A stretch of 64,000 bases of DNA. It comes from an uncultured delta proteobacterium. GTDB taxonomy: Bacteria > Desulfobacterota > Binatia > Binatales > Binataceae. The translations under genes and the position numbers were made by a program. Of the stretch, positions 1 to 64,000 are shown in pieces (position 1 is the first letter of the stretch; each line of letters begins with the position of its first letter). The notes under the pieces are model-generated. The model did not search any database and was not told where the DNA came from. It was given only the letters and a program-made list of their open reading frames with translations. The stretch lies in the NCBI GenBank assembly GCA_963808235.1, contig CAWEEQ010000004.1, forward strand, positions 2,176,001 to 2,240,000. The letters are read 5' to 3'.

Positions 1-2
1 AT

Positions 3-1157
3 GCAAGCCTGTTCCGCCTCTATCCCGAAGCGCAGCTGAGCGGATTTTATTCCGACAATATCCCGCTTAGAACGAACAACGGAGAGGGGGACTTCGCGGG
101 ACTACTGGTGGCCGGCTTTTACCTGGACTATACGTCGGCGGCCAGATACGCGTCGTTGCACTGGGACACCTATGCCCAGTTGTTCGCCCATCAGAGCAAA
201 TTCGATCGCGCCGGCGAAGGTCAATTTGTAAGAGGGACGGACTACGAGAATTTGTCGCCGACAACGAAGCTACGGTTCGATGATTTCTACTATCGCGACG
301 CGCAGACCCCGGTTGTGATCACGACCAGCGACCAGGCTCCGCAACTCAACCCGATGCTGGCGATTGCGTTGCTTGCCGGCGATACCTCGTCAGCTAACCA
401 CTTCAGTGCGGATTTGTACCACGACTGGGGACGCAACTGGTACAGCGAGCTGAGCGTTCATCAGACTACTTACTGGTTCGACTCGCAGAACGGCAGGCAG
501 ACTAGCACCACTTATAGCCAACTGGTCAGCGCCTTCCTGGAATATCGGTTTAGCGAAAAATTTTCCGCCGGGCCGGGTTATCGCTTCTACGACTTCAGAT
601 TTACCGAACCCGGAGAACCTGGCGCAGAGGCGCATTGGCCGTTCCTGCGAATTCAATGGTTACCGACGAAACAGATTCTGTTTCAGGGTAACGTCGGCCC
701 CGTCTATTCCTACACGTTTGGGACGGACCGCCAGACGGTGAATGTGGCCGGAATCGGGTTGTTAGAATATCGGTTTCATCGCGGCCGGTTCAGCGTCTAT
801 GGCGGCCAGGAACCTGAAGTGACTCCCGGACTCGGTGGTGCAGGCATCCTGAGACTTGTCACTGGCCATATTTCCTATGAAGTCACGCGTCGTATGACTG
901 CTGGCTTCGGGGCCGCCTTCTACGACTCGAGTAGCAACAGGGTCGACGGTCAACTCATAACCTGGGGACCTTCATTGATCGATCGACTCAACAATTGGCT
1001 TACCGTTTCCACTCGTTTTGTGCAGGTTCGCCGCAACCTGAGCGGTCCTTCCCAGTTCCTGCCCGAAGATAACATGCAGGGAACGGAGGCAGTCGCCAAT
1101 TACATTGTGGTGGGGATGAGTGTTTCGTTCGAAGCGTTCCGTTGGAGTTGGCAATGA
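3..1157 (+). CDS. Outer-membrane beta-barrel protein of a polysaccharide export system (5'-truncated by window edge)
   Basis: Frame is open from position 3 (ASLFRLYPEAQLSGFYSDNI...). It has a YSDNI motif and alternating aromatic beta-strands, and its stop overlaps the wzc start (ATGA). Confidence 0.7.
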   Translation, partial: ASLFRLYPEAQLSGFYSDNIPLRTNNGEGDFAGLLVAGFYLDYTSAARYASLHWDTYAQLFAHQSKFDRAGEGQFVRGTDYENLSPTTKLRFDDFYYRDAQTPVVITTSDQAPQLNPMLAIALLAGDTSSANHFSADLYHDWGRNWYSELSVHQTTYWFDSQNGRQTSTTYSQLVSAFLEYRFSEKFSAGPGYRFYDFRFTEPGEPGAEAHWPFLRIQWLPTKQILFQGNVGPVYSYTFGTDRQTVNVAGIGLLEYRFHRGRFSVYGGQEPEVTPGLGGAGILRLVTGHISYEVTRRMTAGFGAAFYDSSSNRVDGQLITWGPSLIDRLNNWLTVSTRFVQVRRNLSGPSQFLPEDNMQGTEAVANYIVVGMSVSFEAFRWSWQ

Positions 1158-3499
1158 GTAATCAGACCTTCATTAGCGTCGGGCCTTACTGGGACATCAT
1201 CTACCGGCATCGGAGGGCCTTCTTTTCAACCCTCATAACGGGATTGGCGCTGACCGTTTTGGCGCTGTTTGTGATTCCCAAGCAATACACTTCATCGGCG
1301 CTGCTGGAAGTCTGGGACGCCGATGTTCAGCCCGCTTTGATTGGCGCGGAAACCGAAAAGAGCCCGCAGAATACTCACATTGAATCGAAGCTGGAGGCGC
1401 TCAGCCAACAGACCATCGCTCGCGCACGTCTTCAGGAATTGATCTCGAAGCACCGACTGTATCTTCGCGACGGCAAGCCTCAGCCCGGCGCGGCGGGAGA
1501 AATGGCCGGCGCGATATCGATTAGCATCCCCGAGTCAGTGTTGCAGTCAAAGGTGCCGAGTCGCTGGCAGAAATTGCTTCCTCCGGACGCGATCGAGATT
1601 TCGTTTCAATACGGCGATCCGGCCAAGGCGCAAGCGACGACGAACGATCTGGCGAATATTATGATCGAGGTGTATCGCCAGGAACTCGGTCAGCACAATG
1701 CGGAGACCGTCAATCTGATTTCGAGCCAACTGGACGAGACCCGGGCCAAGCTCGCCGAAAGCCAGCGCCAAATCAAAGTCCTGAAGGAGAAATATCGCGG
1801 GAGCTTGCCACAAGACCTCGATGACAACGTCAGGACCTTGCAGGCGCTTCAATTGCAGGTCGGACGATCCGCCCAGATCGCCAGCAAGGGCGAGGAAGCG
1901 GATGGAAGTTCGTCGACTCCGGCAAAAGCAAATACGCCCGACGCGGCGTTGGCGGCGTTGAAGACAAAGCTGGTTGCGCTTAACGCGCAGTATAGCGACG
2001 AGTATCCAGCGGTGATCGAGACCAAGTCGCAGATCGCCATCCTGGAGAAGGAAGTCGAGAACGAAGTCGCAAGCGAGGCCGCGAAATCCAGACCGAGCTC
2101 TGTCGCGCCTGCCCCCAACTCGGCCACCGGCTTGATCCAGCAGCAAATCGCCGACTATCAGCGCAAGATCGCCGAAACCCCGGCGCATGAGGAAGCTATC
2201 GCGGTCGTGAACCGCGACTTCGAAATCCTGTCGAACCGATATCACGAGCTCAGCAATCGTTTGTTTGAAGCTCGCGCCGACCAGGAAGTGTCTGAGCGCG
2301 GTCAGGGCGAGCGTTTGAAGGTGCTGCGGTCCGCGTCACATCCCACGAATCCATCTTATCCGGTTCCTCTTGTCGTGATTGGCGGTGGCATCGCAGCGAC
2401 GCTGTTCATGGCGCTGGCAATCCCGTTCGGGCTGTTCTACACGGATACTTCATTCAAAGACTCCGATGACATCAAAGCCGAGTTTACCGATGTCAACGCG
2501 ATTTCCATCTCGCGCGTGCCGGAGGTCGAACGCCGTTACCTGAACGGCGGGACGAAATCTGGGGAGGCTCCGCTCGCGCTGCCGGAAAATGGAGCCGCGG
2601 GCGACTCTCACTCAAACGGAGCCGAACGCTCCGCCAACGGCGCTCAAACCAACTCCGATGGCGTATCGGCTGACCAAAATGGCGCTAATGGAGATATGGG
2701 CCCTTACACGGGCCGCGAGGCAAGGTTTGCCCAGCGCTTTCCGGCGCCGCCCCTGGTGGCGGCTGGATCAGAGATCATCACCACCGCAGCTGACGAGTTC
2801 CAGCTGCTGGCCTTCAAGCTGAGAGGATGGGCGGCCCAGCACGAAAACGCGAAGGTATTCGTCGTTGCGAGCGCCGTCGGAGGCGAGGGAAAGAGTTTTA
2901 TCGCGTTGAACCTGGCGGCCGCGCTGGCCGTATCAGGGAGCGGCGCTCTGTTGATCGACGCCGATATTCGCGCGCCCTTTCAGCATTATGCTTTTCCGGT
3001 GCCGAAAGTGGACGGGCTGCTCGGATATCTGCAGGGAACCACGGAATTCGCTGCCACCGTCCTGGCTACGCCCGTGCCTGGTCTCAGCCTGCTGCCCTCG
3101 GGAGGAACGAGCAACCGCGCGCCGGAATACCTCGCTTCCTCCAAAATGGACCAGTTGATGGATACCTTGAAGAACAGCGGTGCCTATCAGTACATCATAA
3201 TCGATACGCCGCCTGCATTGCTGGTTCCGGATGCCCAGATTCTGTCCCGGGCGGGCGACGGCACAATTCTCGTAACCGCCGCCGACAGCACCTCACGCGC
3301 CGCGACCACCAAAACGTTTCTTATGTTCGATCCCGAGAGTTTGTTCGGCGTGGTGCTCAACCGGTTCAAGCCTTCCTATTCCACGGTGCGCAGCGAGCGC
3401 TATGGCCGCTACGGACGGTACGGCCGATATGGGCGCTACGGGAAATACTCGAAATACTCGAAGTACTCGAAGTACGCGAACAATGAATCGAGCGAATGA
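1154..3499 (+). CDS. wzc: Polysaccharide co-polymerase / BY-kinase (Wzc/GumC-type)
   Basis: Two TM helices flank a coiled-coil periplasmic domain. Walker A SAVGGEGKS, A' LLIDADIR, Walker B IIIDTPP and a C-terminal Tyr cluster are present. Confidence 0.93.
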   Translation: MSNQTFISVGPYWDIIYRHRRAFFSTLITGLALTVLALFVIPKQYTSSALLEVWDADVQPALIGAETEKSPQNTHIESKLEALSQQTIARARLQELISKHRLYLRDGKPQPGAAGEMAGAISISIPESVLQSKVPSRWQKLLPPDAIEISFQYGDPAKAQATTNDLANIMIEVYRQELGQHNAETVNLISSQLDETRAKLAESQRQIKVLKEKYRGSLPQDLDDNVRTLQALQLQVGRSAQIASKGEEADGSSSTPAKANTPDAALAALKTKLVALNAQYSDEYPAVIETKSQIAILEKEVENEVASEAAKSRPSSVAPAPNSATGLIQQQIADYQRKIAETPAHEEAIAVVNRDFEILSNRYHELSNRLFEARADQEVSERGQGERLKVLRSASHPTNPSYPVPLVVIGGGIAATLFMALAIPFGLFYTDTSFKDSDDIKAEFTDVNAISISRVPEVERRYLNGGTKSGEAPLALPENGAAGDSHSNGAERSANGAQTNSDGVSADQNGANGDMGPYTGREARFAQRFPAPPLVAAGSEIITTAADEFQLLAFKLRGWAAQHENAKVFVVASAVGGEGKSFIALNLAAALAVSGSGALLIDADIRAPFQHYAFPVPKVDGLLGYLQGTTEFAATVLATPVPGLSLLPSGGTSNRAPEYLASSKMDQLMDTLKNSGAYQYIIIDTPPALLVPDAQILSRAGDGTILVTAADSTSRAATTKTFLMFDPESLFGVVLNRFKPSYSTVRSERYGRYGRYGRYGRYGKYSKYSKYSKYANNESSE
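3398..3478 (+). repeat. 9-nt coding tandem repeat encoding (RYG)5(KYS)3KYA, the Tyr cluster of Wzc
   Basis: cgc tat ggc / cgc tac gga / cgg tac ggc / cga tat ggg / cgc tac ggg / aaa tac tcg x2 / aag tac tcg / aag tac gcg. Confidence 0.95.
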
Positions 3500-4749
3500 C
3501 TGACGGCGCGTTCAGCTTAAGCCCGCCAGGATCGTTCGCCTTAAGCGTCGATTCAGCTTTTCAAGACGAGGTGCGCGGCGAACTGGAGCGCCTGCTCGCG
3601 CGCGTTCGCAACTGCGCCGCCGCTCCATGCGTCGCCGGCGTGCTCCTGACCGGGAGTTTCGCTCGCGGTGAGGGAACCGTAATTCCTCATCCTCAAACCA
3701 AAAGCCGATGGTTGAGCGACGTCGAGTGCCTGGTGGTGGTTCGCGGCGGCATCGTTTCGAACCGGGAACTTGATCGGTCGATGCGGCAAGTCGAGATGGA
3801 CACCAACTCCGACGCTGTCAACGCCGCGCGTGGAATCAAGGTTGAATTGCGCGCCATTCTGAGCCAGGGGATGACTCGCCTGCGGCCCGGGATCTCTACC
3901 CGTGAGTTGTGCGAGCATGCAAAACTGCTTTGGGGTGATCCGGCCGAGATTCCTTTTCCGGGCATGTCGGCGAGCGGAGAAGCTATATCCAAATCTGACG
4001 CATTTCGCTTGCTGAACAATCGGATCATCGAACAAATTGCAGTACGCAGTGAGTATACGGACCGTGCCAACGATAGTACTACGACTGCATACTCACTGGC
4101 CAAATTCTGGATCGATCTGGGGACCTCACTGTCGGTTTTTCTGGGATGCTACCAGCCGGGATATCGAAGCAGGCAAAAGCCGGTCGAAGATGCGCTCTGC
4201 GCGCACCAGGATATTTTGGGAACCGAAATGAGCGGCCGGCTCCTCTCCCATTTCCGCAACGCGATGGCTCAAAAGCTCTGCCAAACTGGATTCCCGTCCG
4301 GAGATCTCGATCCCGAGTTCAACGAGGCGGTTGAGATTGCCCGCGCGATCTGGAACTGGGAAAGCGACCAGCTTCTGGGCACCAGCACGGCTGCGGGCGA
4401 TTGGCGCGGGATCTTCGCACGGCTGAGCGGAATCGAGACCGCCGCACACCGTTTTCGTGACTGGGCGCGAGTATTGCGCAGGCCGTCCGGATTGCGTCAG
4501 CTGGGAGCGCGCGCGATGCTTGCCGCGGCGCGGGCCGGTTCGCTCGCCACGCTCATATACGGAACCGGATGCGTGATCGATTTCTTCTGGGAAGAGATCG
4601 GATCGGATAGAGGCCGGGGGAGCGAGATGATGGCCGAGCTTTGCCGGGCTCTCGGTGTTGAAGCGCAGGACCCATCGGAACGCAGGCGGCTGCTGACGCG
4701 CGCGACGCTCGGGGCCTGGGAGAATCATTTGAGGTTCGCCGCCGCATGA
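3496..4749 (+). CDS. Pol-beta superfamily nucleotidyltransferase-domain protein, function unknown
   Basis: VLLTGSFARGEG...LSDVECLVV matches the hG[GS]...DhD/E motif. The C-terminal part is helical. Start overlaps the wzc stop (ATGA). Confidence 0.65.
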   Translation: MTDGAFSLSPPGSFALSVDSAFQDEVRGELERLLARVRNCAAAPCVAGVLLTGSFARGEGTVIPHPQTKSRWLSDVECLVVVRGGIVSNRELDRSMRQVEMDTNSDAVNAARGIKVELRAILSQGMTRLRPGISTRELCEHAKLLWGDPAEIPFPGMSASGEAISKSDAFRLLNNRIIEQIAVRSEYTDRANDSTTTAYSLAKFWIDLGTSLSVFLGCYQPGYRSRQKPVEDALCAHQDILGTEMSGRLLSHFRNAMAQKLCQTGFPSGDLDPEFNEAVEIARAIWNWESDQLLGTSTAAGDWRGIFARLSGIETAAHRFRDWARVLRRPSGLRQLGARAMLAAARAGSLATLIYGTGCVIDFFWEEIGSDRGRGSEMMAELCRALGVEAQDPSERRRLLTRATLGAWENHLRFAAA

Positions 4750-4768
4750 AGAGGACGGGCTTAGCGCG

Positions 4769-6046
4769 GTGATTCTTTATTTCCTATTTCTGTTCCTCGT
4801 TCCGTTCCAGGAGCATCCGATTCTGGGCGCGCCGCTCTTCGTGGTCGGACAATTTCCGTTCACGCCGATTAAATTGGTGGGAATTCCCCTGATCGTCGCC
4901 GTGCTGCTGCTTTCGCGGCCGCCTGACGCGGCGCCGCGTCCAGGCGTCGTGATTCTGTTGCTGTTTACCGCATTCGCGCTGTTTCAAGTGGTCGGGACGA
5001 CCCTGTCTTCCTTAAACTTTCCGGCGACTGATGCATCGACCCTGTTTTCCTTTGCGATCCTGATGTTCGCGACGAATATCCTGATCACCACTAAACACAG
5101 ATTGCAAATGACTATTCGCACGATTGTGCTGGTCGAAACTTACGCCAGCACCTGGCTGTACAAGCAGTATTACATTTATCACTGGCCGCGCCCGATTGGC
5201 CCGTCGAACGACCCCAACTATGAGGCACTCTCCCTGGTCATCGCGGTACCGCTCGCAATCTGGTTGGCGCGCCAGGAAGTTCGCCCTTTGTGGAAATGGA
5301 TCGGCCGGGTTTGCAGCCCGATTCTTATTTTTGCAGTGTTCGTCTCGCAGTCGCGAGGGGCGTTGCTAGCGCTGGTTGTGATGACCGTGCTGGCGTGGAT
5401 GAATTCCCGGCACAAATTCCGATTGGCGGTTGGATTCGCCGCCGCTGCAACCCTCTTGTTAGCGATTTCTCCTAACCAAATGATTCAGCGAATCCAGGAT
5501 ATTCAATTTCAGGGAACGGCGAAGTCTGGCGCTGGAGAGTCGACGCGAGTTCGCGTCGAGCTGGCGCGATCCGGAATCCACATGATGGAGTCGCATCCGG
5601 TTTTTGGTGTAGGGCTTGGGCAATTCAAGTCGTTTGAATTTCACTACAACTCCATACTGGAAGAGCTTGAGCCAGACCCTAAAGTCGCGCACAACACTTA
5701 CGTGCAGCTCGGTGCGGAGGGAGGAATACCCACGCTGGCGCTATATCTGGCAATTCTGGCGGTGACCCTGGCGATCTGCAGGAGTGCGCAGAAGTCGCCG
5801 GGCGTGCCCGAGGATATCGCGGCGCTCGCATTGTCATTTCAGATCGGGCTGATTGGCATCATGGTGGCAGAGTTCTTTCTCACCGCCCAATACATCAAGG
5901 GAGTCTGGGTATTCATCTCTCTTGCGCCAAATTTGTATGCAATTTCCATGTACCTTGCTGCCAATACGAAGAGCACCGCACCGGCTTCCGCGGCAGCGAG
6001 GGCGCAACCCGCGATAATTGTGACGCCACGCCGGCTTGCGGGATGA
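4769..6046 (+). CDS. O-antigen ligase / Wzy-like polymerase family membrane protein
   Basis: Multi-TM protein with the motifs NDPN, SQSRGA, HPVFGVGLG and AHNTYVQLGAEGG. Confidence 0.88.
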   Translation: MILYFLFLFLVPFQEHPILGAPLFVVGQFPFTPIKLVGIPLIVAVLLLSRPPDAAPRPGVVILLLFTAFALFQVVGTTLSSLNFPATDASTLFSFAILMFATNILITTKHRLQMTIRTIVLVETYASTWLYKQYYIYHWPRPIGPSNDPNYEALSLVIAVPLAIWLARQEVRPLWKWIGRVCSPILIFAVFVSQSRGALLALVVMTVLAWMNSRHKFRLAVGFAAAATLLLAISPNQMIQRIQDIQFQGTAKSGAGESTRVRVELARSGIHMMESHPVFGVGLGQFKSFEFHYNSILEELEPDPKVAHNTYVQLGAEGGIPTLALYLAILAVTLAICRSAQKSPGVPEDIAALALSFQIGLIGIMVAEFFLTAQYIKGVWVFISLAPNLYAISMYLAANTKSTAPASAAARAQPAIIVTPRRLAG

Positions 6047-6074
6047 CAACCTCAGTTCGGCTCGAGATGGTCCG

Positions 6075-6737
6075 ATGAAGTCACGGGGTCTCCTGAGTCG
6101 CGTCCTTTATCATTCGCCTTTCTTCGCGCTGGTTGCGGCGCGGTATCCGTATTTTTTCACGCCGGCGCAGCTCGCTTATTTGTGCGATTGTCTCGATCGG
6201 ACCCTTGATCTTCCCGGGTGCATCGTAGAGGTCGGATGCGCCCGCGGATTCACGACGATCTTTCTCAATCGCCATCTACGGGCTCGGGGCATCCAGAAGC
6301 CATACTATGCCCTCGACACATTCGGCGGATTCACCGGCCGCGACGTCAGCCACGAGGTCGAAGCTCGCGGCAAGAGCCCACGCTTGGGCACCCACTTTAC
6401 AGTCAACGATCAGCGGTGGTTCGACCGTTCCATGCAACTCGCCGGATGCAGCAATGTCCGTTCGATCAAATGCGATGCGGTCGAATTCGACTACTCTTCA
6501 CTCGGCCCGATTGCATTAGCTTTGTGCGACGTGGATCTGTACCTGCCAAGCAAGTCGGCTTTGAAGGGAACCTATGACCACTTGCTGCCCGGTGGCATTA
6601 TCGTCTGCGACGATTGCGTACCTTCTGGATGCTATGATGGAGCTCTGCTGGCGTATCAGGAGATGGTGGCTGAAAACGGCTGCGCGCAAAGTATCGTTCA
6701 CGATAAGCTGGGAGTCATCGCGAAATCTCCGTCCTGA
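6075..6737 (+). CDS. TylF/MycF/NovP-like O-methyltransferase (copy 1)
   Basis: PGCIVEVGCARG, LDTFGGF, CDVDLY and PGGIIVCDD motifs. Start uncertain (6036 or 6075). Confidence 0.8.
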   Translation: MKSRGLLSRVLYHSPFFALVAARYPYFFTPAQLAYLCDCLDRTLDLPGCIVEVGCARGFTTIFLNRHLRARGIQKPYYALDTFGGFTGRDVSHEVEARGKSPRLGTHFTVNDQRWFDRSMQLAGCSNVRSIKCDAVEFDYSSLGPIALALCDVDLYLPSKSALKGTYDHLLPGGIIVCDDCVPSGCYDGALLAYQEMVAENGCAQSIVHDKLGVIAKSPS

Positions 6738-6755
6738 ATCACGCCTGCGCACCGG

Positions 6756-7928
6756 ATGAAGATCCTGCTCGTTTCAGAGATGATTCCGTGGCTGCCGAGT
6801 CATGACGGTTTCCGGCTGATACCCGCAAACCTCATTCGTAATCTCTCCGATCATGTCGAAATTCACCTGATCGCGGTGTCAGATCGCGGAGCAGGCGACG
6901 AGCGATCGGAGTGGCCGCGCGCGTATTGCCGATCGGTCTCGATTTTTCGTTCCGATCATGGAATTAGCGCCCGAATGCGCTCGATAAAGGGTGCGGTTGA
7001 TCCTTCGCTGGCGCGGCTGGTCGCAGACACGGTGGCAAAAGTGCGCCCGGACGTCCTCCATCTCGAAGGCGGAGGATTAGCACCTCTGCTTCGCTCGGCG
7101 TCGCGCGGTTTGCCCGCGATTCTCTCCGTTCACGACTCGAAGGCGTTGCGCTACCTGGAATTCGCCGGCTTTGCCGCGGCGCCGCGAAAGCGGATTCGTC
7201 TGAAGCTTCTCTCAGTTCTCGCTCGTCGCCAGGAGCGCCGATGGTTTGGCTATGCGGACCGCGTCGTAGTCACCTCCCCATTCGACGCACAGGCGCTGTC
7301 GGCCGCGGTGAAAGCAGATCAAATCGCAGTGATACCCAACGGCGTCGACCTTGAGTATTTCGACTACCGGCCGGCACCGGAGGCTGGACGAATCGTTTTC
7401 ACCGGCAATATGAGCTGGCCGCCCAATGAAGATGCGGCCGAACATTTTGTTCGGGACGTCATGCCGGCAATCCAGAACCGGATTCCCGGCGCGTCATTCT
7501 GGATCGTAGGCGCCGAGCCATCGGCACGAGTCCGAAGCCTCGCGACCATTCCAGGAATTCACGTCACTGGGACCGTCGCCGACATTCGGCCCTGGTTTTG
7601 GAGTGCGGCCGCCTATGTCAGTCCGCTGAGATTTGGACTCGGCGTAAAGAACAAAATTCTCGAGGCGATGGCTCTGGGAGCGCCCATCGTTGCAACGTCG
7701 CAGAGCCTTACCGGAACGCCATTGATTGACGGACGTCACGCGATGATTGCCGATGACGATACAAAATTCGCTGAGTCGGTTATCAGGCTTCTGGACGAGC
7801 CCGAGCTCGGGAACTCGCTGTCGCGCGAGGCGCGTCGCCTGGTCGAGGCGGAGTATTCCTGGCACTCGATCGCGTCGGCATTTGAAGAACTGTATGGCGA
7901 GATCTTGAAGCGACGCGATGCCGCATAG
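6756..7928 (+). CDS. Glycosyltransferase family 4
   Basis: IPNGVD, FTGNMSWPPNEDA and KNKILEAMALGAPIVAT motifs. Confidence 0.92.
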   Translation: MKILLVSEMIPWLPSHDGFRLIPANLIRNLSDHVEIHLIAVSDRGAGDERSEWPRAYCRSVSIFRSDHGISARMRSIKGAVDPSLARLVADTVAKVRPDVLHLEGGGLAPLLRSASRGLPAILSVHDSKALRYLEFAGFAAAPRKRIRLKLLSVLARRQERRWFGYADRVVVTSPFDAQALSAAVKADQIAVIPNGVDLEYFDYRPAPEAGRIVFTGNMSWPPNEDAAEHFVRDVMPAIQNRIPGASFWIVGAEPSARVRSLATIPGIHVTGTVADIRPWFWSAAAYVSPLRFGLGVKNKILEAMALGAPIVATSQSLTGTPLIDGRHAMIADDDTKFAESVIRLLDEPELGNSLSREARRLVEAEYSWHSIASAFEELYGEILKRRDAA

Positions 7929-7937
7929 CGGGGGAGT

Positions 7938-9068
7938 CTATCCGGCCGGGCGACTGGCCTCGCCACCGTCAGCCGCAGGCGGCGGATGCTCACTGATGAT
8001 CTGCGATGGTACCGAATCCCTCGCCAGAGCTTTCCCCCGTCGGCGCCGCGGCATCAAGCCGCGCTGGATTACTTTCAATGCCACGGCTCGTGGCAGCAGT
8101 GCGGCGAGCGGAAACCAGAGCGTGTGAAAAAGCCTGCTTCGAAGGTTGTATCCGGGATTTCGCCAGGTGGATCTGATTCCCATGCAGATCAGGCGCGTGG
8201 CGCGATCGTCGATTACTGGGTGATGGGTCGGGTCGACACGCAATGAGGCCAATCGGTACTTCAGATGCGCCGGCTCACGCGCGGCCCACTCGCGCGGGAT
8301 TGTGAACCCTGCGCTCCCGGCGAACTCGGACAGCGCCCATTCGCGTTGCAGATCGATGACTATCTTGACGCGCAACTTTCGCGAATCCAGTCCCTCGCCC
8401 AGCATCCCATGATTGGACTCGTGAATCCGGTAACAACCGAGAGTTTTTCTGAGCGAAATTACATCGCCCAAAAACGGCGCAATGATTTCCAGCGAGGTGT
8501 CGGCCGCCTGATGCCACTGTGATTCGGGCAACGGCAGAAGGCGGTCGAGAACCGTTCGCGCGAACGCGTTCCCGCTGGTTGGAACTCCGATGTAGCCGCC
8601 CGCATCGAGGATCGACGCCCGCAGGTCCCCCTGGGCCATCTGCGCCGGCGAATATGGAACGATTCCTCCAAGCGCACCTCCATCCGCGTCGATATGGGCA
8701 AGAACGAATTGCGCCTTCGCCACGCCCGGACGCCACGCTCGCACGACCTCTTCGACCGCATTGGGCAGCAGCAAATCGTCCGCGTCGAGAAACATCACGA
8801 TAGTTCCGTGACTTGCGAGAAATCCCGCGTTGAATGCGGATGCGTGGCCGCCGTTTGGCTTGAAGATCGCGCATACACGGCTGCCGTAACTTGAAACTAC
8901 CTCGCGGGAATTGTCGGTCGAACCATCATCGACGACTACTACTTCGAGCGGCGCATAAGTCTGCGCGAGGGCGCTGTCCACCGCCGCACGCAGGAAGCGA
9001 GCATAGTTGAAATTGTCAATTATGACAGATACGAGCGGTCCGGAATCGCGCCGAATTTCCGAAGTCAT
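7938..9068 (-). CDS. Glycosyltransferase family 2
   Basis: VSVIIDNFNYARFL, VVVDDGSTD, NGGHASAFN and FLDADD motifs. Confidence 0.92.
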   Translation of the reverse strand: MTSEIRRDSGPLVSVIIDNFNYARFLRAAVDSALAQTYAPLEVVVVDDGSTDNSREVVSSYGSRVCAIFKPNGGHASAFNAGFLASHGTIVMFLDADDLLLPNAVEEVVRAWRPGVAKAQFVLAHIDADGGALGGIVPYSPAQMAQGDLRASILDAGGYIGVPTSGNAFARTVLDRLLPLPESQWHQAADTSLEIIAPFLGDVISLRKTLGCYRIHESNHGMLGEGLDSRKLRVKIVIDLQREWALSEFAGSAGFTIPREWAAREPAHLKYRLASLRVDPTHHPVIDDRATRLICMGIRSTWRNPGYNLRSRLFHTLWFPLAALLPRAVALKVIQRGLMPRRRRGKALARDSVPSQIISEHPPPAADGGEASRPAG

Positions 9069-10058
9069 TTATCGGGTCAACGTTGAGTCAGTTACCGCCT
9101 TCTTCTGAGTCTTCTGGCGCAGCGCGCCGGGCTTCCAAGATGAGAGATCTCTTCCCGTCAACCGTTCTAACTCTTTCGTCTCGGGAAGCATCATGTGCCG
9201 AATCTCGTCGGCGGAGGATTCGCTGAGCGGTTGATAGTCCTCCGCGAATAGCGGGCGCATCCGTTGTCCAACGCGCGACTCTTTAGTGCGACGTATCAGC
9301 GCCGATCCGCCGAGATGAGCGAGCCATTGAATTGAACCTATCGCAAGTCCGGAAATGGGGTTATCTCGCGCCCGGGACCATACCGACAATACCTTGACAT
9401 CGTTTACCGGCGATTTTTCCAGACCCACTCTCGGGACTCCGACGAAGTCGCAGACCTTGTTCAGGTAGACTTGAGGATCGGACATCAACTCTTCGTAAAA
9501 TAACACCAGCACGCGATCGCTGCCGAATGCGTCCTGCCACCTGCGCAGCTGGGTTGCGTAGCCGCAGAGATCCGATCCCCAATGCACCAGAGACAGCCAA
9601 TATCTGTCGAAATCAACAGATCGTTGTAGCAGGCGCCCCCTGCACATAAACCGATACTGCGAATACAAGCGCGTCGCCGGATCGCGAAGGGTGCAAATTA
9701 TCTTGCAGTTCGGAATGTCACGCTGAATCTTTTCTCGAGCTACGGCATTTGCAAAGTAAGACGGCGCAACCTCGCCGCAATGGAACTCTGGCGGGGCATC
9801 CTTGAAAAAATCAGCGTACCACTTCAGGCCGAGATGGTACCGCAACTCGAAAAATTGCGTCTCCTTCTCGGCGGGCAGGCATACGTGATCGCGCAGCGCC
9901 TCGTGCAGCCAGGTCGTTCCAGTGCGGGGCGGTCCGACGTGTATAAAGTCTGGAAGGCGTAGAGGCTTTCCGTTGCCAGCTTCGATATCCATAAGCGTTT
10001 GTGCAGTCCGTACCGTGTTATCCAGAGAGTGACCGAACCTCCCCACGACGGTCGTCAA
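9069..10058 (-). CDS. PAPS-dependent sulfotransferase
   Basis: 5'-PSB loop LPDFIHVGPPRTGTTWL, KETQFF, and 3'-PB motif LRDPATRLYSQY. The true start may be the downstream ATG (MDIEAG). Confidence 0.9.
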   Translation of the reverse strand: MTTVVGRFGHSLDNTVRTAQTLMDIEAGNGKPLRLPDFIHVGPPRTGTTWLHEALRDHVCLPAEKETQFFELRYHLGLKWYADFFKDAPPEFHCGEVAPSYFANAVAREKIQRDIPNCKIICTLRDPATRLYSQYRFMCRGRLLQRSVDFDRYWLSLVHWGSDLCGYATQLRRWQDAFGSDRVLVLFYEELMSDPQVYLNKVCDFVGVPRVGLEKSPVNDVKVLSVWSRARDNPISGLAIGSIQWLAHLGGSALIRRTKESRVGQRMRPLFAEDYQPLSESSADEIRHMMLPETKELERLTGRDLSSWKPGALRQKTQKKAVTDSTLTR

Positions 10059-10941
10059 TTATCCGTCCGGCCGAGGACTTCCAGCTCGAAAGGTCTCTGC
10101 CAGTAATTCGTTCAAGCTCCTCGGTTTCAGGGAGCATCATAGCGCGGATCTCCTCAGCCGATTCCCGACTGAGGGGCGGGAAGTCCTCGACGAAGGGCCG
10201 CCGCATGATTTTCCATAGCGCAGTACGCTGGCCGAGTTTTATCAATGGACCCGCGCCATGGCGAGATACCCAATCGACAGCCTCGACGGTGCGACGGGCA
10301 ATCGCGCTGGCGCGGGCGGCCGCGGGGGCCGAATATACCTTCGCAGCTCCGACTCTGGACTGATCCAGCGCAATGCGCCGCGCTCCGATAAAGTCGCAGA
10401 CCCGGTCCAGATAGCCTTGCGGATCCGAACTCAGATCTTCGTAGAACAGCACCAGTACGCGCGGATTTTCCAAACGTCGCTTGCCAGCGCTTGAGGTGAG
10501 TGGCGTAGCTGCACAGATCCGCGCCGCAGTGGATCTGGAAGCGCCAATAGCCGTCGAAGTCATCGATTCACAGGGCGGCGCTCCGATCGAAGCAGCCTAT
10601 AGAGGGAGTAGAGCCGGGCCGCCGGGTCGCGAAAAGTGACAATTATTTTGCAGTCAGGAATGTGGCATTTGATTCTTTCCCGCGCGATCGCATTGGAGAA
10701 ATAGGTGGGACCCATCTCTCCCGCCGGGAACATCGGCCGGATAGTCGCCGAACAGATTGCAGTACCACTCGACTCCGCGGTCGTAGCGGGCATCGAAGAA
10801 TCGGGTTTCCTTTTCACTCGGCAATCCGATGTGGCCCATCAATACCTCGTGCAACCAGGTCGTAGCCGTTCGAGGTGGGCCGACATGGATGAAACTGGGC
10901 AGTCGCGATCCTTTTCCGTTTCGCATTTCCCCTGAAGTCAT
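10018..10941 (-). pseudogene. Second sulfotransferase, split by several frameshifts (pseudogene or consensus error)
   Basis: Successive frames give LPSFIHVGPPRTATTWL, then GEMGPTYFSN..FRDPAARLYSLY, then VLVLFYEDL..ERITGRDLSSWK. The order is colinear with the 9069-10058 paralog. Confidence 0.8.
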
Positions 10942-10954
10942 AGTGTATGGCACA

Positions 10955-12998
10955 TCAATCTATCTTGTAAACGTGAGCCTGAAATGGCGCGTAGGTATCT
11001 TTGAATCGAGAGCCGCCTTGGTCGGGACGCGATTGAACGATTCTCGCCGTCCACTGAGACCGTGTGAGCGGGCCGCCGCAATGTAAAACTAGCATCGACA
11101 CTGTCACCGCTGTGATTGTACGAAATAAGGTAGCGGCTTCCGTCCTTGAGATCCTTCTCCTTGGTAATCACGGTACCGGTCGCCGAATTGGCGGAGAGCA
11201 CGGGGCTGTCGGGCGCGAGCAGCATCGGCTCAAGCGCACTAATTCCCTCGGTCACGTTGACCAACTCATCGTAGCGTTGCTGGCGAAGGACCGGATCGCG
11301 TTTAGGGCCCCAGTCGAGTCCGCGCAGTCCGTATGACCAGTAAAAGACTCCGCGCGCGCCTTCGGTGATCGCCATCCAGCTCATGTCGTGGAGCTCTTGC
11401 TCGGTGGGAAAGTGCGACAGCGAATTCAGCCAGAAAAACTGGATCACCGTCCACACCGGCCGCGCGCCATGAACCGCGCCGACGACCTTTCGAGTCAGAT
11501 CGCCGACATAGCTCTCGGGATAGCGGCTGCCGAGAACATAAGGATCGACTCCGAGTACGTCGACGGTGTCGCGCCAGAACTGGTATTCGTTTGGGATAAT
11601 TTTCTACCGCAAAGGTGATGCTGCCGGGGTCGTATTTGTTTGATCAGGCCGTATTGATGGAACGTCCGCGGCTGCCGCTCGCTGGCGCACTCGTCGCAGG
11701 TGTAATAGCCGACGACGCGCGAATCGTCGGCCAGTCCTTTGGCGTACTGAGCGATCACATCGTCCGCGCTGACGCCCCCGCTTCGGCCCATCGCGGATAT
11801 GCGCGCATCTCCGGAAAAAACGCGCTCACGGTCGCCAGGTAGAAGATGCCGAACGGCTCCATCGCCTCGGTGTAAGGATAGGATAACATCGGCGCGGCCG
11901 TTGGCGAGAAAATAATTAATCATCAGATTGATCGGCGCCTTGGATATCGCCGTCAATCGCGGAGTGATAGAAATCGGGTCTCAGCCCAAAGCCAGTCGTA
12001 TCGTACAGTCCGATCACAAATCGCGGCCGGCCGCCCATGTGAATGATATTGTCCGAATCGATCCACGCCTTCATCGTGGCGCGGGTCGCGCTGCTGACCT
12101 TGACGATCGTGTAGGACGATGGCGTGAAGATTCGCTTGTCGCCGGCCCCTTCCAGAGATCCCTGCAGCCGATATCGTCCGGGCGGCAAGGCTGCCCATGT
12201 CGACGGTCGCGACGCGTCGAGCCATCGGCCGGCGGCGACAGCCGATTGGTCGTAAGCACTTTTCCGCCCGAATCCATCACTTCGAGCACGACGTGAAGCT
12301 GCGCGATGGTTGTATCGGCAGGCGGATTAACATCGATTGCGACTCGTGCCACCTGGCTCTGCGTCGCTGAACATCATTCCGCGATAATTCGGATACAGCA
12401 GATAGGTTTCCAGCGGCGCGGGAATCTCGCGGCCCAGAAAGAATTTTCTGAACCATGACGTTCCAGCGACCGGCCCTACAGTCTCCGCGCGGAAGGAACC
12501 GACGCTGCCGTCGGCGAACGACGGCGTGCGCTTTCACCGACGGTGGTCCAGTCGGTCGTGCCAGCAAGAACCGCCTTGGTCATCGCCCATTTCTTCGCGG
12601 AGGCTTCGAGCAGACGGATTCGGGTGCCGCCGCGCCGCTTTGGCCGGAGTGGTCGTCTGAGTTTTGATTTCAGCCGAGATCGTGTAGAGACCCGGTGGGC
12701 ATTTGAACGCGTTCTCCGCAAAAGGGAACGGCGTGGCGCACGGCTGGTTCAGCTTCAGGCTGGCGATATCGCCACTGCCTTCGAGGTGAAGCAAGCAGGG
12801 TCGACACCGTCCAACCCTGAAGCCCGGCGCGCAAGTCGCCGTTGATCAGAAGATTCGGCCCCAAGGTGTACCCCGTTTCCGGCGCATCGAGGCCTCCCGT
12901 AGCGATGTCATCACCATATCCAGAGCCAGTTGGCGTGATCATCGAGAAGCCTGACGACAGATCAATGCAATAGCCACTCGACTAGTCAGTCTGTGCAT
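10955..12998 (-). pseudogene. Frameshift-fragmented paralog of the 28714-31275 secreted glycoside-hydrolase-like protein
   Basis: Fragments in different frames (NLLINGD, LLYPNYRGMMFSD, MKAWID..FVIGLYDTT, APINLMINY, WTVIQFF..HDMSWMAITEGARGVFYWSYG, PFQAHVYKID*) match the 853-aa protein in order. Confidence 0.78.
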
Positions 12999-13042
12999 AG
13001 CTTGACAGTGCCGAGGTAATACTTTCGAGATCCCATCGTTGA

Positions 13043-13875
13043 TCAGGAAGTGGTAGTGGTTGCGATGAGGAAGAATCGCGCCTCGACCAGCGGCGAGCTG
13101 TTCCGAGAATGGACTAAAGCTATTGAGTTCCGGACTACCCATCCAGAGATGATACCCAAGCCCTTTAAGCGAATCGGTTATGGATTTCACTGATCCGTCG
13201 AATTTTTCAAGTCCGCACCCGACATGCATTTCGAAGAAGCAATCCGGCCGATAACGCGAGAGCGTATCGGCCGCTCCGCGCATAACTTTCGATTCGAATC
13301 CCTCGACGTCCACAAAGAGAACGTCGGGGGGCCCATATCGCCGCGTAAGCTCATCGACGCTGACACTGGGCACGGCGATTTTTCCCCAGGCGCCGCTGCC
13401 GTCGTCAACCTGTCCGTTCGCGCGGCAATTGAATTCAACTGGGTCCGAGGTATCGGACACGGCGGCGTTGATCACATCGAGGTTGCGCGCGTCGTTCAGT
13501 CGGCAATTTCGGATTGCGGCTTCATAGTTGTGCCGGCTCGCCTCGACCGCGACCACCTTTCCGGTCGCGCCGACAAATTTTGCTAGGATCATCGCGATGA
13601 GACATTGAAACGCGCCGCAATCGAACACGGTGGCGCCCGGACGTAGACGATGTTGCGCCAGGAACGACATCTCCGAGCGGAATTTCGGTCGAGTCGCGAT
13701 CGTACCAGCTCTTTGCGGTCGGATCCGAGATCCACAAGTCGAACTGATGGCCCGCTCTCGACCGGCGCACCTGGTAAGGTCGAAAACGGCGAAGTGCCCA
13801 ACGATAGCCCGCCACCCGGATTCGGTTCGCGACGGCCGGTGGAAGCAGCGATTTGGCTGCGCTCCTGATACTCAT
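13043..13875 (-). pseudogene. FkbM-family methyltransferase with frameshifts near 13674 and about 13100
   Basis: VFDCGA, VVAVEAS, INAAVSD and FVDVEGFE motifs. The N-terminal part is in another frame (CCG CTC G GAG ATG, one extra base). The alternative-frame ending EARFFLIA..* stops at 13043. Confidence 0.75.
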
Positions 13876-14048
13876 ACCGGTTGAGCCACTGTCATATTCG
13901 CTGGAAGCTTTGCAAACATCGTGCGGCCATCGCAGCGACTGTCCTAAGAGATCGAGTCGATCAGTATCGGTTCTGATGACAAGGTCAGAGCTTGATCACG
14001 TATAGGACAGAAGCAAGACTGCCGTAGCGCTGACCTGACGCGCCAGGA

Positions 14049-15485
14049 TCAGGCCGTTGTCCCCCTTGATACCCGCCGTCCGACGGCTGCCTTCTTGAGT
14101 ATGGCAGTAACGCGCAAACGGTGGCGGGAGGCCACTCTGTAAAGATCTCGTACACGCCCGCGGATAAGATATACATAGAGGTAGCCGGTGATCTGCAGCA
14201 GCTCCATCTTGCGACGTGATAGATGGTCCAGCTCGACGGCATTACCAATCGTCTTGTTGTAGTCTTCCCAGTCGGTGGAGAGCTTCCTGTATCCGCCCTC
14301 TCCTTTGACCGCCATCTCCCAGATCTCTGTTCCAGGATACGGCACCATGATGCCGAAGGCGGCACTCTTCGCGTTGAGCTCCCCGGCAAACTTGATCGAA
14401 TGCCACGCGGTCCTTACCGTCTCGCCGGGATGCCCGATTATGAAAAACGCCAGGAAGTTAAGTCCCGCTTGATGGAACGCGTCGGCTGCGGCTTTGATCT
14501 TTGCTTTAGTGACGCCTTTATTCATTGCGGCCATGATCTTGTCGTCGCCGCTCTCGACCCCCAGTCCCACCTCGACGCACCCGGCCTGCTTCATGAGTTT
14601 GACGAGTTCGAGGTTGATCGTGTTCGCGTGCACCATCGCAGACCATCGGAGTTTCAATCCGCGGGCAATCACCTCGTTGCAGATATCGGCGACGTGCTTC
14701 CGATTAACCGTGAAGGTCTCATCGTGGAAGGGAAACGTCTCGACGCCATACACCTCTGCATTGCGCTGAATCTCATCTGCGACATGTTTCCCAGTGCGAA
14801 GACGGACCGACTGTCCATATGGACGGCTGCAGAAGTTGCAGGAAAACGGACACCCGCGCGATGACATCACCGGGAGCAGTTTGGCGTATTTCCGAAATCC
14901 TTCCTGATCGTAGAGATGCCAGCCGGCGAAACCGAGTTCGTTCAGGGTCGGGGGAATTGATCCGCGCCCGGCCTCGACGATCTCGCCGTTCGGACGACGG
15001 TACCAGACTCCCGGAATGGTTGGCTGCCTTTCGCCGGCGAGAACGGCGGTGACCAGATCGGCGAACGCAACTTCCCCTTCACCGACTACCAGGTAGTCAA
15101 ATCCGGGAAATTCCTCGATAGTTCGCTTTGGCAGAAAGGATGCGTGAAACCCACCGAGCACCATCACAGTATCGGGCAACTGTTCTCGAACCCTTTGCGC
15201 GATGCGATGCGATGTTCCCACCATATGCGTGAATGCGCTGAACCCAACGATCCTGGGCTTGGCCGCGACGATGCGCTGGACGGTCTGATCCACGCTAAGG
15301 CGCTCCAGCTTGCCGTCAATAAGCAGCGGCCGGATCCCTGAGTGCTGCTCGAGCCAGCCACCGACGTACGCGATGCCAATCGCGGGGAAGTTGGGTCGGT
15401 CATAGACTTCCTCGCGAATGACCGCTGCAGGCGGAAAAACCAACACGACTTCAAAGGTTTTTTCGGAATCTGGCAAACCTGACAT
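14049..15485 (-). CDS. Cobalamin-binding radical SAM protein (class B methyltransferase-like)
   Basis: N-terminal B12-binding domain (IGIAYVGG, VGFS, LGGFHAS, VVGEGE), SRGCPFSCNFC (CxxxCxxC), GVESG and FIIGHPGET. Confidence 0.92.
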   Translation of the reverse strand: MSGLPDSEKTFEVVLVFPPAAVIREEVYDRPNFPAIGIAYVGGWLEQHSGIRPLLIDGKLERLSVDQTVQRIVAAKPRIVGFSAFTHMVGTSHRIAQRVREQLPDTVMVLGGFHASFLPKRTIEEFPGFDYLVVGEGEVAFADLVTAVLAGERQPTIPGVWYRRPNGEIVEAGRGSIPPTLNELGFAGWHLYDQEGFRKYAKLLPVMSSRGCPFSCNFCSRPYGQSVRLRTGKHVADEIQRNAEVYGVETFPFHDETFTVNRKHVADICNEVIARGLKLRWSAMVHANTINLELVKLMKQAGCVEVGLGVESGDDKIMAAMNKGVTKAKIKAAADAFHQAGLNFLAFFIIGHPGETVRTAWHSIKFAGELNAKSAAFGIMVPYPGTEIWEMAVKGEGGYRKLSTDWEDYNKTIGNAVELDHLSRRKMELLQITGYLYVYLIRGRVRDLYRVASRHRLRVTAILKKAAVGRRVSRGTTA

Positions 15486-15626
15486 CAGAATTACTCCCCT
15501 CGATTTCAGCCGGAAATCTGCACTTCCGACCCCCGCCTGAGTCCCCCCTCATAATGCCCAGATTCTGCCGCAACCGCAACCGAAACAGCGAAATTGACCG
15601 CGTAATTCCTGACGTCTACAGCACGT

Positions 15627-15866
15627 TTACTGCGCCTGCGCAGTAATCACTTCAACGATTTTTTCAACGCTCACCATACGTTCGGTCTGATCCGGTGAGA
15701 ATTGGCGGCCGAACTCCTGTTCGAGACTGACCACTATGTTCACTTGGGCCAGCGAATCCCATTCCGGATGTAACTGCGGCGATGATTGCTCGGTAATCGA
15801 TGCAAACGGCAGCGTCGTCATCTCGGCCACAATTCCGCGAACCCGGTCCAGCACCGAATCAGGCAT
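15627..15866 (-). CDS. Acyl carrier protein (DltC/FkbJ-like)
   Basis: 79-aa acidic protein with a WDSL phosphopantetheine motif. It overlaps the fkbH-like gene end. Confidence 0.88.
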   Translation of the reverse strand: MPDSVLDRVRGIVAEMTTLPFASITEQSSPQLHPEWDSLAQVNIVVSLEQEFGRQFSPDQTERMVSVEKIVEVITAQAQ

Positions 15867-17745
15867 GAGAAATCGCTCCTTCAGTCACGCATTCGATCCA
15901 GGTCGGCGATTCCATCTTCAGACTCAGATCGTATTCGTAGAGCAGGCCGGCGTTCTCCTCGCGAACGAGCCGGAAATGACGGTTGGGATAGAAGTCTCTG
16001 GCCGGAGCGTTGCGAGCGGTCGGTACGAACCAGCCTTGCAGCCGGCGCGCGCCGCGCTTGGCGCAATCCGCCGCTACGTGGGATAGAAAGGCGGTCTCGA
16101 TCGTACGTCCCATCGCGCGACAACTCAGCATGAAACTGTCGATCTCACATGCCTGACCGGCTTGGGAACAGATCGCGATTCCGACCAATCCGTAGTCGCC
16201 CAGGCGATCAGACGCCGCTAGCGTGTATACCCTCCAGCCCTCGCGCGAGACCAACTCGGCGATCGTTTGTTCGCTGTATCGCTTGGTCGTGAGGTTGAAC
16301 TGATTCGTCTTCTGAGTAAGTTGAGCGACCCGGCCCAAAGTCTCCGCACGCATCGTTCCAATAGTTACCCGGATGTTAAGAGACCGATAGTAGTCTTCCA
16401 AACTCAAAGCACTGGTCTTGAGTGCGATGCGCTGTTGCTCGGCCTGGTAGTGAGATGTGCGCACCTTGTCTTCCGCGGAAATCGCAAGCCGTTCAAATAC
16501 CGGTGCCTCGCGCAAGGCGGTCGCGTAGCCCGCTGGGTCCGAGGGCAGATCGATTACGTACACTTCGGGCGCAAGCGCGCGGACCTCACCGCGTTCTTTG
16601 GGGTCGTCGTCCACAAACGCGAGTGCGGCGGAGTCGATGTTCAGTTCGACCGCAATCTCACGCAAATTTTGCGCCTTGTTGTTCCAATTGATCCGGGTCG
16701 CGGCAAAATGATGCGGCCGCAGGAGCATCGCCGGATGCCCGCTCAGCATCTCGAGCGCCTCCTGCGGGTTATTCTTGCTGCAGACCGCAAGAATTACCCC
16801 ACGCTTATGCAAATCGAGCACGGTGCGCTGGAATTCCAGGAATGCATTGCCCGGATAGTCGTCGCCGAGTTTTATTCCGCTCGGCCCGTCTTCACCGATA
16901 ATTCCGCCCCACACAGTGTTGTCGAGATCCAGGACCAGCGCCTTGCATATTCGCCCCGCGAGCGGCAGCAGAATACGCATGTACTCCGCGGCGAGAAACG
17001 GCAGCGCATCGGCGCGTAGCGGCAAATGGATGCTCAGCCATTTGGCTTCGTCGTACCATCGCAGACTCCCAAATCTGACCATCGCGGCATCGTAGTCGAA
17101 TACATAGACGCCTGCGTTCTCGGAGCAAATTCGCACTATTTCGCGGTTGATCGTTCGCACCGCGTCCACCTGTCCGACATTCTTCTGGGAGTCAATCACT
17201 CCAGCGCTCGGAAATGGCGGCGCGGCGAAGGTATTCAGCACCACATGGGCCTGACTATGCGACCGGACTGCCTCGATAAACCCCTGCAGTTCGGAGCGCG
17301 TCCGGTCGATAAGACTATCGAAGTCGGAGGAGCCCATCTCGACAGAATTGCTCCACAGCTCCGGCAATACATCGCGCGTCTCGGTCGCGAGCCAGACGAG
17401 GTCGGGCTCGAAGCGATAAAGGGCGCCCGCCGGATCGCGCACCTCTTGCGCGTAAGTGTTGAAACCTCCAACCTGCACGACCAAGTCGAGGCCGTGAGAG
17501 ACCGCTTCGGCGCGAACGAGCGGAACCAGCGGCTCGATCGTGTACGAGCGCAAGATTGCGACTCGCAAGCACGGAAGATCCAAGTCGGTTTTGATGCGTT
17601 CAAATTGCTTGAGGACGAACTGTGCGTTCGAAAGCGTTCTCGAGGAACGATAGAGATCGGACATCAGCCGATGAGCCACAGCATAATTGCGGGACTCGAT
17701 CGCCTCGAGAATCCGCTCGCGATCGGTAGTGACGCTATTGCTCAT
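15859..17745 (-). CDS. fkbH: FkbH-like HAD-IIIC glyceryl-ACP synthase (long form)
   Basis: LDLDNTVWGG, CSKNN, INWNNK, FVDD, QLTQKTNQFNLT, DRLGDYGLVG and MLSCRAMGR motifs, plus an extra N-terminal domain. Confidence 0.92.
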   Translation of the reverse strand: MSNSVTTDRERILEAIESRNYAVAHRLMSDLYRSSRTLSNAQFVLKQFERIKTDLDLPCLRVAILRSYTIEPLVPLVRAEAVSHGLDLVVQVGGFNTYAQEVRDPAGALYRFEPDLVWLATETRDVLPELWSNSVEMGSSDFDSLIDRTRSELQGFIEAVRSHSQAHVVLNTFAAPPFPSAGVIDSQKNVGQVDAVRTINREIVRICSENAGVYVFDYDAAMVRFGSLRWYDEAKWLSIHLPLRADALPFLAAEYMRILLPLAGRICKALVLDLDNTVWGGIIGEDGPSGIKLGDDYPGNAFLEFQRTVLDLHKRGVILAVCSKNNPQEALEMLSGHPAMLLRPHHFAATRINWNNKAQNLREIAVELNIDSAALAFVDDDPKERGEVRALAPEVYVIDLPSDPAGYATALREAPVFERLAISAEDKVRTSHYQAEQQRIALKTSALSLEDYYRSLNIRVTIGTMRAETLGRVAQLTQKTNQFNLTTKRYSEQTIAELVSREGWRVYTLAASDRLGDYGLVGIAICSQAGQACEIDSFMLSCRAMGRTIETAFLSHVAADCAKRGARRLQGWFVPTARNAPARDFYPNRHFRLVREENAGLLYEYDLSLKMESPTWIECVTEGAISHA

Positions 17746-17829
17746 TGGAAGTTGCTCAACAAGCCGTCACCGCACCTGGGAAAAACAACTCACAGTGAGC
17801 CTGTCGGGTAAGCGGTAAACTCAACCGGA

Positions 17830-18345
17830 TCAGCCTTTGTCCCACTCGCCGTGTGCTTTTCCAACCACTCTCGCCGGCGATCCGACAACTACTACTCCGG
17901 CGGGAACGCTCCGAAATACCACAGAACCGGCGCCAACTATCGCGCCGGCGCCGATGCTGACCCCCGGCGCGATGATTGCGCCCGTACAGACATACGAGCG
18001 GGCCCCAAGAGTTACCGGCTTCAGCAAATCGCTTCTCACGTTGTGGCATTCGATGATTACACGCGGCGCAACGCAAACGCGATCTTCGAGCGTAATCATC
18101 TCGGGAAAAACCGGATCGATGAGGCAATCGCGGCCAATAAAATGTCCGCTGCCACGGAATTTCACCCCCATCAGACGATACGCGAGCAGCCGCATCCTGG
18201 CCGGCAACACGCTGACGAAATACGGGACCGTCATGAGAACCAGCCGATGCGCGAGCGAAGACTTCCGAACCGCGCTATATTCCTTCAATCCCATACCGGG
18301 CCGCCACGCATCGTCGCCGGAAGCTCTGCTGTTGGTTTGGTTCAT
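17830..18345 (-). CDS. Left-handed beta-helix (hexapeptide) acyltransferase
   Basis: GAIIAPGVSIGAGAIVGAGSVV..VPAGVVVVGSPARVV. Confidence 0.85.
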   Translation of the reverse strand: MNQTNSRASGDDAWRPGMGLKEYSAVRKSSLAHRLVLMTVPYFVSVLPARMRLLAYRLMGVKFRGSGHFIGRDCLIDPVFPEMITLEDRVCVAPRVIIECHNVRSDLLKPVTLGARSYVCTGAIIAPGVSIGAGAIVGAGSVVFRSVPAGVVVVGSPARVVGKAHGEWDKG

Positions 18346-18455
18346 CAAAAAGAACAACGCGCGTGGTCATCCTGCCAGAGTGATCGCGCGACTCTCAAGA
18401 GCCTTGCCTCCTACGCCCTTGCCGCCGAAGGAATCGCCGGTGTACGTTGCGCCTG

Positions 18456-19265
18456 ATGAGCAGTCCATCGAATCTTGAAACTCCCGCAATCCGGCTTTAT
18501 CTCGATCTCTTGAAACGCTCGTTGACTAATACGCTGTTCGAAACGGAACCCGACGCCGATCAGGACAACGAACTGCGCTTCGTGCACGGCTTCATCCATC
18601 ACTACATCAACGGTTCCGCGGTTTCGATGCTGCCGCTGAAAAGATTCGACCATCTGCAATCCTGCGTCGAAGACGTTCTCGCACATCACATTGCCGGCGA
18701 TCTCATCGAAGCGGGAGTTTGGCGCGGCGGCGCGACCATCTTCATGCGTGCGGCGCTCAAGGCTTACGGCGCAACCGACAGGACCGTATGGGTGGCCGAT
18801 TCCTTCGAAGGGCTGCCGGAGCCCGATGCCGAAAAGTTTCCCCTCGAAGCGAAGGCGCATCAGGGGCCGGTTATGACCAAGACCTACAAGCATCTCGCGG
18901 CAAGTGTCGAGGAGGTTCAGCGAAACTTCCGCGCCTACGGGATGCTCGACGATCAGGTTCGGTTCCTCAAAGGTTGGTTCAAGGACACGCTTCCGAATGC
19001 CCCGATCGAAGCACTCTCGATCATGCGACTGGACGGCGACTTCTACGAATCGACCAGAGACGGACTGGTAAATCTCTATGACAAATTGTCGATCGGCGGA
19101 TACGCGATCATCGACGACTACGGCGAGACTTCGTGGACCTATTGCCGGAAAGCAGTCGATGAATTTCGCCAGGAACGTGGGATCGAGGAGCCGCTGGTCC
19201 GAGTCGACTCGAAGTGCCATTTCTGGCGCAAACTGCGCCACGCACCGAAGCCGCTGCCTGCGTAG
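18456..19265 (+). CDS. TylF/NovP-family O-methyltransferase (copy 2, canonical)
   Basis: GDLIEAGVWRGG, VADSFEGLP, KGWFKDTLP, RLDGDFYEST and IIDDY motifs. Confidence 0.93.
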   Translation: MSSPSNLETPAIRLYLDLLKRSLTNTLFETEPDADQDNELRFVHGFIHHYINGSAVSMLPLKRFDHLQSCVEDVLAHHIAGDLIEAGVWRGGATIFMRAALKAYGATDRTVWVADSFEGLPEPDAEKFPLEAKAHQGPVMTKTYKHLAASVEEVQRNFRAYGMLDDQVRFLKGWFKDTLPNAPIEALSIMRLDGDFYESTRDGLVNLYDKLSIGGYAIIDDYGETSWTYCRKAVDEFRQERGIEEPLVRVDSKCHFWRKLRHAPKPLPA

Positions 19266-19397
19266 GGTTTCTTCCCAGAGATCTGCCGTCCCCAGCGTGG
19301 GATCGAAGCTCCCAATGAAGAAAGCTCTCCGCGAGAATCGCAACTCTGTACGACGCGGCGATTCACGTAGGCACACGTCGGGCATTGCGTGCGCAGT

Positions 19398-19427
19398 TTG
19401 ACAACGAGGTCGTAACACAGGTAAATT
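19398..19427 (+). promoter_or_regulatory. Candidate sigma70 promoter for the priming glycosyltransferase
   Basis: TTGACA-N18-TAAATT about 90 bp upstream of 19520. Confidence 0.4.
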
Positions 19428-19519
19428 CTGTCGAGCTTAGGCGAAGTAGATGTGTAATTGACGCTCTAAGGCTCAATTAGGATGCCGCTGCCCGATAGGA
19501 TGCAGGCGGTGGGGGTGAG

Positions 19520-20953
19520 TTGAATCCGAAAAATACCAGGGAAGTGGCGGAGCGAATTGCCGATGCTATCTGCATTTTCTTCGGCTATTTGATCGCCACA
19601 GAGATCCCGTTCGCTCTGCGCCTGGACAGGATTCAGATAATCCCGCACGGCAGGGCTTCCGCCGCGCAATCTGAGTATTCTGCCCTTTTAATTCTAGCGA
19701 TTTTGTCGTGGCTGACCCTGACTGCATACACAGAAACCTATCGGCCGCACCGCACAGAACGCCTGAATTTCCTGGTCCGTCGCCTGATACAGACGTTGCT
19801 GATCTGGTCTCTGGTGACGGTCGCGGCGATCTTTGCACTGAAATTTGAATATCTGAGCCGGCAATTTATCGCCTATTTCATGGGCGCGTCGATGGTTTTC
19901 ATCTTCATCCGGCAACTAGGAACCACGCTTTTGCTGCGCAACTTGCGCCGCTCAGCGCATAAGTGGCGGACCGCGGTGGTGATTGGCGACGAGGCGACTT
20001 GCGAGCACTTCGCGGGACTTCTGACCGCCACCGATACTATGGGCTATGAGCGGGTAGTCGTTCAGCCGACCAAGCGGGTCCTCAATTCGAACGGCAATGG
20101 GGCGGAACCAGGATACGACTTCGATGCGGCTTCGCTCGCGGAATTTGATGACATCTACCTAATCGGTGCAAACGACGGGGCGGAGTCTCCGGCGGGCGCA
20201 GACGGTGTCCTCACCCTCCTCAAGCGGGGCAAATCCGTGCACATCATACCGAGCCTCCTGGATACCCGGCTGTTTCGCCAGTCGCTCGGCGACGTCGCCG
20301 GCATTCCGGTACTCTCGGTGAGCAAGGGTGAGCTGACACCCTCTCAAGCGGCTCTGAAGCGCACCGTCGATTTCATCCTGTCGACGCTACTGTTGATCGT
20401 TCTATCGCCGGTGATCGGTGTGATCGCGCTCGCAATCAAATTTACCTCGGCGGGACCCGCGCTGTTCCGTCAGAAGCGGCTGGGTCTCAAGGGGGAACCG
20501 TTTACTCTCTATAAGTTCCGCACCATGCATGCTAACGCCGAGCAGATCCTGAAGGACTCGCCGGCGCTTTATGACAAATACCTGAAAAACAACTTCAAGC
20601 TTCCCAAGGGCGAAGATCCGCGCCTCGCTCCGCTCGGGAGATTACTGCGTGCCACCAGCCTCGATGAGCTGCCGCAACTATTCAACGTGTTGATCGGTGA
20701 GATGAGCCTGGTCGGGCCGCGCCCGATCGTGCCCCATGAGGCGGTTCAATACGGCGATCTAGCGATGCTGTTCATGTCCGCCAAACCAGGGCTGACCGGC
20801 CATTGGCAGGTCAGCGGCCGCAGCGAGATCGTGGAGTACCAAAAGCGGGTCGAATTGGACCTCGAATACATCCGGGACCAATCGCTGGGCAAAGACATCG
20901 AGATATTGCTGCGGACTGTTCCGGCAGTGCTGCGGCGCAAGGGCGCCAACTAG
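19520..20953 (+). CDS. Priming undecaprenyl-phosphate sugar phosphotransferase (WcaJ/WbaP family)
   Basis: N-terminal TM helices, then [38 protein letters not shown] and [14 protein letters not shown]. Confidence 0.95.
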
Positions 20954-21038
20954 GCGGACTGTCTTCGTCGCGGCGTCAACTCTTTTTCTCAGCTCATTGC
21001 TATGGTACGAGTTCTTTATACGGAGGATTAGAGCAATC

Positions 21039-21458
21039 GTGGTCAAACTATCACTCCGTCAATGCTGCCTGCTCGCGTGTTTTGCGATTGTTGCCGGATT
21101 CTTCTTCCCGGCGCCTTCTTCTCTGTCCGCCGCCCGTGCGCCAGGCCACCCGGTCGGCCTCAACGTCAGCCTGCGGGACACGGGCAAGACAGTCGCGCTC
21201 CCAGTCGGCGAGCAACTAGTGGTCACGCTTCCGATCACACGCAATTACGCGGACGATACCTGGTACGTGTCGAGCAATTCCGGCGGCGCGCTGAAACTGA
21301 TAGCGGGGCCTGACGAGAAGCACGGGCGAAACTGGACACCTTGGAAGCCCAGCTCGCAGGTGTTCTACTTCCGACGTGAAGCCCCAGGGCGTGTAAATTT
21401 GGTGCTGGAAAGGAAGTACTGGTCGCGGCCGATGATCCTCGACGTAGTCGATCGGTAA
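21039..21458 (+). CDS. Small secreted protein, chagasin/I42-like beta-sandwich
   Basis: Signal peptide, DTGKTVALPVGEQLVVTLP and VFYFRREAPGRVNLVL. GGAGG lies upstream of GTG 21039. Confidence 0.5.
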   Translation: MVKLSLRQCCLLACFAIVAGFFFPAPSSLSAARAPGHPVGLNVSLRDTGKTVALPVGEQLVVTLPITRNYADDTWYVSSNSGGALKLIAGPDEKHGRNWTPWKPSSQVFYFRREAPGRVNLVLERKYWSRPMILDVVDR

Positions 21459-21566
21459 GCACTCGATGGCGGCAGTTGCAGTTTGACCACTGGCCTCATC
21501 CTTGATCCTGCTTTGATCCTTGATACTGCTTGATGCGGCCCCTATAAGAGGGAGAGATACCGGACT

Positions 21567-22994
21567 GTGCTCTTCAATTCACTCGGGTTTCTGGTATTTT
21601 TACCCCTCGTCCTTTGTGTCTATTCGCTGCTGAACCATCGCTGGCAGAATTATTTTCTGCTGGCGGCAAGCCTGTTCTTCTACGCCTGCTGGGATTGGCG
21701 ATTCGTATTCCTTCTTCTCTTAACCGTGGTGGTGGACTTTTACGTCGCGCGCTCGCTCGAATCGATGCAACAGCGCGGCGCAGCGCCCGCGCGGCGCAAG
21801 CTGGTGCTTGCCGTTAGCATGGCGACAAACCTCGTCGTGCTGGGATTTTTCAAGTACTACGACTTCTTTTCGACCAGCCTGCAGACCCTGTTGAGTAGCC
21901 TGGGGCTTGGCGTTGGCATTCACACCCTGAACATCATTCTGCCAGTGGGGATTTCCTTCTATACGTTTCAGTCGATGAGCTACACCATCGACGTGTATAG
22001 GGGCGAACTGCCTGCGACGAAAAGTTTTCTCGATTTCACATTGTTCGTTTGCTTCTTTCCCCATCTGGTAGCCGGACCGATAATGCGCGCGGTCGACATG
22101 CTGCCGCAGGTAATTCAGCCGCGAAAGGTCAGCCGTCAGCAAATCCATGACGGCCTTTATCTGATGCTTTGGGGCTACTGGAAGAAGGTTTTCGTTGCCG
22201 ACAACATGGCCCCGGTGGTCAATCATATCTTCTCCCTTCCACGAGCAACCGGGTTCCAGACGCTTTTGGGTGTGTATGCGTTTGCGGTTCAAATCTACTG
22301 CGACTTTTCGGGATACACGGATATTGCGCGCGGGGTCGCCAAGCTGATGGGATTTGAGTTGATTCTCAACTTCAACCTTCCCTACTTCTCCAGGAGTCCA
22401 CGAGAATTTTGGACCCGCTGGCATATCAGCCTGTCGAATTGGCTGCGCAACTATCTTTATATCCCACTGGGCGGCAACCGTAATGGCGTGTCCAAGACCC
22501 AGCGAAACCTGATGATCACGATGGTGCTGGGAGGGCTATGGCATGGCGCTGCGTGGAATTTTGTGTTCTGGGGTTTTTACCATGGGCTTCTATTGGTGAT
22601 TCACAGGATGCTCGAGCCGCTACTGGCTTTTGTCAAAGCGGCCTCACGCGCTGGGAATTTTATTCTGATATCTCTCGAGATCTTTCTGATGTTTCAACTC
22701 ACCTGTTACGGATGGTTGCTTTTCCGCGCCGAGTCGTTCGCTCAGATCCGGGATATGAGCGCGGCCCTGATGCATCCTATGGACAGTGTCGATCTGGCGT
22801 TGGCGTGGAAGGTGGCCTTCTTCCTCGTCCCTCTACTGGCTATCGAGTTTATCCAGTATATGTCCGGCAAGTGGAATCTCCTTGACTTTTCGTGGATGCC
22901 GATGGAGCTGAAGTCGGCCGCGTTGGCCGTCGTCGCATACTGTGTGCTGTTCCACGCGGCCCAGCCCCAGGCATTCATTTACTTCCAGTTTTGA
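21567..22994 (+). CDS. MBOAT O-acyltransferase (AlgI/PatA/DltB-like) with C-terminal FIYFQF motif
   Basis: MLFNS, LPVGISFYTFQ, FFPHLVAGPI, YCDFSGYTDIA, FWTRWHISLS and GLWHGA (catalytic His). Ends in AFIYFQF. Confidence 0.95.
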   Translation: MLFNSLGFLVFLPLVLCVYSLLNHRWQNYFLLAASLFFYACWDWRFVFLLLLTVVVDFYVARSLESMQQRGAAPARRKLVLAVSMATNLVVLGFFKYYDFFSTSLQTLLSSLGLGVGIHTLNIILPVGISFYTFQSMSYTIDVYRGELPATKSFLDFTLFVCFFPHLVAGPIMRAVDMLPQVIQPRKVSRQQIHDGLYLMLWGYWKKVFVADNMAPVVNHIFSLPRATGFQTLLGVYAFAVQIYCDFSGYTDIARGVAKLMGFELILNFNLPYFSRSPREFWTRWHISLSNWLRNYLYIPLGGNRNGVSKTQRNLMITMVLGGLWHGAAWNFVFWGFYHGLLLVIHRMLEPLLAFVKAASRAGNFILISLEIFLMFQLTCYGWLLFRAESFAQIRDMSAALMHPMDSVDLALAWKVAFFLVPLLAIEFIQYMSGKWNLLDFSWMPMELKSAALAVVAYCVLFHAAQPQAFIYFQF

Positions 22995-23005
22995 GCTGAC
23001 TAATC

Positions 23006-24139
23006 GTGTCCTCTGGATCGATGCACAAGACAATCTACATTCACCTCGCGTTGAGCGCGCTGGTAGCTCTCCTGGTGCTTGAGTTATGCACGCGCTTTGA
23101 CGATCTCATGTCCTTCGGAGCACCCATCTGGCAGGCCTATAGCGCGAACAATCTGTTTGAGTATGACTCACTGGGTAAGCGCGGCAAGCCTTATTCCAGC
23201 TACAAGAAGTGGCGGCTCAACAGCCTTGGGTTTCGCGCTCCTGAGGTGCAGCAGAACCGCTTCCGCATCGTATGTCTCGGCGAGTCTGAGACGTTTGGTT
23301 TGTACGAGCAGCCCGGTAATGAATACCCAGCGCAGCTCGAGCGAGATCTGAACCACTGGGCGGCACGCCGGGTCTTCCAGGTGGTCAATGCCGCCATTCC
23401 CGGACAGACGCTCGTTTCCACCGCGCATCGGGTGCCAGAGATGGTGGCCAGGACGAAGCCGCAAATCGCTGTGATCTATCCGTCTCCCTCCTACTACATA
23501 TGGCTACAAGGCCTGCGCTCCGGCGGGGAGCTTGGCGTTGTGCCAAGGAAGCAAAGGTTTCAATTGCGGCTTGCTGACAATCTCTGGAACCTCACTAAAG
23601 ACGTGCTTGCGATGCTTCCACGGCGACTTCGAATTGCATCATATGAATTTCTGATCAAACGACAAGTGTCGGCGCTGGGTACCCCAGTTATGGAACAGGT
23701 GCCAGACCAGAACATCGAGCGGTACAAGCAGGATCTGTTGGCCCTGATCGATGCGTTGCGAGCAAGCGGCGTCGAGCCCGTATTAGTGACTCACGCTACT
23801 TATTTCGGCACCAATTGTAGGGCGCCGGATCGCCTGACCCTGGCGGAGTGGCGCAAGCTGTATCCGATGCTCAAGGAGAACGGATTCCTCGACATGGAAG
23901 AACGAATGAATGCAGCGATGCGCAGCCTTGCCGCCGCCGATCATGTCCTCTTAGTGGATATGGCAAGTGAGATGCCGCCTGGCCCAAAGTATTTTGCCGA
24001 CATGGTCCATTTCACGGATGAAGGCGCGACGGTGATGGCTGCAAAGCTCGCTCAGGGTCTTGAACCTGCCATCGAGAGCCGCGGCTTCCAATTGACCGGT
24101 CCGAGCAGGATCGACGAGCCGGCAAAGTCCGGCGCCTAG
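23006..24139 (+). CDS. Membrane-anchored SGNH-fold protein (AlgJ/PatB/DltD-like acyltransferase candidate)
   Basis: N-terminal TM, NSLGFR, block I LGESETFG, VVNAAIPG and block V DMVH. Directly follows the MBOAT gene. Confidence 0.8.
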   Translation: MSSGSMHKTIYIHLALSALVALLVLELCTRFDDLMSFGAPIWQAYSANNLFEYDSLGKRGKPYSSYKKWRLNSLGFRAPEVQQNRFRIVCLGESETFGLYEQPGNEYPAQLERDLNHWAARRVFQVVNAAIPGQTLVSTAHRVPEMVARTKPQIAVIYPSPSYYIWLQGLRSGGELGVVPRKQRFQLRLADNLWNLTKDVLAMLPRRLRIASYEFLIKRQVSALGTPVMEQVPDQNIERYKQDLLALIDALRASGVEPVLVTHATYFGTNCRAPDRLTLAEWRKLYPMLKENGFLDMEERMNAAMRSLAAADHVLLVDMASEMPPGPKYFADMVHFTDEGATVMAAKLAQGLEPAIESRGFQLTGPSRIDEPAKSGA

Positions 24140-24146
24140 CGGTCAT

Positions 24147-24893
24147 TCAGGCTTTCGGGCGGAATGCTCTTTTGGCGCGGCTCAGGACTCGCCGAGTCAG
24201 CGTCCGCTCCCCTGAGGCGGGCCAGCATTGCGGTCCTGCGGTCCACATGTAGACCCATTCGGATTCGGAGCCCGGCGGGACTTCTTCGCATGCAGCCAGC
24301 GCCGGATTGGCGGCGATCGCGTCTGGCGACGCGAACAGAACCATATTCTGGCGATACCACCAGGCCAGACGCCTTTCGTCGCGAAGTTTCGGTCGGAACG
24401 GATCGAGCATCCTATGTCCGCACTCCTCGAAGGCTTTTCGCCAATAGGAAAGCGGCTGGCAATTGATGTGTCCTCCGCCCCCCTGACCCGGCGGCGCCGC
24501 CGAAAAGAGGACTTGCGGCGCCGCGGAAGCAAGCTGCCGTACCAAGTGCCGCGAATTGCGCGCGGGTAGATGTTCGGCGACCTCGAGGCAGATGGCTAAA
24601 TCGAATCGACCCGGCGGAATCTCGAACTCGCCGCTCAATTCGGTGGGACGAAAGCAATCGGCCGGAAACAGCAGCGTCGATGGCTTGATATAGTCGCCAT
24701 CCATTCCAACTATTTTCTCTATCCCCTGCGCTCTGAATTCGCTTAGCCATGCACCGCGGCCGCATCCGACGTCCAGGACACTCGACGGATGAGTCAACGC
24801 CACCAACATCGGCACCACGATCCGAGCGGAATCGAGCGCGCGATCGCCCTCGTACATGTCTTCTGCGTAATAGTTTGCCAAGTCCTTGCGCAT
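24147..24893 (-). CDS. Class I SAM-dependent methyltransferase
   Basis: VLDVGCGRG, FDLAICLEVAEHL and FSAAPPGQGGGGHIN motifs. Start uncertain (up to 25019). Confidence 0.85.
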   Translation of the reverse strand: MRKDLANYYAEDMYEGDRALDSARIVVPMLVALTHPSSVLDVGCGRGAWLSEFRAQGIEKIVGMDGDYIKPSTLLFPADCFRPTELSGEFEIPPGRFDLAICLEVAEHLPARNSRHLVRQLASAAPQVLFSAAPPGQGGGGHINCQPLSYWRKAFEECGHRMLDPFRPKLRDERRLAWWYRQNMVLFASPDAIAANPALAACEEVPPGSESEWVYMWTAGPQCWPASGERTLTRRVLSRAKRAFRPKA

Positions 24894-25046
24894 CGCGTAG
24901 GTCCGAATTCTCTGTATCAGTTCTGTCGCAGAGCGAGCAACTCGATAGCTATTTTCCGGCAGCGCGAGCACCGCATCTGAACTCTGAACCACAGTTCCGA
25001 CATCATCGTTGGCAAACAATGTCGCCCTCGGATACGATCGCGCGAT

Positions 25047-25757
25047 ATGAGTCTGTCATATCTGCGGCTTCCTGGCCCCTCGGTCATCGAGGCCATTCTT
25101 AAGCGGCGGCGCCTCAGAGCGGGATTGCGAGGAATCTATCGAAAATTCCGCGACTACACGATGGTTCACGAAGCCAAGTACGTCAATAACCTGGAACTCT
25201 GTTACGAGTTCAGAAAGATTTCCGGCTGCGTCGTGGAGTGCGGCGTCTGGCGTGGCGGCATGAGTGCTGGAATGGCCCAGGTGCTCGGTGCCGACCGGCA
25301 GTATTTTCTGTTCGACAGCTTTGAGGGATTGCCGCCCGCGCGCGAAGATCTGGACGGTGCTTCGGCGGTTGCCTGGCAGAGCGACCCCAAGGCGCCGTTT
25401 CACCACAACAATTGCACTGCCTCGGAAGCGGAAGCGGCGGCGGCGATGAAGCTTTCCGGCATGCCTTCATTCTCGCTCATCAAGGGTTGGTTCAATGAAA
25501 CGCTCCCGCGTTTCGTTCTTCCATGTGACATAGCGGTGCTGCGACTCGATGGCGATTGGTACGATTCTACGCGCGTCTGCCTCGAGAATCTGTATCCGCA
25601 CATCGCACCCGGCGGAATTGTAATTATCGACGACTACTACACTTGGGATGGATGCACGCGAGCGGTCAATGAATTCCTTGCCGGTGTCGCGCCGCCGAAG
25701 GCAGTTCCAAAGCTTCGCCAGTTTCGCGACAGCGTTGCATACTTCATCAAGGGATGA
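25047..25757 (+). CDS. TylF/NovP-family O-methyltransferase (copy 3)
   Basis: GCVVECGVWRGG, FDSFEGLP, KGWFNETLP, RLDGDWYDST and IIDDY motifs. Confidence 0.92.
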   Translation: MSLSYLRLPGPSVIEAILKRRRLRAGLRGIYRKFRDYTMVHEAKYVNNLELCYEFRKISGCVVECGVWRGGMSAGMAQVLGADRQYFLFDSFEGLPPAREDLDGASAVAWQSDPKAPFHHNNCTASEAEAAAAMKLSGMPSFSLIKGWFNETLPRFVLPCDIAVLRLDGDWYDSTRVCLENLYPHIAPGGIVIIDDYYTWDGCTRAVNEFLAGVAPPKAVPKLRQFRDSVAYFIKG

Positions 25758-25805
25758 AGGTGTTCTTTCAAGTTCCAAGCCTGACCCTGAAATAAATGCG
25801 GGCAG

Positions 25806-26822
25806 CTAGCGGGATGGCGCCGAGAGGTAGGCGGCCACCTTCCTGGGCGAGATTGCCATCAGCGTCAGCCACACGGCGTTGGCTAGCCGGTTTCGCATCG
25901 AAAGATTTGGCTCACGCGCCAGCGCCTTGATTCCCTTGACCAGTAGTCCAAACCGGCTGTCGGCTGCGATCGGATGAGTGGCAGGGTCCAGGCGGAGTGA
26001 ACTCATTTTCATTTTTGTCATTCGAAGCGTTGATCCGACGACTTGCGGGTCCAGGTCGATTCCTTTCCGTTTCGCAGTTTTGCACAGAGTTTCGGGTAAG
26101 TAGGAAGTCCCGGTCAGCCGGCGGTGGAGCCGGTCGAGATAGCGCCCGCCAAGATTAGACTCGTTCGCTTCATGCGTCCGGTACAGACCGAGCGATTTTG
26201 GAAGCGAGACAACATCGCCGAAGAATGGCGTCAAGGTAACTAGCGGTTTCTCCGCGACCGCAGTCCAGTCATGTTCGTCCAGCGGCATCAACCTCTCGAG
26301 CGCTGCGCGATTGAAAGCATTCGCACTGGAAGGAGCACTTGGATATCCCCCGCAACGCCGGATTAGGCTGCGTAGATCCCCATTTGGCAGAAAGCCTTCA
26401 AATTCGGGGACGCGCATCCCAAGCGGGACTCGATCCGCGTCGACTATCTCCAACTGAAACTGGACCTTTGCGATGCCGGGCCGCCACGCCTGCGCCACCT
26501 CAGCCACTGCGGAGGGAAGCAGCTCATCGTCCGCGTCCAGGAATATCACCAACTCGCCCCGGCTCGCGGCGAAGCCGGCGTTAAGCGCTGACCCATGCCC
26601 GCCATTGCGCTTGAATACGAATGAAATCTGGCCGCCATAAGACTCGATCACGTCGCGCGATTGATCAGTTGAGCCGTCGTCTACCGCAATCACTTCGACG
26701 TTTGGATATGTCTGTGCGAGCGCGCTATCGACCGCATTGCGCAGGAATCGTTCGTAGTTGTAGTTGATGACTACGATGCTGACCAGCGGCCGTACCGATT
26801 GCGCGGATGGCGCCGTACTCAT
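25806..26822 (-). CDS. Glycosyltransferase family 2 (paralog of 7938-9068)
   Basis: VSIVVINYNYERFL, VDDGSTD and FLDADD. Shares AWRPG.AK.QF and SLR.DP..HP with the 7938 GT2. Confidence 0.92.
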   Translation of the reverse strand: MSTAPSAQSVRPLVSIVVINYNYERFLRNAVDSALAQTYPNVEVIAVDDGSTDQSRDVIESYGGQISFVFKRNGGHGSALNAGFAASRGELVIFLDADDELLPSAVAEVAQAWRPGIAKVQFQLEIVDADRVPLGMRVPEFEGFLPNGDLRSLIRRCGGYPSAPSSANAFNRAALERLMPLDEHDWTAVAEKPLVTLTPFFGDVVSLPKSLGLYRTHEANESNLGGRYLDRLHRRLTGTSYLPETLCKTAKRKGIDLDPQVVGSTLRMTKMKMSSLRLDPATHPIAADSRFGLLVKGIKALAREPNLSMRNRLANAVWLTLMAISPRKVAAYLSAPSR

Positions 26823-26823
26823 C

Positions 26824-28158
26824 TCAGCCGTCTACTCCGTTTGCTTGCAACAGCAGGTAGCCAATGATCGGCAGCACAACCGAAATCGACAGGACACCAG
26901 CGGCCGCGGCACCGGTGGGCCCGTGCCATATCGTGAAGGGATAGATCACGATGGCAAGCACCACCGCGCGAGTGGCCGCCGCGATGACGTATAATTTCGG
27001 TTTTCCGAGCCCGCCGAGAAAGCTTCGGCCGACCACCAGGAAGCCCTGCAGGAGGCCGTAAATGCACAGGACCTTGAGCGGGTTGACCGCATGAACCCAA
27101 GCTGGTCCGAATATCCGGAGGACCGTCTTTGCGCCAAAAGCGAAAATAAACGCAACATACCCGAGGCCGACTGCGGCCACTAACGCCATCACCGACCACA
27201 ACAGGCGTGCTCTCGCCCGGCGATCGTCGCGCAATCGCGCCACCATCGGAAACATCACCAAGGCAGTCGACATCGTGAATTCCGCGACCGGCATCTCGCC
27301 GGCGCGAAAGGCCATTTGGTAGTTGCCGAGCGCTCCGGGGCCGAGCAGATGGCCCACCGCCAGATTGTCGAGTTGCTTCGCGATGAATTCACACAGGGTG
27401 CCGACGCCAGACCATATTCCAAAGGTGAGCATGGTTCTCGCGCGGGCCATGCTAAATCCCAGCCGCGGCCAATGCGGAAACAGCCAATACGTCAAAATGT
27501 CTCGCACCGCCGCACCAACGAGTTGCGAGAACACCAGACCGCGCCAGTCGCGCCAGTACAGCACCGCTACAAGGCCGAATATCAAGCTCGCCCCAACCTC
27601 CGAAACGTTCAGGACGGTCACCAAGTGAAAATCGAGACGCCGATAGAGAGATACGAGGCGTGGACTCGGAATCGATTGCAAGATTGGAAGCGGAACGATC
27701 GCCCAGAAGACGGTGTAAGCGTCGCCCAAATGGAAAAAAGCGCCCAGCGGACGCGCGAACACAACCAATATCAATCCGATGATCAGACTGCGCACAAGAT
27801 AGGTGGTGAATAGAGTGTCAAGATACGGATCGATTTGATCCTGCTGCTGGACAAGCGATTGCCCCATGCGGGGTTCTGTCGCCGCATTCAGCGCCGCGCA
27901 GATCAACATCGCACTGGCGGTCACGCCGAAGTCAAAGGGCTTTAGCAACCGCACGAAGACAACGTACCGCACAGCGATACCAAGTGAGGTCAGACCGCGC
28001 GCCGAGGCAGTCCAGGAAAGACCGGTGAAGAATTTCCTGAGTAGCGCTTCCCGGAGTTGCCTGGAGGTCTCCGCACTGCGGCTGGCGCCCGCGGCGTCCA
28101 TCTCCGGCGCACATGCGTCTGGCGATGGCGCCGCCTCGTTTCCCCGTTTGCGGGTCAT
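26824..28158 (-). CDS. wzx: Wzx-type oligosaccharide flippase (MOP/PST family)
   Basis: Multi-TM protein with RLLKPFDFG, QLDNLAVGHLLGPGALGNYQMAF and FGPAW motifs. Confidence 0.88.
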   Translation of the reverse strand: MTRKRGNEAAPSPDACAPEMDAAGASRSAETSRQLREALLRKFFTGLSWTASARGLTSLGIAVRYVVFVRLLKPFDFGVTASAMLICAALNAATEPRMGQSLVQQQDQIDPYLDTLFTTYLVRSLIIGLILVVFARPLGAFFHLGDAYTVFWAIVPLPILQSIPSPRLVSLYRRLDFHLVTVLNVSEVGASLIFGLVAVLYWRDWRGLVFSQLVGAAVRDILTYWLFPHWPRLGFSMARARTMLTFGIWSGVGTLCEFIAKQLDNLAVGHLLGPGALGNYQMAFRAGEMPVAEFTMSTALVMFPMVARLRDDRRARARLLWSVMALVAAVGLGYVAFIFAFGAKTVLRIFGPAWVHAVNPLKVLCIYGLLQGFLVVGRSFLGGLGKPKLYVIAAATRAVVLAIVIYPFTIWHGPTGAAAAGVLSISVVLPIIGYLLLQANGVDG

Positions 28159-28713
28159 TGTGACAATTATCTCTCCGCTATCCTTATGGTTCTGCGGCCG
28201 CGAAGGAGAGGCGTCCCCTCGCTATCCCTGCACTTTCCGCCGCGCATGGCAAAACTACGATTTGCTACTATGCCACGTAGCTGACGTACGGGCATAGCTG
28301 TCGGGTGATCCATGCGGACAAGCCGCATCGCGACGATTCGGCGAACGATTCCGCTCTGCGCGCCTCAGCGTCGGCGCACACCTGTCCCAGCCTCAACGAG
28401 GCCCTACCTGTCCTGAAGTGCGACGAAGAGTCAGCCGCGCCATGGATGCGGGACATGGCTCCTCGAATTTCAGGGCAGGATGGCACCTTCTCGGATCGCC
28501 AATTCCATGTCGCATTGTCAATTTCATGTCGCATCCTGTTTCAACTTTCAAGCGGTGTCGGAGACAGTATGGACCTCTTAGCTTGTCCGTGAAGCGAGAG
28601 TGTGTCACTGGCGCGACGTGCGTGTGTTGTTACGCGATCGAGTGTTCCACCTTGAAGCATCAGTGAGTGTCGACAGATGACAGCCCTCCATCGGCAGAGA
28701 AGTTGCTCAGTGA

Positions 28714-31275
28714 GTGATTGCGAAATGCGCATCGACTCAACCAAGGGCAACTATCGTGTCGCATCGATATTGTACGTCATTAGGTACATGTTCTGTTCTG
28801 CTACTAACACTTTGCGCGCTGTCACTGGGATGTGTAGCTAGTGCCAATGCGCAGGCAGTAGTTGACGGGGGCTTGACCGCGCCGGAAGTGGGTTGGACGT
28901 TGAGTTCCAATCTGTTGGCGAACGGCGACTTCTCACAAGGAACTAGCGGCTGGATAATACCCAGTTCCTGCTTCGGCCTTGATTCGACCACGCTGGCTCC
29001 GAATGGAGCGGTCAGTCTCGAGCTTACTCCACCGTCAACCTGCGGCCCCTACCCGCCGGTGGCAAAGAATTCAGTTACGGTGGCGGGCGGACAGATCTAT
29101 ACGCTCAGCGGCCAGATCAAAACCGAAGGCCTGACCAACGGCAATGCGGGCGACGGCGCGGTTTTCGCGCTGATGCAGTCCGGGCGCACCCCGGCCGTAA
29201 ACGGCACCACCGACTGGTCCACCATCACCATGCCGCATCTGGTCGTCCCCGCGGGCGAGACCTCATCGGTGCGCCTGTGGGCCTACGGCTATCCAATGAG
29301 CGGGAACGCATGGTTCGCAAATTTGTCGCTGCAGCAGGAGATACCGCCGGGACTGCGGATGTTTCTGCTCTACCCGAACTACCGCGGTCTGATGTTTTCA
29401 GATCAGAGCCAGGTCGCGAGCCTGGACCTGACCGTCACCCCGCCGGCGGGAACCTCGCTTGAGAGCCTTCGGGTTGAAATCGACGCGGTCGACGCCGGCG
29501 GCGATACCGTAGCCAGCCAGACCTTCACTCCCGCGTCGGCCGAGTTTACCGGCACCCTCGACATGGGAGCATTGCCGCCGGGGACCTATCAGCTGGCGGG
29601 GAAGCTCGAGGATGGCAGCGGCAATGTGCTCATCGCGCAGAGCCCCTACGCGATCGTCAAGCTCGACGCGGCGGCGCGCTCGGGCATGAAGGCGTGGATC
29701 GACCCGGCCAACATGGCCCATTTCATCGATGGCAATCCGCACTTCGTGCTCGGAATCTACGACACCACCAACTATTCGGACAGCGCCGCTTACTACCAGG
29801 CGGAGCTGGCCGCGATCGCCCAGGCGCCGATCAACATGATTATCAACTACTACATCACCAATGCGCCGACCCAGGCGATCACCGCCTACACCACGGCGAT
29901 GCGCCCATTCGGGATGACCTTTCTCCCCGACGTGGGCAGCTACTATACCAACAACAAGAATTTTCCGACCGGAGTCGCCAAGGAGTTCGGCACCGATGAT
30001 CAGGATCAGCTGATTACCGACTATGCCTCCACCTTGTCGTCCGACCCCGGAGTGGTGGGCTATTACGCTCAGGACGAGCCCGCGCTGGCGGTGCAGCCGG
30101 AAACCTTCCACCAATATTCTCTGATCAAGACCGCCGATCCCTCCGGCTTCAACCTGGCGGTGATCGACCATCCCAACGACCTCCCGTTCTGGAAGGACTC
30201 GGTGGATATCCTGGGCGTCGATCCGTATCCGATCTCGCGCCCCAGCGGAAACGATCTTGGCCTGGTTGCGGACTGGACTCGCGCGGCCTACCAGGCGGGT
30301 CACGGCGCGCGCCCGGTGTGGACCGTCATCCAGTTCTTCCAGATGTATTCGACCTCGCCATGGCCCACCCAGCAGCAACTGCACGACATGAGCTGGATTG
30401 CGATCGTCGAGGGTGCCACTGGCCTCTTCTACTGGTCCTATGGCGAGCGCGCGCTGCAGTGGGTGAAAGATCCGGTCGAGAAGGCAGCGCTGTACCAGGA
30501 GTTGATCAACGTAACCACCGAGATCAAATCGCTCGAGCCGGTGTTGGTGAGCCCCGACGCCACTGTGATCAGCGCGAACTCCGAAACCGGCACCGTGTTC
30601 ACCAAGACCAAGGTCGGCGCCGACGGAACCCGCTATCTGTTCGCGTACAACCACAGCGCCTCTCCGGTCACCGCCCAGTTCACCCTCGCGCAGCCGGCGG
30701 CCAGCGTTATCGACTACGACACCGGTATCAGCAGTGCGACCGATACCAGCACGACTCTCTCCTCGACATTCCAGCCCTACCAGGCGCACATCCTGCTCAT
30801 CAGCAGTTCCGCTCCGCCGCCGACGCCCACTCCGTCGCCCGTTCGGACGCCCCTGCCAACCTCAACCGCCACTGCGACTGCGACAGCCACTGCGACTCCA
30901 ACAGCAACGGCGACTCCGACTTCGACCGCAACGGCGACGGCCTCTGCGACGCCCACTCTCGGCGTATTATCAGTCGCGCCCAGAAATTTGAAGTTCGGAC
31001 TCCACAGCGTTGGGGGCACGAGTGCAGCCAAGACGTTGAAAGTGACCAACGACAGCGGGTCATCGGTGAATATTACTGGAAGGTCAGTTAGCGGTGACTT
31101 TGCACAGACCAATACCTGTGGGGCCAGCCTCGCGGCGCACAATACATGCGTCGTCAGCATCACGTTCAAGCCGGCTGCCAACGGCAAGCGCATCGGCGGC
31201 TTGACGCTCACGGACAACGCCAGCAACAGTCCGCAGATGGTTGTTTTGAGCGGGAGAGCAGATAGTCGGCGCTAG
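28714..31275 (+). CDS. Large secreted protein: CBM-like domain, putative TIM-barrel glycoside-hydrolase-like core, Thr/Pro linker and C-terminal Ig-like (ASH/choice-of-anchor D-like) domain
   Basis: Signal peptide (..ASANA), NLLANGDFS, GYYAQDEP, GVDPYP, FYWSY, and a C-terminal CGASLAAHNTCVVSITFKP..GGLTLTDNA. Exact start uncertain. Confidence 0.7.
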   Translation: MIAKCASTQPRATIVSHRYCTSLGTCSVLLLTLCALSLGCVASANAQAVVDGGLTAPEVGWTLSSNLLANGDFSQGTSGWIIPSSCFGLDSTTLAPNGAVSLELTPPSTCGPYPPVAKNSVTVAGGQIYTLSGQIKTEGLTNGNAGDGAVFALMQSGRTPAVNGTTDWSTITMPHLVVPAGETSSVRLWAYGYPMSGNAWFANLSLQQEIPPGLRMFLLYPNYRGLMFSDQSQVASLDLTVTPPAGTSLESLRVEIDAVDAGGDTVASQTFTPASAEFTGTLDMGALPPGTYQLAGKLEDGSGNVLIAQSPYAIVKLDAAARSGMKAWIDPANMAHFIDGNPHFVLGIYDTTNYSDSAAYYQAELAAIAQAPINMIINYYITNAPTQAITAYTTAMRPFGMTFLPDVGSYYTNNKNFPTGVAKEFGTDDQDQLITDYASTLSSDPGVVGYYAQDEPALAVQPETFHQYSLIKTADPSGFNLAVIDHPNDLPFWKDSVDILGVDPYPISRPSGNDLGLVADWTRAAYQAGHGARPVWTVIQFFQMYSTSPWPTQQQLHDMSWIAIVEGATGLFYWSYGERALQWVKDPVEKAALYQELINVTTEIKSLEPVLVSPDATVISANSETGTVFTKTKVGADGTRYLFAYNHSASPVTAQFTLAQPAASVIDYDTGISSATDTSTTLSSTFQPYQAHILLISSSAPPPTPTPSPVRTPLPTSTATATATATATPTATATPTSTATATASATPTLGVLSVAPRNLKFGLHSVGGTSAAKTLKVTNDSGSSVNITGRSVSGDFAQTNTCGASLAAHNTCVVSITFKPAANGKRIGGLTLTDNASNSPQMVVLSGRADSRR
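30814..30957 (+). repeat. Low-complexity Thr/Ala/Pro linker (PTPTP...TATATAT...)
   Basis: PPPTPTPSPVRTPLPTSTATATATATATPTATATPTSTATATASATPT. Confidence 0.9.
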
Positions 31276-31288
31276 CTGCCCTCGATGA

Positions 31289-32692
31289 TCAAGCGACCAG
31301 GGCGGATGTCGCGATGTTAGCCCGGTTTGCGAGAGATCTGCGAATCGGATACGCAGGGAAACCGGCCCCGGCGACGATTGCCAGGATCGGTATTGCAGGA
31401 ACCCTAAGCCTGGCACCTCCCTCCGGTCCGGAAGCAGATACTAACAACATCAGTCCGACACCAAGAAGCCATACCAGTTGCCAATCTCTATGTCTTAGCG
31501 CCCAAGTCAGAGCCAATGCGCATCCTATCCAGATAAGAGCCAGCACAATTTCCTGGAGCAGGACTACCATGATCACCGGCGCCGAAGACTTCTCGAACCG
31601 ACCCACTTTTTCCGAAACCGTAACGTCTTCACTGCCAGATGCATATGCTCCTGCCCCGGACAGCCATAACTTGATGTCGCCGAGGCCGGGCGCCCATGCC
31701 AGTAACACGAGGTCCCGGATAGTCATTCGAACAAAGGCGATCGGATGCTGCAGCAACACCGTCCTTGCGATGTTTTGCGCCCGCTCAAGCGCCTCTGGTG
31801 ACTGCATCCGCACCGGCCCGCTGGAAAGCATCGAAGCCCTGGGCGGAAATGCGGCCTGAGCGCGAAGTTCCCGCCGTTCTTCCTCGATAGTTGTGTGGTT
31901 GACGAGCGCAAGAACGCCAGCAGCTCGGTAGTAAAGCAGGTCCTTGATGCTGATCGAGGAAAAGGTGCTAACGCCCGCCACTGCGCGATTCCGCGCCGTC
32001 CACCCGACCACTGTCACAATTGGAAGCACGAGGACGAGTGCGACTGACGCCAGCTTCGCAGAGAGCTTCGAGTTAGTCGCCAGTATCAGAGGAATCGGGA
32101 CCAAGATTGCAATGATCATCGCAATCGGCTTGAGCAAAATCGCGTAGGCAAGCAAGAGCGAACTGGCACCAAGGAGCCAGAGGCGCCGCACGCGTTTTGG
32201 CTCCTCTTCGGCCGCGGTCGCAACTGCGATCACGGCGAATACGAGCGCAAACTGGAATAGTGCCTCGGACATTATCTGGCTGCTCCAGATGATCGAACTC
32301 ACATCGAGGGCAGCTAGAAGCGCTGCGACTACTCCGGCACGCTTTCCCCATCTTTTCCCGGCAAACGATCCAACTGCCCAGCAGAGAAGAGCCGCTGCCA
32401 GCGCTTGAGTCAGAATTGCCGCTCGTATTGGTGGAAAGACTACGAGAAATCCTGGATACCCGGGGGTGCGCAAAAGCTCCGGCGCCGAGCACGAACCGTC
32501 AACTTCCCGGGCAAAGCCTCCGCATCGCTGAAGACCGTCAGCCAGCTCGATGTATCCTGCGGAATCCCATTGATTGATGCCTGCCCAGAGCGTTCCGGTA
32601 CGAAGGACAGGCGCGGCTCGCAAAATGAAGGCGATACCGGCAATCAGGAGCAAAGACTTGTTATACTCAATTTTCCCGATTGAAGCGGCCAT
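31289..32692 (-). CDS. GT-C fold membrane glycosyltransferase (ArnT/PMT-like)
   Basis: Multi-TM protein with WDSAGYIELA in the first loop, RTPGYPGFL, IMSEALF, LLKP, WTARN and ARLRVP. Confidence 0.75.
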   Translation of the reverse strand: MAASIGKIEYNKSLLLIAGIAFILRAAPVLRTGTLWAGINQWDSAGYIELADGLQRCGGFAREVDGSCSAPELLRTPGYPGFLVVFPPIRAAILTQALAAALLCWAVGSFAGKRWGKRAGVVAALLAALDVSSIIWSSQIMSEALFQFALVFAVIAVATAAEEEPKRVRRLWLLGASSLLLAYAILLKPIAMIIAILVPIPLILATNSKLSAKLASVALVLVLPIVTVVGWTARNRAVAGVSTFSSISIKDLLYYRAAGVLALVNHTTIEEERRELRAQAAFPPRASMLSSGPVRMQSPEALERAQNIARTVLLQHPIAFVRMTIRDLVLLAWAPGLGDIKLWLSGAGAYASGSEDVTVSEKVGRFEKSSAPVIMVVLLQEIVLALIWIGCALALTWALRHRDWQLVWLLGVGLMLLVSASGPEGGARLRVPAIPILAIVAGAGFPAYPIRRSLANRANIATSALVA

Positions 32693-32881
32693 CGAAGAGC
32701 TATCATCTCGGATGGCTTCAGTAATTGTCAATGTTGTGGACGTTACACTCCATAATTTGTCGTTATCCTGCTTTTCGGATTCAGGAGCACTGTTGATCAG
32801 AAAACGCAACAATCGGAAATCTCGGTTTATTGGTGCCCTCGTCTTTGATCGACGCCTCCGAGCGCCTATCCTTGAGAACCG

Positions 32882-34414
32882 ATGGAATCGCGAGCAGCAA
32901 CAGCGGACCGGCCACGATCGATAACTCTCTCGGTGTTGGTTCCGGTCTATAACGAGCGCTATCTCGTCGCCGAATCGCTCGGCCGCCTTGAAACTCTGGC
33001 CGATGACGAGAACCTATCTGCGATCGAGATTATCGTCGTCGATGACGGGTCGACCGACGGGACGCACCGGGTGCTGGAAGAATTCGCTCGCTCTCGTGGA
33101 GTGCCGGTCGCGAAGCTCAGGTGGCGTTTCATCCGTCATCAGACTAACCGTGGCAAGGGAAACGCCGTTCAGACCGCACTGGCTGAGGCGACCGGGACTG
33201 CGTGCGTTGTCCACGACGCCGATCTGGAATACCTCCCATCTGACATCTCGCGGATGGTGAAGGTGTTTATCGAGCAGGATGCCGACGCGGTATTTGGCTC
33301 GCGCTTTGCCGGTAGCGAGGTGCGCCGCGTCCTGCTGCATCGCCATGAGCTTGCCAATAGGCTGCTCACCTTCCTGTGCGATATAGTTTCGAACCTGAAT
33401 CTCACCGACGTGTGGACCTGCTACAAGCTGGTGCGGACTGCGCTTCTCAAGTCGATTCCACTTGCGAGCGCGGATTTCCGTATCGAACCGGAAATCGCCA
33501 TCAAGCTGGCCAAGCGCGAGGCGCGGATCTTCGAGATACCGATTAGCTATTTCGGTCGCACCTATGCCGAGGGTAAGAAGATCACCTGGCGTGATGGAGT
33601 GCGTGCGCTTACGGCGATCGCGCGCTTTGGGCTGAGCGATGCTATCTACCGCGATGACGAATACGGCAGCCAAATTCTCGCGCGGCTGGCGCGCGCCCCA
33701 CGCTTCAACAGGTGGATGGCCGACGCGATCCGCCCTTACCTTGGCGAGCGAGTGCTCGAGATCGGCAGCGGAGTTGGAAATCTGTCCCGCTCGCTACTGC
33801 CGCGCACCCACTACATAGCCAGCGACGTCAATCCGCTCTATCTGCAAACGCTCGCCAATCTCAGCAGCGATCGGCCGTACCTGAAGTCGTCGTACTGCGA
33901 TGTCAGCGATATTAGATCATTTCCCGCAACCGATGGCGGCTACGACAGTGTCATTTGCCTCAACGTGCTCGAGCACGTCGCCGACGATCGCGGCTCGCTC
34001 GAAAACATCAAGACCGCGCTCGCCGACTCTGGACGCGCGATCATACTGGTGCCGCAGGGGGTGTGGAACTTCGGGACGCTCGATGAAATACTCGGCCATC
34101 AGCGGCGTTACACCTCCGAGACACTCACCAAACTCGCCGCGGACTGCGATATGGAGATTCGCGAGCTGCTCGAGTTCAACCGCATCGGCACTATCGCTTG
34201 GTACCTGAATGGGCGCATCCTGCGTCGGCGCAGCTTCGGACTCGCGCAGATCTGGCTGCTCAATCTGATCACTCCGCTGATGCGTGCGCTCGACAACGTC
34301 CTGCCGATTCCACCGCTGAGCCTCATCGCAGTCATGCAACGCCGCTCAGCCAATGCTGAATCGAACGGCCTGAGCGCTCAACCGAAGCAGGCACAGTCGG
34401 TTACAAGCGCGTAG
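32882..34414 (+). CDS. DPM1/GtrB-like GT2 fused to a class I SAM methyltransferase
   Basis: VPVYNE, DDGSTDGT, NRGKG, HDADLEY, TDVWTCYK and GKKITWRDG, followed by VLEIGSGVG and CLNVLEH. Confidence 0.9.
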   Translation: MESRAATADRPRSITLSVLVPVYNERYLVAESLGRLETLADDENLSAIEIIVVDDGSTDGTHRVLEEFARSRGVPVAKLRWRFIRHQTNRGKGNAVQTALAEATGTACVVHDADLEYLPSDISRMVKVFIEQDADAVFGSRFAGSEVRRVLLHRHELANRLLTFLCDIVSNLNLTDVWTCYKLVRTALLKSIPLASADFRIEPEIAIKLAKREARIFEIPISYFGRTYAEGKKITWRDGVRALTAIARFGLSDAIYRDDEYGSQILARLARAPRFNRWMADAIRPYLGERVLEIGSGVGNLSRSLLPRTHYIASDVNPLYLQTLANLSSDRPYLKSSYCDVSDIRSFPATDGGYDSVICLNVLEHVADDRGSLENIKTALADSGRAIILVPQGVWNFGTLDEILGHQRRYTSETLTKLAADCDMEIRELLEFNRIGTIAWYLNGRILRRRSFGLAQIWLLNLITPLMRALDNVLPIPPLSLIAVMQRRSANAESNGLSAQPKQAQSVTSA

Positions 34415-34523
34415 AATTGTTCCGCAAGAGGCAAATTTCGGCTACCACGGTTCGGCCCCTATGGCCGAAGCGGAGAGCCCGGCTCAGTTGGATCTCTATC
34501 GCGACCGGATAACAGAGGGGCAA

Positions 34524-35219
34524 ATGTCCAAAGCGGATTCGGTAACCTTTCCCATACAGGAATTTCTGAAACGGCTCGCGTTTAGATCGGGGGTCATCAA
34601 GACCCGTTATGATTTTCTCCTGGAGCCCAACGAGCTGCTAGAATTGATGCTGGCTTTAAGGCGCGGCGAGAACTTGGAGGGCGACGTCATCGAAGTTGGT
34701 GTGGCCCGCGGCAGAACTACCGTGTTTCTGAACCGATTCCTGGACTCCTTGAACAGCGTGAAGACCTACTACGTGGTCGATACTTTCAGCGGCTTCGTTC
34801 CCGAGGATGTAGCCCATGAACAGCTCAATCGCGGTAAGCAGGGTTACTCCTACGCTGGCTTTTCTTACAACTCGCCGCGAGTTTGGGAACGCAATATAGT
34901 TCAGGACAACGGGTTGAAACGCGTTAAGATAATTCCGCGCGACATCAAGCAGGTTCACTTCGAACCCAAGCAGATGTTCTCGACCGCCTTGCTGGACGTC
35001 GACCTTTACCTGCCTACCAAGGCTGGGCTGGAAATCATCTACCCGAGATTAGTTCCAGGTGGGACGATCATAGTCGATGATGCATGTGATGGCGGCGCTT
35101 ATGAAGGTGCCTTCGCAGCATTCAAGGAGTTTGCAGAAATGCACCCGACGGAATGCCGCTTGTTGCCCCCTAAGTGCGGGATCGTCATCCGGAGCGGAAG
35201 CGCAAATGGAGCAAAGTAG
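34524..35219 (+). CDS. TylF-like O-methyltransferase (copy 4, closest to 6075-6737)
   Basis: GDVIEVGVARG.TTVFLNR, VDTFSGF, LDVDLYLPTK and PGGTIIVDD. GAGGGG lies before ATG 34524. Confidence 0.8.
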   Translation: MSKADSVTFPIQEFLKRLAFRSGVIKTRYDFLLEPNELLELMLALRRGENLEGDVIEVGVARGRTTVFLNRFLDSLNSVKTYYVVDTFSGFVPEDVAHEQLNRGKQGYSYAGFSYNSPRVWERNIVQDNGLKRVKIIPRDIKQVHFEPKQMFSTALLDVDLYLPTKAGLEIIYPRLVPGGTIIVDDACDGGAYEGAFAAFKEFAEMHPTECRLLPPKCGIVIRSGSANGAK

Positions 35220-35229
35220 TTAGCTATCG

Positions 35230-36150
35230 ATGAATTGCGCCGCTTCCATAGCGATACTGACCTACAAGCGACACCATCACCTGGTACGCGCCCTCAAATC
35301 CGCGTGCGCCTACGCCGCGCGCGTCGCCGAAATAATAGTGGTAGACAACGCCGCCGAAGCGGAACTTGAGCTCTTGCTGAAGTCGGATTTTCCCGAGGTA
35401 CGCTATATAGCTGCTCCATCGAATGGAGGATGCGAAGGACGCAACATCGCTCTTCGCGCTGCGGCGACGCCGATTGTGATTACGATCGATGACGACGTCG
35501 AGCTGCGTTCTCCTGGCTGTATCGACGAAGTCGAAGCCGCGTTTGCGCGAGATCCTCTGCTCGCGTGTCTTAACTTCACGGTTGCCGACGACGAGGGAAA
35601 CGTCGAACGGGACTGGTGTCATCCGCGCCCGGTTTCGCACGCGGCGCGCGAGTTTGAGACCTACTTCATCATGGAAGGCGCGTCCGCGCTCGACCGCGCG
35701 AAGGTCTTGGAAGTGGGCGGCTATTCGGCGTCTTACTTTCTTGGACACGAGGGGGTCGATCTGGCTTTTCGGTTGATACGAAAGGGTTACCGGGTCGTAC
35801 ATACGCCACGAGTCTCGGTGACTCATTACACCGCTTCTGAAGAACGCCCCGGCTGGCGGCTATACTATTACTACACGCGCAACGGCCTGTGGAATTGCTA
35901 CCGGTCATTCCCGCCAATGCTGGCGCTTGGCTACGCGATCGAGCACACCGCCAAAATGGCATTCATCAGCGTTCGCGCGGGACAGGGTTACGCATTCCTG
36001 CGCGGCTGCGTGGATGGGCTGCGCGGATTACCGTCACTCAAGCGCGAACGTCTCGACCCTCATTCGCTCGGGCGCGTACGTGCGATGAGAGCGCAGCAGG
36101 TTGCGTTCGTAGGCAGAATCGAGAGGCATCTTCGCGAAAGGATTTTGTAA
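35230..36150 (+). CDS. Glycosyltransferase family 2
   Basis: IAILTYKR, IIVVDN, GRN, IDDD, GGY..EGVDLAFR and YYYTRN motifs. Confidence 0.88.
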   Translation: MNCAASIAILTYKRHHHLVRALKSACAYAARVAEIIVVDNAAEAELELLLKSDFPEVRYIAAPSNGGCEGRNIALRAAATPIVITIDDDVELRSPGCIDEVEAAFARDPLLACLNFTVADDEGNVERDWCHPRPVSHAAREFETYFIMEGASALDRAKVLEVGGYSASYFLGHEGVDLAFRLIRKGYRVVHTPRVSVTHYTASEERPGWRLYYYYTRNGLWNCYRSFPPMLALGYAIEHTAKMAFISVRAGQGYAFLRGCVDGLRGLPSLKRERLDPHSLGRVRAMRAQQVAFVGRIERHLRERIL

Positions 36151-36169
36151 TCGCGCGCACGCAAACGTC

Positions 36170-36817
36170 TTATCTCATGCCAAGGAACGTGCCGCGAACG
36201 GCTACGGCCGGAGCGGGGTCGTCGCCCGCATCGGCCTCCTGTAGCTGGCCGCGTTGCACCAATGTTTGCCAGACCTTGGCCGGATCCGAGCTGAAGATGG
36301 TGTCCACTTCGGCCGGCGCCTTATACCAGGAACCGCCGGCTATCTCTGCTTGCAGCTGATCGGGCATCCACTGCGCGCGTCCGACGATCACTCGCACCCC
36401 GTTCACCTCGGGCGGAGCCTTTACATAGCTACTGATCAGCGCCGGATCGGTGACCAGGTAAACGTCCTCGAAGACGTGAATCGAGTCGGCGGGCGAGCGA
36501 GTCGCGCGCATCAGGATCGAGGGAGTGTTCACTTCGACCGGGCCGCCCAGGAACGCGCTGTCAGCCGGCTTGGCGAGAACCGGGGCGCCGGTGATCAAAT
36601 CCTGCACGCGAACCCGGGTCGGCTTGTTGATGATCACGCCCATGAGCAAGCCGCCTTCGGTGACCGGCAGAATCAGGATGACGCTTTCTCCGAAAATCGG
36701 GTCCATCAAGTCGTGAGTCGCGACCAGAAAGTAGGGCTCGGCGGAGGCGGCGAGCACTCGCGCCGGTGCGATCGGAGTGGCGGCGAGGGCAATCAGCGTA
36801 GCGACGAGGGAGAACAT
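36170..36817 (-). CDS. YqgE/AlgH family protein with N-terminal signal-like extension
   Basis: FLVA..LMDPIFGESVIL, GVIINKP, LGGPV and GRAQW..QLQAEI..GSW motifs. Start may be 36916. Confidence 0.85.
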   Translation of the reverse strand: MFSLVATLIALAATPIAPARVLAASAEPYFLVATHDLMDPIFGESVILILPVTEGGLLMGVIINKPTRVRVQDLITGAPVLAKPADSAFLGGPVEVNTPSILMRATRSPADSIHVFEDVYLVTDPALISSYVKAPPEVNGVRVIVGRAQWMPDQLQAEIAGGSWYKAPAEVDTIFSSDPAKVWQTLVQRGQLQEADAGDDPAPAVAVRGTFLGMR

Positions 36818-37046
36818 CGCGATCGCGAAACGATGCGCGCGCGAATCTGGATGAGCGATTAAGTTGTGCTCAAAAGTGCGTTTTGCGCGCACGATTCGCT
36901 CGCGTCCGCTGCGCATGAAAAAGAGATTCCGTCTTGGTCTTGCCTGACCATTATTTCACACAAGGACCGTTGACGCACGGACGGCAGAATCCAGGTACGC
37001 TTCCGATGTAGACATAGCTGGCCAAGCTGCGAAGCCATAATTCAAT

Positions 37047-37078
37047 CCAGCGATACGGCGGGCCAGCGATGCGGCGGG
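37047..37078. repeat. 16-bp tandem duplication
   Basis: ccagcgatacggcggg ccagcgatgcggcggg. Confidence 0.7.
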
Positions 37079-37079
37079 A

Positions 37080-37388
37080 TTAGTTCACGCGGGCGATTGC
37101 GACTGAGCCGTGCAATCCGCGGGCAGCTTTTACTTTGTCGAGCAAATATTCCACCGCCCCCTGTAGTTCCTCCAGCGATACAGCGTCGCCGCTTGCGATG
37201 GCGTGGACCTTATCGCAGGCCTCCTCGACGGATTCGGGAATGGGCGGTTCAGCGATACGTCTGGCAATCATTTGGATATTCTCTCCTGACCTGTTCTGAT
37301 CCGCTTGGGCCTCAAGGGTTGATTGTTGGACGAATCTTGCCGCGGAAATATTTACAAGCAATCTCCACGCCAACGTGAACGCGCCCAC
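37080..37388 (-). CDS. Small hypothetical protein
   Basis: ORF fills an intergenic gap and has a helical acidic C-terminal half. Start uncertain. Confidence 0.35.
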   Translation of the reverse strand: MGAFTLAWRLLVNISAARFVQQSTLEAQADQNRSGENIQMIARRIAEPPIPESVEEACDKVHAIASGDAVSLEELQGAVEYLLDKVKAARGLHGSVAIARVN

Positions 37389-37571
37389 GAATCTGCACTG
37401 CTTGTTGGGAAAGCGAATGTAATCACGCTATGGATACGGCAGAATGCTGCCGCATTTTTGACAACATGCCGCTGAACTGGCGGCAGTGAATCCGGTATTT
37501 CTGTCGCAACGAGTCCTCCCGTGGCTATATATTTCACTGACTAAGTTTCGATCGCATCGAGACGGCCGAAA

Positions 37572-38024
37572 ATGAAAAGACGCGACCTAATCAAACTCGC
37601 TCCCGAGCAACAGACGGAATTTCTCGCCGCGGCCAGGAAGGTTGCGCTGGCGACCGTCGATAAGGATGGATTTCCGCATCTCGTCGCGATGAACTTCGTC
37701 GCGCGAGACGGCGCGATCCTGATGACCTCGTACGGCAAGGCGCAGAAGGTGATCAATATTCGGCGCAATCCCAAAGTTGCCGTGATGGTGGAGGCGGGGC
37801 GCAGTTACTCCGACTTGCGCGGAGTGATGATCCGCGGCGAGTGCGAGATTATCGAAGACCTCGCGACGGTCGAGGCTACGATGCGTGCGATCGTGCAGAA
37901 GGATTCGGGCGGCGCAGAGATCGGACGCGGACCATTGCGGAGCGCGTCGAAGCGGGTCGTGCTCAAGGTGATCCCAAAAAAAATCGCGAGCTGGGATCAC
38001 AGCAAATTAGGCGGTCACTACTGA
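37572..38024 (+). CDS. Pyridoxamine 5'-phosphate oxidase-like (PPOX class, probably F420/FMN-binding) protein
   Basis: LATVDKDGFPHLVAM, AQKVINIRRNPKV, LRGVMIRG and SWDHSKL motifs. Confidence 0.88.
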   Translation: MKRRDLIKLAPEQQTEFLAAARKVALATVDKDGFPHLVAMNFVARDGAILMTSYGKAQKVINIRRNPKVAVMVEAGRSYSDLRGVMIRGECEIIEDLATVEATMRAIVQKDSGGAEIGRGPLRSASKRVVLKVIPKKIASWDHSKLGGHY

Positions 38025-38031
38025 CGCGTCT

Positions 38032-38658
38032 TCAGTTCGCGAGGTTGTAGGCGCCGCCGCGTTCCAATGCTTTCTTGAAGGCGGGGCGCTCGTGCAGGCG
38101 CTTGGTCCATGCGTCGAGGTTCGGATACTGCGCGCGCTTGCCGAATGCGCCGGCTACTTCTCCGACGAAGCTCATCTGGATATCGGCGCCGGTGAGACCA
38201 TCGCCCACCAGAAACTGGCGGCCCTTCAAACTGCTGTCGATGTACGCGAGGTGATTGGCTATCTCGCTCTCGACGCGCGGCTTCAGTGGCGCGGCCGCAT
38301 CGCCGAGCCGAGCAGTGTACAGGTTGAGCATCAGCGGGAGCATCGCGGAGCCTTCCGCATAGTGCATCCATTGCACGTAATCATCATAAGCCGGACTGTC
38401 GGGCGCGGGCTGCAGACGGCCGCCGCCGTGGCGGCGTATCACGTAGTCGATTATCGCACCTGATTCGATGATGGTCCGATTGCCATCCGTGATGACCGGC
38501 GATTTGCCGAGCGGATGAACCTTCTTCAATTCCGGCGGCGCGAGCCGGGTTTGCGCATCGCGCTGGTACGGCTTGATCTCGTATGGCAGGCTCAGCTCTT
38601 CGAGCAGCCAGAGGATTCGTTGTGAGCGGGAATCGTTGAGGTGATGGACGACTAGCAT
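38032..38658 (-). CDS. Glutathione S-transferase
   Basis: SRSQRILWLLEEL, HPLGKSPV, ESGAI and LTGADIQMSF motifs. Confidence 0.95.
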   Translation of the reverse strand: MLVVHHLNDSRSQRILWLLEELSLPYEIKPYQRDAQTRLAPPELKKVHPLGKSPVITDGNRTIIESGAIIDYVIRRHGGGRLQPAPDSPAYDDYVQWMHYAEGSAMLPLMLNLYTARLGDAAAPLKPRVESEIANHLAYIDSSLKGRQFLVGDGLTGADIQMSFVGEVAGAFGKRAQYPNLDAWTKRLHERPAFKKALERGGAYNLAN

Positions 38659-38729
38659 GCGGCAATTCCTCCGTGCGGAGCATTATGTGCAGAATCGCGA
38701 GCGAACTCCACTGCGAAATCGAGACGAGG

Positions 38730-39359
38730 CTATCGCGGGGCGCATCCGCCGAGAAATAGAGTGGTGAGGATGTCCGCTGCGCGCTCGGGGGTGGTGTGCT
38801 CGCGGCTGTAGCGGGTGATTCCGCGCATCATGCCGAGCAGCGACTCGGCCGCGATTCGGGTGTCGATACCCGCGCGTATCGCGCCGTCCTTCACGCCCGC
38901 GTCGAGGACGCTGCTGATCAAGCTCGACAAGTCGTTGCGTTGCGCCCTGTACTGGCGCTCCTGCGAGCGCGGCAACGCTTTGGGATCGCGCAGCAACGCG
39001 AAGAACTGGCCCCGAGTCCAGAAGAAGCTCAGCGCATGATGCACGATCGCGGCGATTTGCGCGCGCATCGTGCTCGACCCGATCAGCGCCGCGCGAATCT
39101 CGCGTTGCAGTTCCGCGAACCCGTCGATCACGGCGGCCGCGTAGAGTTCCTCTTTCGATTTGAATTGACGATAGACGCTGCCCTTGCCGACCTTGGCGTG
39201 CGCGGCGACCTCGTCGATCAGGACCAGGTCGAATTCCTTTTCGGCAAAGAGTTCGGCGGCGCTTCGGAGAATTCTCTCGCGCAGAAACGGCGTCGAGGGC
39301 CTGCCGCGGCCGTCTTTGCGGCGAATCGTGGCGGAAGCCGATTGACGCCGTGCGCTCAC
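38730..39359 (-). CDS. TetR/AcrR family transcriptional regulator
   Basis: RERILRSAAELFAEK..IDEVAAHAKVGKGSVYRQFKSKEEL. Divergent from mdtA. Start estimated (GTG 39359). Confidence 0.92.
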   Translation of the reverse strand: MSARRQSASATIRRKDGRGRPSTPFLRERILRSAAELFAEKEFDLVLIDEVAAHAKVGKGSVYRQFKSKEELYAAAVIDGFAELQREIRAALIGSSTMRAQIAAIVHHALSFFWTRGQFFALLRDPKALPRSQERQYRAQRNDLSSLISSVLDAGVKDGAIRAGIDTRIAAESLLGMMRGITRYSREHTTPERAADILTTLFLGGCAPR

Positions 39360-39442
39360 GATCGGAAACCGGTGCAAATTGTGTTCGTATTCGTAGATGT
39401 CACCCGGGGACCCGATAGACACGCCGACAGACCAGTGCCTGT

Positions 39443-39470
39443 TTGAAATATGGACTGGCGGGTCCATAAT
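39443..39470 (+). promoter_or_regulatory. Candidate mdtA promoter with palindromic TetR operator
   Basis: TTGAAA-N16-CATAAT overlapped by the inverted repeat TATGGAC-N6-GTCCATA (39449-39468). Confidence 0.6.
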
Positions 39471-39526
39471 TGCAAGAATAGGGTCGGGTCATTATTTGCT
39501 TGCTTAAGAAGCGTGCTACGGAGAAC

Positions 39527-40774
39527 ATGATGGATTCAAACGCGCCAACGACCGGAAAGCCGAACGCCGCGCGCTTTATGCAGGATACCGAGGTCAGCAG
39601 CTGGACCGACAAAGTCGGTCAACGATGGCGCACGTGGCTGGTCGTTCTGCTCGTCGCAGGAGTGGTTCTCTATTTCCTGATCGGCAGGAGCCGCGGCGCG
39701 GCGGACACTTCGGCACAGGCGTCCGCGATGGCTCATCCGACGGTTCCGGTCGCCGCGGCGCCCGCAAAGACCGGCGACCTGAACCAATATATTTCCGCGA
39801 TCGGATCGGTGACGTCCTACAACACGGTGACCGTCAAGAGCCGAGTCGACGGCCAGCTCGACAAAGTAAATTTTACCGAAGGACAGTTAGTAAAGGCCGG
39901 AGATTTGTTGGCTGAGATCGATCCCCGTCCCTATCAAGTCGAGCTGGTACAGGCCGAGGGCACGCTGGCCAAAGATCAGGCGTCGCTCAACAACGCGCGG
40001 ACCTTGCTTGCGCGCGACAAGGCTTTGTACGACCAGCAAATTATCGCGCGCCAGGATCTCGATAACCAGGAAGCGGCGGTAGGACAGTTTGCCGGCTCGA
40101 TCGAGAGCGACAAGGGAGCGGTCGCGAACGCAAAGCTTCAACTGACTTACAGCAGAATCACTTCGCCGATCACCGGCCGGGTCGGGCTCAGGCTGGTGGA
40201 CGTCGGCAATATCATCCATGCGACCGACGCGACGGGACTGGTGGTGATCACACAGCTGCAGCCGATCGCGGTTGACTTCAGCATCCCCGAGGACGCCCTG
40301 CCCAGCCTGCAAAAAGCGATGCAAGCCAACAGCGAGTTGCCGGTCGAGGCTTACGACCGTGACTTCAAGAAGAAACTCGCGACCGGAACGCTGCTCACGA
40401 CCGACAACCAGATCGATCAGGCCACCGGCACGATCAAGCTCAAGGCTGCTTTTCCCAACACGGACAACGCGCTGTTCCCAAATCAGTTCGTCAACGCGAA
40501 GCTGCAGGTCGATACCATCCACGATACGATTCTCATCCCCGCGGCCGGGCTACAGCGCAGCCAGCAAGGTCAGTTTGTATATGTCGTCAAGCCGGACCAC
40601 ACCGTCGAGATGCGCATCGTGACCGTGGCCGCAACCCAGGGCGACGTGATCGCCATCGCGAAGGGTCTCAAGGCCGGCGAATTGGTCGTCACCGACGGAG
40701 TGGACAAGCTTCAGCAGGGGTCGCACGTGAATATGCAGATGGCGGCCGTGCCGCCGCCTGGAAACACTCCGTGA
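39527..40774 (+). CDS. mdtA: RND efflux periplasmic adaptor, MdtA/MuxA family
   Basis: [50 protein letters not shown] and LFPNQFVN motifs. Confidence 0.92.
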
Positions 40775-43700
40775 ATCTTTCCCGTCCGTTCATACTGCGG
40801 CCGGTTGCAACTTCTCTGCTGATGGTCGGACTGATGCTGGCCGGGCTGGTTGCTTACGGACAACTTCCGGTGTCGGCGCTGCCGCAGGTGGACTATCCAA
40901 CCATCCAGGTAATGACTTTTTACCCTGGCGGAAGTCCCGACGTGATGGCCTCTTCGGTGACGGCGCCGCTCGAGCGCCAATTCGGAGAAGTGCCCGGGCT
41001 CACCCAGATGACCTCGAACAGCTCGTTCGGCAGTTCGGTCATCACACTGCAATTCGACCTCAACTTGAACATCGATATTGCCGAGCAGGAGGTACAGGCG
41101 GCGATCAACGCGGCTGCGACTTACCTGCCGACGGATCTGCCGAACCCGCCCGTTTACAGCAAGACGAATCCGGCCGACGCGCCGATCCTCACACTGGCGC
41201 TGACGTTGAAGGAACTGCCACTGGACCAGGTCGAAGACCTGGCCGACACGCGGCTGGCCGAGAAGATCTCGCAACTGCCTGGCGTGGGCTTGGTGAGCAT
41301 CGGCGGCGGCCAGAAACCGTCGGTCCGGATCCAGGCTAATCCTACCTCGCTCGCGTCGTATGGAATGACGCTCGAGGATCTGCGGACGGCAATTGCCGCC
41401 GCCAACGTCGACGAGGCCAAGGGCAACTTCGACGGCAAGCAACAGGCGTACACGATCGGCGCCAACGACCAGCTCCTGACGGCCAAGGACTACATGCCGC
41501 TGATCGTCGCATATCACAACGGTGCGCCGATTAAGCTTTCCGACGTCGCAACCGCGGTCGACGACGCCGAGAACGTCAAGGCGGCGGCGTGGATGAACTT
41601 GACGCCGGCCGTGATCGTCAACGTTCAGCGCCAGCCCGGCGCCAACATCATCGCCGTCGTGGACCGTATCAAGGCTCTGATGCCGCGCTTGCAGGCTTCG
41701 CTGCCCGCATCAGTGAAGGTGGCGATCCTTACCGATCGAACGACCACGATTCGCTCGTCGGTGCAGGACGTGCAGTTCGAGCTGATGCTTACGGTGGCGC
41801 TGGTCGTGATGGTCATCTTTCTGTTCCTGCGCAGTCTGTCGGCGACGATCATTCCCAGCATCGCGGTTCCGCTCTCGCTGATCGGAACATTCGGGGTGAT
41901 GTATCTGCTCGGCTACAGTCTCGACAACCTGTCGCTGATGGCGCTTACGATTTCCACCGGCTTCGTGGTTGACGACGCGATCGTGATGATCGAAAACATC
42001 TCGCGCTTCATCGAGGAAGGCGACAAGCCGCTGGACGCCGCGCTCAAGGGGGCCGAGCAGATCGGTTTCACGATTCTATCGCTGACCGTGTCGCTGATCG
42101 CGGTGCTGATTCCGCTGCTGTTCATGGGCGACATCGTGGGCCGGTTATTCCGGGAATTCGCGGTCACGCTGGCGGTGACGATCCTGATGTCAGCGGTCGT
42201 GTCGCTGACGCTGACGCCGATGATGTGCGCGAAGCTGCTGAAGCATACGCCAGAGAATCAGCAGACCTGGTTCTATCGCAGGTCGGAAAAAGTATTCCAG
42301 GACACGATTGCGTTTTACGGCCGGACACTCGAATGGGTTCTGGAACACGAATTCGAAACGCTGATGGTCGCGATCGCCACGCTGGTCCTGACCATCGTGC
42401 TCTATATCGTGGTGCCTAAGGGCTTTTTTCCGGTGCAGGACACCGGCGTTATCCAGGGGGTTTCCGAAGCGCCGCAGAATGTGTCGTTCGCAGCGATGGT
42501 GCGCGGCCAGCAGGCCCTGGCGCATATCATTCTGCAGGACCCGGCGGTCGAGAGCCTGTCGTCGTTCGTCGGGATCGATGGCACCAACATCACGGTCAAC
42601 AGCGGGCGAATACTGATCAATCTGAAACCGCTCGATCAGCGCAAGGTTGACATCACCACGGTTATCAACCGGCTGGCGCCGAAGTTGGCGACCGTCAACG
42701 GGATAACGCTGTACCTGCAGCCGGTGCAGGACCTTACGGTCGAAGACCGCGTGAGCCGCACTCAGTATCAGTACAGCCTGGAAGATCCAAGCGGCGATGA
42801 ATTAAACGTATGGACCAAGAAACTGGTCGACAAGCTCAAGACGCTGCCCGCGCTGCGAAGCCTCGCGACCGACCAGCAGAACGCCGGCTGGGAAGAGCAT
42901 ATCGTCATCGATCGGCTGACCGCCTCGCGCCTGGGCATCACGCCGAATCTGATCGACCAGACCTTGTACGACGCCTTCGGTCAGCGGCAGGTGTCGACGA
43001 TCTTCACGCAGCTGAACCAATATCACGTGGTACTCGAAGTGGCGCCTGAGTTTCAGCGAAATCCGCACGCGCTCGACGACATCTATATTCGCTCGAACAC
43101 CGGCGGTGAGGTGCCGCTTAGCGCGTTCACCCGCTTCGAACCGGGTTCGGCCCCGCTTGCCGTCAACCATGAGGGCCAGTTTCCCGCGGTTACAATCTCG
43201 TTCGATCTCGCTCCGGGCTACGCGCTGGGCGATGCGGTGACCGCGATCGACCAGGCGCGCGCGGAAATCGGGATGCCGGACAGTATCTCGGCTTCGTTCC
43301 AGGGAACCGCGGCGGCGTTCCGCGCGTCGCTCAAGAACGAGCCGCTGCTGATCCTCGCGGCGCTGGTAACCGTGTATATCGTGCTCGGAGTTCTCTACGA
43401 GAGTTACATTCACCCGGTCACGATTCTCTCGACCCTGCCTTCCGCCGGCGTCGGCGCGATCCTGGCGCTGATGATCTGCGGCTCCGATCTGAACGTGATC
43501 GCGCTCATCGGTATCATCCTGCTGATCGGTATCGTGAAGAAGAACGCGATCATGATGATCGACTTCGCCCTTGAAGCTCAGCGTGAGGAGGGCAAGCCGC
43601 CGCACGAAGCGATCTTCCAGGCCTGCCTGCTGCGCTTCCGGCCAATCATGATGACCACGATGGCGGCGTTGCTGGGCGCATTGCCGCTCGCGCTGGGAAC

Positions 43701-43887
43701 GGGAGTCGGCTCTGAGTTGCGCCGCCCGCTCGGAATCGCAATCGTCGGCGGCCTGCTGATAAGCCAGGTGCTCACGCTATACACCACGCCGGTGATTTTC
43801 CTGACCTTCGACCGGATGGCGGCGCGATTTGCCAAATGGCGCGCAAAGGACGTTGTTCCGGAGACCGCTCCGGCTCGTGCGTTATGA
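40771..43887 (+). CDS. mdtB: RND multidrug efflux permease, MdtB/MuxB
   Basis: [48 protein letters not shown] and [15 protein letters not shown] motifs. Confidence 0.95.
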
Positions 43888-46800
43888 GTATCTCCGAAGT
43901 TTTCATAAGGAAGCCCGTCGCCACCACGCTGCTGACTATCGCGCTGGCACTGGCGGGCGCGATCGCGTTCCGGTTGCTCCCGGTTTCGCCGTTGCCGCAG
44001 GTCGAGTTTCCGACTATCCAGGTCCAGGCGTCGTTGCCCGGGGCGAGTCCGGAGACGATGGCCTCGTCGGTGGCGACTCCGCTCGAGCGCCAGTTCGGCC
44101 GTATCGCCGGTCTGACGGAACTGACTTCGACCAGCTACCTGGGCGCCACCTCGATCGTTTTGCAGTTCGATCTGGACCGCGATATCAACGCCGCCGCACG
44201 CGACGTTCAGGCCGCGATCAATGCCGCGGCGGGGCAACTGCCGAGCACCCTGCCGAGCAAGCCACTTTACCGAAAAGTCAATCCCGCCGATGCGCCGATC
44301 CTGATTCTCGCGCTCACCTCGGACACCATCCGCCCGGGACAGATGTACGACGCGGCGGATTCAATCCTCGAGCAGAAGCTCTCGCAAATAGACGGCGTCG
44401 GCCAGGTAACCGTGGGCGGGAGCGCGCTGCCCGGCGTCCGGGTCGAATTGAATCCAACCCAAATGAGCAACCTCGGCATCGGTCTCGACACGGTGCGAAC
44501 TGCCCTGAACACGGCCAATGCGAACCGGCCCAAGGGCGAACTTGCCGACGACACTCAGACATGGGGGTTGAGCACGACCGATCAGCTGCTCAAGGCCGAG
44601 GACTACCAGCCCCTGATCGTTCGCTACAATCAAGGCGCCGCGGTTCGGCTTTCAGATATCGCCACGGTGCGAGACTCGGTCGAGAACGTTCGCGCGGCGG
44701 GGATGGTCGATGGCAAGGTCGCCGTTTTGATCATCGTTTTCCGCCAGCCGGGCGCAAACATCATAGACACGGTCGATCGGGTCAGCGCCGCGCTGCCGCA
44801 ACTGCGCGCCTCGATCTCGCCCGCGATCAAACTCAGTGTGGTAATGGATCGCACCACGACCATCCGGGCCTCGGTGCACGACGTCGAGTTCACGATGTGC
44901 ATCTCGATCGCACTGGTGATCATGGTGGTGTTCGTGTTCCTGCGTAACCTGCGTTCCACCTTGATTCCCGGAGTCGTGGTTCCGCTCTCTCTGATCGGAA
45001 CCTTCGGCATCATGTACCTGCTCGGTTACAGCCTCGACAACCTGTCGCTGATGGCGCTGACGATTTGCACGGGCTTTGTGGTTGACGATGCCATCGTCGT
45101 CATCGAGAACATTTCGCGCTACCGGGAACAGGGGATGCCGCCGTTCGAAGCGGCGATCAAGGGCGCCGCCGGGATCGGCTTCACGGTCATATCGATCAGC
45201 ATCTCGCTGGTGGCGGTCTTTATCCCGATTTTGCTGATGGGCGGAATCGTCGGGCGGCTGTTCCGCGAGTTCGCGGTAACCCTGTCGGCCGCAGTCCTCG
45301 TCTCGTTGGTCATTTCGCTTACTACGACGCCGATGATGAGCGCGCACCTGCTCAAGCCACACGACCAGGAGAACCAGGGCCGCTGGTACCTTAAGAGCGA
45401 GCGCTTTTTCAAGGGGATGCTTGACCGCTACGAAAGCAGCCTGTTGTGGGTTCTGGACCATCAGCCGCTTACTCTGATGGTATTTTTCGCGACGCTCGGG
45501 CTCAGCATTTTTCTGTTCGAGTTCGTGCCCAAGGGATTCTTTCCACAGCAGGACACCGGGCGCCTGATGGGCGCCGTGCAGGCCGACCAGGACACTTCGT
45601 TCCAGGCAATGAAGGATCGGCTTACACAGCTGGTCGCGGTCATCCACAAAGACCCGGCCGTGGACAACGTGATCGCATTCACCGGCGGCAATGGCGCGAC
45701 CAATACCGCGAACATGTTCATCGGGCTGAAGCCGCTCGGCGAGCGAAAGATCAACGCCGATCTGGTTATCGGGCGGATCCGCAAAGAGGTCGCTCACGTT
45801 GCCGGCGTAAATCTCTATCTGCAAGCCACGCAGGATTTGCGCATAGGCGGCAGAAGCAGCAACGCGCAATACCAATTCACCCTGCAGTCCGACGACCTCA
45901 ATGAACTCAACGGATGGGCGCCGAAGGTGCTCAAGAAATTGCGCACCCTCCACATGCTTACCGACGTGAGCAGCGATCAGCAGAACAGCGGACTTGAAGC
46001 CAACGTGGTCGTCGATCGCGCCACTGCCGCGCGGCTCGGACTCTCGCAACAGGCAATCGACGATACCCTCTACGACGCGTTTGGACAGCGGCAAGTGTCG
46101 ACGATGTACACGCCGCTGAACCAGTACCATGTGGTGATGGAAGTCTCGCCCGATTTCTGGCAGAACCCAGACTCGCTCGAGCATATCCGGGTGCTCTCCA
46201 CCAACGGCCAGCTGGTGAAGCTCAGCACGTTCACGCACTTTGGGAACGATACGACCGCGCTCGCGGTCAATCACCAGGGGCAATTTCCGTCGGTGACGAT
46301 CTCATTCAACCTCGCGCCGGGCGAGGCTCTGGGCGACGCGGTCAACGCGATTGCGCAGGCTGAGCAACAGATCCACATGCCTGCCGACATCCGTGGGACA
46401 TTCCAGGGAACCGCGCAGGCGTTCCAGGACTCGCTCAAGAACGAAGGGTTCCTAATCGCGTTCGCACTTTTCGCCGTTTACATCGTGCTCGGCATTCTCT
46501 ATGAAAGTTACATCCATCCGATCACGATTCTCTCGACACTGCCCTCGGCCGGGGTCGGTGCGATCCTCGCGCTCTTACTGTTCCACATCGAGCTGAGCGT
46601 GATCGCGCTGATCGGAATCATCCTGCTGATAGGCATCGTGAAGAAAAACGCGATCATGATGATCGACTTTGCGCTCGAGGCTCAACGCGGCGAGGGCAAG
46701 TCGCCGCACGACGCCATCTATTCAGCGTGCGTGCTGCGTTTCCGACCGATCATGATGACGACGATGGCAGCGATGTTGGGCGGATTGCCGCTAGCGCTGG

Positions 46801-46997
46801 GAAACGGCACGGGCTCCGAGATGCGCCGCCCGCTTGGAATCGCGATCGTGGGCGGACTGCTGGTGAGCCAAGTGCTGACGCTGTATACGACGCCGGTGAT
46901 CTACTTGTACATGGACCGGCTGAGCGCGGGATGGTCGAAATTGTGGCGTCGCGCGCTTGGCCGATCGACGCCTGCGCGGGCTGACTCGCGCGCGTGA
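43884..46997 (+). CDS. mdtC: RND multidrug efflux permease, MdtC/MuxC
   Basis: [37 protein letters not shown] and [18 protein letters not shown] overlap with mdtB. Confidence 0.95.
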
Positions 46998-47004
46998 TCG
47001 GCGA

Positions 47005-47538
47005 TCAGTAATTGGCAGGTACGTGCATCGCTTCCTGGATTTCATACCAGGAGACTGGCTGATCGGTTTCGAGGTCTTTGATTGCCCGGTCAGCCTTCTT
47101 TTCCTGCACTGAGAAATTCTGCGCAATAACCGGGTCTCGCGTCCAATCCCACCAGCCGCGGTTGTCACGCCACTTAGCTTGCTCAAGTTTCTGTATTAAC
47201 TCGGCGCGTTGCGTTTCGGAGAGAGATTTCGGCGGGACAAACAGCGCGGCGCGCACATCCGCTTGAGGGACACGGACACCGTGTTCGAGGTCGCTAATGA
47301 CATCTTCGACATGGTCCGCTCGCAGCATGAAGTCTCCGGCCGCGACCGGTCCGACGCTCAAATCGGATGCATTGCAGAGATCGAGTGCTTTCGCCGCGCG
47401 CAATTGTTGAATCAGCTCAGTACTATCCGGCATCGGCGCGTAAGATTCAGTCGGCGCACACGCCGACGGTATAGGGACAAGAAGAAGCGTGCTCGAGATT
47501 ATAATCACGCGCCAGTAACTATTCAGTTTTTCAAGCAT
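47005..47538 (-). CDS. Hypothetical exported helical protein
   Basis: Hydrophobic N-terminus ending in SAC, with an internal two-fold repeat (ELIQQL..AK / ELIQKL..AK; DLEHG.RVP / DLETD.PVS). Confidence 0.55.
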   Translation of the reverse strand: MLEKLNSYWRVIIISSTLLLVPIPSACAPTESYAPMPDSTELIQQLRAAKALDLCNASDLSVGPVAAGDFMLRADHVEDVISDLEHGVRVPQADVRAALFVPPKSLSETQRAELIQKLEQAKWRDNRGWWDWTRDPVIAQNFSVQEKKADRAIKDLETDQPVSWYEIQEAMHVPANY

Positions 47539-47714
47539 GACGTGCACCGCGGCGAGACTTAGCCTCTGAGGATGGATCCGTGACGGACCCGATAGCTCTA
47601 AGAATAATCGGCGAGGATCGATGTTACAAGAAACATTCGGGCGGGCGAGCGCCGACGCTGCTGCGGAGTGATCAGGCGGTGCATGCGCTTGCGCATGCAC
47701 CGCCGTCTTGAGGG

Positions 47715-49337
47715 TTAGTACCTGAACTCCAGGTGCAGGAAGAATGCGTGCGTATCGCGCGGTACGGCAAAATCGGTGACCGTATGCTTCGGTCCCATTC
47801 CGACATGCGCGAACTGGTCGTGGTAGTACATGATCGCCTGTGAGTCGGCAGCCACGCGCAGATACTTGTTGATAAGCCACTGCACGCCCAGGTCATAGCG
47901 TTGGAAGTCGAGCGGGTTCTCCTCCTGGCGCGTGTTGGGCAAGAACTGCTGGAACAGGCCGAAGAACGTGAACGGCGTGTGCGGGATATCTAGGTGACCG
48001 AGTACGTCCCAGCCCATCTGCACGGACTGAGTATTCTGGATGTTCTTGACCATCTTATCCCAAGCCGCGAACCCGGTCGGAGTGGTAGGCGTCATGAAGT
48101 CGTCAAGAGGTCCGCTACCCGAGAACAGGTTGCCACTGGTGAACGCATTGTGGCCGTAATCCCACTCGCCGATAATGCCCCAGGTCTCGGCAGTATAGTG
48201 CAGCAGCGCCGCGGCTCGCGCGAGATGCGCGCACGAGGTGTTCTTGAAATTCAGGTCCGGCGTGCACTTGTTGGAGTAGCCGTAATCATAGAAGCCGGTG
48301 AGGCCAAGGCCATCGTACCGCGAATGGGCGCCAAGCGGATTGACCGTGACCCGACCCATCACCTGCTTGTAGGCACTCTGCTCTTGAGCGTGGAAGCTCG
48401 CGTCGTTATAGACGCCGAAGTCGTAGTCGGCGTACTGGGTCTCATGATATTTGATCGGACCCTTCATCGAGACGCCGACCTGCGATGAGCTGAGGCTCAA
48501 ATAGTTCCACGGCGTCAATGCGGTGTACCGGAAGCCCCACAGATTCTCTTCCCAATCGACGAGCGGATTCTGCTGCTGGCCGAAAGTGAATTTGTCGTCG
48601 CTGAGAGCGGGGATCTTCAACACCTTTTTGAAGAAGGTATTGTAGTCGAGATAGGCGTACTTCAAGCGAAAGCCCAGGTCGCCGTCGAGCGAGCTGGCAA
48701 AACCGCTGGTCTTTCCTACGGCGTCAGGGCTCGCGGTTCCGACTTGCGCGTATATGTTGGGCGTCACGCGCATCGAAACGTCATCAACCGGCGTGAATTT
48801 GAAATCCAGGTAGGTGCGTGTGATATTGAACGCGTTGAAGCTGTTGTTGCCGGGACCGGGCCAGTTCTGCTGAGTCAGGAACTGCGGGCCAAATCCGGTG
48901 TGCGAGAAGTACCCATAATCCGCGTAGACCAGCGCGCCGATCGAGATCTTCTTGAACCAGCGGTCGCCGAACTCCTGGACGAAGGGCTGCATCTGTGAAA
49001 CCTGCTTCGCCATCTCGGCGTTCCACTGCTGCTGCTGCGCCGCCCGGCTGGCGAAGTCTGCCTGCATCGCAGCGCGATCGGCGTCGAGTTGCTGCTGGGT
49101 TCGGATTTCGACTTTGCGCTCGATCTCCTCGGTAGATCCGGCGGGTACGTATTCGCCGAGCTTTATGCACCTTTTGCACGGTTTGTAGAACACCTGTCCG
49201 GTGCTCTGATCGGCATATAGGGTGACCGATCTGACCTCGGCGGCGTTCGCGTTGATGGGTGTGATTGCGATGCTGCTGAGCATCAGGATGGTGCCTAGCA
49301 CCGACAGCGCAATCATTCCTGTCCGTCGTCTCATCAT
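47715..49337 (-). CDS. Outer-membrane porin-like beta-barrel (OprO/OprP-like architecture)
   Basis: Signal peptide, TLYAD..TGQVFYKP, coiled-coil, AFNITRTYLDF, FRLKYAYLD, and a C-terminal FFLHLEFRY beta-signal. Confidence 0.7.
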   Translation of the reverse strand: MMRRRTGMIALSVLGTILMLSSIAITPINANAAEVRSVTLYADQSTGQVFYKPCKRCIKLGEYVPAGSTEEIERKVEIRTQQQLDADRAAMQADFASRAAQQQQWNAEMAKQVSQMQPFVQEFGDRWFKKISIGALVYADYGYFSHTGFGPQFLTQQNWPGPGNNSFNAFNITRTYLDFKFTPVDDVSMRVTPNIYAQVGTASPDAVGKTSGFASSLDGDLGFRLKYAYLDYNTFFKKVLKIPALSDDKFTFGQQQNPLVDWEENLWGFRYTALTPWNYLSLSSSQVGVSMKGPIKYHETQYADYDFGVYNDASFHAQEQSAYKQVMGRVTVNPLGAHSRYDGLGLTGFYDYGYSNKCTPDLNFKNTSCAHLARAAALLHYTAETWGIIGEWDYGHNAFTSGNLFSGSGPLDDFMTPTTPTGFAAWDKMVKNIQNTQSVQMGWDVLGHLDIPHTPFTFFGLFQQFLPNTRQEENPLDFQRYDLGVQWLINKYLRVAADSQAIMYYHDQFAHVGMGPKHTVTDFAVPRDTHAFFLHLEFRY

Positions 49338-49628
49338 TTCCCTCCCTGGATCCTCCCCGGAATCCATTGTTCCCCGACCGCTGCTCGCGACGCGGTCCGG
49401 CCCACGTACAAAAAAGCCAGTCCGTATTCTGCGGCTGCGGCAAACTAACCAGCGAGCGTTACGACATGATGAGTCGATTGTTACGAACGCGCGAATTCGG
49501 AGCCGGAATGTGGAAGAAATTCAAATTTGAGATCGGGAGCATTGAGGGTTCGGTAGCGAGCCGCACCTTTCCCGGATATTGCTATCATACTTGTCATATC
49601 GCTCGTAACATGGCATTCAATTGCGGTC

Positions 49629-50511
49629 ATGAGAAACACAAATCTCGCACAGTTCCGTGTCCTCATCGTGACTCTCGTCTGGTCGGCGCTGATGCTCGCC
49701 ACGACGACGCCTTGCCACGCGCAGAGCGTCTCGGAGTTTGGGTGCGCGATCGAGAACTACTTCATAAACTGGTTTCCGCGCGTCACTCAAATCCAGAGCG
49801 AGCAGCCGCACTGGGTAACTCCGTTAGTGACGGTGACGCCGCGGCTCGAGGAGGAGGTTCGCTACGACCAGTTCTTCCAGTCGTCGCGCAACGGGCTTGC
49901 GATCGACAACTTCGGCGGCGGCAAGGGAATCGAGCTCATCCCGTTTCAAAGTACGGAGGTCATAGTAGGGGTTCCGGCGTTTCTGAAGCGCAACATGCCG
50001 CGCAATACCGACGGCTTCGCCGACTGGCCGTTCCTGGTGAAGGTGCGGCTGCTCTCATCCAACGAGGAGCACGGCAACTACATCGTCACCGCATTCATGG
50101 GATTCACGCGTGCCGACCGGCTCGAACGTCAACGGCAACGGACACGCGCTCTTCACCCCGACGCTCGCGGCCGGCAAGGGGTTCGGCAACTTCGATGTAC
50201 AGTCGACGGTCGGCGTCGCGTTCCCGAGCGGCGGTCTCGATCGACTGGGGATGCCGCTGGCGTGGAATACCGCCTTCCAGTATCGCATCTGCAAATATTT
50301 CTGGCCGGAGTTTGAAACCAACTACACCTGGCAGTCGTACGGCGCCGACACCGGTCACAACATGCTCTTTCTCACGCCCGGGATCCTGATCGGGCGGATT
50401 CCGATTCATGACCGGGTTGGCCTGACCTTCGGCGTCGGCGAACAGGTCGCGGTCACAAATCACCGCAACTACAATCACAACCTGATTCTGACTGCGCGAA
50501 TACCGTTCTGA
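49629..50511 (+). pseudogene. Secreted outer-membrane barrel/transporter-like protein with a single +1 frameshift near 50108
   Basis: Signal peptide and QPHWVTPLVTVTPRLEEEVRYD. At ttc acg c gtg ccg the frame shifts to VPTGSN..PTLAAGKGFG..ILTARIPF* (C-terminal Phe). Confidence 0.7.
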
Positions 50512-50564
50512 TCGTACGGCTTGCGGTGATCGATCGGCGGCGACAGAGTCGCCTCCGTCGCTGG

Positions 50565-51026
50565 CTATCTATAGATCATTTTCACCGGAATCTGCTTCCA
50601 GCCGGAGCCGTCGTAGTGGAACTTGCATTCGTCGAAGGACGGCGCTTTGAACGTCGGCACCACGTTGTTGGAGAATCCGTAACCTTCGAGCGGATAGCCG
50701 ACAAAGTTCGAATCGAATTTGCCGTTTTTGTTCTCATCGTGAAAGATCGTGACGGCGTAGGCGCCAGCCGGAAAAGATCCGCCGAAGACGCACTCGCCGC
50801 TGGCGTTCTTAATCGGAGCCCAAATGTGCTTCAGAATATGAGAGTCGTCGCGCGGAAATCCCGCAGGCCCCTGCCACAGCGAGCATCCGAGCTGCCCTTT
50901 GTCGTTTCGAAAGCCGCTGACTTCGACCTTGATGCCCGCTGCCTTCGTCGTGTCATCGGCTCTGGAAGCGGCCGGCAGCGCGATCATTAACATTGCCAAT
51001 GCTATCAACTGGATTCTTATTCTCAT
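50565..51026 (-). CDS. DUF2141 family secreted protein
   Basis: Signal peptide, FRNDKGQ, GAYAVTIFHDENKNGKFD and PLEGYGFSNN. Confidence 0.88.
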   Translation of the reverse strand: MRIRIQLIALAMLMIALPAASRADDTTKAAGIKVEVSGFRNDKGQLGCSLWQGPAGFPRDDSHILKHIWAPIKNASGECVFGGSFPAGAYAVTIFHDENKNGKFDSNFVGYPLEGYGFSNNVVPTFKAPSFDECKFHYDGSGWKQIPVKMIYR

Positions 51027-51119
51027 CAAGTTTGTCCCGCAGATTTCTCCCGACAAACGAAGAGGGTCCAGAGGGACCCTCTTGCGCGTTCACGACGCAC
51101 GATCCACTAAGCGCCGCGT

Positions 51120-52178
51120 TCAGTTGTACTGGTTGATTACCGTGACACCGACGTTCTGGTAGGTGTTCATTTCGTCGAAAATTTTGTTGATTCCGTCGAG
51201 TCCGCAGGTGCCCGTGATCATCGCCTTGGGCGAAACTTTCTTCGCCTCGACCAATTGCAGCATCGCGGGATAGTGCGACGCCTGCATCCCGAGCGATCCG
51301 ATCACTTGAAGCTCCATCGTGACGATCCGATCGATCGGCACCGGGATCTCGCCCTTCTCGGCTGAAGTCGTGAGTCCGATCTGCAGATGCCGTCCCTGCT
51401 TGCGCAGACTCATAATCGAATTGCGGCAGGTGGTCGCGACGCCAAGCGCATCGACCGAAACGTGTGCGCCACTGCCGCCGGTAAGCTCCAATATCGTGGC
51501 AATCGGATCGGCCTTCTTCGCGTTGATAACATGACTCGCGCCCATACCCTTGGCGAGTTCGAGTTTCGCGGAGTCGAGGTCAACGCCGATCACGTTGGCT
51601 CCCATGGCGGCTGCGATGTTGATCGCCGACAGACCGATCCCGCCGCATCCGTGCACCACGACCCATTCACCCGGCTTCACTTGCGCGCGATCGACGATAC
51701 CGTGAAACAACGTCATGAACCGGCATCCCATCGAGGCCGCCTCGACGAATCCGATACTCGCGGGTAGCGTGACCAGGTTCATGTCGGCAAAAGGCACCGC
51801 GACCAGGTGGCCGAATCCGCCGTGATACGAGAAGCCGGGCAGCAGCGGCGTCAGGCACACGTTTGATTGTCCGTTGCGGCAGTACTCGCAGGTGCCGTCG
51901 CCCTGGCTGAACGGGACGACCACGCGATCTCCCTTCTTGAAATTGCGGATGTCCTTGCCGACTTCTTCGACGACGCCGCAAAACTCGTGACCGAGGATCG
52001 CGCCCGGCTGCGCGGAGAGACCCATCCACGTCCAGTCGCCCGACCAGGCGTGCCAGTCGGAACGGCAGATGCCGTTGGCCTCGACGCGGACGATCGCAGA
52101 GTTGGGGGCGCACTCGGGATCGGGCACGGTCTTGACGACCAGTGGTTTTTTTGTGGATTCAAATACTGCTGCTTTCAT
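51120..52178 (-). CDS. Zn-dependent alcohol dehydrogenase family protein
   Basis: GICRSDWH, GHEFCG, DGTCEYC..C, GCRFMT and HGCGGIG motifs. Confidence 0.95.
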   Translation of the reverse strand: MKAAVFESTKKPLVVKTVPDPECAPNSAIVRVEANGICRSDWHAWSGDWTWMGLSAQPGAILGHEFCGVVEEVGKDIRNFKKGDRVVVPFSQGDGTCEYCRNGQSNVCLTPLLPGFSYHGGFGHLVAVPFADMNLVTLPASIGFVEAASMGCRFMTLFHGIVDRAQVKPGEWVVVHGCGGIGLSAINIAAAMGANVIGVDLDSAKLELAKGMGASHVINAKKADPIATILELTGGSGAHVSVDALGVATTCRNSIMSLRKQGRHLQIGLTTSAEKGEIPVPIDRIVTMELQVIGSLGMQASHYPAMLQLVEAKKVSPKAMITGTCGLDGINKIFDEMNTYQNVGVTVINQYN

Positions 52179-52259
52179 TGCGCGGCCTCCTCAAGGTTCA
52201 ATCATTCCGTAGCGCCTTTTCCTCATAGCGCTTTTTCAAACAGATCGGCAAATCAGAAC

Positions 52260-53258
52260 CTATCCGATCAATCTGGCGACAGTCTTCTCGAACTCAGCGG
52301 GACTGCTCGCATCGATATCGACCGGATGCAAATCGACTCCTGCCTCTTCCTGCAACTTCAGCCGCTCGACCGCGCCCTCGATTCCGCCAATATAACCCAA
52401 CTCGCCCAGCATCTTGGACGATAGCGCCGCAACACCCGCCTTGGAGCCGCCGGCGTCCCACGCTTGCTTGATTTTCTGCACATCGTCGCCAAAGCCGAAG
52501 CGCGTCAACTGCTCCGAATAGAAGGTGCCCATGCGCGCGGCGTAAAATGCGACGTTGGCGGCATGGCCCGCCGTCGCGCGATCGACGTTGGCAGTCACAG
52601 TTACATGGCCAGGCGACTTGACCGCGACCGCGCGCGGCTCGCGGCCCGCATCTTTTACGATCGCGCGGAAGTCGGCGATCGCCTTCTTGAGCGAGTTCAC
52701 CGGGATCATCACCGGCAGCCATCCGTCGGCCTTGCGCGCGGTAAACTCGACGCTCTTCTTGTTGAGCGAGGCGATCCAAATCGGGATGTGTTTGCGCGGC
52801 GTCTCGAAGCGCATCGTGAATCCGCGCTGCAGCTTGAACAGCTTGCCCTCATAGTTGAGCGGCGTGCCGGCCATGATCATGTTGATTATCTCCACGTACT
52901 CCTTCATTCGGGTCAGTGGCGGATTGAACGGGATACCGTGGAAATGCTCGATCACCTGCGGCCCGCTGGTGCCGAGCCCGATGATCATGCGGCCGTTGCT
53001 GAACTCGTCGAGCGTGCCGAAATGCTGCGCCAGCGCAGCGGGCGTGCGCGAGTAAATATTGACGATCGAGGTGGCGAGCTGAGTCTTGCGGGTATGCTCG
53101 GCGAGCAACGTCAGCAGCGTGAAGGCGTCGCGGCCCCATGCCTCGGCGACCCAGATCGAGTGGATTCCCGCCTCGTCGGCAATCTTTGCGCGTTCGATCG
53201 CCGCCTTGAAATCGAGTTTGCCTTGCCAGTTAACTCCAATCGATAAATTGCGCGCCAT
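52260..53258 (-). CDS. LLM-class (luciferase-like, probably F420-dependent) oxidoreductase
   Basis: WVAEAWGRDAF, IYSRTPAALAQ, GRMIIGLGTSGPQVIE and ADGWLP motifs. Confidence 0.92.
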   Translation of the reverse strand: MARNLSIGVNWQGKLDFKAAIERAKIADEAGIHSIWVAEAWGRDAFTLLTLLAEHTRKTQLATSIVNIYSRTPAALAQHFGTLDEFSNGRMIIGLGTSGPQVIEHFHGIPFNPPLTRMKEYVEIINMIMAGTPLNYEGKLFKLQRGFTMRFETPRKHIPIWIASLNKKSVEFTARKADGWLPVMIPVNSLKKAIADFRAIVKDAGREPRAVAVKSPGHVTVTANVDRATAGHAANVAFYAARMGTFYSEQLTRFGFGDDVQKIKQAWDAGGSKAGVAALSSKMLGELGYIGGIEGAVERLKLQEEAGVDLHPVDIDASSPAEFEKTVARLIG

Positions 53259-53282
53259 TTTATTTCCTCCGAATTACGTTGC

Positions 53283-53921
53283 TTACGCGAGGTCGCGAAT
53301 TCGTTCGTACCATCGGCCGACGTTGGCGAAGTCTTTGACAATCGAAAAGTTGGGCGGATTGAGTGAGAGAAAATACAGCGGATGGAAAAGCGACGCGTCC
53401 GCCATCGTGAAGCTCGCGCCCAGGAAAAAATCCTTGCCCTTAAGCTGCTCGTCGATCATGCGCAGATAACCACGCACCTGTTCACGCGCAGCCGCCGCAT
53501 GCTCGCGCATCCTGGCGGTCGTCATGCCGATAAGCTTTTCGCGATTCGCTCTCAGCTTCGGGTCGCCCACCGCGTCGAGCAAATCAGGAATCGTCAGCGA
53601 CAACATCGGCATAAAGAAAATGTTGTCGGCCCAGTTGTCGATCATCTCGATGAGTCCGCGCGCGTCGTCGGGAATCACGCGCCGCTCGGGCGCCTTGCGA
53701 TCGAGCCACCTGATAATGTCGGCGGAGTTGTAGACCACGTCGCCGTCCCACTCCAGCACCGGCACGCGGGTCCACGCTCCCTTGGTCACATCGAGCAGGT
53801 TGGTCTTGTCTTCATAGTGGCAGTCGATCGGATTCCACTTGAGATGTTTGTAGGTGAGCACTCGCCGCACCTTCTCGGAAAACGGCGAAATTGGATATTG
53901 ATAGAGATTGATTTCAGCCAT
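53283..53921 (-). CDS. Glutathione S-transferase family protein
   Basis: LYQYPISPFSEKVRRVL, RVPVL, NSADII and FTMADASL. Start at MAEINL. Confidence 0.88.
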   Translation of the reverse strand: MAEINLYQYPISPFSEKVRRVLTYKHLKWNPIDCHYEDKTNLLDVTKGAWTRVPVLEWDGDVVYNSADIIRWLDRKAPERRVIPDDARGLIEMIDNWADNIFFMPMLSLTIPDLLDAVGDPKLRANREKLIGMTTARMREHAAAAREQVRGYLRMIDEQLKGKDFFLGASFTMADASLFHPLYFLSLNPPNFSIVKDFANVGRWYERIRDLA

Positions 53922-54057
53922 TTGGTTTTCTCGTGCTCTCGCGCTCAACCTAGCCGAGACGGCGGCTTTTCTACAAACCGTTCGTTCAGGGCTGAGAGGC
54001 CGCGCATTCGATTTCGCGGGGATCGGTAGTAGAATACCCGCCGGAGAGAAGCGGGAT

Positions 54058-54930
54058 ATGAACCAGAAATTTCGGGCATCGATGCTCATGATTGCGTTGC
54101 TGATCTTCGGGCTGGCTACCGCCGGGTTCGTAAAACCCGCGCTCGCCCACGACGACATGGAAGGGATGGATATGGGTTCGGGCGGCAGCGGTGGCGGCGG
54201 CAGCGATACCGGTGCGATGGGCCAGATGGGATCGCATATGAAGATGGGCGATCACATGACGATGACCGAGACGCGCGCCGCGGTGCCCGCGGATACTCAG
54301 CGCGGCGAAGAGATCATCAAGACGATGCGCGAGAAGCTCTCCAAGTACGAAGACTCCAATGTCGCGATCGCGGACGGCTACGTGCCGTACATGGAATCGG
54401 TGCCACAGGACGTTTACCACTTCGCGAATCGATCGGCGACGGCCGCTGAGTACATGGGCGATTTCGATCTGGCACGACCAGGCTCGCTGCTCTACGAAAA
54501 AAAGACTTTCGGCGGATACAAACTGGTCGGCGCGATGTACGACGCTCCTCCCAACGCCACCCCTGAGCAGCTCGACAAGCTGATCCCGCTCAGCCTCTCG
54601 CACTGGCATGCGCATACGAATATCTGTCTGCCGCGCGGAGTAACTGAAGACGACGTGATGAACGGCCGAATCGGCAACAACATGCGTCCTGATATTTCTT
54701 CCTCGGGTGAGAGAGAATTTGGCACAAGTCGTAGCGGAGGCGCGGCGGCACGCATGCGTCTCGGATATCTGGCTGATCCGCGCTTCGGCTTCACCGGAAC
54801 GATTTCAAACCAGGCGGATTGCGAGGCGGCGGGCGGGAACTTTCACAAGCAGATCTTCGGCTGGATGATCCACGTCTATCCGTTCGCGAGCGAGGACTTG
54901 AAAGTCGCGTTCAGCACCGAAGCGCCTTAG
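54058..54930 (+). CDS. Secreted hypothetical protein with Met/His-rich N-terminus (metal-binding candidate)
   Basis: Signal peptide ending ALA, HDDMEGMDM..MGQMGSHMKMGDHMTM, YHFAN, PGSLLYEK, LVGAMY, WHAHTNIC and WMIHVY. Confidence 0.7.
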   Translation: MNQKFRASMLMIALLIFGLATAGFVKPALAHDDMEGMDMGSGGSGGGGSDTGAMGQMGSHMKMGDHMTMTETRAAVPADTQRGEEIIKTMREKLSKYEDSNVAIADGYVPYMESVPQDVYHFANRSATAAEYMGDFDLARPGSLLYEKKTFGGYKLVGAMYDAPPNATPEQLDKLIPLSLSHWHAHTNICLPRGVTEDDVMNGRIGNNMRPDISSSGEREFGTSRSGGAAARMRLGYLADPRFGFTGTISNQADCEAAGGNFHKQIFGWMIHVYPFASEDLKVAFSTEAP

Positions 54931-54938
54931 CGGCGCGA

Positions 54939-55586
54939 TCAATTCTGCGCCGGTGAGGTGATCCGGTAAGCGCATCGCCGTGCGCCGGCGAGTATGTGAT
55001 CGGTGCGCTCGACCTGCGCTTTGTCGCCAAGCACCGCGCGGAAAAGCGACAGCTCTTCGCGGCACAAGCCCTGGCAGGTCGCGGCCGCCGCGCAGATCGG
55101 ACAATGATTTTCGACCAGCAGCATCGAGCCGTCCGGCATGCGGGTGCATTCGGCCATGTAGCCTTGCTCGCGGCGAATTTCAGCGAGTGCCTGCGCGCGT
55201 TTCGCAATCGAACTTCCAGCCGGCCGCAGCCGCGCCCGATATTCGTCCTTCTGCCGGCGCGTCCGCTCCGCGAGCAACTTGTCCATCCCGGCTTCGCCGA
55301 ACGCGGCACGCACCGCGGCTATCATCTCGACTGTCAGATCGCCGTGCGTATCGGGAAAGCGCCCCGCCGCGGCTTTGGTCAATCTCCAGACTCGAGCCGG
55401 GCGCCCGACTTTGCGGCGCTCGTCGCTGAAATCGACCAGGCCGGCGCCTTTCAGTCTATAAAGATGCTGTCGCACCGCCATCGGGGTGACGCTCAGCCTG
55501 CGCGCGATTTGCGCGGCAGGCAGCGGCCCGCGAGTTTTGAGCTGATAGAGTACCCCTTCCTCCGCCCGTGAATCCTGCTTCATCAT
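54939..55586 (-). CDS. SufR-like (COG2345-type) HTH transcriptional regulator with Cys-rich C-terminus
   Basis: IARRLSVTPMAVRQHL, VGRP..WRLT, FPD, QGYMAE, ENHCPI..CQGLC (Cx12C) and HILAGARRC. Confidence 0.88.
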   Translation of the reverse strand: MMKQDSRAEEGVLYQLKTRGPLPAAQIARRLSVTPMAVRQHLYRLKGAGLVDFSDERRKVGRPARVWRLTKAAAGRFPDTHGDLTVEMIAAVRAAFGEAGMDKLLAERTRRQKDEYRARLRPAGSSIAKRAQALAEIRREQGYMAECTRMPDGSMLLVENHCPICAAAATCQGLCREELSLFRAVLGDKAQVERTDHILAGARRCAYRITSPAQN

Positions 55587-55612
55587 CACGAGCGTAACGA
55601 ACCCTGAACATT

Positions 55613-55656
55613 AGTCAAGTGGGAGCTTGACTTAGTATGTAAAGCGAGTACTTTAC
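55613..55656. promoter_or_regulatory. Two tandem palindromic operators overlapping divergent promoters
   Basis: AGTCAAG-N6-CTTGACT (55613-55632) and GTAAAG-N6-CTTTAC (55639-55656). TTGACT -35 hexamers occur on both strands. Confidence 0.7.
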
Positions 55657-55681
55657 CAATTGTCGGACCACGGAGGACATC

Positions 55682-57448
55682 ATGATGTCAGAATTGGATT
55701 CCGCCACAGAGACTCAGTCCCGTTTTGTCCGCGCCGGATCGCTCGCTCAACTCCCCGAAGGAAAGAGCATGACGGTCACTCTCGAAGGCCACGTGATCGC
55801 TCTCTTCCACACTCCGGAGGGAATCTTCGCGGTGGACAATCGATGTCCTCACATGGGCTTTCCGCTTGATCGCGGCACCGTGAAAGATTGCATCCTGACC
55901 TGCCACTGGCATCACGCGCGCTTCGACCTGCACAGCGGCGGCGCATTCGATCCGTGGGCAGACGACGTGCGGGCGTTCCCGGTGAAGATCGAAGGTGGCA
56001 ACATCTGGATCGATCTTGCGGCGCACGGCGATCTGCGCCGCCATCGAATCGAACGGCTGCGCGACGGCATCGAACGCAACCTCCCGCTCGTGATCGGCAA
56101 GTCAGTGATCGCTCTTCTGGACGACGGCGGCGACGCGCGTGAGTCGTTTCGAATCGGACTCGAATTCGGCACCCGCTATCGGCGTGACGGTTGGGGCGTC
56201 GGTCTCACAATTCTCACCTGCATGATGAATATCCTCGGAAGCTTGAGTCCCGATGATCGTGCGCGGGCGATGTTCCACGGGCTGAGCGCGGTTGCCAACG
56301 ACTCCGACGGCCATCCGCCGCGCTTCGCGATGCGTCCACTGCCGGGCGGCGGCGCGAGCGTCGCGGAAATCAAGCGATGGTTGCGCAGGTTCGTCGAGGT
56401 TCGCGACACCGAGGGCGCCGAGCGATGCATCGTCTCCGCGGTGCGCACCGGTGCGGCATCGAGCGAAGTTGCGGACATGATGTTTGCGGCAGCGACCGAC
56501 CATCGCTATCTCGACGGCGGCCACACGCTCGACTTCACCAACAAAGCGTTCGAAGCGCTCGATCGCGCGGGATGGGAGCTCGCGGAACCGGTCCTCGCAA
56601 GCCTCGCGCGCGGCTACGCGACTGGCGATCGCATGGAAGAAGCCAACTCATGGCGCAATCCGATCGATCTGGTTGCGATCCTCGAGCCCGCCTTCGAAAG
56701 GATTCCAGCCGCTCTTGAAGCGGGTCACCGCGCGAAGCTTGCATGGTCCGATCGCGAGGTACTGGTTCAAACGATTCTCGGCGATGATCCGAACGCGATC
56801 ATTGATGCGATGCTTACCGCTCTCCGCGAAGGCTCTCCGCCATCGGAGCTCGCGGGCGCGGTTGCGTATGCGGCGGCGCTCCGACTCGCGCGCTTTCCAA
56901 TCAGCAACGAGTTTGGCGATTGGGATACGGCCCATCACAGCTTCACGTTTGCCAACGCCGTCCATCAGGCGGTGCGCCGGGTCGCGTCGGTGGAACTGAT
57001 CCGAGGAGTCTTCGACGCCGCGATGACGGTCTATCTCGATCGATTTCTCAACGTGCCCGCCACGAAACTTCCCGAGCCGAACGGTGCGGGCAGGACTGCC
57101 GTACAACAACTGGCCCGGTTGCCGGACTTGCTCGACCGCCAGCAGCAGGTGAACGAGGCGGGCGCGCTGGTCGCGGACTATCTTGGCGGGGGCAACGATC
57201 CGAACGCGCTGCTCGCCACGCTCGGCAACACTTTGCTGCGCGAGGATCGCGACTTCCATACCATCCAGGATATCGAAGCCGCGTTCCGGCAGTACTCGAT
57301 TCTCAAGGGAACCGACGCGGGGCGCCACGTGCTGATCGCGACCACTCGTTACCTTGCCGCGCACGCTCCGACGGTGCGCGCACAAGCGCAGACATATCAG
57401 ATTGCGCTCCGGCTGAATCGTGGCGAGCATGTTTTTGACGAACAGTGA
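55682..57448 (+). CDS. Rieske [2Fe-2S] domain fused to a large His-containing alpha-helical domain
   Basis: NRCPHMG..LTCHWH (CxH/CxxH), and C-terminal motifs FHG, GGHTLDFTNK, AHHSFT and DFHTIQ. RBS GGAGG. Confidence 0.85.
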   Translation: MMSELDSATETQSRFVRAGSLAQLPEGKSMTVTLEGHVIALFHTPEGIFAVDNRCPHMGFPLDRGTVKDCILTCHWHHARFDLHSGGAFDPWADDVRAFPVKIEGGNIWIDLAAHGDLRRHRIERLRDGIERNLPLVIGKSVIALLDDGGDARESFRIGLEFGTRYRRDGWGVGLTILTCMMNILGSLSPDDRARAMFHGLSAVANDSDGHPPRFAMRPLPGGGASVAEIKRWLRRFVEVRDTEGAERCIVSAVRTGAASSEVADMMFAAATDHRYLDGGHTLDFTNKAFEALDRAGWELAEPVLASLARGYATGDRMEEANSWRNPIDLVAILEPAFERIPAALEAGHRAKLAWSDREVLVQTILGDDPNAIIDAMLTALREGSPPSELAGAVAYAAALRLARFPISNEFGDWDTAHHSFTFANAVHQAVRRVASVELIRGVFDAAMTVYLDRFLNVPATKLPEPNGAGRTAVQQLARLPDLLDRQQQVNEAGALVADYLGGGNDPNALLATLGNTLLREDRDFHTIQDIEAAFRQYSILKGTDAGRHVLIATTRYLAAHAPTVRAQAQTYQIALRLNRGEHVFDEQ

Positions 57449-57472
57449 TGCCCAAATCCTCGAGGTGCGGAA

Positions 57473-58534
57473 ATGAAGCCGGCAGATTACTCAGCGCTCG
57501 ATGAAGCGCTAGAAATTATGGCGCCGATGGGACCCGAGCTGAGCAACGGCTTCTCTAATCACGCTCCGATGGCAATCGAAGCTATGTGCGCGATGGGACG
57601 ACGGGACGCCGTGATGCCGTGGTTCGAGCGCTACCGCCGCGGGCTCGTGCCGCGGCCCGCCCGAGTGGCACGCCTCACCGAGGACAATTGGCGCGAAGCC
57701 CTCGGCAACGTCCGCCGCGCAGAGGATTGGTTCGAGTTCTTTCGCAACGAGCTCGAAGACCGCCCATGGCATGAAGTCCTCGACAATTGGGCCGCACGGC
57801 TCGCGCCGGGAATCATGTCGGCCGCGACGCACGGCGTGATTCGCAGCGGGCATGCGACTCGTGCGATGGTGATCGAAGATACTCCCGCGCGTCGTCGCGA
57901 ACTTGCCGACGGACTCGCGTATTGGGCTGCGGATTATCTTCCGCTTCCCGCCGACCGTCATGCGCCAGCTCGCGCGATGCCCTCGCAAGCAATCGCGCGG
58001 GTGCGGATGATTCCGCCCGAAACTCGCGGCGGCAACTTCGGCGCGTTTACCGACGCTCTCGCACAACTCGATGCCTTCGAGCCGTTCAAGCAGACGCTGG
58101 ACGCGGTCGATACTTCCGGCGACGCGTCGGCATTCGTTTCCGATCTGACGGCCACTTTCGCGCGCGTCTTCTTCGCCAACGCTCGCAACGTCTATACGAC
58201 GATCGCTTTCGTTCATGCTGTGACGGGACCGTCCTCGATTCGCCCGATGCTCCCCTACCTAAGGAAAGAGACCGCGCACGCTGCGCTCGCGTACGCATGG
58301 CAAGCCGCCGCCGCGATGTACGCGACCTTTGGCACCAGCGCGGATCTGTCGCGCCTGGCGGAGGCAAAAGTTAGCGATGCCGACGAACTCATGGAGCGTG
58401 CGATCGCTTGCGGCGACGAGCACGCGATTAAGTTCACCGAGGTTTGTATCCGCGAGTATGCGCTGAATCCGGATCCGACGTTTTTCTCGGCCGCAGAGCA
58501 TGCCATCGACATGCTGAGGCGTGGCGGAGGCTGA
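57473..58534 (+). CDS. Questin oxidase family (DUF4243-like) protein
   Basis: FSNHAPM, ATHGVIR, ELADGLAYWA, FVHAVT and DEHAIKF motifs. Confidence 0.8.
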   Translation: MKPADYSALDEALEIMAPMGPELSNGFSNHAPMAIEAMCAMGRRDAVMPWFERYRRGLVPRPARVARLTEDNWREALGNVRRAEDWFEFFRNELEDRPWHEVLDNWAARLAPGIMSAATHGVIRSGHATRAMVIEDTPARRRELADGLAYWAADYLPLPADRHAPARAMPSQAIARVRMIPPETRGGNFGAFTDALAQLDAFEPFKQTLDAVDTSGDASAFVSDLTATFARVFFANARNVYTTIAFVHAVTGPSSIRPMLPYLRKETAHAALAYAWQAAAAMYATFGTSADLSRLAEAKVSDADELMERAIACGDEHAIKFTEVCIREYALNPDPTFFSAAEHAIDMLRRGGG

Positions 58535-58537
58535 CGT

Positions 58538-59218
58538 TTACTTGGTGCCCGAGTACACGGCGAACATCAGGTTCTTGTACGCGCAGACGATTTCGCGGAA
58601 GCCCGCCGCGGCGAGCCACTCGAGCTGATCTTCGAGCGTCGCCGCACGATCGAACTTCATCCGCTCGATCGCAGACGCAAGATCGCGCTCGCTCACGCCC
58701 AATTCACGCACCCGCGTCAGCCATCGCTCGTGATTGAACCGATCGAGTTCCGCAGTCGCGCCGCGAAACTGCTCCGCGTTGACGAACACGCCACCGTCTT
58801 TCAGCGCGCCATGAATTTGACCGAACAGGTCCCGCTTTTGGTCGTCGCTCAAGTGATGAATCGACAACGCCGACACGACCGCGTCATACTTGTTGTTGAT
58901 TCGGGCCGTGCCGTAGTCGCTGACCTCAAACTGAAACCGCTCACCGCCGAGCTCGAAGCGCTCGCGCGCCCGATCGAGCATCTCGTTCGATATATCGACC
59001 ATCGTGATGCGCGCCCGCGGAAAGCTGTAAGCGACAAACGCCGCGAGCAGGCCGGTGCCCGCGCCGAGATCGAGAACTTCTATCTCGCTGTCGCGCGGAA
59101 ACCGGAGCAGATCGATCGCCGCGCGGTAAAAATCGTCGAACCCGGGCACCAGGCGGCGTCGCGTGCGGTCGTAATCCTCCGCCGCCAAATCGAACGCGCG
59201 CTGTACCGTATTTCCCAT
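58538..59218 (-). CDS. Class I SAM-dependent methyltransferase
   Basis: YDRTRRRLVP, VLDLGAGTG, VVSALSIHHL and GGVFVNAEQ motifs. Confidence 0.9.
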   Translation of the reverse strand: MGNTVQRAFDLAAEDYDRTRRRLVPGFDDFYRAAIDLLRFPRDSEIEVLDLGAGTGLLAAFVAYSFPRARITMVDISNEMLDRARERFELGGERFQFEVSDYGTARINNKYDAVVSALSIHHLSDDQKRDLFGQIHGALKDGGVFVNAEQFRGATAELDRFNHERWLTRVRELGVSERDLASAIERMKFDRAATLEDQLEWLAAAGFREIVCAYKNLMFAVYSGTK

Positions 59219-59409
59219 CCGAAGATTGTGCTGATGCGCGCATCGTGAATCAACCTTTTTCACGCGCGGCGAGAGCGTTTTGCGATGCAATTAACGATCG
59301 GTAACGTTGTAAACTCAAGCTTCGTCTAGTAAATAGAAACTCGAACAGAATCGTAATTCCCGGTCAGGATTTCGCGACGCCAAGCGAAGCCAATCGAGGT
59401 TCAAAAGCG

Positions 59410-60507
59410 ATGCAAAAGCCAATTATCTCCGCCGACTCTCATATCACCGAACCGCCCGGCACCTACGTGGACCGGATCGACGCCAAGTACAAAGACACTG
59501 CGCCGCACATGATTCACGACGAGAAGCTCGGCGATGTTTTTCTGGTTAAGGATTTCCCGCGCCCGATTAACGTCGCGTTGGCGGCCGCGGCCGGCAAGGA
59601 CGCCAGCGAGCTCAGGACTATCGGTGCAAAGTTCGACGACATGCATCGCGGCGGATGGGATCCGAACGCGCGCATGGCGGACCAGGATCGCGACGGCGTC
59701 GCCGCCGAGATCATCTACCCAACGGTCGGGATGATCCTCTGCAACCATCGTGACTTCGATTACAAGAAGGCCTGTTTCGACGCCTACAACCTGTGGATTG
59801 GCGAGTACTGCGCCGCGCATCCCGAACGACTTATCGGCTGCGGACAGACGGCGATGCGCTCGGTCGAAGAAGGTATCGAGGATTTGCGCAAGATGAAGGC
59901 GCTCGGGCTGAAGGGCGTCATGATGCCGGGAAATCCGAAGCTCGAGGACTACGACAACACTATCTACGATCCTTTTTACGAGGCGGCGGTAGATTTGGAA
60001 ATGCCGCTCAGCTTTCACATCCTGACCAGCAGCACCGATAACTTTCAGACTCGCGGCCCCAAGCTGAACAGCTTTCTGTCGATCATCCGCGGATGCCAGG
60101 ACATCATCGGCACCTTCGTGCTCGGCGGAGTTTTCGAGCGGCATCCCAAGCTGAAACTGGTATGCGTCGAAGCCGACGCCGGCTGGGTACCGCACTATAT
60201 GTACCGGATGGATCATGCTTACGATCGGCATCGGTACTGGCTAACGGCTGGTACGCTTTCAAAGATGCCAAGTGAGTATTTCCGCGAGAACGTATACACT
60301 ACCTTCCAGGACGACTACGTAGCATTCAAGGTTAAAGATCTTTGCAATATCCATCGCTTGATGTGGGCGAACGACTTTCCGCATAGCGACTCGACCTGGC
60401 CGTGGTCGCAGGAAATTCTGAGCAAGCAGACCGCGGGGATGACGCAAGACGAGAAGAATTTCGTCCTGCACGACAACGTCGCGGAGCTCTATCATCTGAG
60501 CATCTAG
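59410..60507 (+). CDS. Amidohydrolase family protein (Amidohydro_2)
   Basis: ISADSHITEP, DQDRDGV.AEIIYPT, LSFH, GVFERHPKLK..VE and MWANDFPHSDSTWP motifs. Confidence 0.93.
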   Translation: MQKPIISADSHITEPPGTYVDRIDAKYKDTAPHMIHDEKLGDVFLVKDFPRPINVALAAAAGKDASELRTIGAKFDDMHRGGWDPNARMADQDRDGVAAEIIYPTVGMILCNHRDFDYKKACFDAYNLWIGEYCAAHPERLIGCGQTAMRSVEEGIEDLRKMKALGLKGVMMPGNPKLEDYDNTIYDPFYEAAVDLEMPLSFHILTSSTDNFQTRGPKLNSFLSIIRGCQDIIGTFVLGGVFERHPKLKLVCVEADAGWVPHYMYRMDHAYDRHRYWLTAGTLSKMPSEYFRENVYTTFQDDYVAFKVKDLCNIHRLMWANDFPHSDSTWPWSQEILSKQTAGMTQDEKNFVLHDNVAELYHLSI

Positions 60508-60520
60508 CACTTTGTTCCCG

Positions 60521-60570
60521 GCGCCGGCGCAGTTACACTTGGCTTAGTGTTTCGCGCCGGCGCTTTTTTT
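60521..60570 (+). terminator. Candidate intrinsic terminator downstream of the amidohydrolase
   Basis: GCGCCGGCGC...GCGCCGGCGC stem with an inner ACAC/GTGT pairing, followed by T7. Confidence 0.5.
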
Positions 60571-60592
60571 ATTCCATCAAGCGAGGGAAAGC

Positions 60593-61030
60593 ATGAAAGC
60601 CAACGCGCCCAAGTGGATCGTCGCCCTACTCTGGATAATTGCGGCGATGGATATCGTCAACGGCATCGAGATGTTTTTCTTTCCATCCGCGTGGTTCTTC
60701 CGGCTGGTCCCGGGAGTCACCGAGACCGGACCGTTCAACGAGCACCTGGTCATGGATGGCGGCACATTTTTTCTGGCGGTCGGAGTCGGATTGGTGATAG
60801 CCGCGTTGAATCCGCGTGGGAACGCGATCGCAGTCGTGGTCGCCGCCGTCGCGGGCGTCATGCATTCGATCCTTCACTTGTACTCACACGCCGTCGGCAT
60901 ACTATCGCCGAAGCATATGGTGACCGAGATACTTGGTATCTACATTCCGGCGCTGGTTCTAATTGCTATTGCCATCAATCTCTATAGTCAGCCGTACCAG
61001 GCGCGCGCGATTCCGGCGCGAGCCGCGTAA
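60593..61030 (+). CDS. Small 4-TM membrane protein (DUF4345-like)
   Basis: Hydrophobic helices, PGVTETGPFNEHLVMDGG and H..LHLY.H. Confidence 0.65.
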   Translation: MKANAPKWIVALLWIIAAMDIVNGIEMFFFPSAWFFRLVPGVTETGPFNEHLVMDGGTFFLAVGVGLVIAALNPRGNAIAVVVAAVAGVMHSILHLYSHAVGILSPKHMVTEILGIYIPALVLIAIAINLYSQPYQARAIPARAA

Positions 61031-61046
61031 TTGGAGAAGTTGAACA

Positions 61047-61622
61047 ATGCGTATCGAAGGACTCGAAGAGAAGCAATTCAGTTGGATTCTGAAGCCGATG
61101 ACCTGGATGATGAAGCGACGAGTCGGCAAAGTGCTGAATCCGTACAAAGCGTGGGCCTATCGTCCGGGGATTACGTTCGCGATGTCGATCTTCATGCAGT
61201 CAGTCGAAGGCTCCAAGGTAACTAGCCCTACGTTGAAACGGCTGGTCTGTTTGCGCGCTGCGCAAATGGTCGGCTGCGTCTTCTGAATAGATATCAATGC
61301 TGCCGGAGGCAGCGCTTTGAAAATAAGCGACGATAAGCTGGCCGCAATCGCGGACTACGAAGAGAATCCGCTGTTCACGCCGGCCGAACGCGCCGCGCTC
61401 CGCTATACCGAGGAGATGACGCTCAGTTCGGTCGACGTGCCCGACCAGGTATTCGAAGAATTGCGGCGCCACTTCAACACCGAGGAAATCGTCGATCTCA
61501 CCGCGACTATTGCGCTCGAGAATATGCGCGCGCGATTCAATCGAGCGTTGCAGGTCGAAAGCGATGAGATATGCCGCCTGCCCGCGCATCATCCGGCGCT
61601 CGCCGCGACGCCTCGGAACTGA
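61047..61622 (+). CDS. AhpD/carboxymuconolactone decarboxylase-like selenoprotein (CxxU, Sec at UGA 61284-61286), 191 aa
   Basis: ORFs 61047-61286 and 61317-61622 are in one frame, separated only by TGA. Readthrough gives LKRLVCLRAAQMVGCVF-U-IDIN...AERAALRY..EM..LRRHF..EEIVDLT..IALEN..RFN. Confidence 0.85.
61287..61314 (+). promoter_or_regulatory. Bacterial SECIS-like hairpin
   Basis: GCTGCC-GGA-GGCAGC stem-loop (61299-61313). The G-initiated apical loop begins 18 nt after the UGA. Confidence 0.75.
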
Positions 61623-61692
61623 ACGCCGCGGCGCTGCGGTCGCGATTGCGCGCGCGACTCCCCGCTACTGACCAGAGATGCACTTTCGGTCC

Positions 61693-61735
61693 AGAGTCGT
61701 GATTTTATCGAGAGTCGCGATTTTATCGAGTCGCG
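61693..61735. repeat. 18-bp tandem repeat (2 copies plus a partial) upstream of the second RND operon
   Basis: agagtcgtgattttatcg agagtcgcgattttatcg agtcgcg. Confidence 0.75.
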
Positions 61736-61865
61736 TGGGCCTGATAATATCCTCACCGTCGATTTGCCGACAGAGGCGGCCATGCGGCTATGCCATTGAT
61801 TCTGCCGTGACTTGATCCTGATACCGTAACCTTGGCCTTGGCGGCCCGTTTTCGAGATCGCGGAG

Positions 61866-63026
61866 TTGAAAGAAATTTTTACGTTGAAGGAATTGTGCGT
61901 ATCGACGCGCGCGATAGCGATCGCCTCGACGCTCGTGCTGGTTGCGCTCGGCGGATGCTCGCACGGTCCCGCTGACTCCTTCAGCGAGCGCGAGGCTGTG
62001 CCGGTGCTGGCGGCGAAGGTCGTGCAAAAAACGGTGGCCGACACGATTCATGCGATCGGCCGAGTCGAGGCGTTCTCGACCGTCGACGTCAAGGCGCAGA
62101 TCAGCGGCCAGGTAATGCAGGTGAACTTCCGGCAGGGACAGGATGTCAAGCAAGGCGACTTGCTCTTCACGATCGATCCGCGTCCGTTCGAAGCGGCGCT
62201 GCGCCAGGCGCAAGCGAACCTCGCCAAGGATCGAGCGCAAGCCCGTCAGGCCGCCGTCGATGAACGCCGCCAAGCGTCCCTGCTCAAGCAGAACGTGGGC
62301 TCGCGGCAGCAATACGATCAAGCCCAGGCAAGCGCCGCATCGCTCGCAGCCACCGTGCAGGCCGACGAGGCTGCCGTGCAGACGGCAAGGCTGAACCTCG
62401 AGTACACCGAGATTCGCGCGCCGCTCGACGGACGCACTGGAGATCTGCTGGTCCACGCCGGCAACCTCGTCAAGCCCGATGCGGACACGGCGATGGTCGT
62501 GATCAACCAGGTGCATCCGGTCTACGTTGACTTCGCAGTCCCCGAGCACAAGCTGCCGGAGGTTCGCGCCTACATGGCGAAGCACAAGCTCGGTGTCGAA
62601 GTTTCGCTGCCCGAGCAACAGGGTCCCACGGAGACCGGCGAGCTGAGCTTCGTGGATAACAGCGTCGATGCGAAGACCGGAACGATCAATCTGAAGGGGC
62701 TCTTCGCCAATGCGGACGCGCGGCTGTGGCCGGGCGAGTTCGTAAACACGACGCTCATCTTGAACCAGCGCAACGACGCGATCCTGGTGCCGTCCGAGGC
62801 GATTCAGAGCGGTGCGGAAGGCTCGCACGTTTTCGTCGTGCAGCCGGGAATGAAAGCCGAGATGCGCGAAGTCGTAGTCGGCGAATCGCTCGACAACATG
62901 ACCGTCGTCACCCGCGGACTCAAAGCCGGCGAGACGGTTGTGACCGACGGACAGCTGCGGCTGATTCCCGGCGCGAAAGTGACTATCAAGAGCGGGCTCG
63001 CCGCGAACGGCGGAGTGGCGTCATGA
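61866..63026 (+). CDS. RND efflux periplasmic adaptor (lipoprotein)
   Basis: Lipobox LGGC, STVDVKAQISGQ, IDPRPF, IRAPLDGRTG, DNSVDAKTGTI and LWPGEFV. Exact start uncertain. Confidence 0.92.
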   Translation: MKEIFTLKELCVSTRAIAIASTLVLVALGGCSHGPADSFSEREAVPVLAAKVVQKTVADTIHAIGRVEAFSTVDVKAQISGQVMQVNFRQGQDVKQGDLLFTIDPRPFEAALRQAQANLAKDRAQARQAAVDERRQASLLKQNVGSRQQYDQAQASAASLAATVQADEAAVQTARLNLEYTEIRAPLDGRTGDLLVHAGNLVKPDADTAMVVINQVHPVYVDFAVPEHKLPEVRAYMAKHKLGVEVSLPEQQGPTETGELSFVDNSVDAKTGTINLKGLFANADARLWPGEFVNTTLILNQRNDAILVPSEAIQSGAEGSHVFVVQPGMKAEMREVVVGESLDNMTVVTRGLKAGETVVTDGQLRLIPGAKVTIKSGLAANGGVAS

Positions 63027-64000
63027 ATATCGCGCAACCATTCATTCGCCGCCCGGTTATGACGACGCTGAGTTCGCTCGCGATCGTCTTGTTCGGACTG
63101 ATGGCGTATCGATTTCTGCCGGTGAACGATCTGCCTAACGTCGATTTTCCGACGATCGTTGTCAGCGCAAGCCTGCCCGGCGCGAGTCCGGAAACAATGG
63201 CCTCGTCGGTCGCAACGCCGCTCGAAAAACAATTCTCGACGATAGCCGGGCTCGACTCGATGACCTCGAGCAATATCCAGGGCTCGACCAACATAACTTT
63301 GCAGTTCGATCTTACGCGCAATATCGACGCCGGCGCGCAGGACGTGCAGGCCGCAATCGCCGAGACGCAGGCGCAACTGCCGCAAGGGATGCCGAGTCCG
63401 CCGTCGTATCGCAAAGTGAATCCCGCCGACCAGCCGATTCTTTACTTGGGCCTCAGCTCGAAGACGATGCCGATCTCGCAGGTCGACGAGTACGCCGAGA
63501 CCTACCTCGCCGAGCGCATCTCGATGATCAGCGGCGTCGCGCAGGTCCAGGTTTACGGCTCGCAGAAATACGCAGTGCGCATTCAGCTCGATCCCAAGGC
63601 GCTCGCAACTCGCGGCATCGGCATCAACGAAGTCTCGCAGGCAATCCAGGACGCCAATGTCGATATGCCGACCGGCACGCTCTATGGGGCACATCAGGCG
63701 TTCACCGTCCAGGCGCACGGGCAGTTGACGAACGCGGCGGCGTACCGCCCGCTGATCGTCGCTTATCAAAACGGATCGCCGGTCCGCATCGAGGACATCG
63801 GCCGCGTGCTCGACAGCGTGCAGAACGACAAGACCGCCGGATGGTCGAACGGCGAGCGCTCGGTGGTGCTCGCGATTCAGCGTCAGCCCGGAACCAATAC
63901 GGTCCAGGTGGTCGACAACGTGCTGCGGCTGCTTCCCGCTTTCAGAGCGGAAGTGCCGGTCGCGCTACATATCAACACGCTCGGCGATCACGCGGAGACG
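63023..64000 (+). CDS. RND efflux permease (3'-truncated by window edge)
   Basis: [53 protein letters not shown], open to the window end. ATGA overlap with the adaptor gene. Confidence 0.93.
   Translation, partial: MNIAQPFIRRPVMTTLSSLAIVLFGLMAYRFLPVNDLPNVDFPTIVVSASLPGASPETMASSVATPLEKQFSTIAGLDSMTSSNIQGSTNITLQFDLTRNIDAGAQDVQAAIAETQAQLPQGMPSPPSYRKVNPADQPILYLGLSSKTMPISQVDEYAETYLAERISMISGVAQVQVYGSQKYAVRIQLDPKALATRGIGINEVSQAIQDANVDMPTGTLYGAHQAFTVQAHGQLTNAAAYRPLIVAYQNGSPVRIEDIGRVLDSVQNDKTAGWSNGERSVVLAIQRQPGTNTVQVVDNVLRLLPAFRAEVPVALHINTLGDHAET

Follow-up and report, generated by a model that had tools for sequence, protein, structure and literature searches.

Two independent acylation modules as the favoured reading of an FkbH–ACP pair and an MBOAT–SGNH pair in one Wzx/Wzy polysaccharide locus

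Background

Does an FkbH-like enzyme with its own acyl carrier protein (ACP) feed the MBOAT encoded four genes away, or do the two belong to different pathways that happen to share a locus? The question arises in an uncultured delta proteobacterium, in a 64,000-nt stretch of DNA (GCA_963808235.1, CAWEEQ010000004.1:2176001-2240000), the whole of which was analysed and is called the window below. A Wzx/Wzy-dependent polysaccharide locus, of the type that the initial annotation had recognized, takes up bases 1 to about 36,200 of the window, and its decoration genes include four TylF-type methyltransferases, an FkbM methyltransferase, other methyltransferases and sulfotransferases. A scan of 58 window ORFs detected no KS, AT, condensation or adenylation domain, in agreement with the earlier statement that the window has no PKS or NRPS, and neither KAS III nor aminosugar genes were found in the window. 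The initial annotation had placed FkbH in the position of DltA in a Dlt-like relay, by which a glyceryl unit would pass from the ACP through the MBOAT and an SGNH protein to the exopolysaccharide. Here, we weigh that relay against a reading with two separate modules.

An FkbH–ACP pair beside a hexapeptide acyltransferase

The FkbH-like enzyme (15859..17745, minus strand, 628 aa) combines FkbH_N, a HAD-IIIC phosphatase and a C-terminal Cys domain, and scores 289.3 bits against the NCBIfam model TIGR01686 'FkbH domain' (cut-off 146.65), with an additional match to Pfam FkbH_N. Its translation contains LVLDLDNTVWGG and FMLSCRAMGR, which hold the DLDNT and SCR motifs that had been read from the sequence at the outset, and D273/D275/T277 and S541/C542/R543 are invariant in an alignment of 30 homologues. 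The only PDB relative is 3SLR, BF1531. The stand-alone ACP (15627..15866, minus strand, 79 aa) has a WDSL phosphopantetheine site and, as first described, its gene overlaps the FkbH gene, by 8 nt at the FkbH stop. The best ACP model matches it at E 4.5e-9, under the curated cut-off, and PP-binding at E 1.3e-3, while W36 and S38 are invariant and D37 is at least 90% conserved across 29 FkbH-linked ACPs. The two genes are a conserved pair: 56 of 80 related loci have an ACP immediately next to FkbH (within 700 nt). FkbH-like 'HAD-IIIC phosphatases' that come with a dedicated ACP also abound in the polysaccharide loci of soil bacteria and archaea (7,829 of 8,000 scored candidates match), and a literature search found no assigned role for such HAD-IIIC/ACP pairs in polysaccharide loci. 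Because this FkbH–ACP pair stands in a Wzx/Wzy locus without a PKS, it is sensibly read as providing a glycerate-type acyl group that decorates the polymer.

It is quite unlikely, in our estimate, that the enzyme loads a unit other than glycerate or acts as a phosphatase only, so that the decoration would not be glycerate-derived. Such an activity would fit the 26-35% identity to PKS-type FkbHs on plasmids, the result of a literature search that found no assayed member of the 620-630 aa FkbH family, and the SDR and VOC neighbours (each in 24 of the 80 FkbH loci), which suggest further chemistry on the carrier. It fits poorly with a TIGR01686 score far over the cut-off, with the invariant HAD DxDxT motif and SCR cysteine, and with the frequency at which an ACP adjoins FkbH.

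The gene that directly precedes FkbH, 85 nt away and in the same orientation, encodes a hexapeptide-repeat (LbH, WcaF-like) acyltransferase (17830..18357, minus strand, 175 aa; Pfam Hexapep 27.7 bits; 53.3 bits against the NCBIfam WcaF family, under its cut-off); the MBOAT gene is 3.8 kb from FkbH. Across the 80 loci, the acyltransferase class found within 3 kb of FkbH was hexapeptide in 23, GNAT in 10, Antibiotic_NAT in 7, MBOAT in 4 and none in 36, and two classes never occurred together within that distance. Under this one-class-per-locus rule, the window counts as a hexapeptide locus. In 14 of the 80, a hexapeptide gene lies no more than 300 nt from FkbH, with 11 of these sharing its strand and 10 being upstream, the arrangement seen in the window; in L010, the distance is 14 nt upstream. 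These neighbourhoods suggest that FkbH–ACP may be a portable donor of acyl groups, connected in any given locus to a single acyltransferase. They also suggest that this acyltransferase is mostly soluble (of hexapeptide, GNAT, Antibiotic_NAT or WcbI type) and sometimes an MBOAT accompanied by a DltD/AlgX-like protein.

On the other side of the ACP, a B12-binding radical-SAM enzyme (14049..15485, minus strand, 478 aa) matches Pfam Radical_SAM at 76.1 bits and B12-binding at 71.4 bits and exceeds the cut-off of none of the NCBIfam models. A homologue directly precedes FkbH in L063, and in L060 and L043 homologues lie at other points of the locus. The enzyme is possibly a modifier, by methylation, of the ACP-bound unit. 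The strand continues with an FkbM-family methyltransferase gene (12939..13917, minus strand; TIGR01444 96.1 bits) that has a frameshift near 13674: the orthologue from L024, the locus closest in synteny, matches the window in two frames, with residues 2-82 at 13917-13675 and residues 83-276 at 13673-13092.

The MBOAT–SGNH pair

The minus-strand run and a divergent plus-strand run are separated by a 90-nt spacer, so co-regulation of both is possible. The plus-strand run opens with a TylF-type O-methyltransferase (18447..19265, plus strand; Pfam TylF 286.2 bits); an ORF at 18411-19418 on the minus strand was rejected as a gene, being a shadow of this one. A priming polyprenyl glycosylphosphotransferase follows (19520..20953, plus strand; Bac_transf 205.8 bits; TIGR03025 363.1 bits vs a cut-off of 295.55), and then a 153-aa protein with a hydrophobic N-terminus (20997..21458, plus strand) that has no Pfam or NCBIfam match and whose L024 homologue is fused to an OmpA domain.

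Next comes the MBOAT (21567..22994, plus strand, 475 aa), which matches Pfam MBOAT at 82.3 bits (cut-off 27) and ends, as originally noted, in the six residues FIYFQF. All 12 sampled orthologues end in the same six residues, and each of the 11 long MBOATs examined, the window's included, ends in F-x-Y-x-x-F, as does Tistrella's; FIYFQF is no special mark of the window MBOAT. With 155 bits against the DltB model TIGR04091 (cut-off 375), the protein is not a DltB equivalog. DltB is its closest solved structure (96.8 bits), the WHG histidine aligning with that of DltB in 6BUG, and H286 and H326 are invariant in 35 sequences. Among window ORFs of at least 25 codons, the MBOAT alone ends in F.Y..F, so there is no separate DltX. 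This matters for the comparison with Dlt, where the FxYxxF tyrosine belongs to the separate microprotein DltX and not to DltB; the fused motif is the architecture of PatA, AlgI and WssH, which PMC12148441, in its passages on these proteins, describes as working without a carrier protein. PatA has been shown to use acetyl-CoA and is, in the same passages, the only case in which that donor is demonstrated (PMC12148441).

The SGNH gene (23006..24139, plus strand, 377 aa; Lipase_GDSL_2 44.9 bits, cut-off 32.9) starts 11 nt past the MBOAT stop. The AF2 model (pLDDT 93.6) has an N-terminal helix at residues 3-37 followed by an SGNH fold, consistent with the membrane-anchored SGNH protein called in the first reading. 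Foldseek matched the model to SGNH/GDSL hydrolases with probability 1.00, generic GDSL hydrolases coming first, and a comparison with solved structures gave no sequence match. An alignment of 63 sequences shows no variation at G92, S94 and H335 and at least 90% conservation at D332. The protein is predicted to be the transferase partner of the MBOAT.

The window MBOAT and the ACP–FkbH pair are on opposite strands, and the ACP is outside the MBOAT operon. The MBOAT belongs to a very large, AlgI-like orthogroup, whose members are 56-92% identical and score at least 598 bits; the best MBOAT among the 80 FkbH loci reaches 249 bits, and the orthogroup occurs in none of the 80. Five of six plasmid-borne relatives of the MBOAT have a GDSL/SGNH, AlgX or unnamed protein as their neighbour, and neither an ACP nor an FkbH occurs within 7 kb of them. 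The closest plasmid-borne relative, on Paludibaculum pPfer1, has a distant HAD-IIIC gene (124 bits) 4.2 kb away, near which an ACP was not found.

Sister locus and phylogeny

L024 shares with the window the hexapeptide acyltransferase–FkbH–ACP trio and 13 further locus genes at 50-86% identity. The trio occupies 9443-9985 (hexapeptide gene), 9995-11843 (FkbH) and 11858-12100 (ACP), the hexapeptide orthologue keeping the same position (E 1.8e-45). Homologues of the MBOAT, the SGNH protein and the radical-SAM enzyme are absent from L024 in any frame (tblastn, ±10 kb), which makes the radical-SAM gene specific to the window relative to this locus.

Phylogenies were consistent with this arrangement. 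The window FkbH is sister to that of L024 in both FkbH trees (SH-aLRT 97 in the first, 94 in the second), and the two nest in a clade whose members have hexapeptide or GNAT partners (99* and 100*, respectively). In the second tree, six of the seven MBOAT-linked FkbHs form a separate clade (99*) that excludes the window FkbH. In the MBOAT tree, the window protein lies within a tight orthogroup (100/99*), and the long MBOATs of L078, Sinorhizobium meliloti pSymB and Rhodobacteraceae SC52, discussed below, fall in another clade (97/94*).

The trees also bear on the target of the glyceryl unit. FkbH–ACP might instead make its glycerate-derived unit for a lipid or small-molecule pathway whose genes are elsewhere, and be merely located in a polysaccharide locus; FkbH-like genes of the same length class do occur in PKS/tetronate-like contexts, on plasmids of Methylosinus, Burkholderia ubonensis and Pseudalkalibacillus, and some are fused to NRPS or PKS modules. 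However, the PKS-linked FkbHs form a clade of their own (99*), the window has no PKS, KAS III or NRPS gene to receive such a unit, and in both the window and L024 the module sits amid glycosyltransferases, Wzy, Wzx and the priming transferase. We regard this alternative as highly improbable.

Compact FkbH–MBOAT cassettes in other genomes

Four places were found to hold cassettes of the composition ACP–FkbH–MBOAT–(DltD/AlgX-like)–VOC, namely the MAG locus L078, S. meliloti pSymB, Rhodobacteraceae SC52 and Tistrella pTM1. The genes adjoin one another, and three of these cassettes include a VOC gene; in Tistrella none is annotated. The pSymB cassette is covered over at least 80% of the query by 39 records, and short-MBOAT variants are found in L075, L063 and L076. 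All four long cassette MBOATs end in FxYxxF. On the SC52 plasmid, one operon holds ACP, FkbH, MBOAT and a hexapeptide acyltransferase together, as the window does, and in L078, pSymB and Tistrella the MBOAT is the only candidate acyltransferase beside FkbH–ACP. These cassettes show that MBOATs with a fused FxYxxF can partner an FkbH–ACP carrier system, and a literature search found no paper describing them. Given their existence, the relay concept is real, though probably not at work in the window.

Applied to the window, the relay would run from FkbH-derived glyceryl, possibly methylated, on the ACP to the C-terminal tyrosine of the MBOAT and on through the SGNH protein to an ester on the exported polysaccharide, with the hexapeptide enzyme as an unrelated acetyl-CoA O-acetyltransferase. 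Every part is present in one locus, within 8.5 kb, and the cassettes and their short-MBOAT variants assemble the same four protein families, with the same tyrosine motif in the long MBOATs and, in SC52, with a hexapeptide acyltransferase as well. The window nevertheless differs from the cassettes in ways that count against it: FkbH and MBOAT are separated by four genes and a strand switch, each falls outside the corresponding cassette clade, and the window has no VOC/glyoxalase gene (no match to the Glyoxalase_4 profile). The retention of the trio in L024 without MBOAT or SGNH gene, the absence of the MBOAT orthogroup from all 80 FkbH loci, the position of the ACP outside the MBOAT operon and the description of this MBOAT class as carrier-protein-independent (PMC12148441, in the passages referred to above) point the same way. 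We consider the relay unlikely in this locus, and equally doubtful the related proposal that the AlgI-type MBOAT draws (methylated) glyceryl from the FkbH-loaded ACP with the hexapeptide enzyme as a bystander or as a second outlet of the carrier. Of the relay first put forward, the conserved FkbH–ACP pair is supported, as is its existence as compact cassettes in other genomes, and the link from the ACP to MBOAT and SGNH in the window is not.

The cassettes matter more than the result for the window. Apart from Dlt, no MBOAT system would have preceded them in depending on a carrier protein. With one of them in the genetically tractable S. meliloti, the idea is directly testable.

Proposed explanation and comparison with known systems

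The reading we favour, with moderate confidence, is that of two independent acylation modules in one polysaccharide locus, rather than one relay. Gene neighbourhoods suggest that FkbH and the ACP feed the neighbouring soluble hexapeptide acyltransferase and that MBOAT–SGNH is an ordinary, separately acquired O-acetylation module. The first module, on the minus strand, would comprise hexapeptide acyltransferase, FkbH, ACP, B12 radical-SAM enzyme and FkbM. Judging from family membership and conserved catalytic residues, FkbH would dephosphorylate a glycolytic phosphoglycerate (by analogy 1,3-bisphosphoglycerate) and load glyceryl on the ACP. The radical-SAM enzyme and/or methyltransferases may, more speculatively, modify the bound unit, and the hexapeptide acyltransferase, to go by its conserved position, would move it to a sugar of the lipid-linked repeat in the cytoplasm. 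The second module, on the plus strand past the priming transferase, would be a PatA/PatB- or AlgI/AlgJ-type pair, in which the MBOAT self-acylates its own FIYFQF tyrosine, most likely from acetyl-CoA by analogy with PatA, and the anchored SGNH protein, as its architecture suggests, hands the acetyl to the exported polymer. The locus would then probably attach two distinct esters, each by its own route, instead of running a single exotic relay.

For a glycan-modification locus with an FkbH-domain gene, there is a precedent in Campylobacter jejuni, whose flagellin bears a di-O-methylglyceroyl nonulosonate. The cj1302 locus presumably also holds ACP genes. The likeness is by description, and the glycan there is a nonulosonic acid attached to protein, not an exopolysaccharide. 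The parts of PMC7099621 that concern the cj1302 region describe an fkbH-domain gene in the flagellar glycosylation locus, without a PKS.

Glyceryl-ACP formation by FkbH/OzmB proteins, on the way to methoxymalonyl-ACP and tetronates, resembles the first module in an FkbH domain over cut-off, in the catalytic motifs and in an ACP directly downstream, as far as the portions of PMC7489565 on this chemistry describe it. The window differs from these systems in having no PKS, no FkbI/FkbK-type dehydrogenase pair and no FabH-like tetronate enzyme; its context is a polysaccharide locus, and the partner appears to be the hexapeptide acyltransferase.

The Dlt pathway (DltA, DltB, DltC, DltD, DltX) is alike in that an MBOAT and an SGNH-like protein carry an acyl group across the membrane via an acyl-tyrosine. 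In contrast to Dlt, the window has an FkbH domain and no DltA-like AMP-binding domain among the 58 ORFs scanned, it lacks a separate DltX, and its MBOAT falls under the DltB cut-off. Its only carrier protein is encoded on the other strand, 5.7 kb off, in a different operon.

The PatA/PatB (peptidoglycan), AlgI/AlgJ/AlgX (alginate) and WssH/WssI (cellulose) systems differ from the second module in their polymers, that of the window being a Wzx/Wzy heteropolysaccharide; no AlgF- or AlgX-type gene was recognized in the window, and the window SGNH protein is closest by fold to generic GDSL hydrolases. The acetyl-Tyr to SGNH mechanism has been demonstrated for PatA/PatB only. As these pairs are portrayed in the relevant passages of PMC12148441, the window shares with them an MBOAT of ~475 aa with the WHG histidine and a fused FxYxxF, an anchored SGNH gene directly downstream and an operon without a carrier-protein gene.

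Gene content of the polysaccharide locus

Domain searches placed a polysaccharide locus at window bases 1 to ~36,200, containing a Wzc-like kinase (1142-3499), Wzy (4769-6046), Wzx (26824-28158, minus strand) and a priming glycosylphosphotransferase (19520-20953, plus strand), together with several GT2 and GT4 glycosyltransferases, two sulfotransferases and methyltransferases of the TylF (four), FkbM (one) and class-I (two) types. Neither nucleotide-sugar nor aminosugar genes were recognised in this locus, and none of the 58 window ORFs scanned contained a PKS or NRPS domain. The region of interest is made up of two divergent gene runs separated by a spacer of 90 nt. On the minus strand lie a hexapeptide acyltransferase (17830-18357), FkbH (15859-17745), the ACP (15627-15866), a B12 radical-SAM enzyme (14049-15485) and a frameshifted FkbM methyltransferase (12939-13917), while the plus-strand run contains a TylF methyltransferase (18447-19265), a 153-aa protein without a known family, encoded between the priming-transferase and MBOAT genes (20997-21458), the MBOAT (21567-22994) and the SGNH protein (23006-24139). 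The longest ORF at the start of the plus-strand run, a 335-aa frame at 18411-19418 on the minus strand, was rejected as a shadow of the TylF-type gene, which matches TylF at 286 bits. A scan of 12500-25500 returned 5 promoter-like and 11 terminator-like sites, counts that match those given by shuffles (5.6 and 11.5), and is therefore uninformative on operon structure.

Three successive genes at 10030-13917 on the minus strand appear disrupted, through either gene decay or assembly error. The FkbM methyltransferase has its frameshift near 13674, a homologue of the 688-aa protein of the sister locus L024 lies in four or more pieces in different frames (10958-12969), and a second copy of a sulfotransferase gene (10030-10926) is represented by short ORFs; the 688-aa protein also has an intact paralogue, at 28714-31275. 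At 39500-46997 the window holds a tandem pair of RND efflux pumps, accompanied by a membrane-fusion protein and a TetR regulator, and a second membrane-fusion/RND pair is found at its end (61866-64000); these pump genes are unrelated to the polysaccharide locus.

The initial annotation had proposed a Dlt-like relay in which FkbH, replacing DltA, loads the ACP, and the acyl group then passes through the MBOAT and the SGNH protein to the exported polysaccharide. Every feature on which it drew was borne out, including the absence of PKS and NRPS genes. The FkbH-like HAD protein scores 289 bits on TIGR01686 against a cut-off of 146.65, with its DLDNT and SCR residues invariant in 30 homologues, and the WDSL-bearing ACP overlaps it by 8 nt; in 29 FkbH-linked ACPs, the W and S of the WDS motif are invariant and the D is at least 90% conserved. 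The anchored SGNH protein has conserved Ser, Asp and His residues, and its model (pLDDT 93.6) shows a long N-terminal helix and an SGNH fold that matches many GDSL hydrolases at a Foldseek probability of 1.00; a sequence search of the PDB with this protein gave nothing meaningful. The MBOAT ends in FIYFQF as described, an ending that is not specially informative: the F-x-Y-x-x-F form was found in 12 of 12 sampled MBOAT orthologues, in all 11 long MBOATs examined (the window's included) and also in that of Tistrella.

The sister locus

The closest available relative of the window locus is L024, which belongs to the MAG of an uncultured deltaproteobacterium and has many genes in common with it at 50-86% identity and in conserved order. 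These encode Wzx, a GT2 glycosyltransferase, TylF and class-I methyltransferases, the 153-aa protein, the priming transferase, the hexapeptide acyltransferase, FkbH, the ACP, FkbM, the 688-aa protein, a sulfotransferase, a second GT2, a GT4 and Wzy. The L024 homologue of the 153-aa protein (4608-5498, minus strand) bears a C-terminal OmpA domain (E 2e-41). The window's MBOAT, SGNH and radical-SAM proteins had no tblastn match in L024 at E ≤ 1e-3, and the interval that separates the 153-aa gene from the methyltransferases there is too small for an MBOAT–SGNH pair. The lack of an MBOAT or SGNH match indicates that the FkbH–ACP module has been kept without the MBOAT pair in this relative.

Acyltransferases beside FkbH

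FkbH homologues are very numerous, with at least 7,829 among 8,000 scored candidates at E ≤ 1e-3. Genome contigs scanned with a 30-sequence FkbH alignment gave 596 relatives, of which the best 80 loci (L001-L080) were analysed with flanks of up to 10 kb, at least 3 kb being available on both sides of FkbH in 51. Six-frame ORFs were searched with the window proteins and with neighbour-cluster profiles, and cluster representatives were named by Pfam. Among these best 80 of 596, 56 had an ACP no more than 700 nt from FkbH, and the families within 3 kb of FkbH were SDR (24 loci), VOC/Glyoxalase_4 (24), hexapeptide acyltransferase (23), an unnamed 377-aa family (15), phosphopantetheinyl transferase (11), GNAT (Acetyltransf_6; 10), Antibiotic_NAT (7) and MBOAT (4). 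Within this distance the hexapeptide, GNAT, Antibiotic_NAT and MBOAT families were mutually exclusive, and 36 of the 80 loci had none of the four. A hexapeptide gene was within 300 nt of FkbH in 14 of the 80 loci (same strand in 11, upstream in 10); that of the window lies 85 nt upstream of FkbH on the same strand, and the MBOAT is 3.8 kb off on the opposite strand.

A B12-binding radical-SAM enzyme was found near FkbH–ACP in three of the 80 loci (L063, 8206-9849, where it directly adjoins; L060, 15768-17261; L043, 15213-16832) as well as in the window, a recurrence suggesting that the carrier-bound unit is modified by radical chemistry. FkbH fusions of at least 1100 aa (n=47, P0391-P0437) had no MBOAT or hexapeptide partner, which is weak evidence, and an FkbH–hexapeptide fusion (~800 aa) would escape this length band. 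These long proteins included FkbH–ACP–thioesterase fusions and fusions with TPR repeats and PF18588, with an NRPS condensation domain or with FkbM.

Phylogeny of FkbH and distribution of the MBOAT

In a quick IQ-TREE analysis of 80 FkbH rows, from which L073 was left out as an ORF fragment below 400 aa, the window was sister to L024 (SH-aLRT 97*) inside a clade with hexapeptide or GNAT partners, and the MBOAT-linked L063, L075 and L078 formed a separate clade with L072 (100*). The GNAT-linked FkbHs of this tree form one clade (99*). A quick 39-row tree, built from 31 of the 80 loci hand-picked to span the clades and 8 plasmid loci, again placed the window with L024 (94), inside an 11-row clade (100*). 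Six of its seven MBOAT-linked FkbHs (L063, L075, L078, S. meliloti, SC52 and Tistrella) fell in one clade (99*) that also includes L072, Paroceanicella and Niveispirillum; the archaeal L076 was outside it, and PKS-linked FkbHs formed a clade of their own (99*). In a 26-row MBOAT tree made with a careful search, the window's MBOAT belongs to a tight orthogroup (100/99*) with a Paludibaculum plasmid MBOAT as weakly supported sister (86/80), and the long MBOATs of L078, S. meliloti and SC52 are in a different clade (97/94*) along with an alginate-type AlgI-like protein from Loktanella and a Skermanella MBOAT.

The window's MBOAT has at least 8,000 matches (8,000 of 8,000 scored candidates), and the best 120 of these are 56-92% identical to it, mostly ~476 aa long and, where JGI names are given, called AlgI or DltB. 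Its orthogroup was absent from all 80 FkbH loci, in which the best MBOAT scored 249 bits versus at least 598 bits for orthologues. The reverse sample consisted of 6 of 170 plasmid records matching the MBOAT, taken from the top rows and from distinct genera. In five, neither ACP nor FkbH occurs within 7 kb of the MBOAT, whose neighbour is a GDSL/SGNH protein, an AlgX or an unnamed protein; in the sixth, Paludibaculum pPfer1, a distant HAD-IIIC gene (124 bits against the window's FkbH) is found 4.2 kb upstream of the MBOAT, and a profile search detected no ACP near it.

Compact ACP–FkbH–MBOAT cassettes

The MBOAT is no chance neighbour of FkbH in the four of the 80 loci that have one. In L078 (234-5546), an ACP, an MBOAT ending in FLYFRF, an AlgX-like protein (PF16822, 68.8 bits) and a VOC protein abut FkbH in a non-polysaccharide context. 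In L075, L063 and L076, a short MBOAT (390-415 aa) without the motif is within three genes of FkbH and adjoins a weakly SGNH-like anchored protein, in a set that includes an ACP and/or a phosphopantetheinyl transferase. No DltX-like small ORF ending in F.Y..F was found beside the short MBOATs of L063 and L076; two such ORFs in L075 (26 and 66 codons), which are other-frame readings within the MBOAT and SGNH-like genes or across their ends, were dismissed as chance-looking.

Ten plasmid loci with full-length FkbH relatives, hand-chosen from 197 matching records to favour non-Streptomyces hosts, comprised three further cassettes, three PKS-like contexts (Methylosinus, B. ubonensis and Pseudalkalibacillus), three glycan loci in which FkbH has a soluble partner or lacks one (Niveispirillum, where it is WcbI, Aquisphaera and Maritalea) and Paroceanicella, in which ACP–FkbH–methyltransferase–VOC is beside MprF. 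The S. meliloti pSymB cassette (CP140948.1; L082, 5347-11235) reads VOC–MBOAT (ending in FLYQGF)–409-aa protein–ACP–FkbH, and 39 plasmid records cover at least 80% of it as a megablast query, including strain 1021 (NC_003078.1, 631043-637429). Rhodobacteraceae SC52 (L085, 6494-12281) has ACP–FkbH–MBOAT–358-aa protein–VOC–hexapeptide acyltransferase, and Tistrella pTM1 (L093, 1877-7812) is the third. In Maritalea (L097, 4714-8692), within a pseB/NeuB nonulosonic-acid locus, an 819-aa 'HAD-IIIC' protein matches the Antibiotic_NAT profile and the next SDR protein matches the ACP profile, a fusion that would link FkbH to a soluble N-acyltransferase.

In all four long-MBOAT cassettes (L078, L082, L085 and L093) the MBOAT terminates in FxYxxF and is accompanied by an anchored DltD/AlgX-like protein, and three have a VOC/glyoxalase protein, none being annotated in Tistrella. 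By eye, a hydrophobic segment at the N-terminus, a G-x-S-S/T stretch and a D-x-x-H towards the C-terminus can be recognised in the unnamed cassette proteins. The MBOAT-adjacent proteins were too divergent across loci for BLAST to link, and Pfam names just two, those of L078 (ALGX, 68.8 bits) and Loktanella (ALGX, 180.9 bits). S. meliloti, Tistrella and L078 offer no candidate acyltransferase next to FkbH–ACP apart from the MBOAT, so for these three a relay in which FkbH loads the carrier and the MBOAT depends on it may reasonably be proposed. Literature searches turned up no account of these cassettes or of a pathway of this kind; the MBOAT survey of Schultz et al. 2023 may bear on the novelty. 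The compact cassettes are a more novel lead than the window.

Comparison with known MBOAT–SGNH systems

According to Anderson et al. (J Biol Chem 2025, PMC12148441), DltB of the Dlt system takes D-Ala from its carrier, DltC, and hands it to the Tyr on a separate microprotein, DltX. In PatA/B, AlgI/J/X and WssH/I, as that paper describes them, the hexapeptide of DltX is part of the MBOAT itself, fused at the C-terminus on two additional helices, a carrier protein is absent, and PatA acetylates its own hexapeptide Tyr using acetyl-CoA. This carrier-independence of the fused-motif class, together with the sister locus, the one-acyltransferase-per-locus pattern, the FkbH and MBOAT trees and the absence of the MBOAT orthogroup from FkbH loci, favours somewhat the reading that the window holds two independent acylation modules, one of hexapeptide acyltransferase, FkbH and ACP and the other an MBOAT–SGNH pair for O-acetylation. 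The same observations leave the Dlt-like routing through the window's MBOAT/SGNH pair unsupported. That FkbH–ACP feeds this pair is accordingly improbable, even though fused-motif MBOATs are present in FkbH–ACP cassettes and SC52 holds an MBOAT and a hexapeptide acyltransferase together; a predicted complex of MBOAT and ACP, run without controls, scored 0.00 against a mark of 0.32 and argues neither for nor against binding. The remaining probability lies with doubts over the acyl group or its target. Of the glycerate ester proposed initially, the glycerate-type decoration of the polymer is still likely, and it is the delivery through the MBOAT/SGNH pair that lacks support.

In its architecture the window's MBOAT belongs to the fused-motif class of PatA, AlgI and WssH, and it scores 155 bits on the DltB equivalog model (cut-off 375). 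On the preferred reading of two acylation modules, the window would be an AlgI/PatA-type O-acetylation pair set beside a widespread hexapeptide acyltransferase–FkbH–ACP acylation module.

Follow-up and report, generated by a model that had tools for sequence, protein, structure and literature searches.

What are a Rieske protein and a questin oxidase-like protein doing side by side in a soil bacterium, and are they doing it together? In the window (the whole stretch of DNA analysed, 64,000 nucleotides), ORF 55682..57448 on the plus strand (gene 1) encodes a 588-aa Rieske fusion protein, and ORF 57473..58534, in the same orientation (gene 2), encodes a 353-aa Questin_oxidase/DUF4243 protein; the 24-bp gap between them (57449-57472), their orientation and their coordinates are exactly those given in the original prediction, which was made from the sequence and proposed a paired non-heme iron oxygenase system with the Rieske domain as the source of electrons. 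The protein clusters matched at the locus are all unnamed ("hypothetical protein"). The answer that we favor, with a probability of about one half, is that the locus holds two independent iron enzymes of the DUF4243 fold that belong to a single redox-sensing regulon, and that the Rieske domain serves the domain to which it is fused. The coding features are:

55682 to 56023, plus strand: Rieske [2Fe-2S] domain, gene 1 residues 1-114 (Pfam PF00355/PF13806; ligands C55, H57, C74, H77).
56024 to 57448, plus strand: all-helical domain of ~470 aa, gene 1 residues 115-588 (predicted DUF4243/questin-oxidase fold, no Pfam assignment).
57473 to 58534, plus strand: DUF4243/Questin_oxidase protein of 353 aa, gene 2 (PF14027; four-His-plus-Lys set H30, H120, H248, H317, K320).

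Is gene 2 a genuine member of the DUF4243 family? PF14027 matches its residues 27-322 over profile positions 1-337 of 340 (E 3.2e-13; 50.4 bits, cut-off 27), and a family search of the genome finds gene 2 too. In Foldseek, the gene 2 model (pLDDT 90.6) has six matches at E ≤ 0.001, all of them DUF4243 entries, including 8z4q (E 2.3e-6) and 7y3w (E 7.1e-5); VIA-align ranks 7y3w_A (Z 34.2, 340 aligned, rmsd 2.8) and 8z4q_A (Z 32.8) far above the next match (Z 6.7). PDB 7Y3W is BTG13 and 8Z4Q is PaD; together with GedK, these are non-heme iron dioxygenases of fungi from the DUF4243 "questin oxidase" family. BTG13 is a ring-cleaving iron enzyme, and in BTG13 and PaD the Lys ligand of the iron is carboxylated. 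The four motifs that had been picked out in gene 2 (SNH, THG, VHA and DEHAIK) are present, and their ligand residues, H30, H120, H248, H317 and K320, are invariant in 18/18 homologs (33-84% identity). The iron ligands of PaD are H63, H166, H317, H394 and K397 (PMC11371914); the gene 2 residues follow the same order with similar spacing and the same H-x-x-K ending. Gene 2 thus resembles BTG13, GedK and PaD in Pfam family (above the HMM threshold), fold and, judged by order, the four-His-plus-Lys set, which makes a candidate iron site; by likeness to BTG13 and PaD, the Lys may be carboxylated. When the PDB was searched by sequence, neither gene 2 itself nor either of two profiles returned a DUF4243 chain, the gene 2 profile having no match at E ≤ 10.

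Gene 2 differs from BTG13 and PaD in being bacterial and ~90-110 residues shorter (353 vs. 440-463 aa) and in lying in no biosynthetic cluster. OzmD, of oxazinomycin/minimycin C-nucleoside biosynthesis, is described in a review as a bacterial DUF4243 member with the 4-His-1-Lys pattern (PMC12173810). It acts on a C-glycosylated aminodihydroxypyridine and belongs to a dedicated antibiotic gene cluster. Compared by description only, gene 2 shares with OzmD its bacterial origin, its family and the four-His-plus-Lys pattern, and the antibiotic cluster is absent here. We picture gene 2 as an enzyme with a mononuclear Fe(II) held by four His and a (carboxylated) Lys, which would react with O2 directly and need no electron donor; its substrate would most likely be a hydroquinone-type aromatic compound that is cleaved or rearranged.

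Gene 1 is a different matter. Its N-terminal part is a Rieske domain: PF00355 (E 1.9e-14, residues 18-89) and Rieske_2 PF13806 (E 3e-12, residues 15-110) match it in Pfam, the ligands C55-x-H57 and C74-x-x-H77 are kept in 45/45 aligned homologs that have the domain, and the fold is that of Rieske proteins. A PDB sequence search with gene 1 returns Rieske proteins only, as do the best 50 Foldseek matches of the whole model. The Rieske domain most resembles separate ferredoxin components (for 2qpz_A, the ferredoxin of naphthalene dioxygenase, Z is 19.1 with rmsd 1.3, 102 aligned and 31% identity) rather than oxygenase α subunits (Z 14-15.5). Gene 1 resembles Rieske non-heme iron oxygenases in its layout, with a Rieske domain at the N-terminus and, behind it, one in which a mononuclear iron may sit; however, it is not an α subunit of that kind. 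The α-subunit matches cover model residues ~8-116 only, a ring-hydroxylating catalytic Pfam domain is absent from all 52 family members, and where the α subunits of naphthalene, carbazole and phthalate dioxygenases carry an α/β helix-grip domain with a 2-His-1-carboxylate site, gene 1 has an all-α domain of the predicted DUF4243 fold.

On what does this fold assignment rest? For residues 115-588, neither Pfam nor NCBIfam has a match. The gene 1 model from AlphaFold2 (pLDDT 94, pTM 0.92) places 23 helices within residues 118-579, bearing out the expectation of a helical region, and in VIA-align, with the helical domain compared inside the full 588-residue model, residues 150-568 superimpose on residues 26-423 of BTG13 7y3w_A with Z 17.4 (rmsd 4.2, 325/440 aligned), which only modestly exceeds the Z of ~14 that helical models reach by arrangement alone. 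PaD 8z4q_A follows (Z 14.2, 325 aligned). In a listing of six DUF4243 entries, all score Z 14.3-17.4 with 325-333 residues aligned, the range for 7y3x, 7y3y, 8yxs and 8z4r being 328-333. BTG13 and PaD are the sole whole-domain helical matches, the next helical ones spanning ~92-103 residues; the likeness surfaced via VIA-align and is not among Foldseek's best 50. Sequence methods find no trace of it: PF14027 matches 0/52 family members at E ≤ 10, the best BLASTP alignment of the helical domain with DUF4243 is not significant (E 0.39), and hhalign of the gene 1 and gene 2 profiles gives a probability of 0.6%, or 3% once the secondary structure of the models is included (in local and global mode). 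By sequence and profile, then, the helical domain lies outside PF14027; by its modeled fold, it belongs with BTG13 and PaD, an assignment that is new here and agrees with the proposal that both proteins share one fold, gene 1 at the Z of 17.4 and gene 2 at 34.2.

Conservation, counted in 52 homologs (31-89% identity), outlines a signature of the domain's own. H281, D284, N287, K288, E291, E319, E320, D413, H419, E521, D522, H526, Q529 and E532 are near-invariant. The His motifs predicted for gene 1 (FHG, GGH..NK, AHH and DFH) are all present, but they are unevenly conserved: H281 (96%), H419 (87%) and H526 (96%) hold up, as does K288 (98%), whereas H199 (48%) and H418 (46%) do not. In the two aligned members without H281, H419 and H526 are missing as well (P0318 has V/R/P and P0323 has Q/R/Q at the three positions), and because the three are lost jointly, we suggest that these His residues act together. 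The residue three positions past H526 is Q529 (≥ 90%), not Lys, and K288 lies seven past H281; judged from helix order and from the non-significant BLASTP alignment, which sets H526..Q529..E532 opposite gene 2 H317..K320..E323, Gln529 appears to occupy the position of the carboxylated Lys. Gene 1 shares with BTG13 and PaD the overall fold and departs from them in its lack of detectable sequence similarity, the apparent Gln and the absence of a conserved first His; the fused Rieske domain and a conserved Asp/Glu/Lys/Arg set of its own distinguish it from the described DUF4243 enzymes. In the literature collection searched, no paper names DUF4243 together with Rieske.

These departures could mean that the helical domain is no oxygenase at all: it could be a redox sensor or serve iron or Fe-S handling or repair, its polar residues binding a ligand other than a catalytic iron, with the DUF4243 likeness confined to the fold and due to a very old divergence or to convergence. 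The undetectable sequence similarity, the apparent Gln at the carboxy-Lys position, the unconserved first His and the many invariant Arg, Glu and Asp residues, unlike the DUF4243 site, would all fit, and so would the regulatory context, an Fe-S-type regulator here and, in other phyla, a LuxR-type response regulator (10/80 loci) or a GAF-HisKA_3 kinase (6/80) near the gene 1 homologs. Residues 224-319 also resemble the C-terminal domains of MgsA proteins (Z 11.9, 92 aligned), with weak PF12002 matches in 5/52 members. We nevertheless regard this explanation as doubtful: the three near-invariant His vanish together in the two degenerate members, ferredoxin-type Rieske domains are electron carriers to catalytic metal sites, and an unrelated bundle would hardly align colinearly, over the whole domain, with six DUF4243 entries. 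A more ambitious interpretation, which we think less likely than not, makes the 588-aa protein the first of a new class of Rieske oxygenases. The Rieske cluster would then drive a mononuclear iron on H281, H419 and H526 in an all-α DUF4243-type domain, in place of the classical helix-grip domain, with Asp, Glu, Gln and Lys residues in a second shell; the widespread family, placed under O2-, NO- or Fe-S-sensing regulators in several phyla, would catalyze an oxidation (or reduction) that consumes electrons and is linked to redox stress, and the canonical DUF4243 neighbor would be an evolutionary cousin recruited to the same regulon.

Do the two genes need each other? The gene 1 family is large, with at least 1,884 representative clusters at 50% identity (E ≤ 0.001) in Chloroflexota, Cyanobacteria, Actinobacteria, Armatimonadota, Binatia and others. 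Among 80 related loci found with an 11-sequence alignment, 79 from many phyla have the Rieske domain fused to the helical domain (in the remaining one, a contig end truncates the locus). A DUF4243 neighbor is present in 2/80 (phmmer and HMM), both Binatia-type records, and in 0/75 outside the Binatia-type group; at least 1.2 kb of downstream sequence is available in 74/80. We also looked for a conserved partner of the fusion in other phyla and rejected the idea: the best non-overlapping neighbor cluster occurs in 12/80 loci, and conservation follows taxonomy. Closer to home, of 151 genomes of the same family, 70 carry a DUF4243 gene and 40 the gene 1 helical domain: 31 have both, 39 have DUF4243 alone and 9 have the Rieske gene alone, some of these presence/absence calls resting on incomplete MAGs. 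Rarity as neighbors, which the original prediction had named as evidence against itself, is thus the rule outside one bacterial family; within it, the two genes are adjacent in 26/31 genomes that have both, with a gap of at most ~66 bp in 22. This adjacency is consistent with co-transcription, and functional coupling could exist in genomes that have both genes. A single system in which the Rieske domain feeds both proteins is, however, not supported, because either gene frequently occurs alone; the DUF4243 genes that lack a Rieske neighbor include close orthologs with 75-79% identity at the same syntenic site.

The same counts weigh on the idea of a two-component oxygenase, in which the Rieske fusion would supply electrons to the DUF4243 iron or re-reduce it, the two proteins being obligate partners on one substrate. 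Such a system would account for the short gap, the common orientation, the frequent adjacency within the family and an operator common to both genes (see below), but we consider it improbable. The Rieske gene is missing from 39/70 DUF4243-bearing family genomes, close orthologs included, and DUF4243 from 9/40 Rieske-bearing ones; beyond the Binatia-type group, the neighbor is absent from all 75 loci. In fungal DUF4243 systems, on our reading, the reductase reduces the quinone substrate, not the enzyme. A complex prediction for the two proteins gave a score of 0.00, which is no verdict, and we count it neither way.

If the genes are not obligate partners, what keeps them together? The control region upstream of gene 1 contains:

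54939 to 55589, minus strand: SufR-like (COG2345-type) regulator of 216 aa (wHTH, GRP AT-hook, C-terminal Cys-rich sensor domain).
55615 to 55630: putative operator palindrome 1, TCAAG-N6-CTTGA (exact in 12/15 regulator-bearing loci).
55640 to 55655: putative operator palindrome 2, TAAAG-N6-CTTTA (exact in 10/15 loci; 25 nt centre-to-centre from palindrome 1).

The regulator matches SufR_cyano TIGR02702 over 205/208 positions (4-208), but its 122 bits fall short of the 178.8 required by the equivalog cut-off, so that the label "SufR-like", given to this divergent gene from the start, is apt at the level of a full-length match; Pfam places HTH_5/MarR matches at residues 13-56. It is the only protein in the genome with a SufR_cyano-type match. 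VGRPA, RQH, ENHCPIC, CQGLCR[ED]EL and RRCAY are invariant in 11/11 orthologs. In a recent preprint, COG2345 proteins are described by three Cys plus Glu and a GRP AT-hook, and cyanobacterial and Streptomyces SufR by the palindrome CAAC-N6-GTTG (preprint 10.64898/2025.12.26.696629). The locus regulator has the corresponding traits (R-x-H, GRP AT-hook, Cys plus acidic ligand, palindrome) and resembles SufR/ArnR also in its divergent, self-adjacent position; by spacing, its Cys may be the counterparts of Mtb C179, C192 and C220, with E195 as the acidic ligand (numbering of preprint 10.64898/2025.12.26.696629). The locus palindrome has the same N6 spacing as the SufR site quoted there and differs by one base per arm. 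Unlike SufR, the regulator has no adjacent suf genes, and its target would be the DUF4243-fold pair. SUFBD_core (PF01458) has no match in the host genome (92.95% complete), so suf is not the target of the regulator there; with the score below the equivalog cut-off as well, we rejected the notion of a genuine suf repressor. That COG2345 members regulate pathways beyond SUF has already been proposed (preprint 10.64898/2025.12.26.696629); the locus would be a new COG2345 target, not a new type of regulator.

In the 15 examined loci that carry the regulator, it is always divergent and adjacent, ahead of either the Rieske gene or the DUF4243 gene, and the double palindrome is conserved ahead of whichever gene comes first. 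The arms of palindrome 1 are conserved and its spacer is variable; the remaining 3/15 loci have GCAAG or ACAAG as the left arm. The pattern T[CA]AAG-N6-CTT[GT]A occurs 16 times in the 4.59 Mb genome, GTAAAG-N6-CTTTAC is unique, and the tandem pair is found at this locus only; a lone TCAAG-N6-CTTGA at window position 45409, inside a 1,053-aa ORF, is taken as chance. Judged from this pattern, the double palindrome is the putative operator of a SufR-like repressor, and the proposed control of the locus by its neighbor gains strength, with repression as the probable mode.

The operator also reveals what has happened to the pair. In six same-genus loci, a block corresponding to the operator and 5'UTR (55610-55661) lies near the DUF4243 start (57482-57497) and the remaining synteny is intact. 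The distance from block to start is 35-81 nt in the five loci in which both are matched; in the sixth, L088, the match is limited to 11 nt (55610-55620, E 0.16), and the operator is visible in the palindrome comparison. Two genomes (G219 and G196) retain 3' remnants of the Rieske gene, 34-41 codons long, directly upstream of DUF4243 (E 1.4e-9 and 5.9e-9). The Rieske gene has thus been excised between the operator and the DUF4243 gene, with differing junctions, and descent of the Rieske-less loci from one ancestor that never held the gene is so far contradicted by the remnants. Removal of the Rieske gene, with these differing junctions, while DUF4243 retains the promoter is a further argument against a two-component oxygenase.

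Could the pairing still be functionally meaningless, a lineage-specific syntenic block in which the regulator controls the first gene only? The block is syntenic genus-wide (ADH, luciferase-like monooxygenase, GST, His/Met-rich protein, regulator, the optional Rieske gene, DUF4243, methyltransferase and amidohydrolase), and a scan yielded no usable consensus promoter or terminator in the intergenic region or downstream of gene 2, both of which favor this view. We consider it very improbable, however: where the Rieske gene is gone, the operator and 5'UTR are immediately followed by DUF4243, and where DUF4243 is absent (L002 and L038), by the Rieske gene; therefore, both have been repeatedly kept under this control region.

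We return to the reading of two independent enzymes in one regulon. The SufR-like repressor, probably with a [4Fe-4S] cluster, would bind the double palindrome, which overlaps the divergent promoter region, and control a two-gene transcription unit; the regulon would most likely respond to redox, oxygen or Fe-S status. Genes 1 and 2 would have the same fold, yet be only very distantly related and act independently of one another. Gene 1 would represent a large undescribed branch of the DUF4243 fold, in which the last ligand helix carries Gln in place of Lys. We infer that its helical domain binds a metal and that the Rieske cluster most likely hands single electrons to that domain's own metal or active site, which would make gene 1 a self-contained, electron-consuming enzyme of the monooxygenase or reductase type and not a protein that donates electrons to gene 2.

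To our knowledge, DUF4243 enzymes have been found almost only in fungal natural-product pathways, and we know of few targets of COG2345 regulators beyond suf and nar. The locus adds a compact bacterial DUF4243 version outside biosynthetic clusters, under a putative Fe-S-type repressor, and offers a clean non-suf target, with a putative operator, for SufR-like (COG2345) regulators. It also brings to light a very large unnamed bacterial family with a predicted DUF4243 fold, in which the conserved site is altered and a Rieske domain for electron transfer is fused to the helical domain. If this helical domain binds iron, Rieske-driven oxygen chemistry would extend to an all-α scaffold, and BTG13-type chemistry would gain a built-in electron supply.

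The Rieske-fusion gene (gene 1) and the DUF4243 gene (gene 2) lie exactly where the original prediction had placed them, separated by 24 bp upon ORF calling, next to a divergent SufR-like regulator:

54939..55589, minus strand, SufR-like regulator (216 aa; ORF), divergent, upstream of gene 1
55615-55630, palindrome 1, TCAAG-N6-CTTGA, in the 92-bp intergenic region
55640-55655, palindrome 2, TAAAG-N6-CTTTA, in the 92-bp intergenic region
55682..57448, plus strand, gene 1, Rieske fusion (588 aa; ORF)
57473..58534, plus strand, gene 2, DUF4243 protein (353 aa; ORF), 24 bp past gene 1
58538..59290, minus strand, class I SAM-methyltransferase (ORF), converging on gene 2 from downstream
59410-60507, plus strand, Amidohydro_2 protein, decarboxylase/hydrolase-type (Pfam)

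Close homologues bear the source names “Candidatus Binatus” and “Binataceae”. Upstream of the regulator, and syntenic in most Binataceae loci examined, is a 340-aa ORF (53908-54930, plus strand) whose end lies 9 bp from the stop of the regulator; it begins like a signal peptide and contains a stretch rich in His, Met and Gly (HDDMEGMDMGSGG...MGSHMKMGDHM), a Pfam search returned zero matches, and its product might bind metal (copper?) in the periplasm.

Judged by its sequence and model, gene 2 is a genuine DUF4243 enzyme of compact size and adds a new bacterial representative to a known family. It scores 50.4 bits against PF14027 (Questin_oxidase/DUF4243; Pfam cut-off 27), and its AlphaFold2 model (pLDDT 90.6, pTM 0.91) has the fold of the fungal enzyme BTG13 (7y3w_A; Z 34.2, rmsd 2.8, 340 aligned), the structure with which a comparison had been proposed; in this structural search fungal PaD (8z4q_A) scores Z 32.8 and the next-best structure Z 6.7, and every one of six Foldseek matches at E≤0.001 is a DUF4243 entry. 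H30, H120, H127, H248, H317 and K320 are invariant among 18 homologues (33–84% identity); residues 30/120/248/317/320 agree in order, spacing and the H-x-x-K ending with the PaD iron ligands listed in the available part of PMC11371914 (H63, H166, H317, H394, K397). A 4-His-1-Kcx site is described for DUF4243 enzymes in a review (PMC12173810), whose examples, in the part available, are only fungal, plant and a single bacterial one, OzmD.

Gene 1, by contrast, is not recognized as DUF4243 by its sequence, nor as a Rieske oxygenase by its domains; its likeness to both kinds of enzyme lies in logic and fold. Residues 1-114 form a Rieske domain (Pfam PF00355, E 1.9e-14; PF13806, E 3e-12), with the ligands C55, H57, C74 and H77 present in 45/45 domain-bearing members of a 52-sequence alignment, while Pfam and NCBIfam searches leave the helical domain, residues 115-588, uncovered. 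Against DUF4243, the helical domain gives nothing significant by BLASTP (best E 0.39) and an hhalign probability of 0.6%, or 3% after adding secondary structure; PF14027 matches 0/52 members of the gene 1 family at E≤10. Are the two related in fold? A model of gene 1 built from 52 homologues (pLDDT 94.0, pTM 0.92) was compared with 48,161 chains, which yielded, besides the expected Rieske ferredoxin matches (2qpz_A, Z 19.1), the match to BTG13 that had been anticipated (Z 17.4, rmsd 4.2, 325/440 residues; model 150-568 on chain 26-423) and one to PaD (Z 14.2, 325 aligned). The six listed DUF4243 entries (7y3w, 7y3x, 7y3y, 8yxs, 8z4q, 8z4r) score Z 14.3–17.4 with 325–333 residues aligned, in a search where about Z 14 can be reached by helical models without kinship; the helical matches that follow, to C-terminal domains of MgsA/clamp-loader proteins, score Z about 11.9 over only about 92–103 residues. 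Because helical models can reach such scores, fold-level relatedness between the gene 1 helical domain and DUF4243 is likely rather than proven, and we put it at roughly 75–80%.

Within the helical domain, residues 224-319 (window about 56351-56638) resemble the C-terminal helical domain of MgsA/clamp-loader AAA+ proteins (2r9g_A, Z 11.9, 92 aligned). Pfam MgsA_C gives weak matches in 5/52 gene 1 family members (best E 0.023), and the matching region of gene 2 (about 166-291) scores Z 5–6 against the same structures.

Three of the four His motifs originally singled out in gene 1 are well kept across the 52 aligned sequences (H281 96%, H419 87%, H526 96%), whereas the first, H199, is kept in only 48% and varies among H, Q and K. 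Further residues of the helical domain (D284 96%, K288 98%, E291 100%, D413 98%, E521 100%, D522 98%, Q529 at least 90%, E532 90%) are conserved as well. In the two members without H281, H419 and H526 are gone as well (the three positions read V, R and P in P0318 and Q, R and Q in P0323), and this joint loss is a hint that the three His act together in a single site; these two divergent members of the Rieske-fusion family, in which D284 is replaced too, may be inactive or re-purposed paralogues. Going by helix order in both models and one non-significant BLASTP alignment, H281, H419 and H526 would sit on helices matching the carriers of the second, third and fourth His of gene 2; the alignment places D524-F-H526-T-I-Q529..E532 opposite D315-E-H317-A-I-K320..E323. 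Should this mapping hold, the Rieske-fused family would have glutamine in place of the carboxy-lysine and would lack the first His. A non-oxygenase role for gene 1 is conceivable and, in our estimate, unlikely; we favor a gene 1 product whose own Rieske cluster would feed electrons to the His-based site of its own helical domain.

How far does this architecture reach? Searching with the helical domain gives 1,884 representative clusters (50% identity) at E≤0.001 and still 335 at E≤1e-30; most of the clusters are longer at the N-terminus by about 110 residues. Among 80 genomic loci fetched from Chloroflexota, Cyanobacteria (Nostoc, Scytonema, Komarekiella), Actinobacteria, Armatimonadota, Planctomycetota, Deinococcus, Methylomirabilales, Dormibacteraeota, Acidobacteria and Binatia-type MAGs, the Rieske and helical parts form a single ORF in 79, and a contig end cuts the remaining one. 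Rieske-less forms probably exist too, since the Rieske part is absent from 7/52 aligned proteins (about 450–480 aa), several of which begin at the same point near K140, and the protein atlas also holds clusters of 462 and 472 aa. The three-gene neighborhood, whose conservation the original prediction had proposed to check, is confined to Binatia-type records among the 80 loci: by phmmer and HMMs, DUF4243 adjoins the fusion in two (L007, L013) and a SufR-like gene in four (L002, L007, L013, L038), with at least 1.2 kb of downstream flank at 74 loci and at least 0.8 kb upstream at 73. A general partner of the fusion was sought in the same set and none was found, the best neighbor cluster reaching 12/80. 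A Response_reg+GerE (LuxR/NarL-type) regulator adjoins the fusion in 10/80 loci from several phyla, mostly upstream on the same strand (L005, L006, L018, L022, L025, L029, L042, L048, L069, L073); six of the ten also encode a GAF-HisKA_3-HATPase kinase, in a DosS/DosR-like layout.

Among genomes of the same family as the window's, gene 1 and gene 2 are linked but separable. In a sample of 151 genomes, all of this one family and drawn from a larger group, 70 encode the DUF4243 protein and 40 encode the helical domain; by a tally of coordinates, 31 genomes have both genes, 39 have DUF4243 only and nine have the Rieske fusion only. All nine belong to genus g95, in which 11/11 genomes have the fusion and 2/11 DUF4243. 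Leaving out three genomes flagged as unpublished (G130, G148, G185) gives DUF4243 in 67/148, the helical domain in 39/148, both in 30 and DUF4243 only in 37; the other conclusions do not depend on these three. In a phylum-wide sample, DUF4243 was found in 1/121 genomes, namely the window's own. Where both genes are present, they are adjacent with a gap of up to about 66 bp in 22/31 genomes and across a 430–470-bp spacer in four, lie on different contigs in three (G268, G270, G148), and in two the fusion is represented only by a 34–41-codon remnant of its 3' end, immediately before DUF4243 (G219, E 1.4e-9; G196, E 5.9e-9). Among 20 Binataceae regions fetched, six same-genus loci lack the Rieske gene in an otherwise unbroken block: ADH, luciferase-like monooxygenase, GST, His/Met-rich protein, regulator (minus strand), DUF4243 (plus), methyltransferase (minus) and amidohydrolase. 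In these six, the DUF4243 start (57482-57497 onward) comes only tens of nucleotides after the operator/5'UTR block (window 55610-55661): 35, 54, 58, 78 or 81 nt in the five loci where blastn matched both blocks. In L088 the blastn match to the operator block is just 11 nt (55610-55620, E 0.16), with the operator itself visible in the sequence; L087 and L088 show, by eye and without statistics, vestiges of the 3'-terminal Rieske codons. Taken with the significant remnants in G219 and G196, these loci indicate that the Rieske gene was lost, probably more than once, with DUF4243 retained behind the same control region. Given how often the two genes occur apart, the originally predicted two-component system, in which the products of gene 1 and gene 2 make up one oxygenase, appears quite unlikely.

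DUF4243 and/or Rieske genes in two frames or with in-frame TGA/TAG/TAA occur in G140, G180, G184, G235, G246, G265 and G266, among others; these interrupted copies may reflect either pseudogene decay or indel errors of long-read MAGs. The methyltransferase adjoins DUF4243 in 13/20 fetched Binataceae loci (L082-L089, L091, L093, L099-L101) and is followed by the Amidohydro_2 gene in most of them.

The regulator aligns with the SufR model from end to end but scores 122 bits where an equivalog needs 178.8, which suits the label “SufR-like” given to it. RQH, VGRPA, ENHCPIC, CQGLCR[ED]EL and RRCAY are invariant in 11/11 orthologues; in its available part, a preprint (10.64898/2025.12.26.696629) ascribes to SufR-like COG2345 proteins a wHTH, a GRP AT-hook, a [4Fe-4S] cluster on three Cys plus a Glu three residues past the second Cys, operators such as CAAC-N6-GTTG, and suggested targets beyond suf. 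Its Supplementary DataSet 1 (326 COG2345 members) might already include this subgroup. Palindrome 1 is exact in 12/15 regulator-bearing loci and off by one base in the other three, its arms kept and its spacer variable both in front of the Rieske fusion and in front of DUF4243; palindrome 2 is exact in 10/15. The degenerate pattern occurs 16 times in the 4.59-Mb genome, and the sole tandem pair is at this locus. A further exact TCAAG-N6-CTTGA at window 45409-45424 lies within a 1,053-aa ORF (43836-46997, plus strand), has no partner site and is probably a chance occurrence. The window's genome (92.95% complete) encodes a single SufR-like protein, and a search of it for SUFBD_core (PF01458) gave no match. 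From these sequence features, we infer a dedicated, cluster-dependent repressor of the gene 1-gene 2 operon, its binding and signal being predictions: O2, ROS, NO or iron shortage would damage or empty its cluster and derepress both genes. Mere synteny as the explanation of the pairing is the least probable of the alternatives.

The locus encodes two DUF4243-fold proteins, one of them Rieske-fused, from separable genes under a common conserved operator. A literature search found no report joining DUF4243 with Rieske, and papers on SufR, Rieske and regulon together included, by title and abstract, none about such a protein. By analogy with PaD, BTG13 and fungal GedK, gene 2 would be a donor-independent Fe(II)/O2 dioxygenase acting on a hydroquinone-like compound. 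The methyltransferase and Amidohydro_2 neighbors may hint at an aromatic substrate pathway; taken together, the syntenic neighbors (Amidohydro_2, class I methyltransferase, GST, luciferase-like monooxygenase and Zn-ADH) suggest, at most, a role in aromatic or quinone metabolism.

Follow-up and report, generated by a model that had tools for sequence, protein, structure and literature searches.

Selenoproteins that carry a CxxU version of the AhpD redox motif form a class that has been on record for some time. A 2005 study of the Sargasso Sea (PMC1088965) described AhpD-like and CMD-domain selenoproteins of this kind, and in the GOS data they rank among the commonest selenoprotein families, with 299 genes for AhpD-like 1 and 70 genes for AhpD-like 2, the latter (pfam02627) being commoner in non-marine samples (PMC2398784). 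The name "AhpD-like protein" corresponds to COG2128 (YciW) and to TIGR01926 (PMC9312934, PMC13188914). As set out in the portions of these papers on which we draw, AhpD-like 1 (COG2128/YciW, TIGR01926) and AhpD-like 2 (PF02627) combine a CxxU motif with a CMD/AhpD domain, a SECIS hairpin directly past the UGA and widespread Cys homologs, and the gene analyzed here has all four features in common with them. The initial annotation of this locus, which took AhpD-like selenoproteins to be a known class, agrees with that record, which goes back to 2005.

Among solved structures, the nearest sequences belong to the CMD family (7xw1, 2ijc and 2o4d, E about 4e-18) and represent Pseudomonas aeruginosa PA0269, the protein named in the titles of 2o4d and 2ijc. 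PA0269 is about 30% identical to our protein, shares its helical core (TM 0.88-0.91 when normalised to the target) and places its CxxC on our C77..U80. It differs in having Cys rather than Sec, in being only 145 aa long, without the N-terminal stretch of roughly 55 residues, and in having a His at position +4 from the second redox residue where our protein has Asn. Atu0492 is also among the nearest solved proteins, with its CxxC aligned in the same way, and it too has the +4 His (C-x-x-C-V-D-M-H, against C-x-x-C-V-N-M-H in PA0269). Mycobacterium tuberculosis AhpD (1knc, 1gu9 and 1lw1, the title of the last naming an H137F mutant) belongs to the same superfamily and embodies the same CxxC redox idea, but it is a weak fold match (E about 0.7, TM 0.40-0.45), and our gene differs from it in having neither an AhpC gene beside it nor the +4 His. 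In AhpD proper, the CxxC is followed by this +4 His, and the second of the two Cys residues serves as the nucleophile toward AhpC.

Our analysis of the window (the whole 64,000-nt stretch of DNA studied here, C4:2176001-2240000) indicates that positions 61047-61622 very probably constitute a single genuine gene whose UGA is decoded as selenocysteine (Sec), and from the sequence we infer that selenium is incorporated at this codon. The gene is a somewhat divergent addition to the well-known class described above. In contrast to the Sargasso and GOS families it comes from a soil lineage, its product scores 36.7 bits with TIGR01926 (peroxidase-related enzyme), below the curated cut-off of 81.8, and it is usually paired with a membrane protein that has four conserved His residues.

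Results

The selenoprotein gene (61047..61622, + strand) consists of 191 codons plus a TGA stop; its product has the CMD/AhpD fold and C77-V-F-U80 as redox motif. It begins at an ATG (61047-61049), with a GGAG (61033..61036, +) lying 10 nt 5' of it that resembles a ribosome-binding site and, going by the sequence, may serve as one; it ends at the terminal TGA (61620-61622). The sole break in this frame is the TGA at 61284-61286; under table 11 the result is a pair of ORFs that share the frame, one of 79 aa at 61047..61286 and one of 101 aa, counted from a TTG, at 61317..61622. The ORF list and the read-through translation thus confirm what had been noticed originally, that two short ORFs share one frame with nothing but a TGA between them. 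The 191-aa read-through product contains ...AAQMVGCVFU(80)IDINAAGGSALK..., i.e. ...GCVFU(80)IDINAAGGS..., the codons for C77-V78-F79-U80 occupying 61275..61286 (+). Both the solved CMD-family proteins and the debrominase Bmp8 align their CxxC with C77..U80, and the UGA therefore stands at the second Cys of the CxxC pair, as was claimed.

Only the joined frame is recognizable as a member of a known family. The full product matches the Pfam family CMD (PF02627) with 34.9 bits against a gathering cut-off of 23, over residues 60-123 and hence across the UGA, which places it in the CMD/AhpD superfamily; either half alone has no Pfam match at E <= 0.01. This agrees with the proposal of one 191-aa protein. 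Standard gene callers do split it, again as proposed: a database search with the read-through protein returned 70 matches, and 40 of these are C-terminal pieces of 105-132 aa, the four that we inspected starting with MDINAAGG or MDINSAGG directly 3' of the TGA. One could take these annotations at face value and regard the TGA as a true stop, leaving either one gene disrupted by a nonsense mutation or a pair of separate small genes (79 aa and about 101-111 aa). The split under table 11 and the public calling of the C-terminal piece on its own in 40 of 70 matches would both be expected in that case. Nevertheless the domain spans the TGA and neither half scores separately, and the comparison with relatives speaks still more directly on this point.

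Of the 70 matches, 25 were aligned with the query (P0003-P0020, P0064, P0065 and P0068-P0072), while the alignment omits the remaining 45 (P0021-P0063, P0066 and P0067), almost all of them partial pieces. Residue 80 is Cys in 18 of the aligned homologs, Trp in four and Glu in three, the three with Glu being distant and without either Cys. We also compared the DNA of 34 genome loci (L022-L055), 31 of them found by a search pattern and three (L045, L046 and L053), which the pattern missed, read separately. Codon 80 is TGA in 29 of these loci and TGC or TGT in five. The prediction that homologs would have Cys where our gene has its in-frame UGA is in this way borne out, by 18 of 25 aligned proteins and by relatives whose DNA has TGA or TGC/TGT. 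Within the genus, 16 of 24 other genomes carry an ortholog of 77-88% identity with exactly one TGA (in one of the 16, G020, the gene lies in two frames), two (G011 and G015) have Cys forms of 56-58% identity, and six have no close ortholog. Other families of the class have TGA forms as well, with identities of 32-46%. These counts include two unpublished genomes, G023 (locus L032) and G018, on neither of which any conclusion rests. G023 supplies one same-genus TGA ortholog, one row of the hairpin alignment A2 discussed below and one row of the tree, and G018 has no close ortholog. G023 contributes no covarying row, and with both genomes removed the figures become 15 of 22 genomes and 25 of 25 rows.

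Metagenomes give the same picture. A scan seeded with one of the Trp-printing proteins (P0003) gave 35 loci, of which five stop short of the site; the other 30 all have TGA. Soil-metagenome contigs from two studies cover the codon, with TGA in both: record 2 of X1, which may be the source sample, has 0 differences from the window, and record 7 of X2 has a single synonymous difference, at 61319. Thus the TGA occupies the exact same codon in 29 genome loci, which represent several of the class's families, and in all 30 metagenome loci that reach the site, the two halves are conserved in one frame at 77-88% identity, and unsplit Cys forms exist, all of which argues against a true stop; we regard that reading as having almost no chance of being correct and favor a single gene with a recoded UGA.

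One relative (G025:C242) appeared to have two TGA codons and was considered as a double selenoprotein; we rejected this, the second TGA being part of a terminal TGATGA.

How Sec and Cys forms are distributed can be seen in a tree of 33 rows (L040 was left out, its match being too short), which has no known root and in which long branches meet. Cys forms lie in three places among the Sec forms, corresponding to at least three changes on this tree, while its well-supported branches force no more than one Sec/Cys change, and we claim no direction of change.

The four Trp-80 homologs (P0003-P0006, 80-83% identical, on contigs of 1.0-1.5 kb) call for comment, since Trp in homologs had been named in the initial annotation as a finding that would count against Sec. 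They also favor a reading in which the UGA is decoded as Trp or Cys without selenium, whether by reassignment of the code or by near-cognate suppression. As far as the printed proteins go, four of 25 do have Trp, which counts against Sec; the DNA examined from close relatives has TGA instead. There is no TGG at codon 80 in the 30 metagenome loci, in the G000 locus or in the 18 ortholog loci of the 16 other same-genus genomes. An exact coding locus for P0003-P0006 was not found among the loci collected, even with table 4 included. Because all the DNA examined from close relatives has TGA and none has TGG, the W in these four records most likely comes from applying code 4 to a TGA on short contigs. 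Two further points tell against decoding without selenium: the same gene terminates on TGA where its homologs end, and those homologs have Cys, not Trp.

Decoding as Sec requires a dedicated machinery, which the initial annotation predicted for this genome (4.59 Mb in 4 contigs, 92.95% complete) and which is found there in full. A tRNA-Sec lies at C2:2375-2466 (72.2 bits; ARAGORN reports SeC with anticodon TCA), and selA (569.9 bits), selB (371.5 bits) and selD (378.2 bits) all score above their curated cut-offs, selD adjoining selB and itself carrying one in-frame TGA. The genome also has four peroxiredoxin-family frames with an in-frame TGA. Taken together, the full machinery, the Sec-type selD and these four frames suggest a sizeable selenoproteome. 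A complete set of Sec genes, including a selD with its own in-frame TGA, is a further argument against a UGA read as Trp or Cys.

We now turn to the RNA element. The SECIS core (61299..61313, +) is a 6-bp stem, GCUGCC/GGCAGC, with arms GCTGCC at 61299-61304 and GGCAGC at 61308-61313 and an apical loop GGA at 61305-61307, and it falls within codons A85-A86-G87-G88-S89. An interval of exactly 18 nt separates the A of the UGA from the G that opens the loop, so the perfect, G-led hairpin that was originally pointed out is there as described. A published model of the bacterial SECIS, as given in the portion of PMC13188914 consulted, specifies a loop of 3-9 nt, an upper stem of 4-16 bp, a G in the first two loop positions, a distance of 16-37 nt from the UGA and a minimum free energy (MFE) of at most -7.5 kcal/mol. 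Measured against it, our element, with its 3-nt loop, 6-bp stem and spacing of 18 nt, lies within these bounds, and ViennaRNA includes the hairpin in the MFE fold of 61284-61331, at -13.2 kcal/mol. Shuffled versions of this segment average -7.62, which gives z -2.37, and 5 of 200 do equally well or better; the energy of the single sequence is thus only mildly unusual.

That the hairpin is more than chance follows instead from its retention, with covariation, in all 26 of the aligned TGA forms. These forms, found by pattern and free of gaps, make up alignment A2, whose rows are related to one another, most of the covarying rows coming from a few lineages. RNAalifold, run unprompted on A2, recovered the same 6-bp hairpin (columns 16-21 and 25-30). 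Over the stem, 98.7% of 156 cells are paired and three pairs are invariant. Pair 16-30 is GC in 21 rows, UA in 2, GU in 1, UG in 1 and unpaired in 1, and pair 18-28 is UA in 22, CG in 3 and UG in 1. None of 500 shuffles reached either the observed covariation score or the observed percentage paired. If the partner strand is slid by -2, -1, +1, +2 or +3, pairing drops to 18.6-54.5%, whereas a slide of -3 still leaves 92.3% paired, which we ascribe to the G+C-rich, self-complementary sequence. The first base of the loop is G in 26 of 26 rows and the second is G or U. The prediction of a bacterial SECIS at this site therefore both fits the model as excerpted from PMC13188914 and is supported by conservation with compensatory changes.

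Part of this conservation must be at the level of the protein, since the stem encodes a conserved AAGGS peptide. We therefore compared third-base usage among 38 distinct close genes, from 41 loci, in which just 9 of the 114 conserved degenerate codons have no third-base variation. Three of those nine are the stem codons A85 (GCT), A86 (GCC) and G88 (GGC). The fourth stem codon is AGC in 36 genes and AGT in 1, the AGT preserving a G-U pair, while the loop codon G87 varies freely (GGA 3, GGT 31, GGC 4), as do the flanking codons. By our own arithmetic, at least three of four chosen codons would fall among the 9 of 114 by chance about once in a thousand cases. Such a hairpin is absent at +15 to +29 in the five Cys forms.

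The three TGA forms outside A2 are less uniform. At the same offset, L045 carries GCUGCC-GUC-GGCAGC. By eye, L046 forms a shorter stem of 5 bp closing a loop of 5 nt, the minimum-energy fold from RNAfold being different. In L053 a different, 8-bp hairpin with the loop GGC about 20 nt past the UGA can be discerned by eye and is not the minimum-energy fold. An Rfam scan of 59000-64000 returned nothing at the hairpin, its lone miRNA match being at chance level (E 0.24, 23.7 bits against 80).

A conserved hairpin held at a fixed position has no role in plain suppression of a stop codon. With this added to the Sec machinery and to the lack of TGG in any DNA examined, we judge it highly improbable that the UGA is read as Trp or Cys without selenium. 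Under the preferred reading, decoding as Sec, the hairpin at 61299-61313 would recruit SelB carrying Sec-tRNA(Sec), the UGA at 61284-61286 would be read as Sec, and translation would run on to the true stop at 61620.

The family assignment of the product is close in kind and loose in degree. The best NCBIfam model is NF053654, "YciW-related (seleno)protein" (GroundWater_YciW), the best of the curated models and one whose family name allows for Sec. It aligns end to end, covering positions 2-175 of 179 with E 1.3e-39, and the score of 135.8 bits lies below its curated cut-off of 310, so that our protein is a relative of that equivalog and not a member. As the product reaches neither this cut-off nor that of TIGR01926, the label "peroxide-related" is to be taken as a family-level guess. 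An AlphaFold model (built from alignment A1; pLDDT 89.6) is all-helical, and Foldseek matches it to AhpD and peroxidase-related structures with probability 1.00 and TM 0.79-0.84 over the full length, in keeping with the all-helical AhpD fold.

With respect to the marks of AhpD proper, our protein stands apart. Position +4 from the second redox residue is Asn (C77-x-x-U80-I-D-I-N84) rather than His, and the Cys forms of the same clade have Gly there. No AhpC-TSA gene lies within C4:2176001-2240000, the nearest match being at C4:2362160, about 122 kb past the end of the window, so the genomic association with ahpC is also lacking. The fold and the redox motif of the 191-aa protein are well supported, and the assignment of its substrate is uncertain.

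Discussion

Our results suggest the following chemistry for the product, which is predicted to be a cytoplasmic, all-helical thiol-selenol oxidoreductase of the CMD/AhpD fold. Sec80, replacing the second Cys of the CxxC pair, would be the attacking nucleophile and Cys77 its resolving partner, and the enzyme would cycle between the selenol/thiol and the selenenylsulfide forms while reducing an oxidised substrate. The substrate would most likely be a hydroperoxide or an oxidised partner of the peroxiredoxin type.

Could the CxxU pair serve some other thiol-dependent reaction, unrelated to peroxide? Examples would be a reductive dehalogenation like that of Bmp8 or the reduction of some other small molecule. 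Bmp8 acts via redox thiols, and deiodinases use Sec for dehalogenation. The debrominase aligns over residues 15-171 of our protein (E 5.6e-10), with a fold TM of 0.79, and our protein lacks the +4 His of PA0269 and Atu0492 and has no AhpC gene nearby. However, identity to Bmp8 is just 18-20%, the genes beside ours (an amidohydrolase, a methyltransferase and an RND efflux pair) are not halogenase or biosynthetic genes, and the structural neighbors are mostly labelled peroxidase-related or AhpD. We consider a selenoprotein with a function outside peroxide metabolism unlikely, and a peroxide-related thiol-selenol oxidoreductase is what we propose.

What does the corrected gene add? Among the papers listed by a literature search, none concerned selenoproteins of Binatia, though supplementary lists of earlier studies may already contain these sequences. 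Homologs carry the source name Candidatus Binataceae. Existing entries for the gene, both within the genus and among its relatives, show a fragment of 105-132 aa or a "hypothetical protein"; a correct call gives back the complete redox enzyme and enlarges the selenoproteome of this soil lineage (Candidatus Binataceae, according to the source names on homologs). Moreover, the 26 aligned TGA forms provide a minimal SECIS, of 6 bp and a 3-nt loop, that constrains four codons, and they could be of use as a test case for SECIS predictors.

The one point that goes beyond the literature, in the portions covered here, is the conserved pairing with the four-His membrane protein, of which those portions of the work on AhpD-like selenoproteins make no mention. 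The initial annotation had pointed to a His-containing ORF just upstream, and a 145-aa ORF with five His is indeed present there (60593..61030, +). Our own reading of the sequence gives four helices, and the protein has no Cys. Residues H51, D55, H91, H95 and H108 are invariant in 21 sequences, down to 33% identity. The protein has 275 database homologs. Its similarity to the Pfam family DUF6632 (PF20337, cut-off 27) is marginal, at 16.1 bits, its relatives P0108 and P0155 scoring 27.4 and 25.1, and the Atlas leads are DUF4345-like hypothetical proteins.

From the stop of the membrane-protein gene to the ATG of the selenoprotein gene there are 16 nt, which contain the GGAG mentioned above. Further 5', just 3' of the stop of an amidohydrolase gene (59410-60507), lies a terminator-like element (60520..60571, +), in which a long hairpin at 60520-60564 is followed by seven T; its energy is -32 kcal/mol (z -5.33), and none of 200 shuffles is as good. 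It is likely to be a transcript boundary 5' of a two-gene unit. A simple promoter and terminator scan of 60300-62000 reported no terminator and no promoter on the + strand; the hairpin, which was found by folding, has a loop that exceeds the limit of the scan and so escaped it. No RNA runs containing 60593-61622 were listed.

Is this adjacency maintained? Among close loci, defined by at least 74% identity and at least 455 nt of upstream sequence, 41 of 45 have the membrane-protein gene directly upstream on the same strand. The gene is absent at L025, L026, L071 and L073 and degenerate at L024 and L027. Of 15 more distant loci, four have it upstream, namely two same-genus Cys forms and two Cys forms of another family, as against none of the ten distant TGA forms. 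In the other-family pairs the Cys forms are 35-36% identical and the membrane proteins 36-37% identical. Such conservation supports a functional link between the CMD protein and the membrane protein that would be independent of Sec.

The case for a "membrane redox/peroxide module" is weaker than the initial annotation suggested, its basis being the conserved adjacency. A complex prediction for a Cys-form pair (P0013 and the neighboring membrane protein, alignments A4 and A5) scored 0.00, with the mark at 0.32, and gave no verdict. More speculatively, the CMD protein and the Cys-free four-helix protein with its H51/D55/H91/H95/H108 set might form an undescribed two-component system, in which a metal or haem centre in the membrane partner would give electrons to the CxxU/CxxC enzyme or take them up, or would sense or deliver a substrate for it; we advance this tentatively, as an idea of low probability. 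On the 3' side, the selenoprotein gene is followed by a gap of 243 nt and then by an HlyD-type membrane-fusion gene and an AcrB-type gene.

Discussion

Our comparison of loci indicates that the pairing of the selenoprotein gene with the gene directly upstream of it, which encodes the 145-aa membrane protein (window 60593-61030), is common and not obligatory, since the membrane-protein gene is absent at the selenoprotein-gene loci of three close relatives (L025, L071 and L073), where about 200 nt separate the selenoprotein gene from the amidohydrolase gene that precedes it. The membrane protein itself is Cys-free, with four predicted helices, and H51, D55, H91, H95 and H108 are invariant, and a T-G-P-x-N-x-H motif is conserved in the first loop. 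By the positive-inside rule, most of these residues would lie on the outer side of the membrane, a placement that would direct them away from the cytoplasmic CMD protein.

In another genome of the same genus, G020, which is 64% complete, the ortholog (L040, G020:C9:236991-237525) is matched as two pieces, corresponding to residues 1-61 and 61-178 of the 191-aa query, that overlap by a few bases, a pattern suggestive of a frameshift or of misassembly. A further miscalling product around the selenoprotein gene is the 296-aa database protein P0061, in which the C-terminal part of an ortholog is fused to a frame entering the downstream membrane-fusion gene.

Elsewhere in the source genome (G000), four AhpC-TSA (peroxiredoxin-family) matches outside the window each contain one in-frame TGA (C4:402489-402866, C4:3749008-3749346, C4:2362160-2362498 and C2:218049-218279). 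These are candidate Prx-like selenoproteins, and they suggest that the selenoproteome of this genome is larger. Also outside the window, selD adjoins selB (C4:3730297-3733447; loci L010 and L018) and carries one in-frame TGA of its own; presumably it encodes a Sec-type selenophosphate synthetase.

Finally, the gap separating the selenoprotein gene from the HlyD/AcrB efflux genes holds an 18-nt tandem direct repeat (window 61690-61725; TCCAGAGTCGTGATTTTA and TCGAGAGTCGCGATTTTA, 89% identity), which may be a regulator binding site and which overlaps two minus-strand promoter-like matches.
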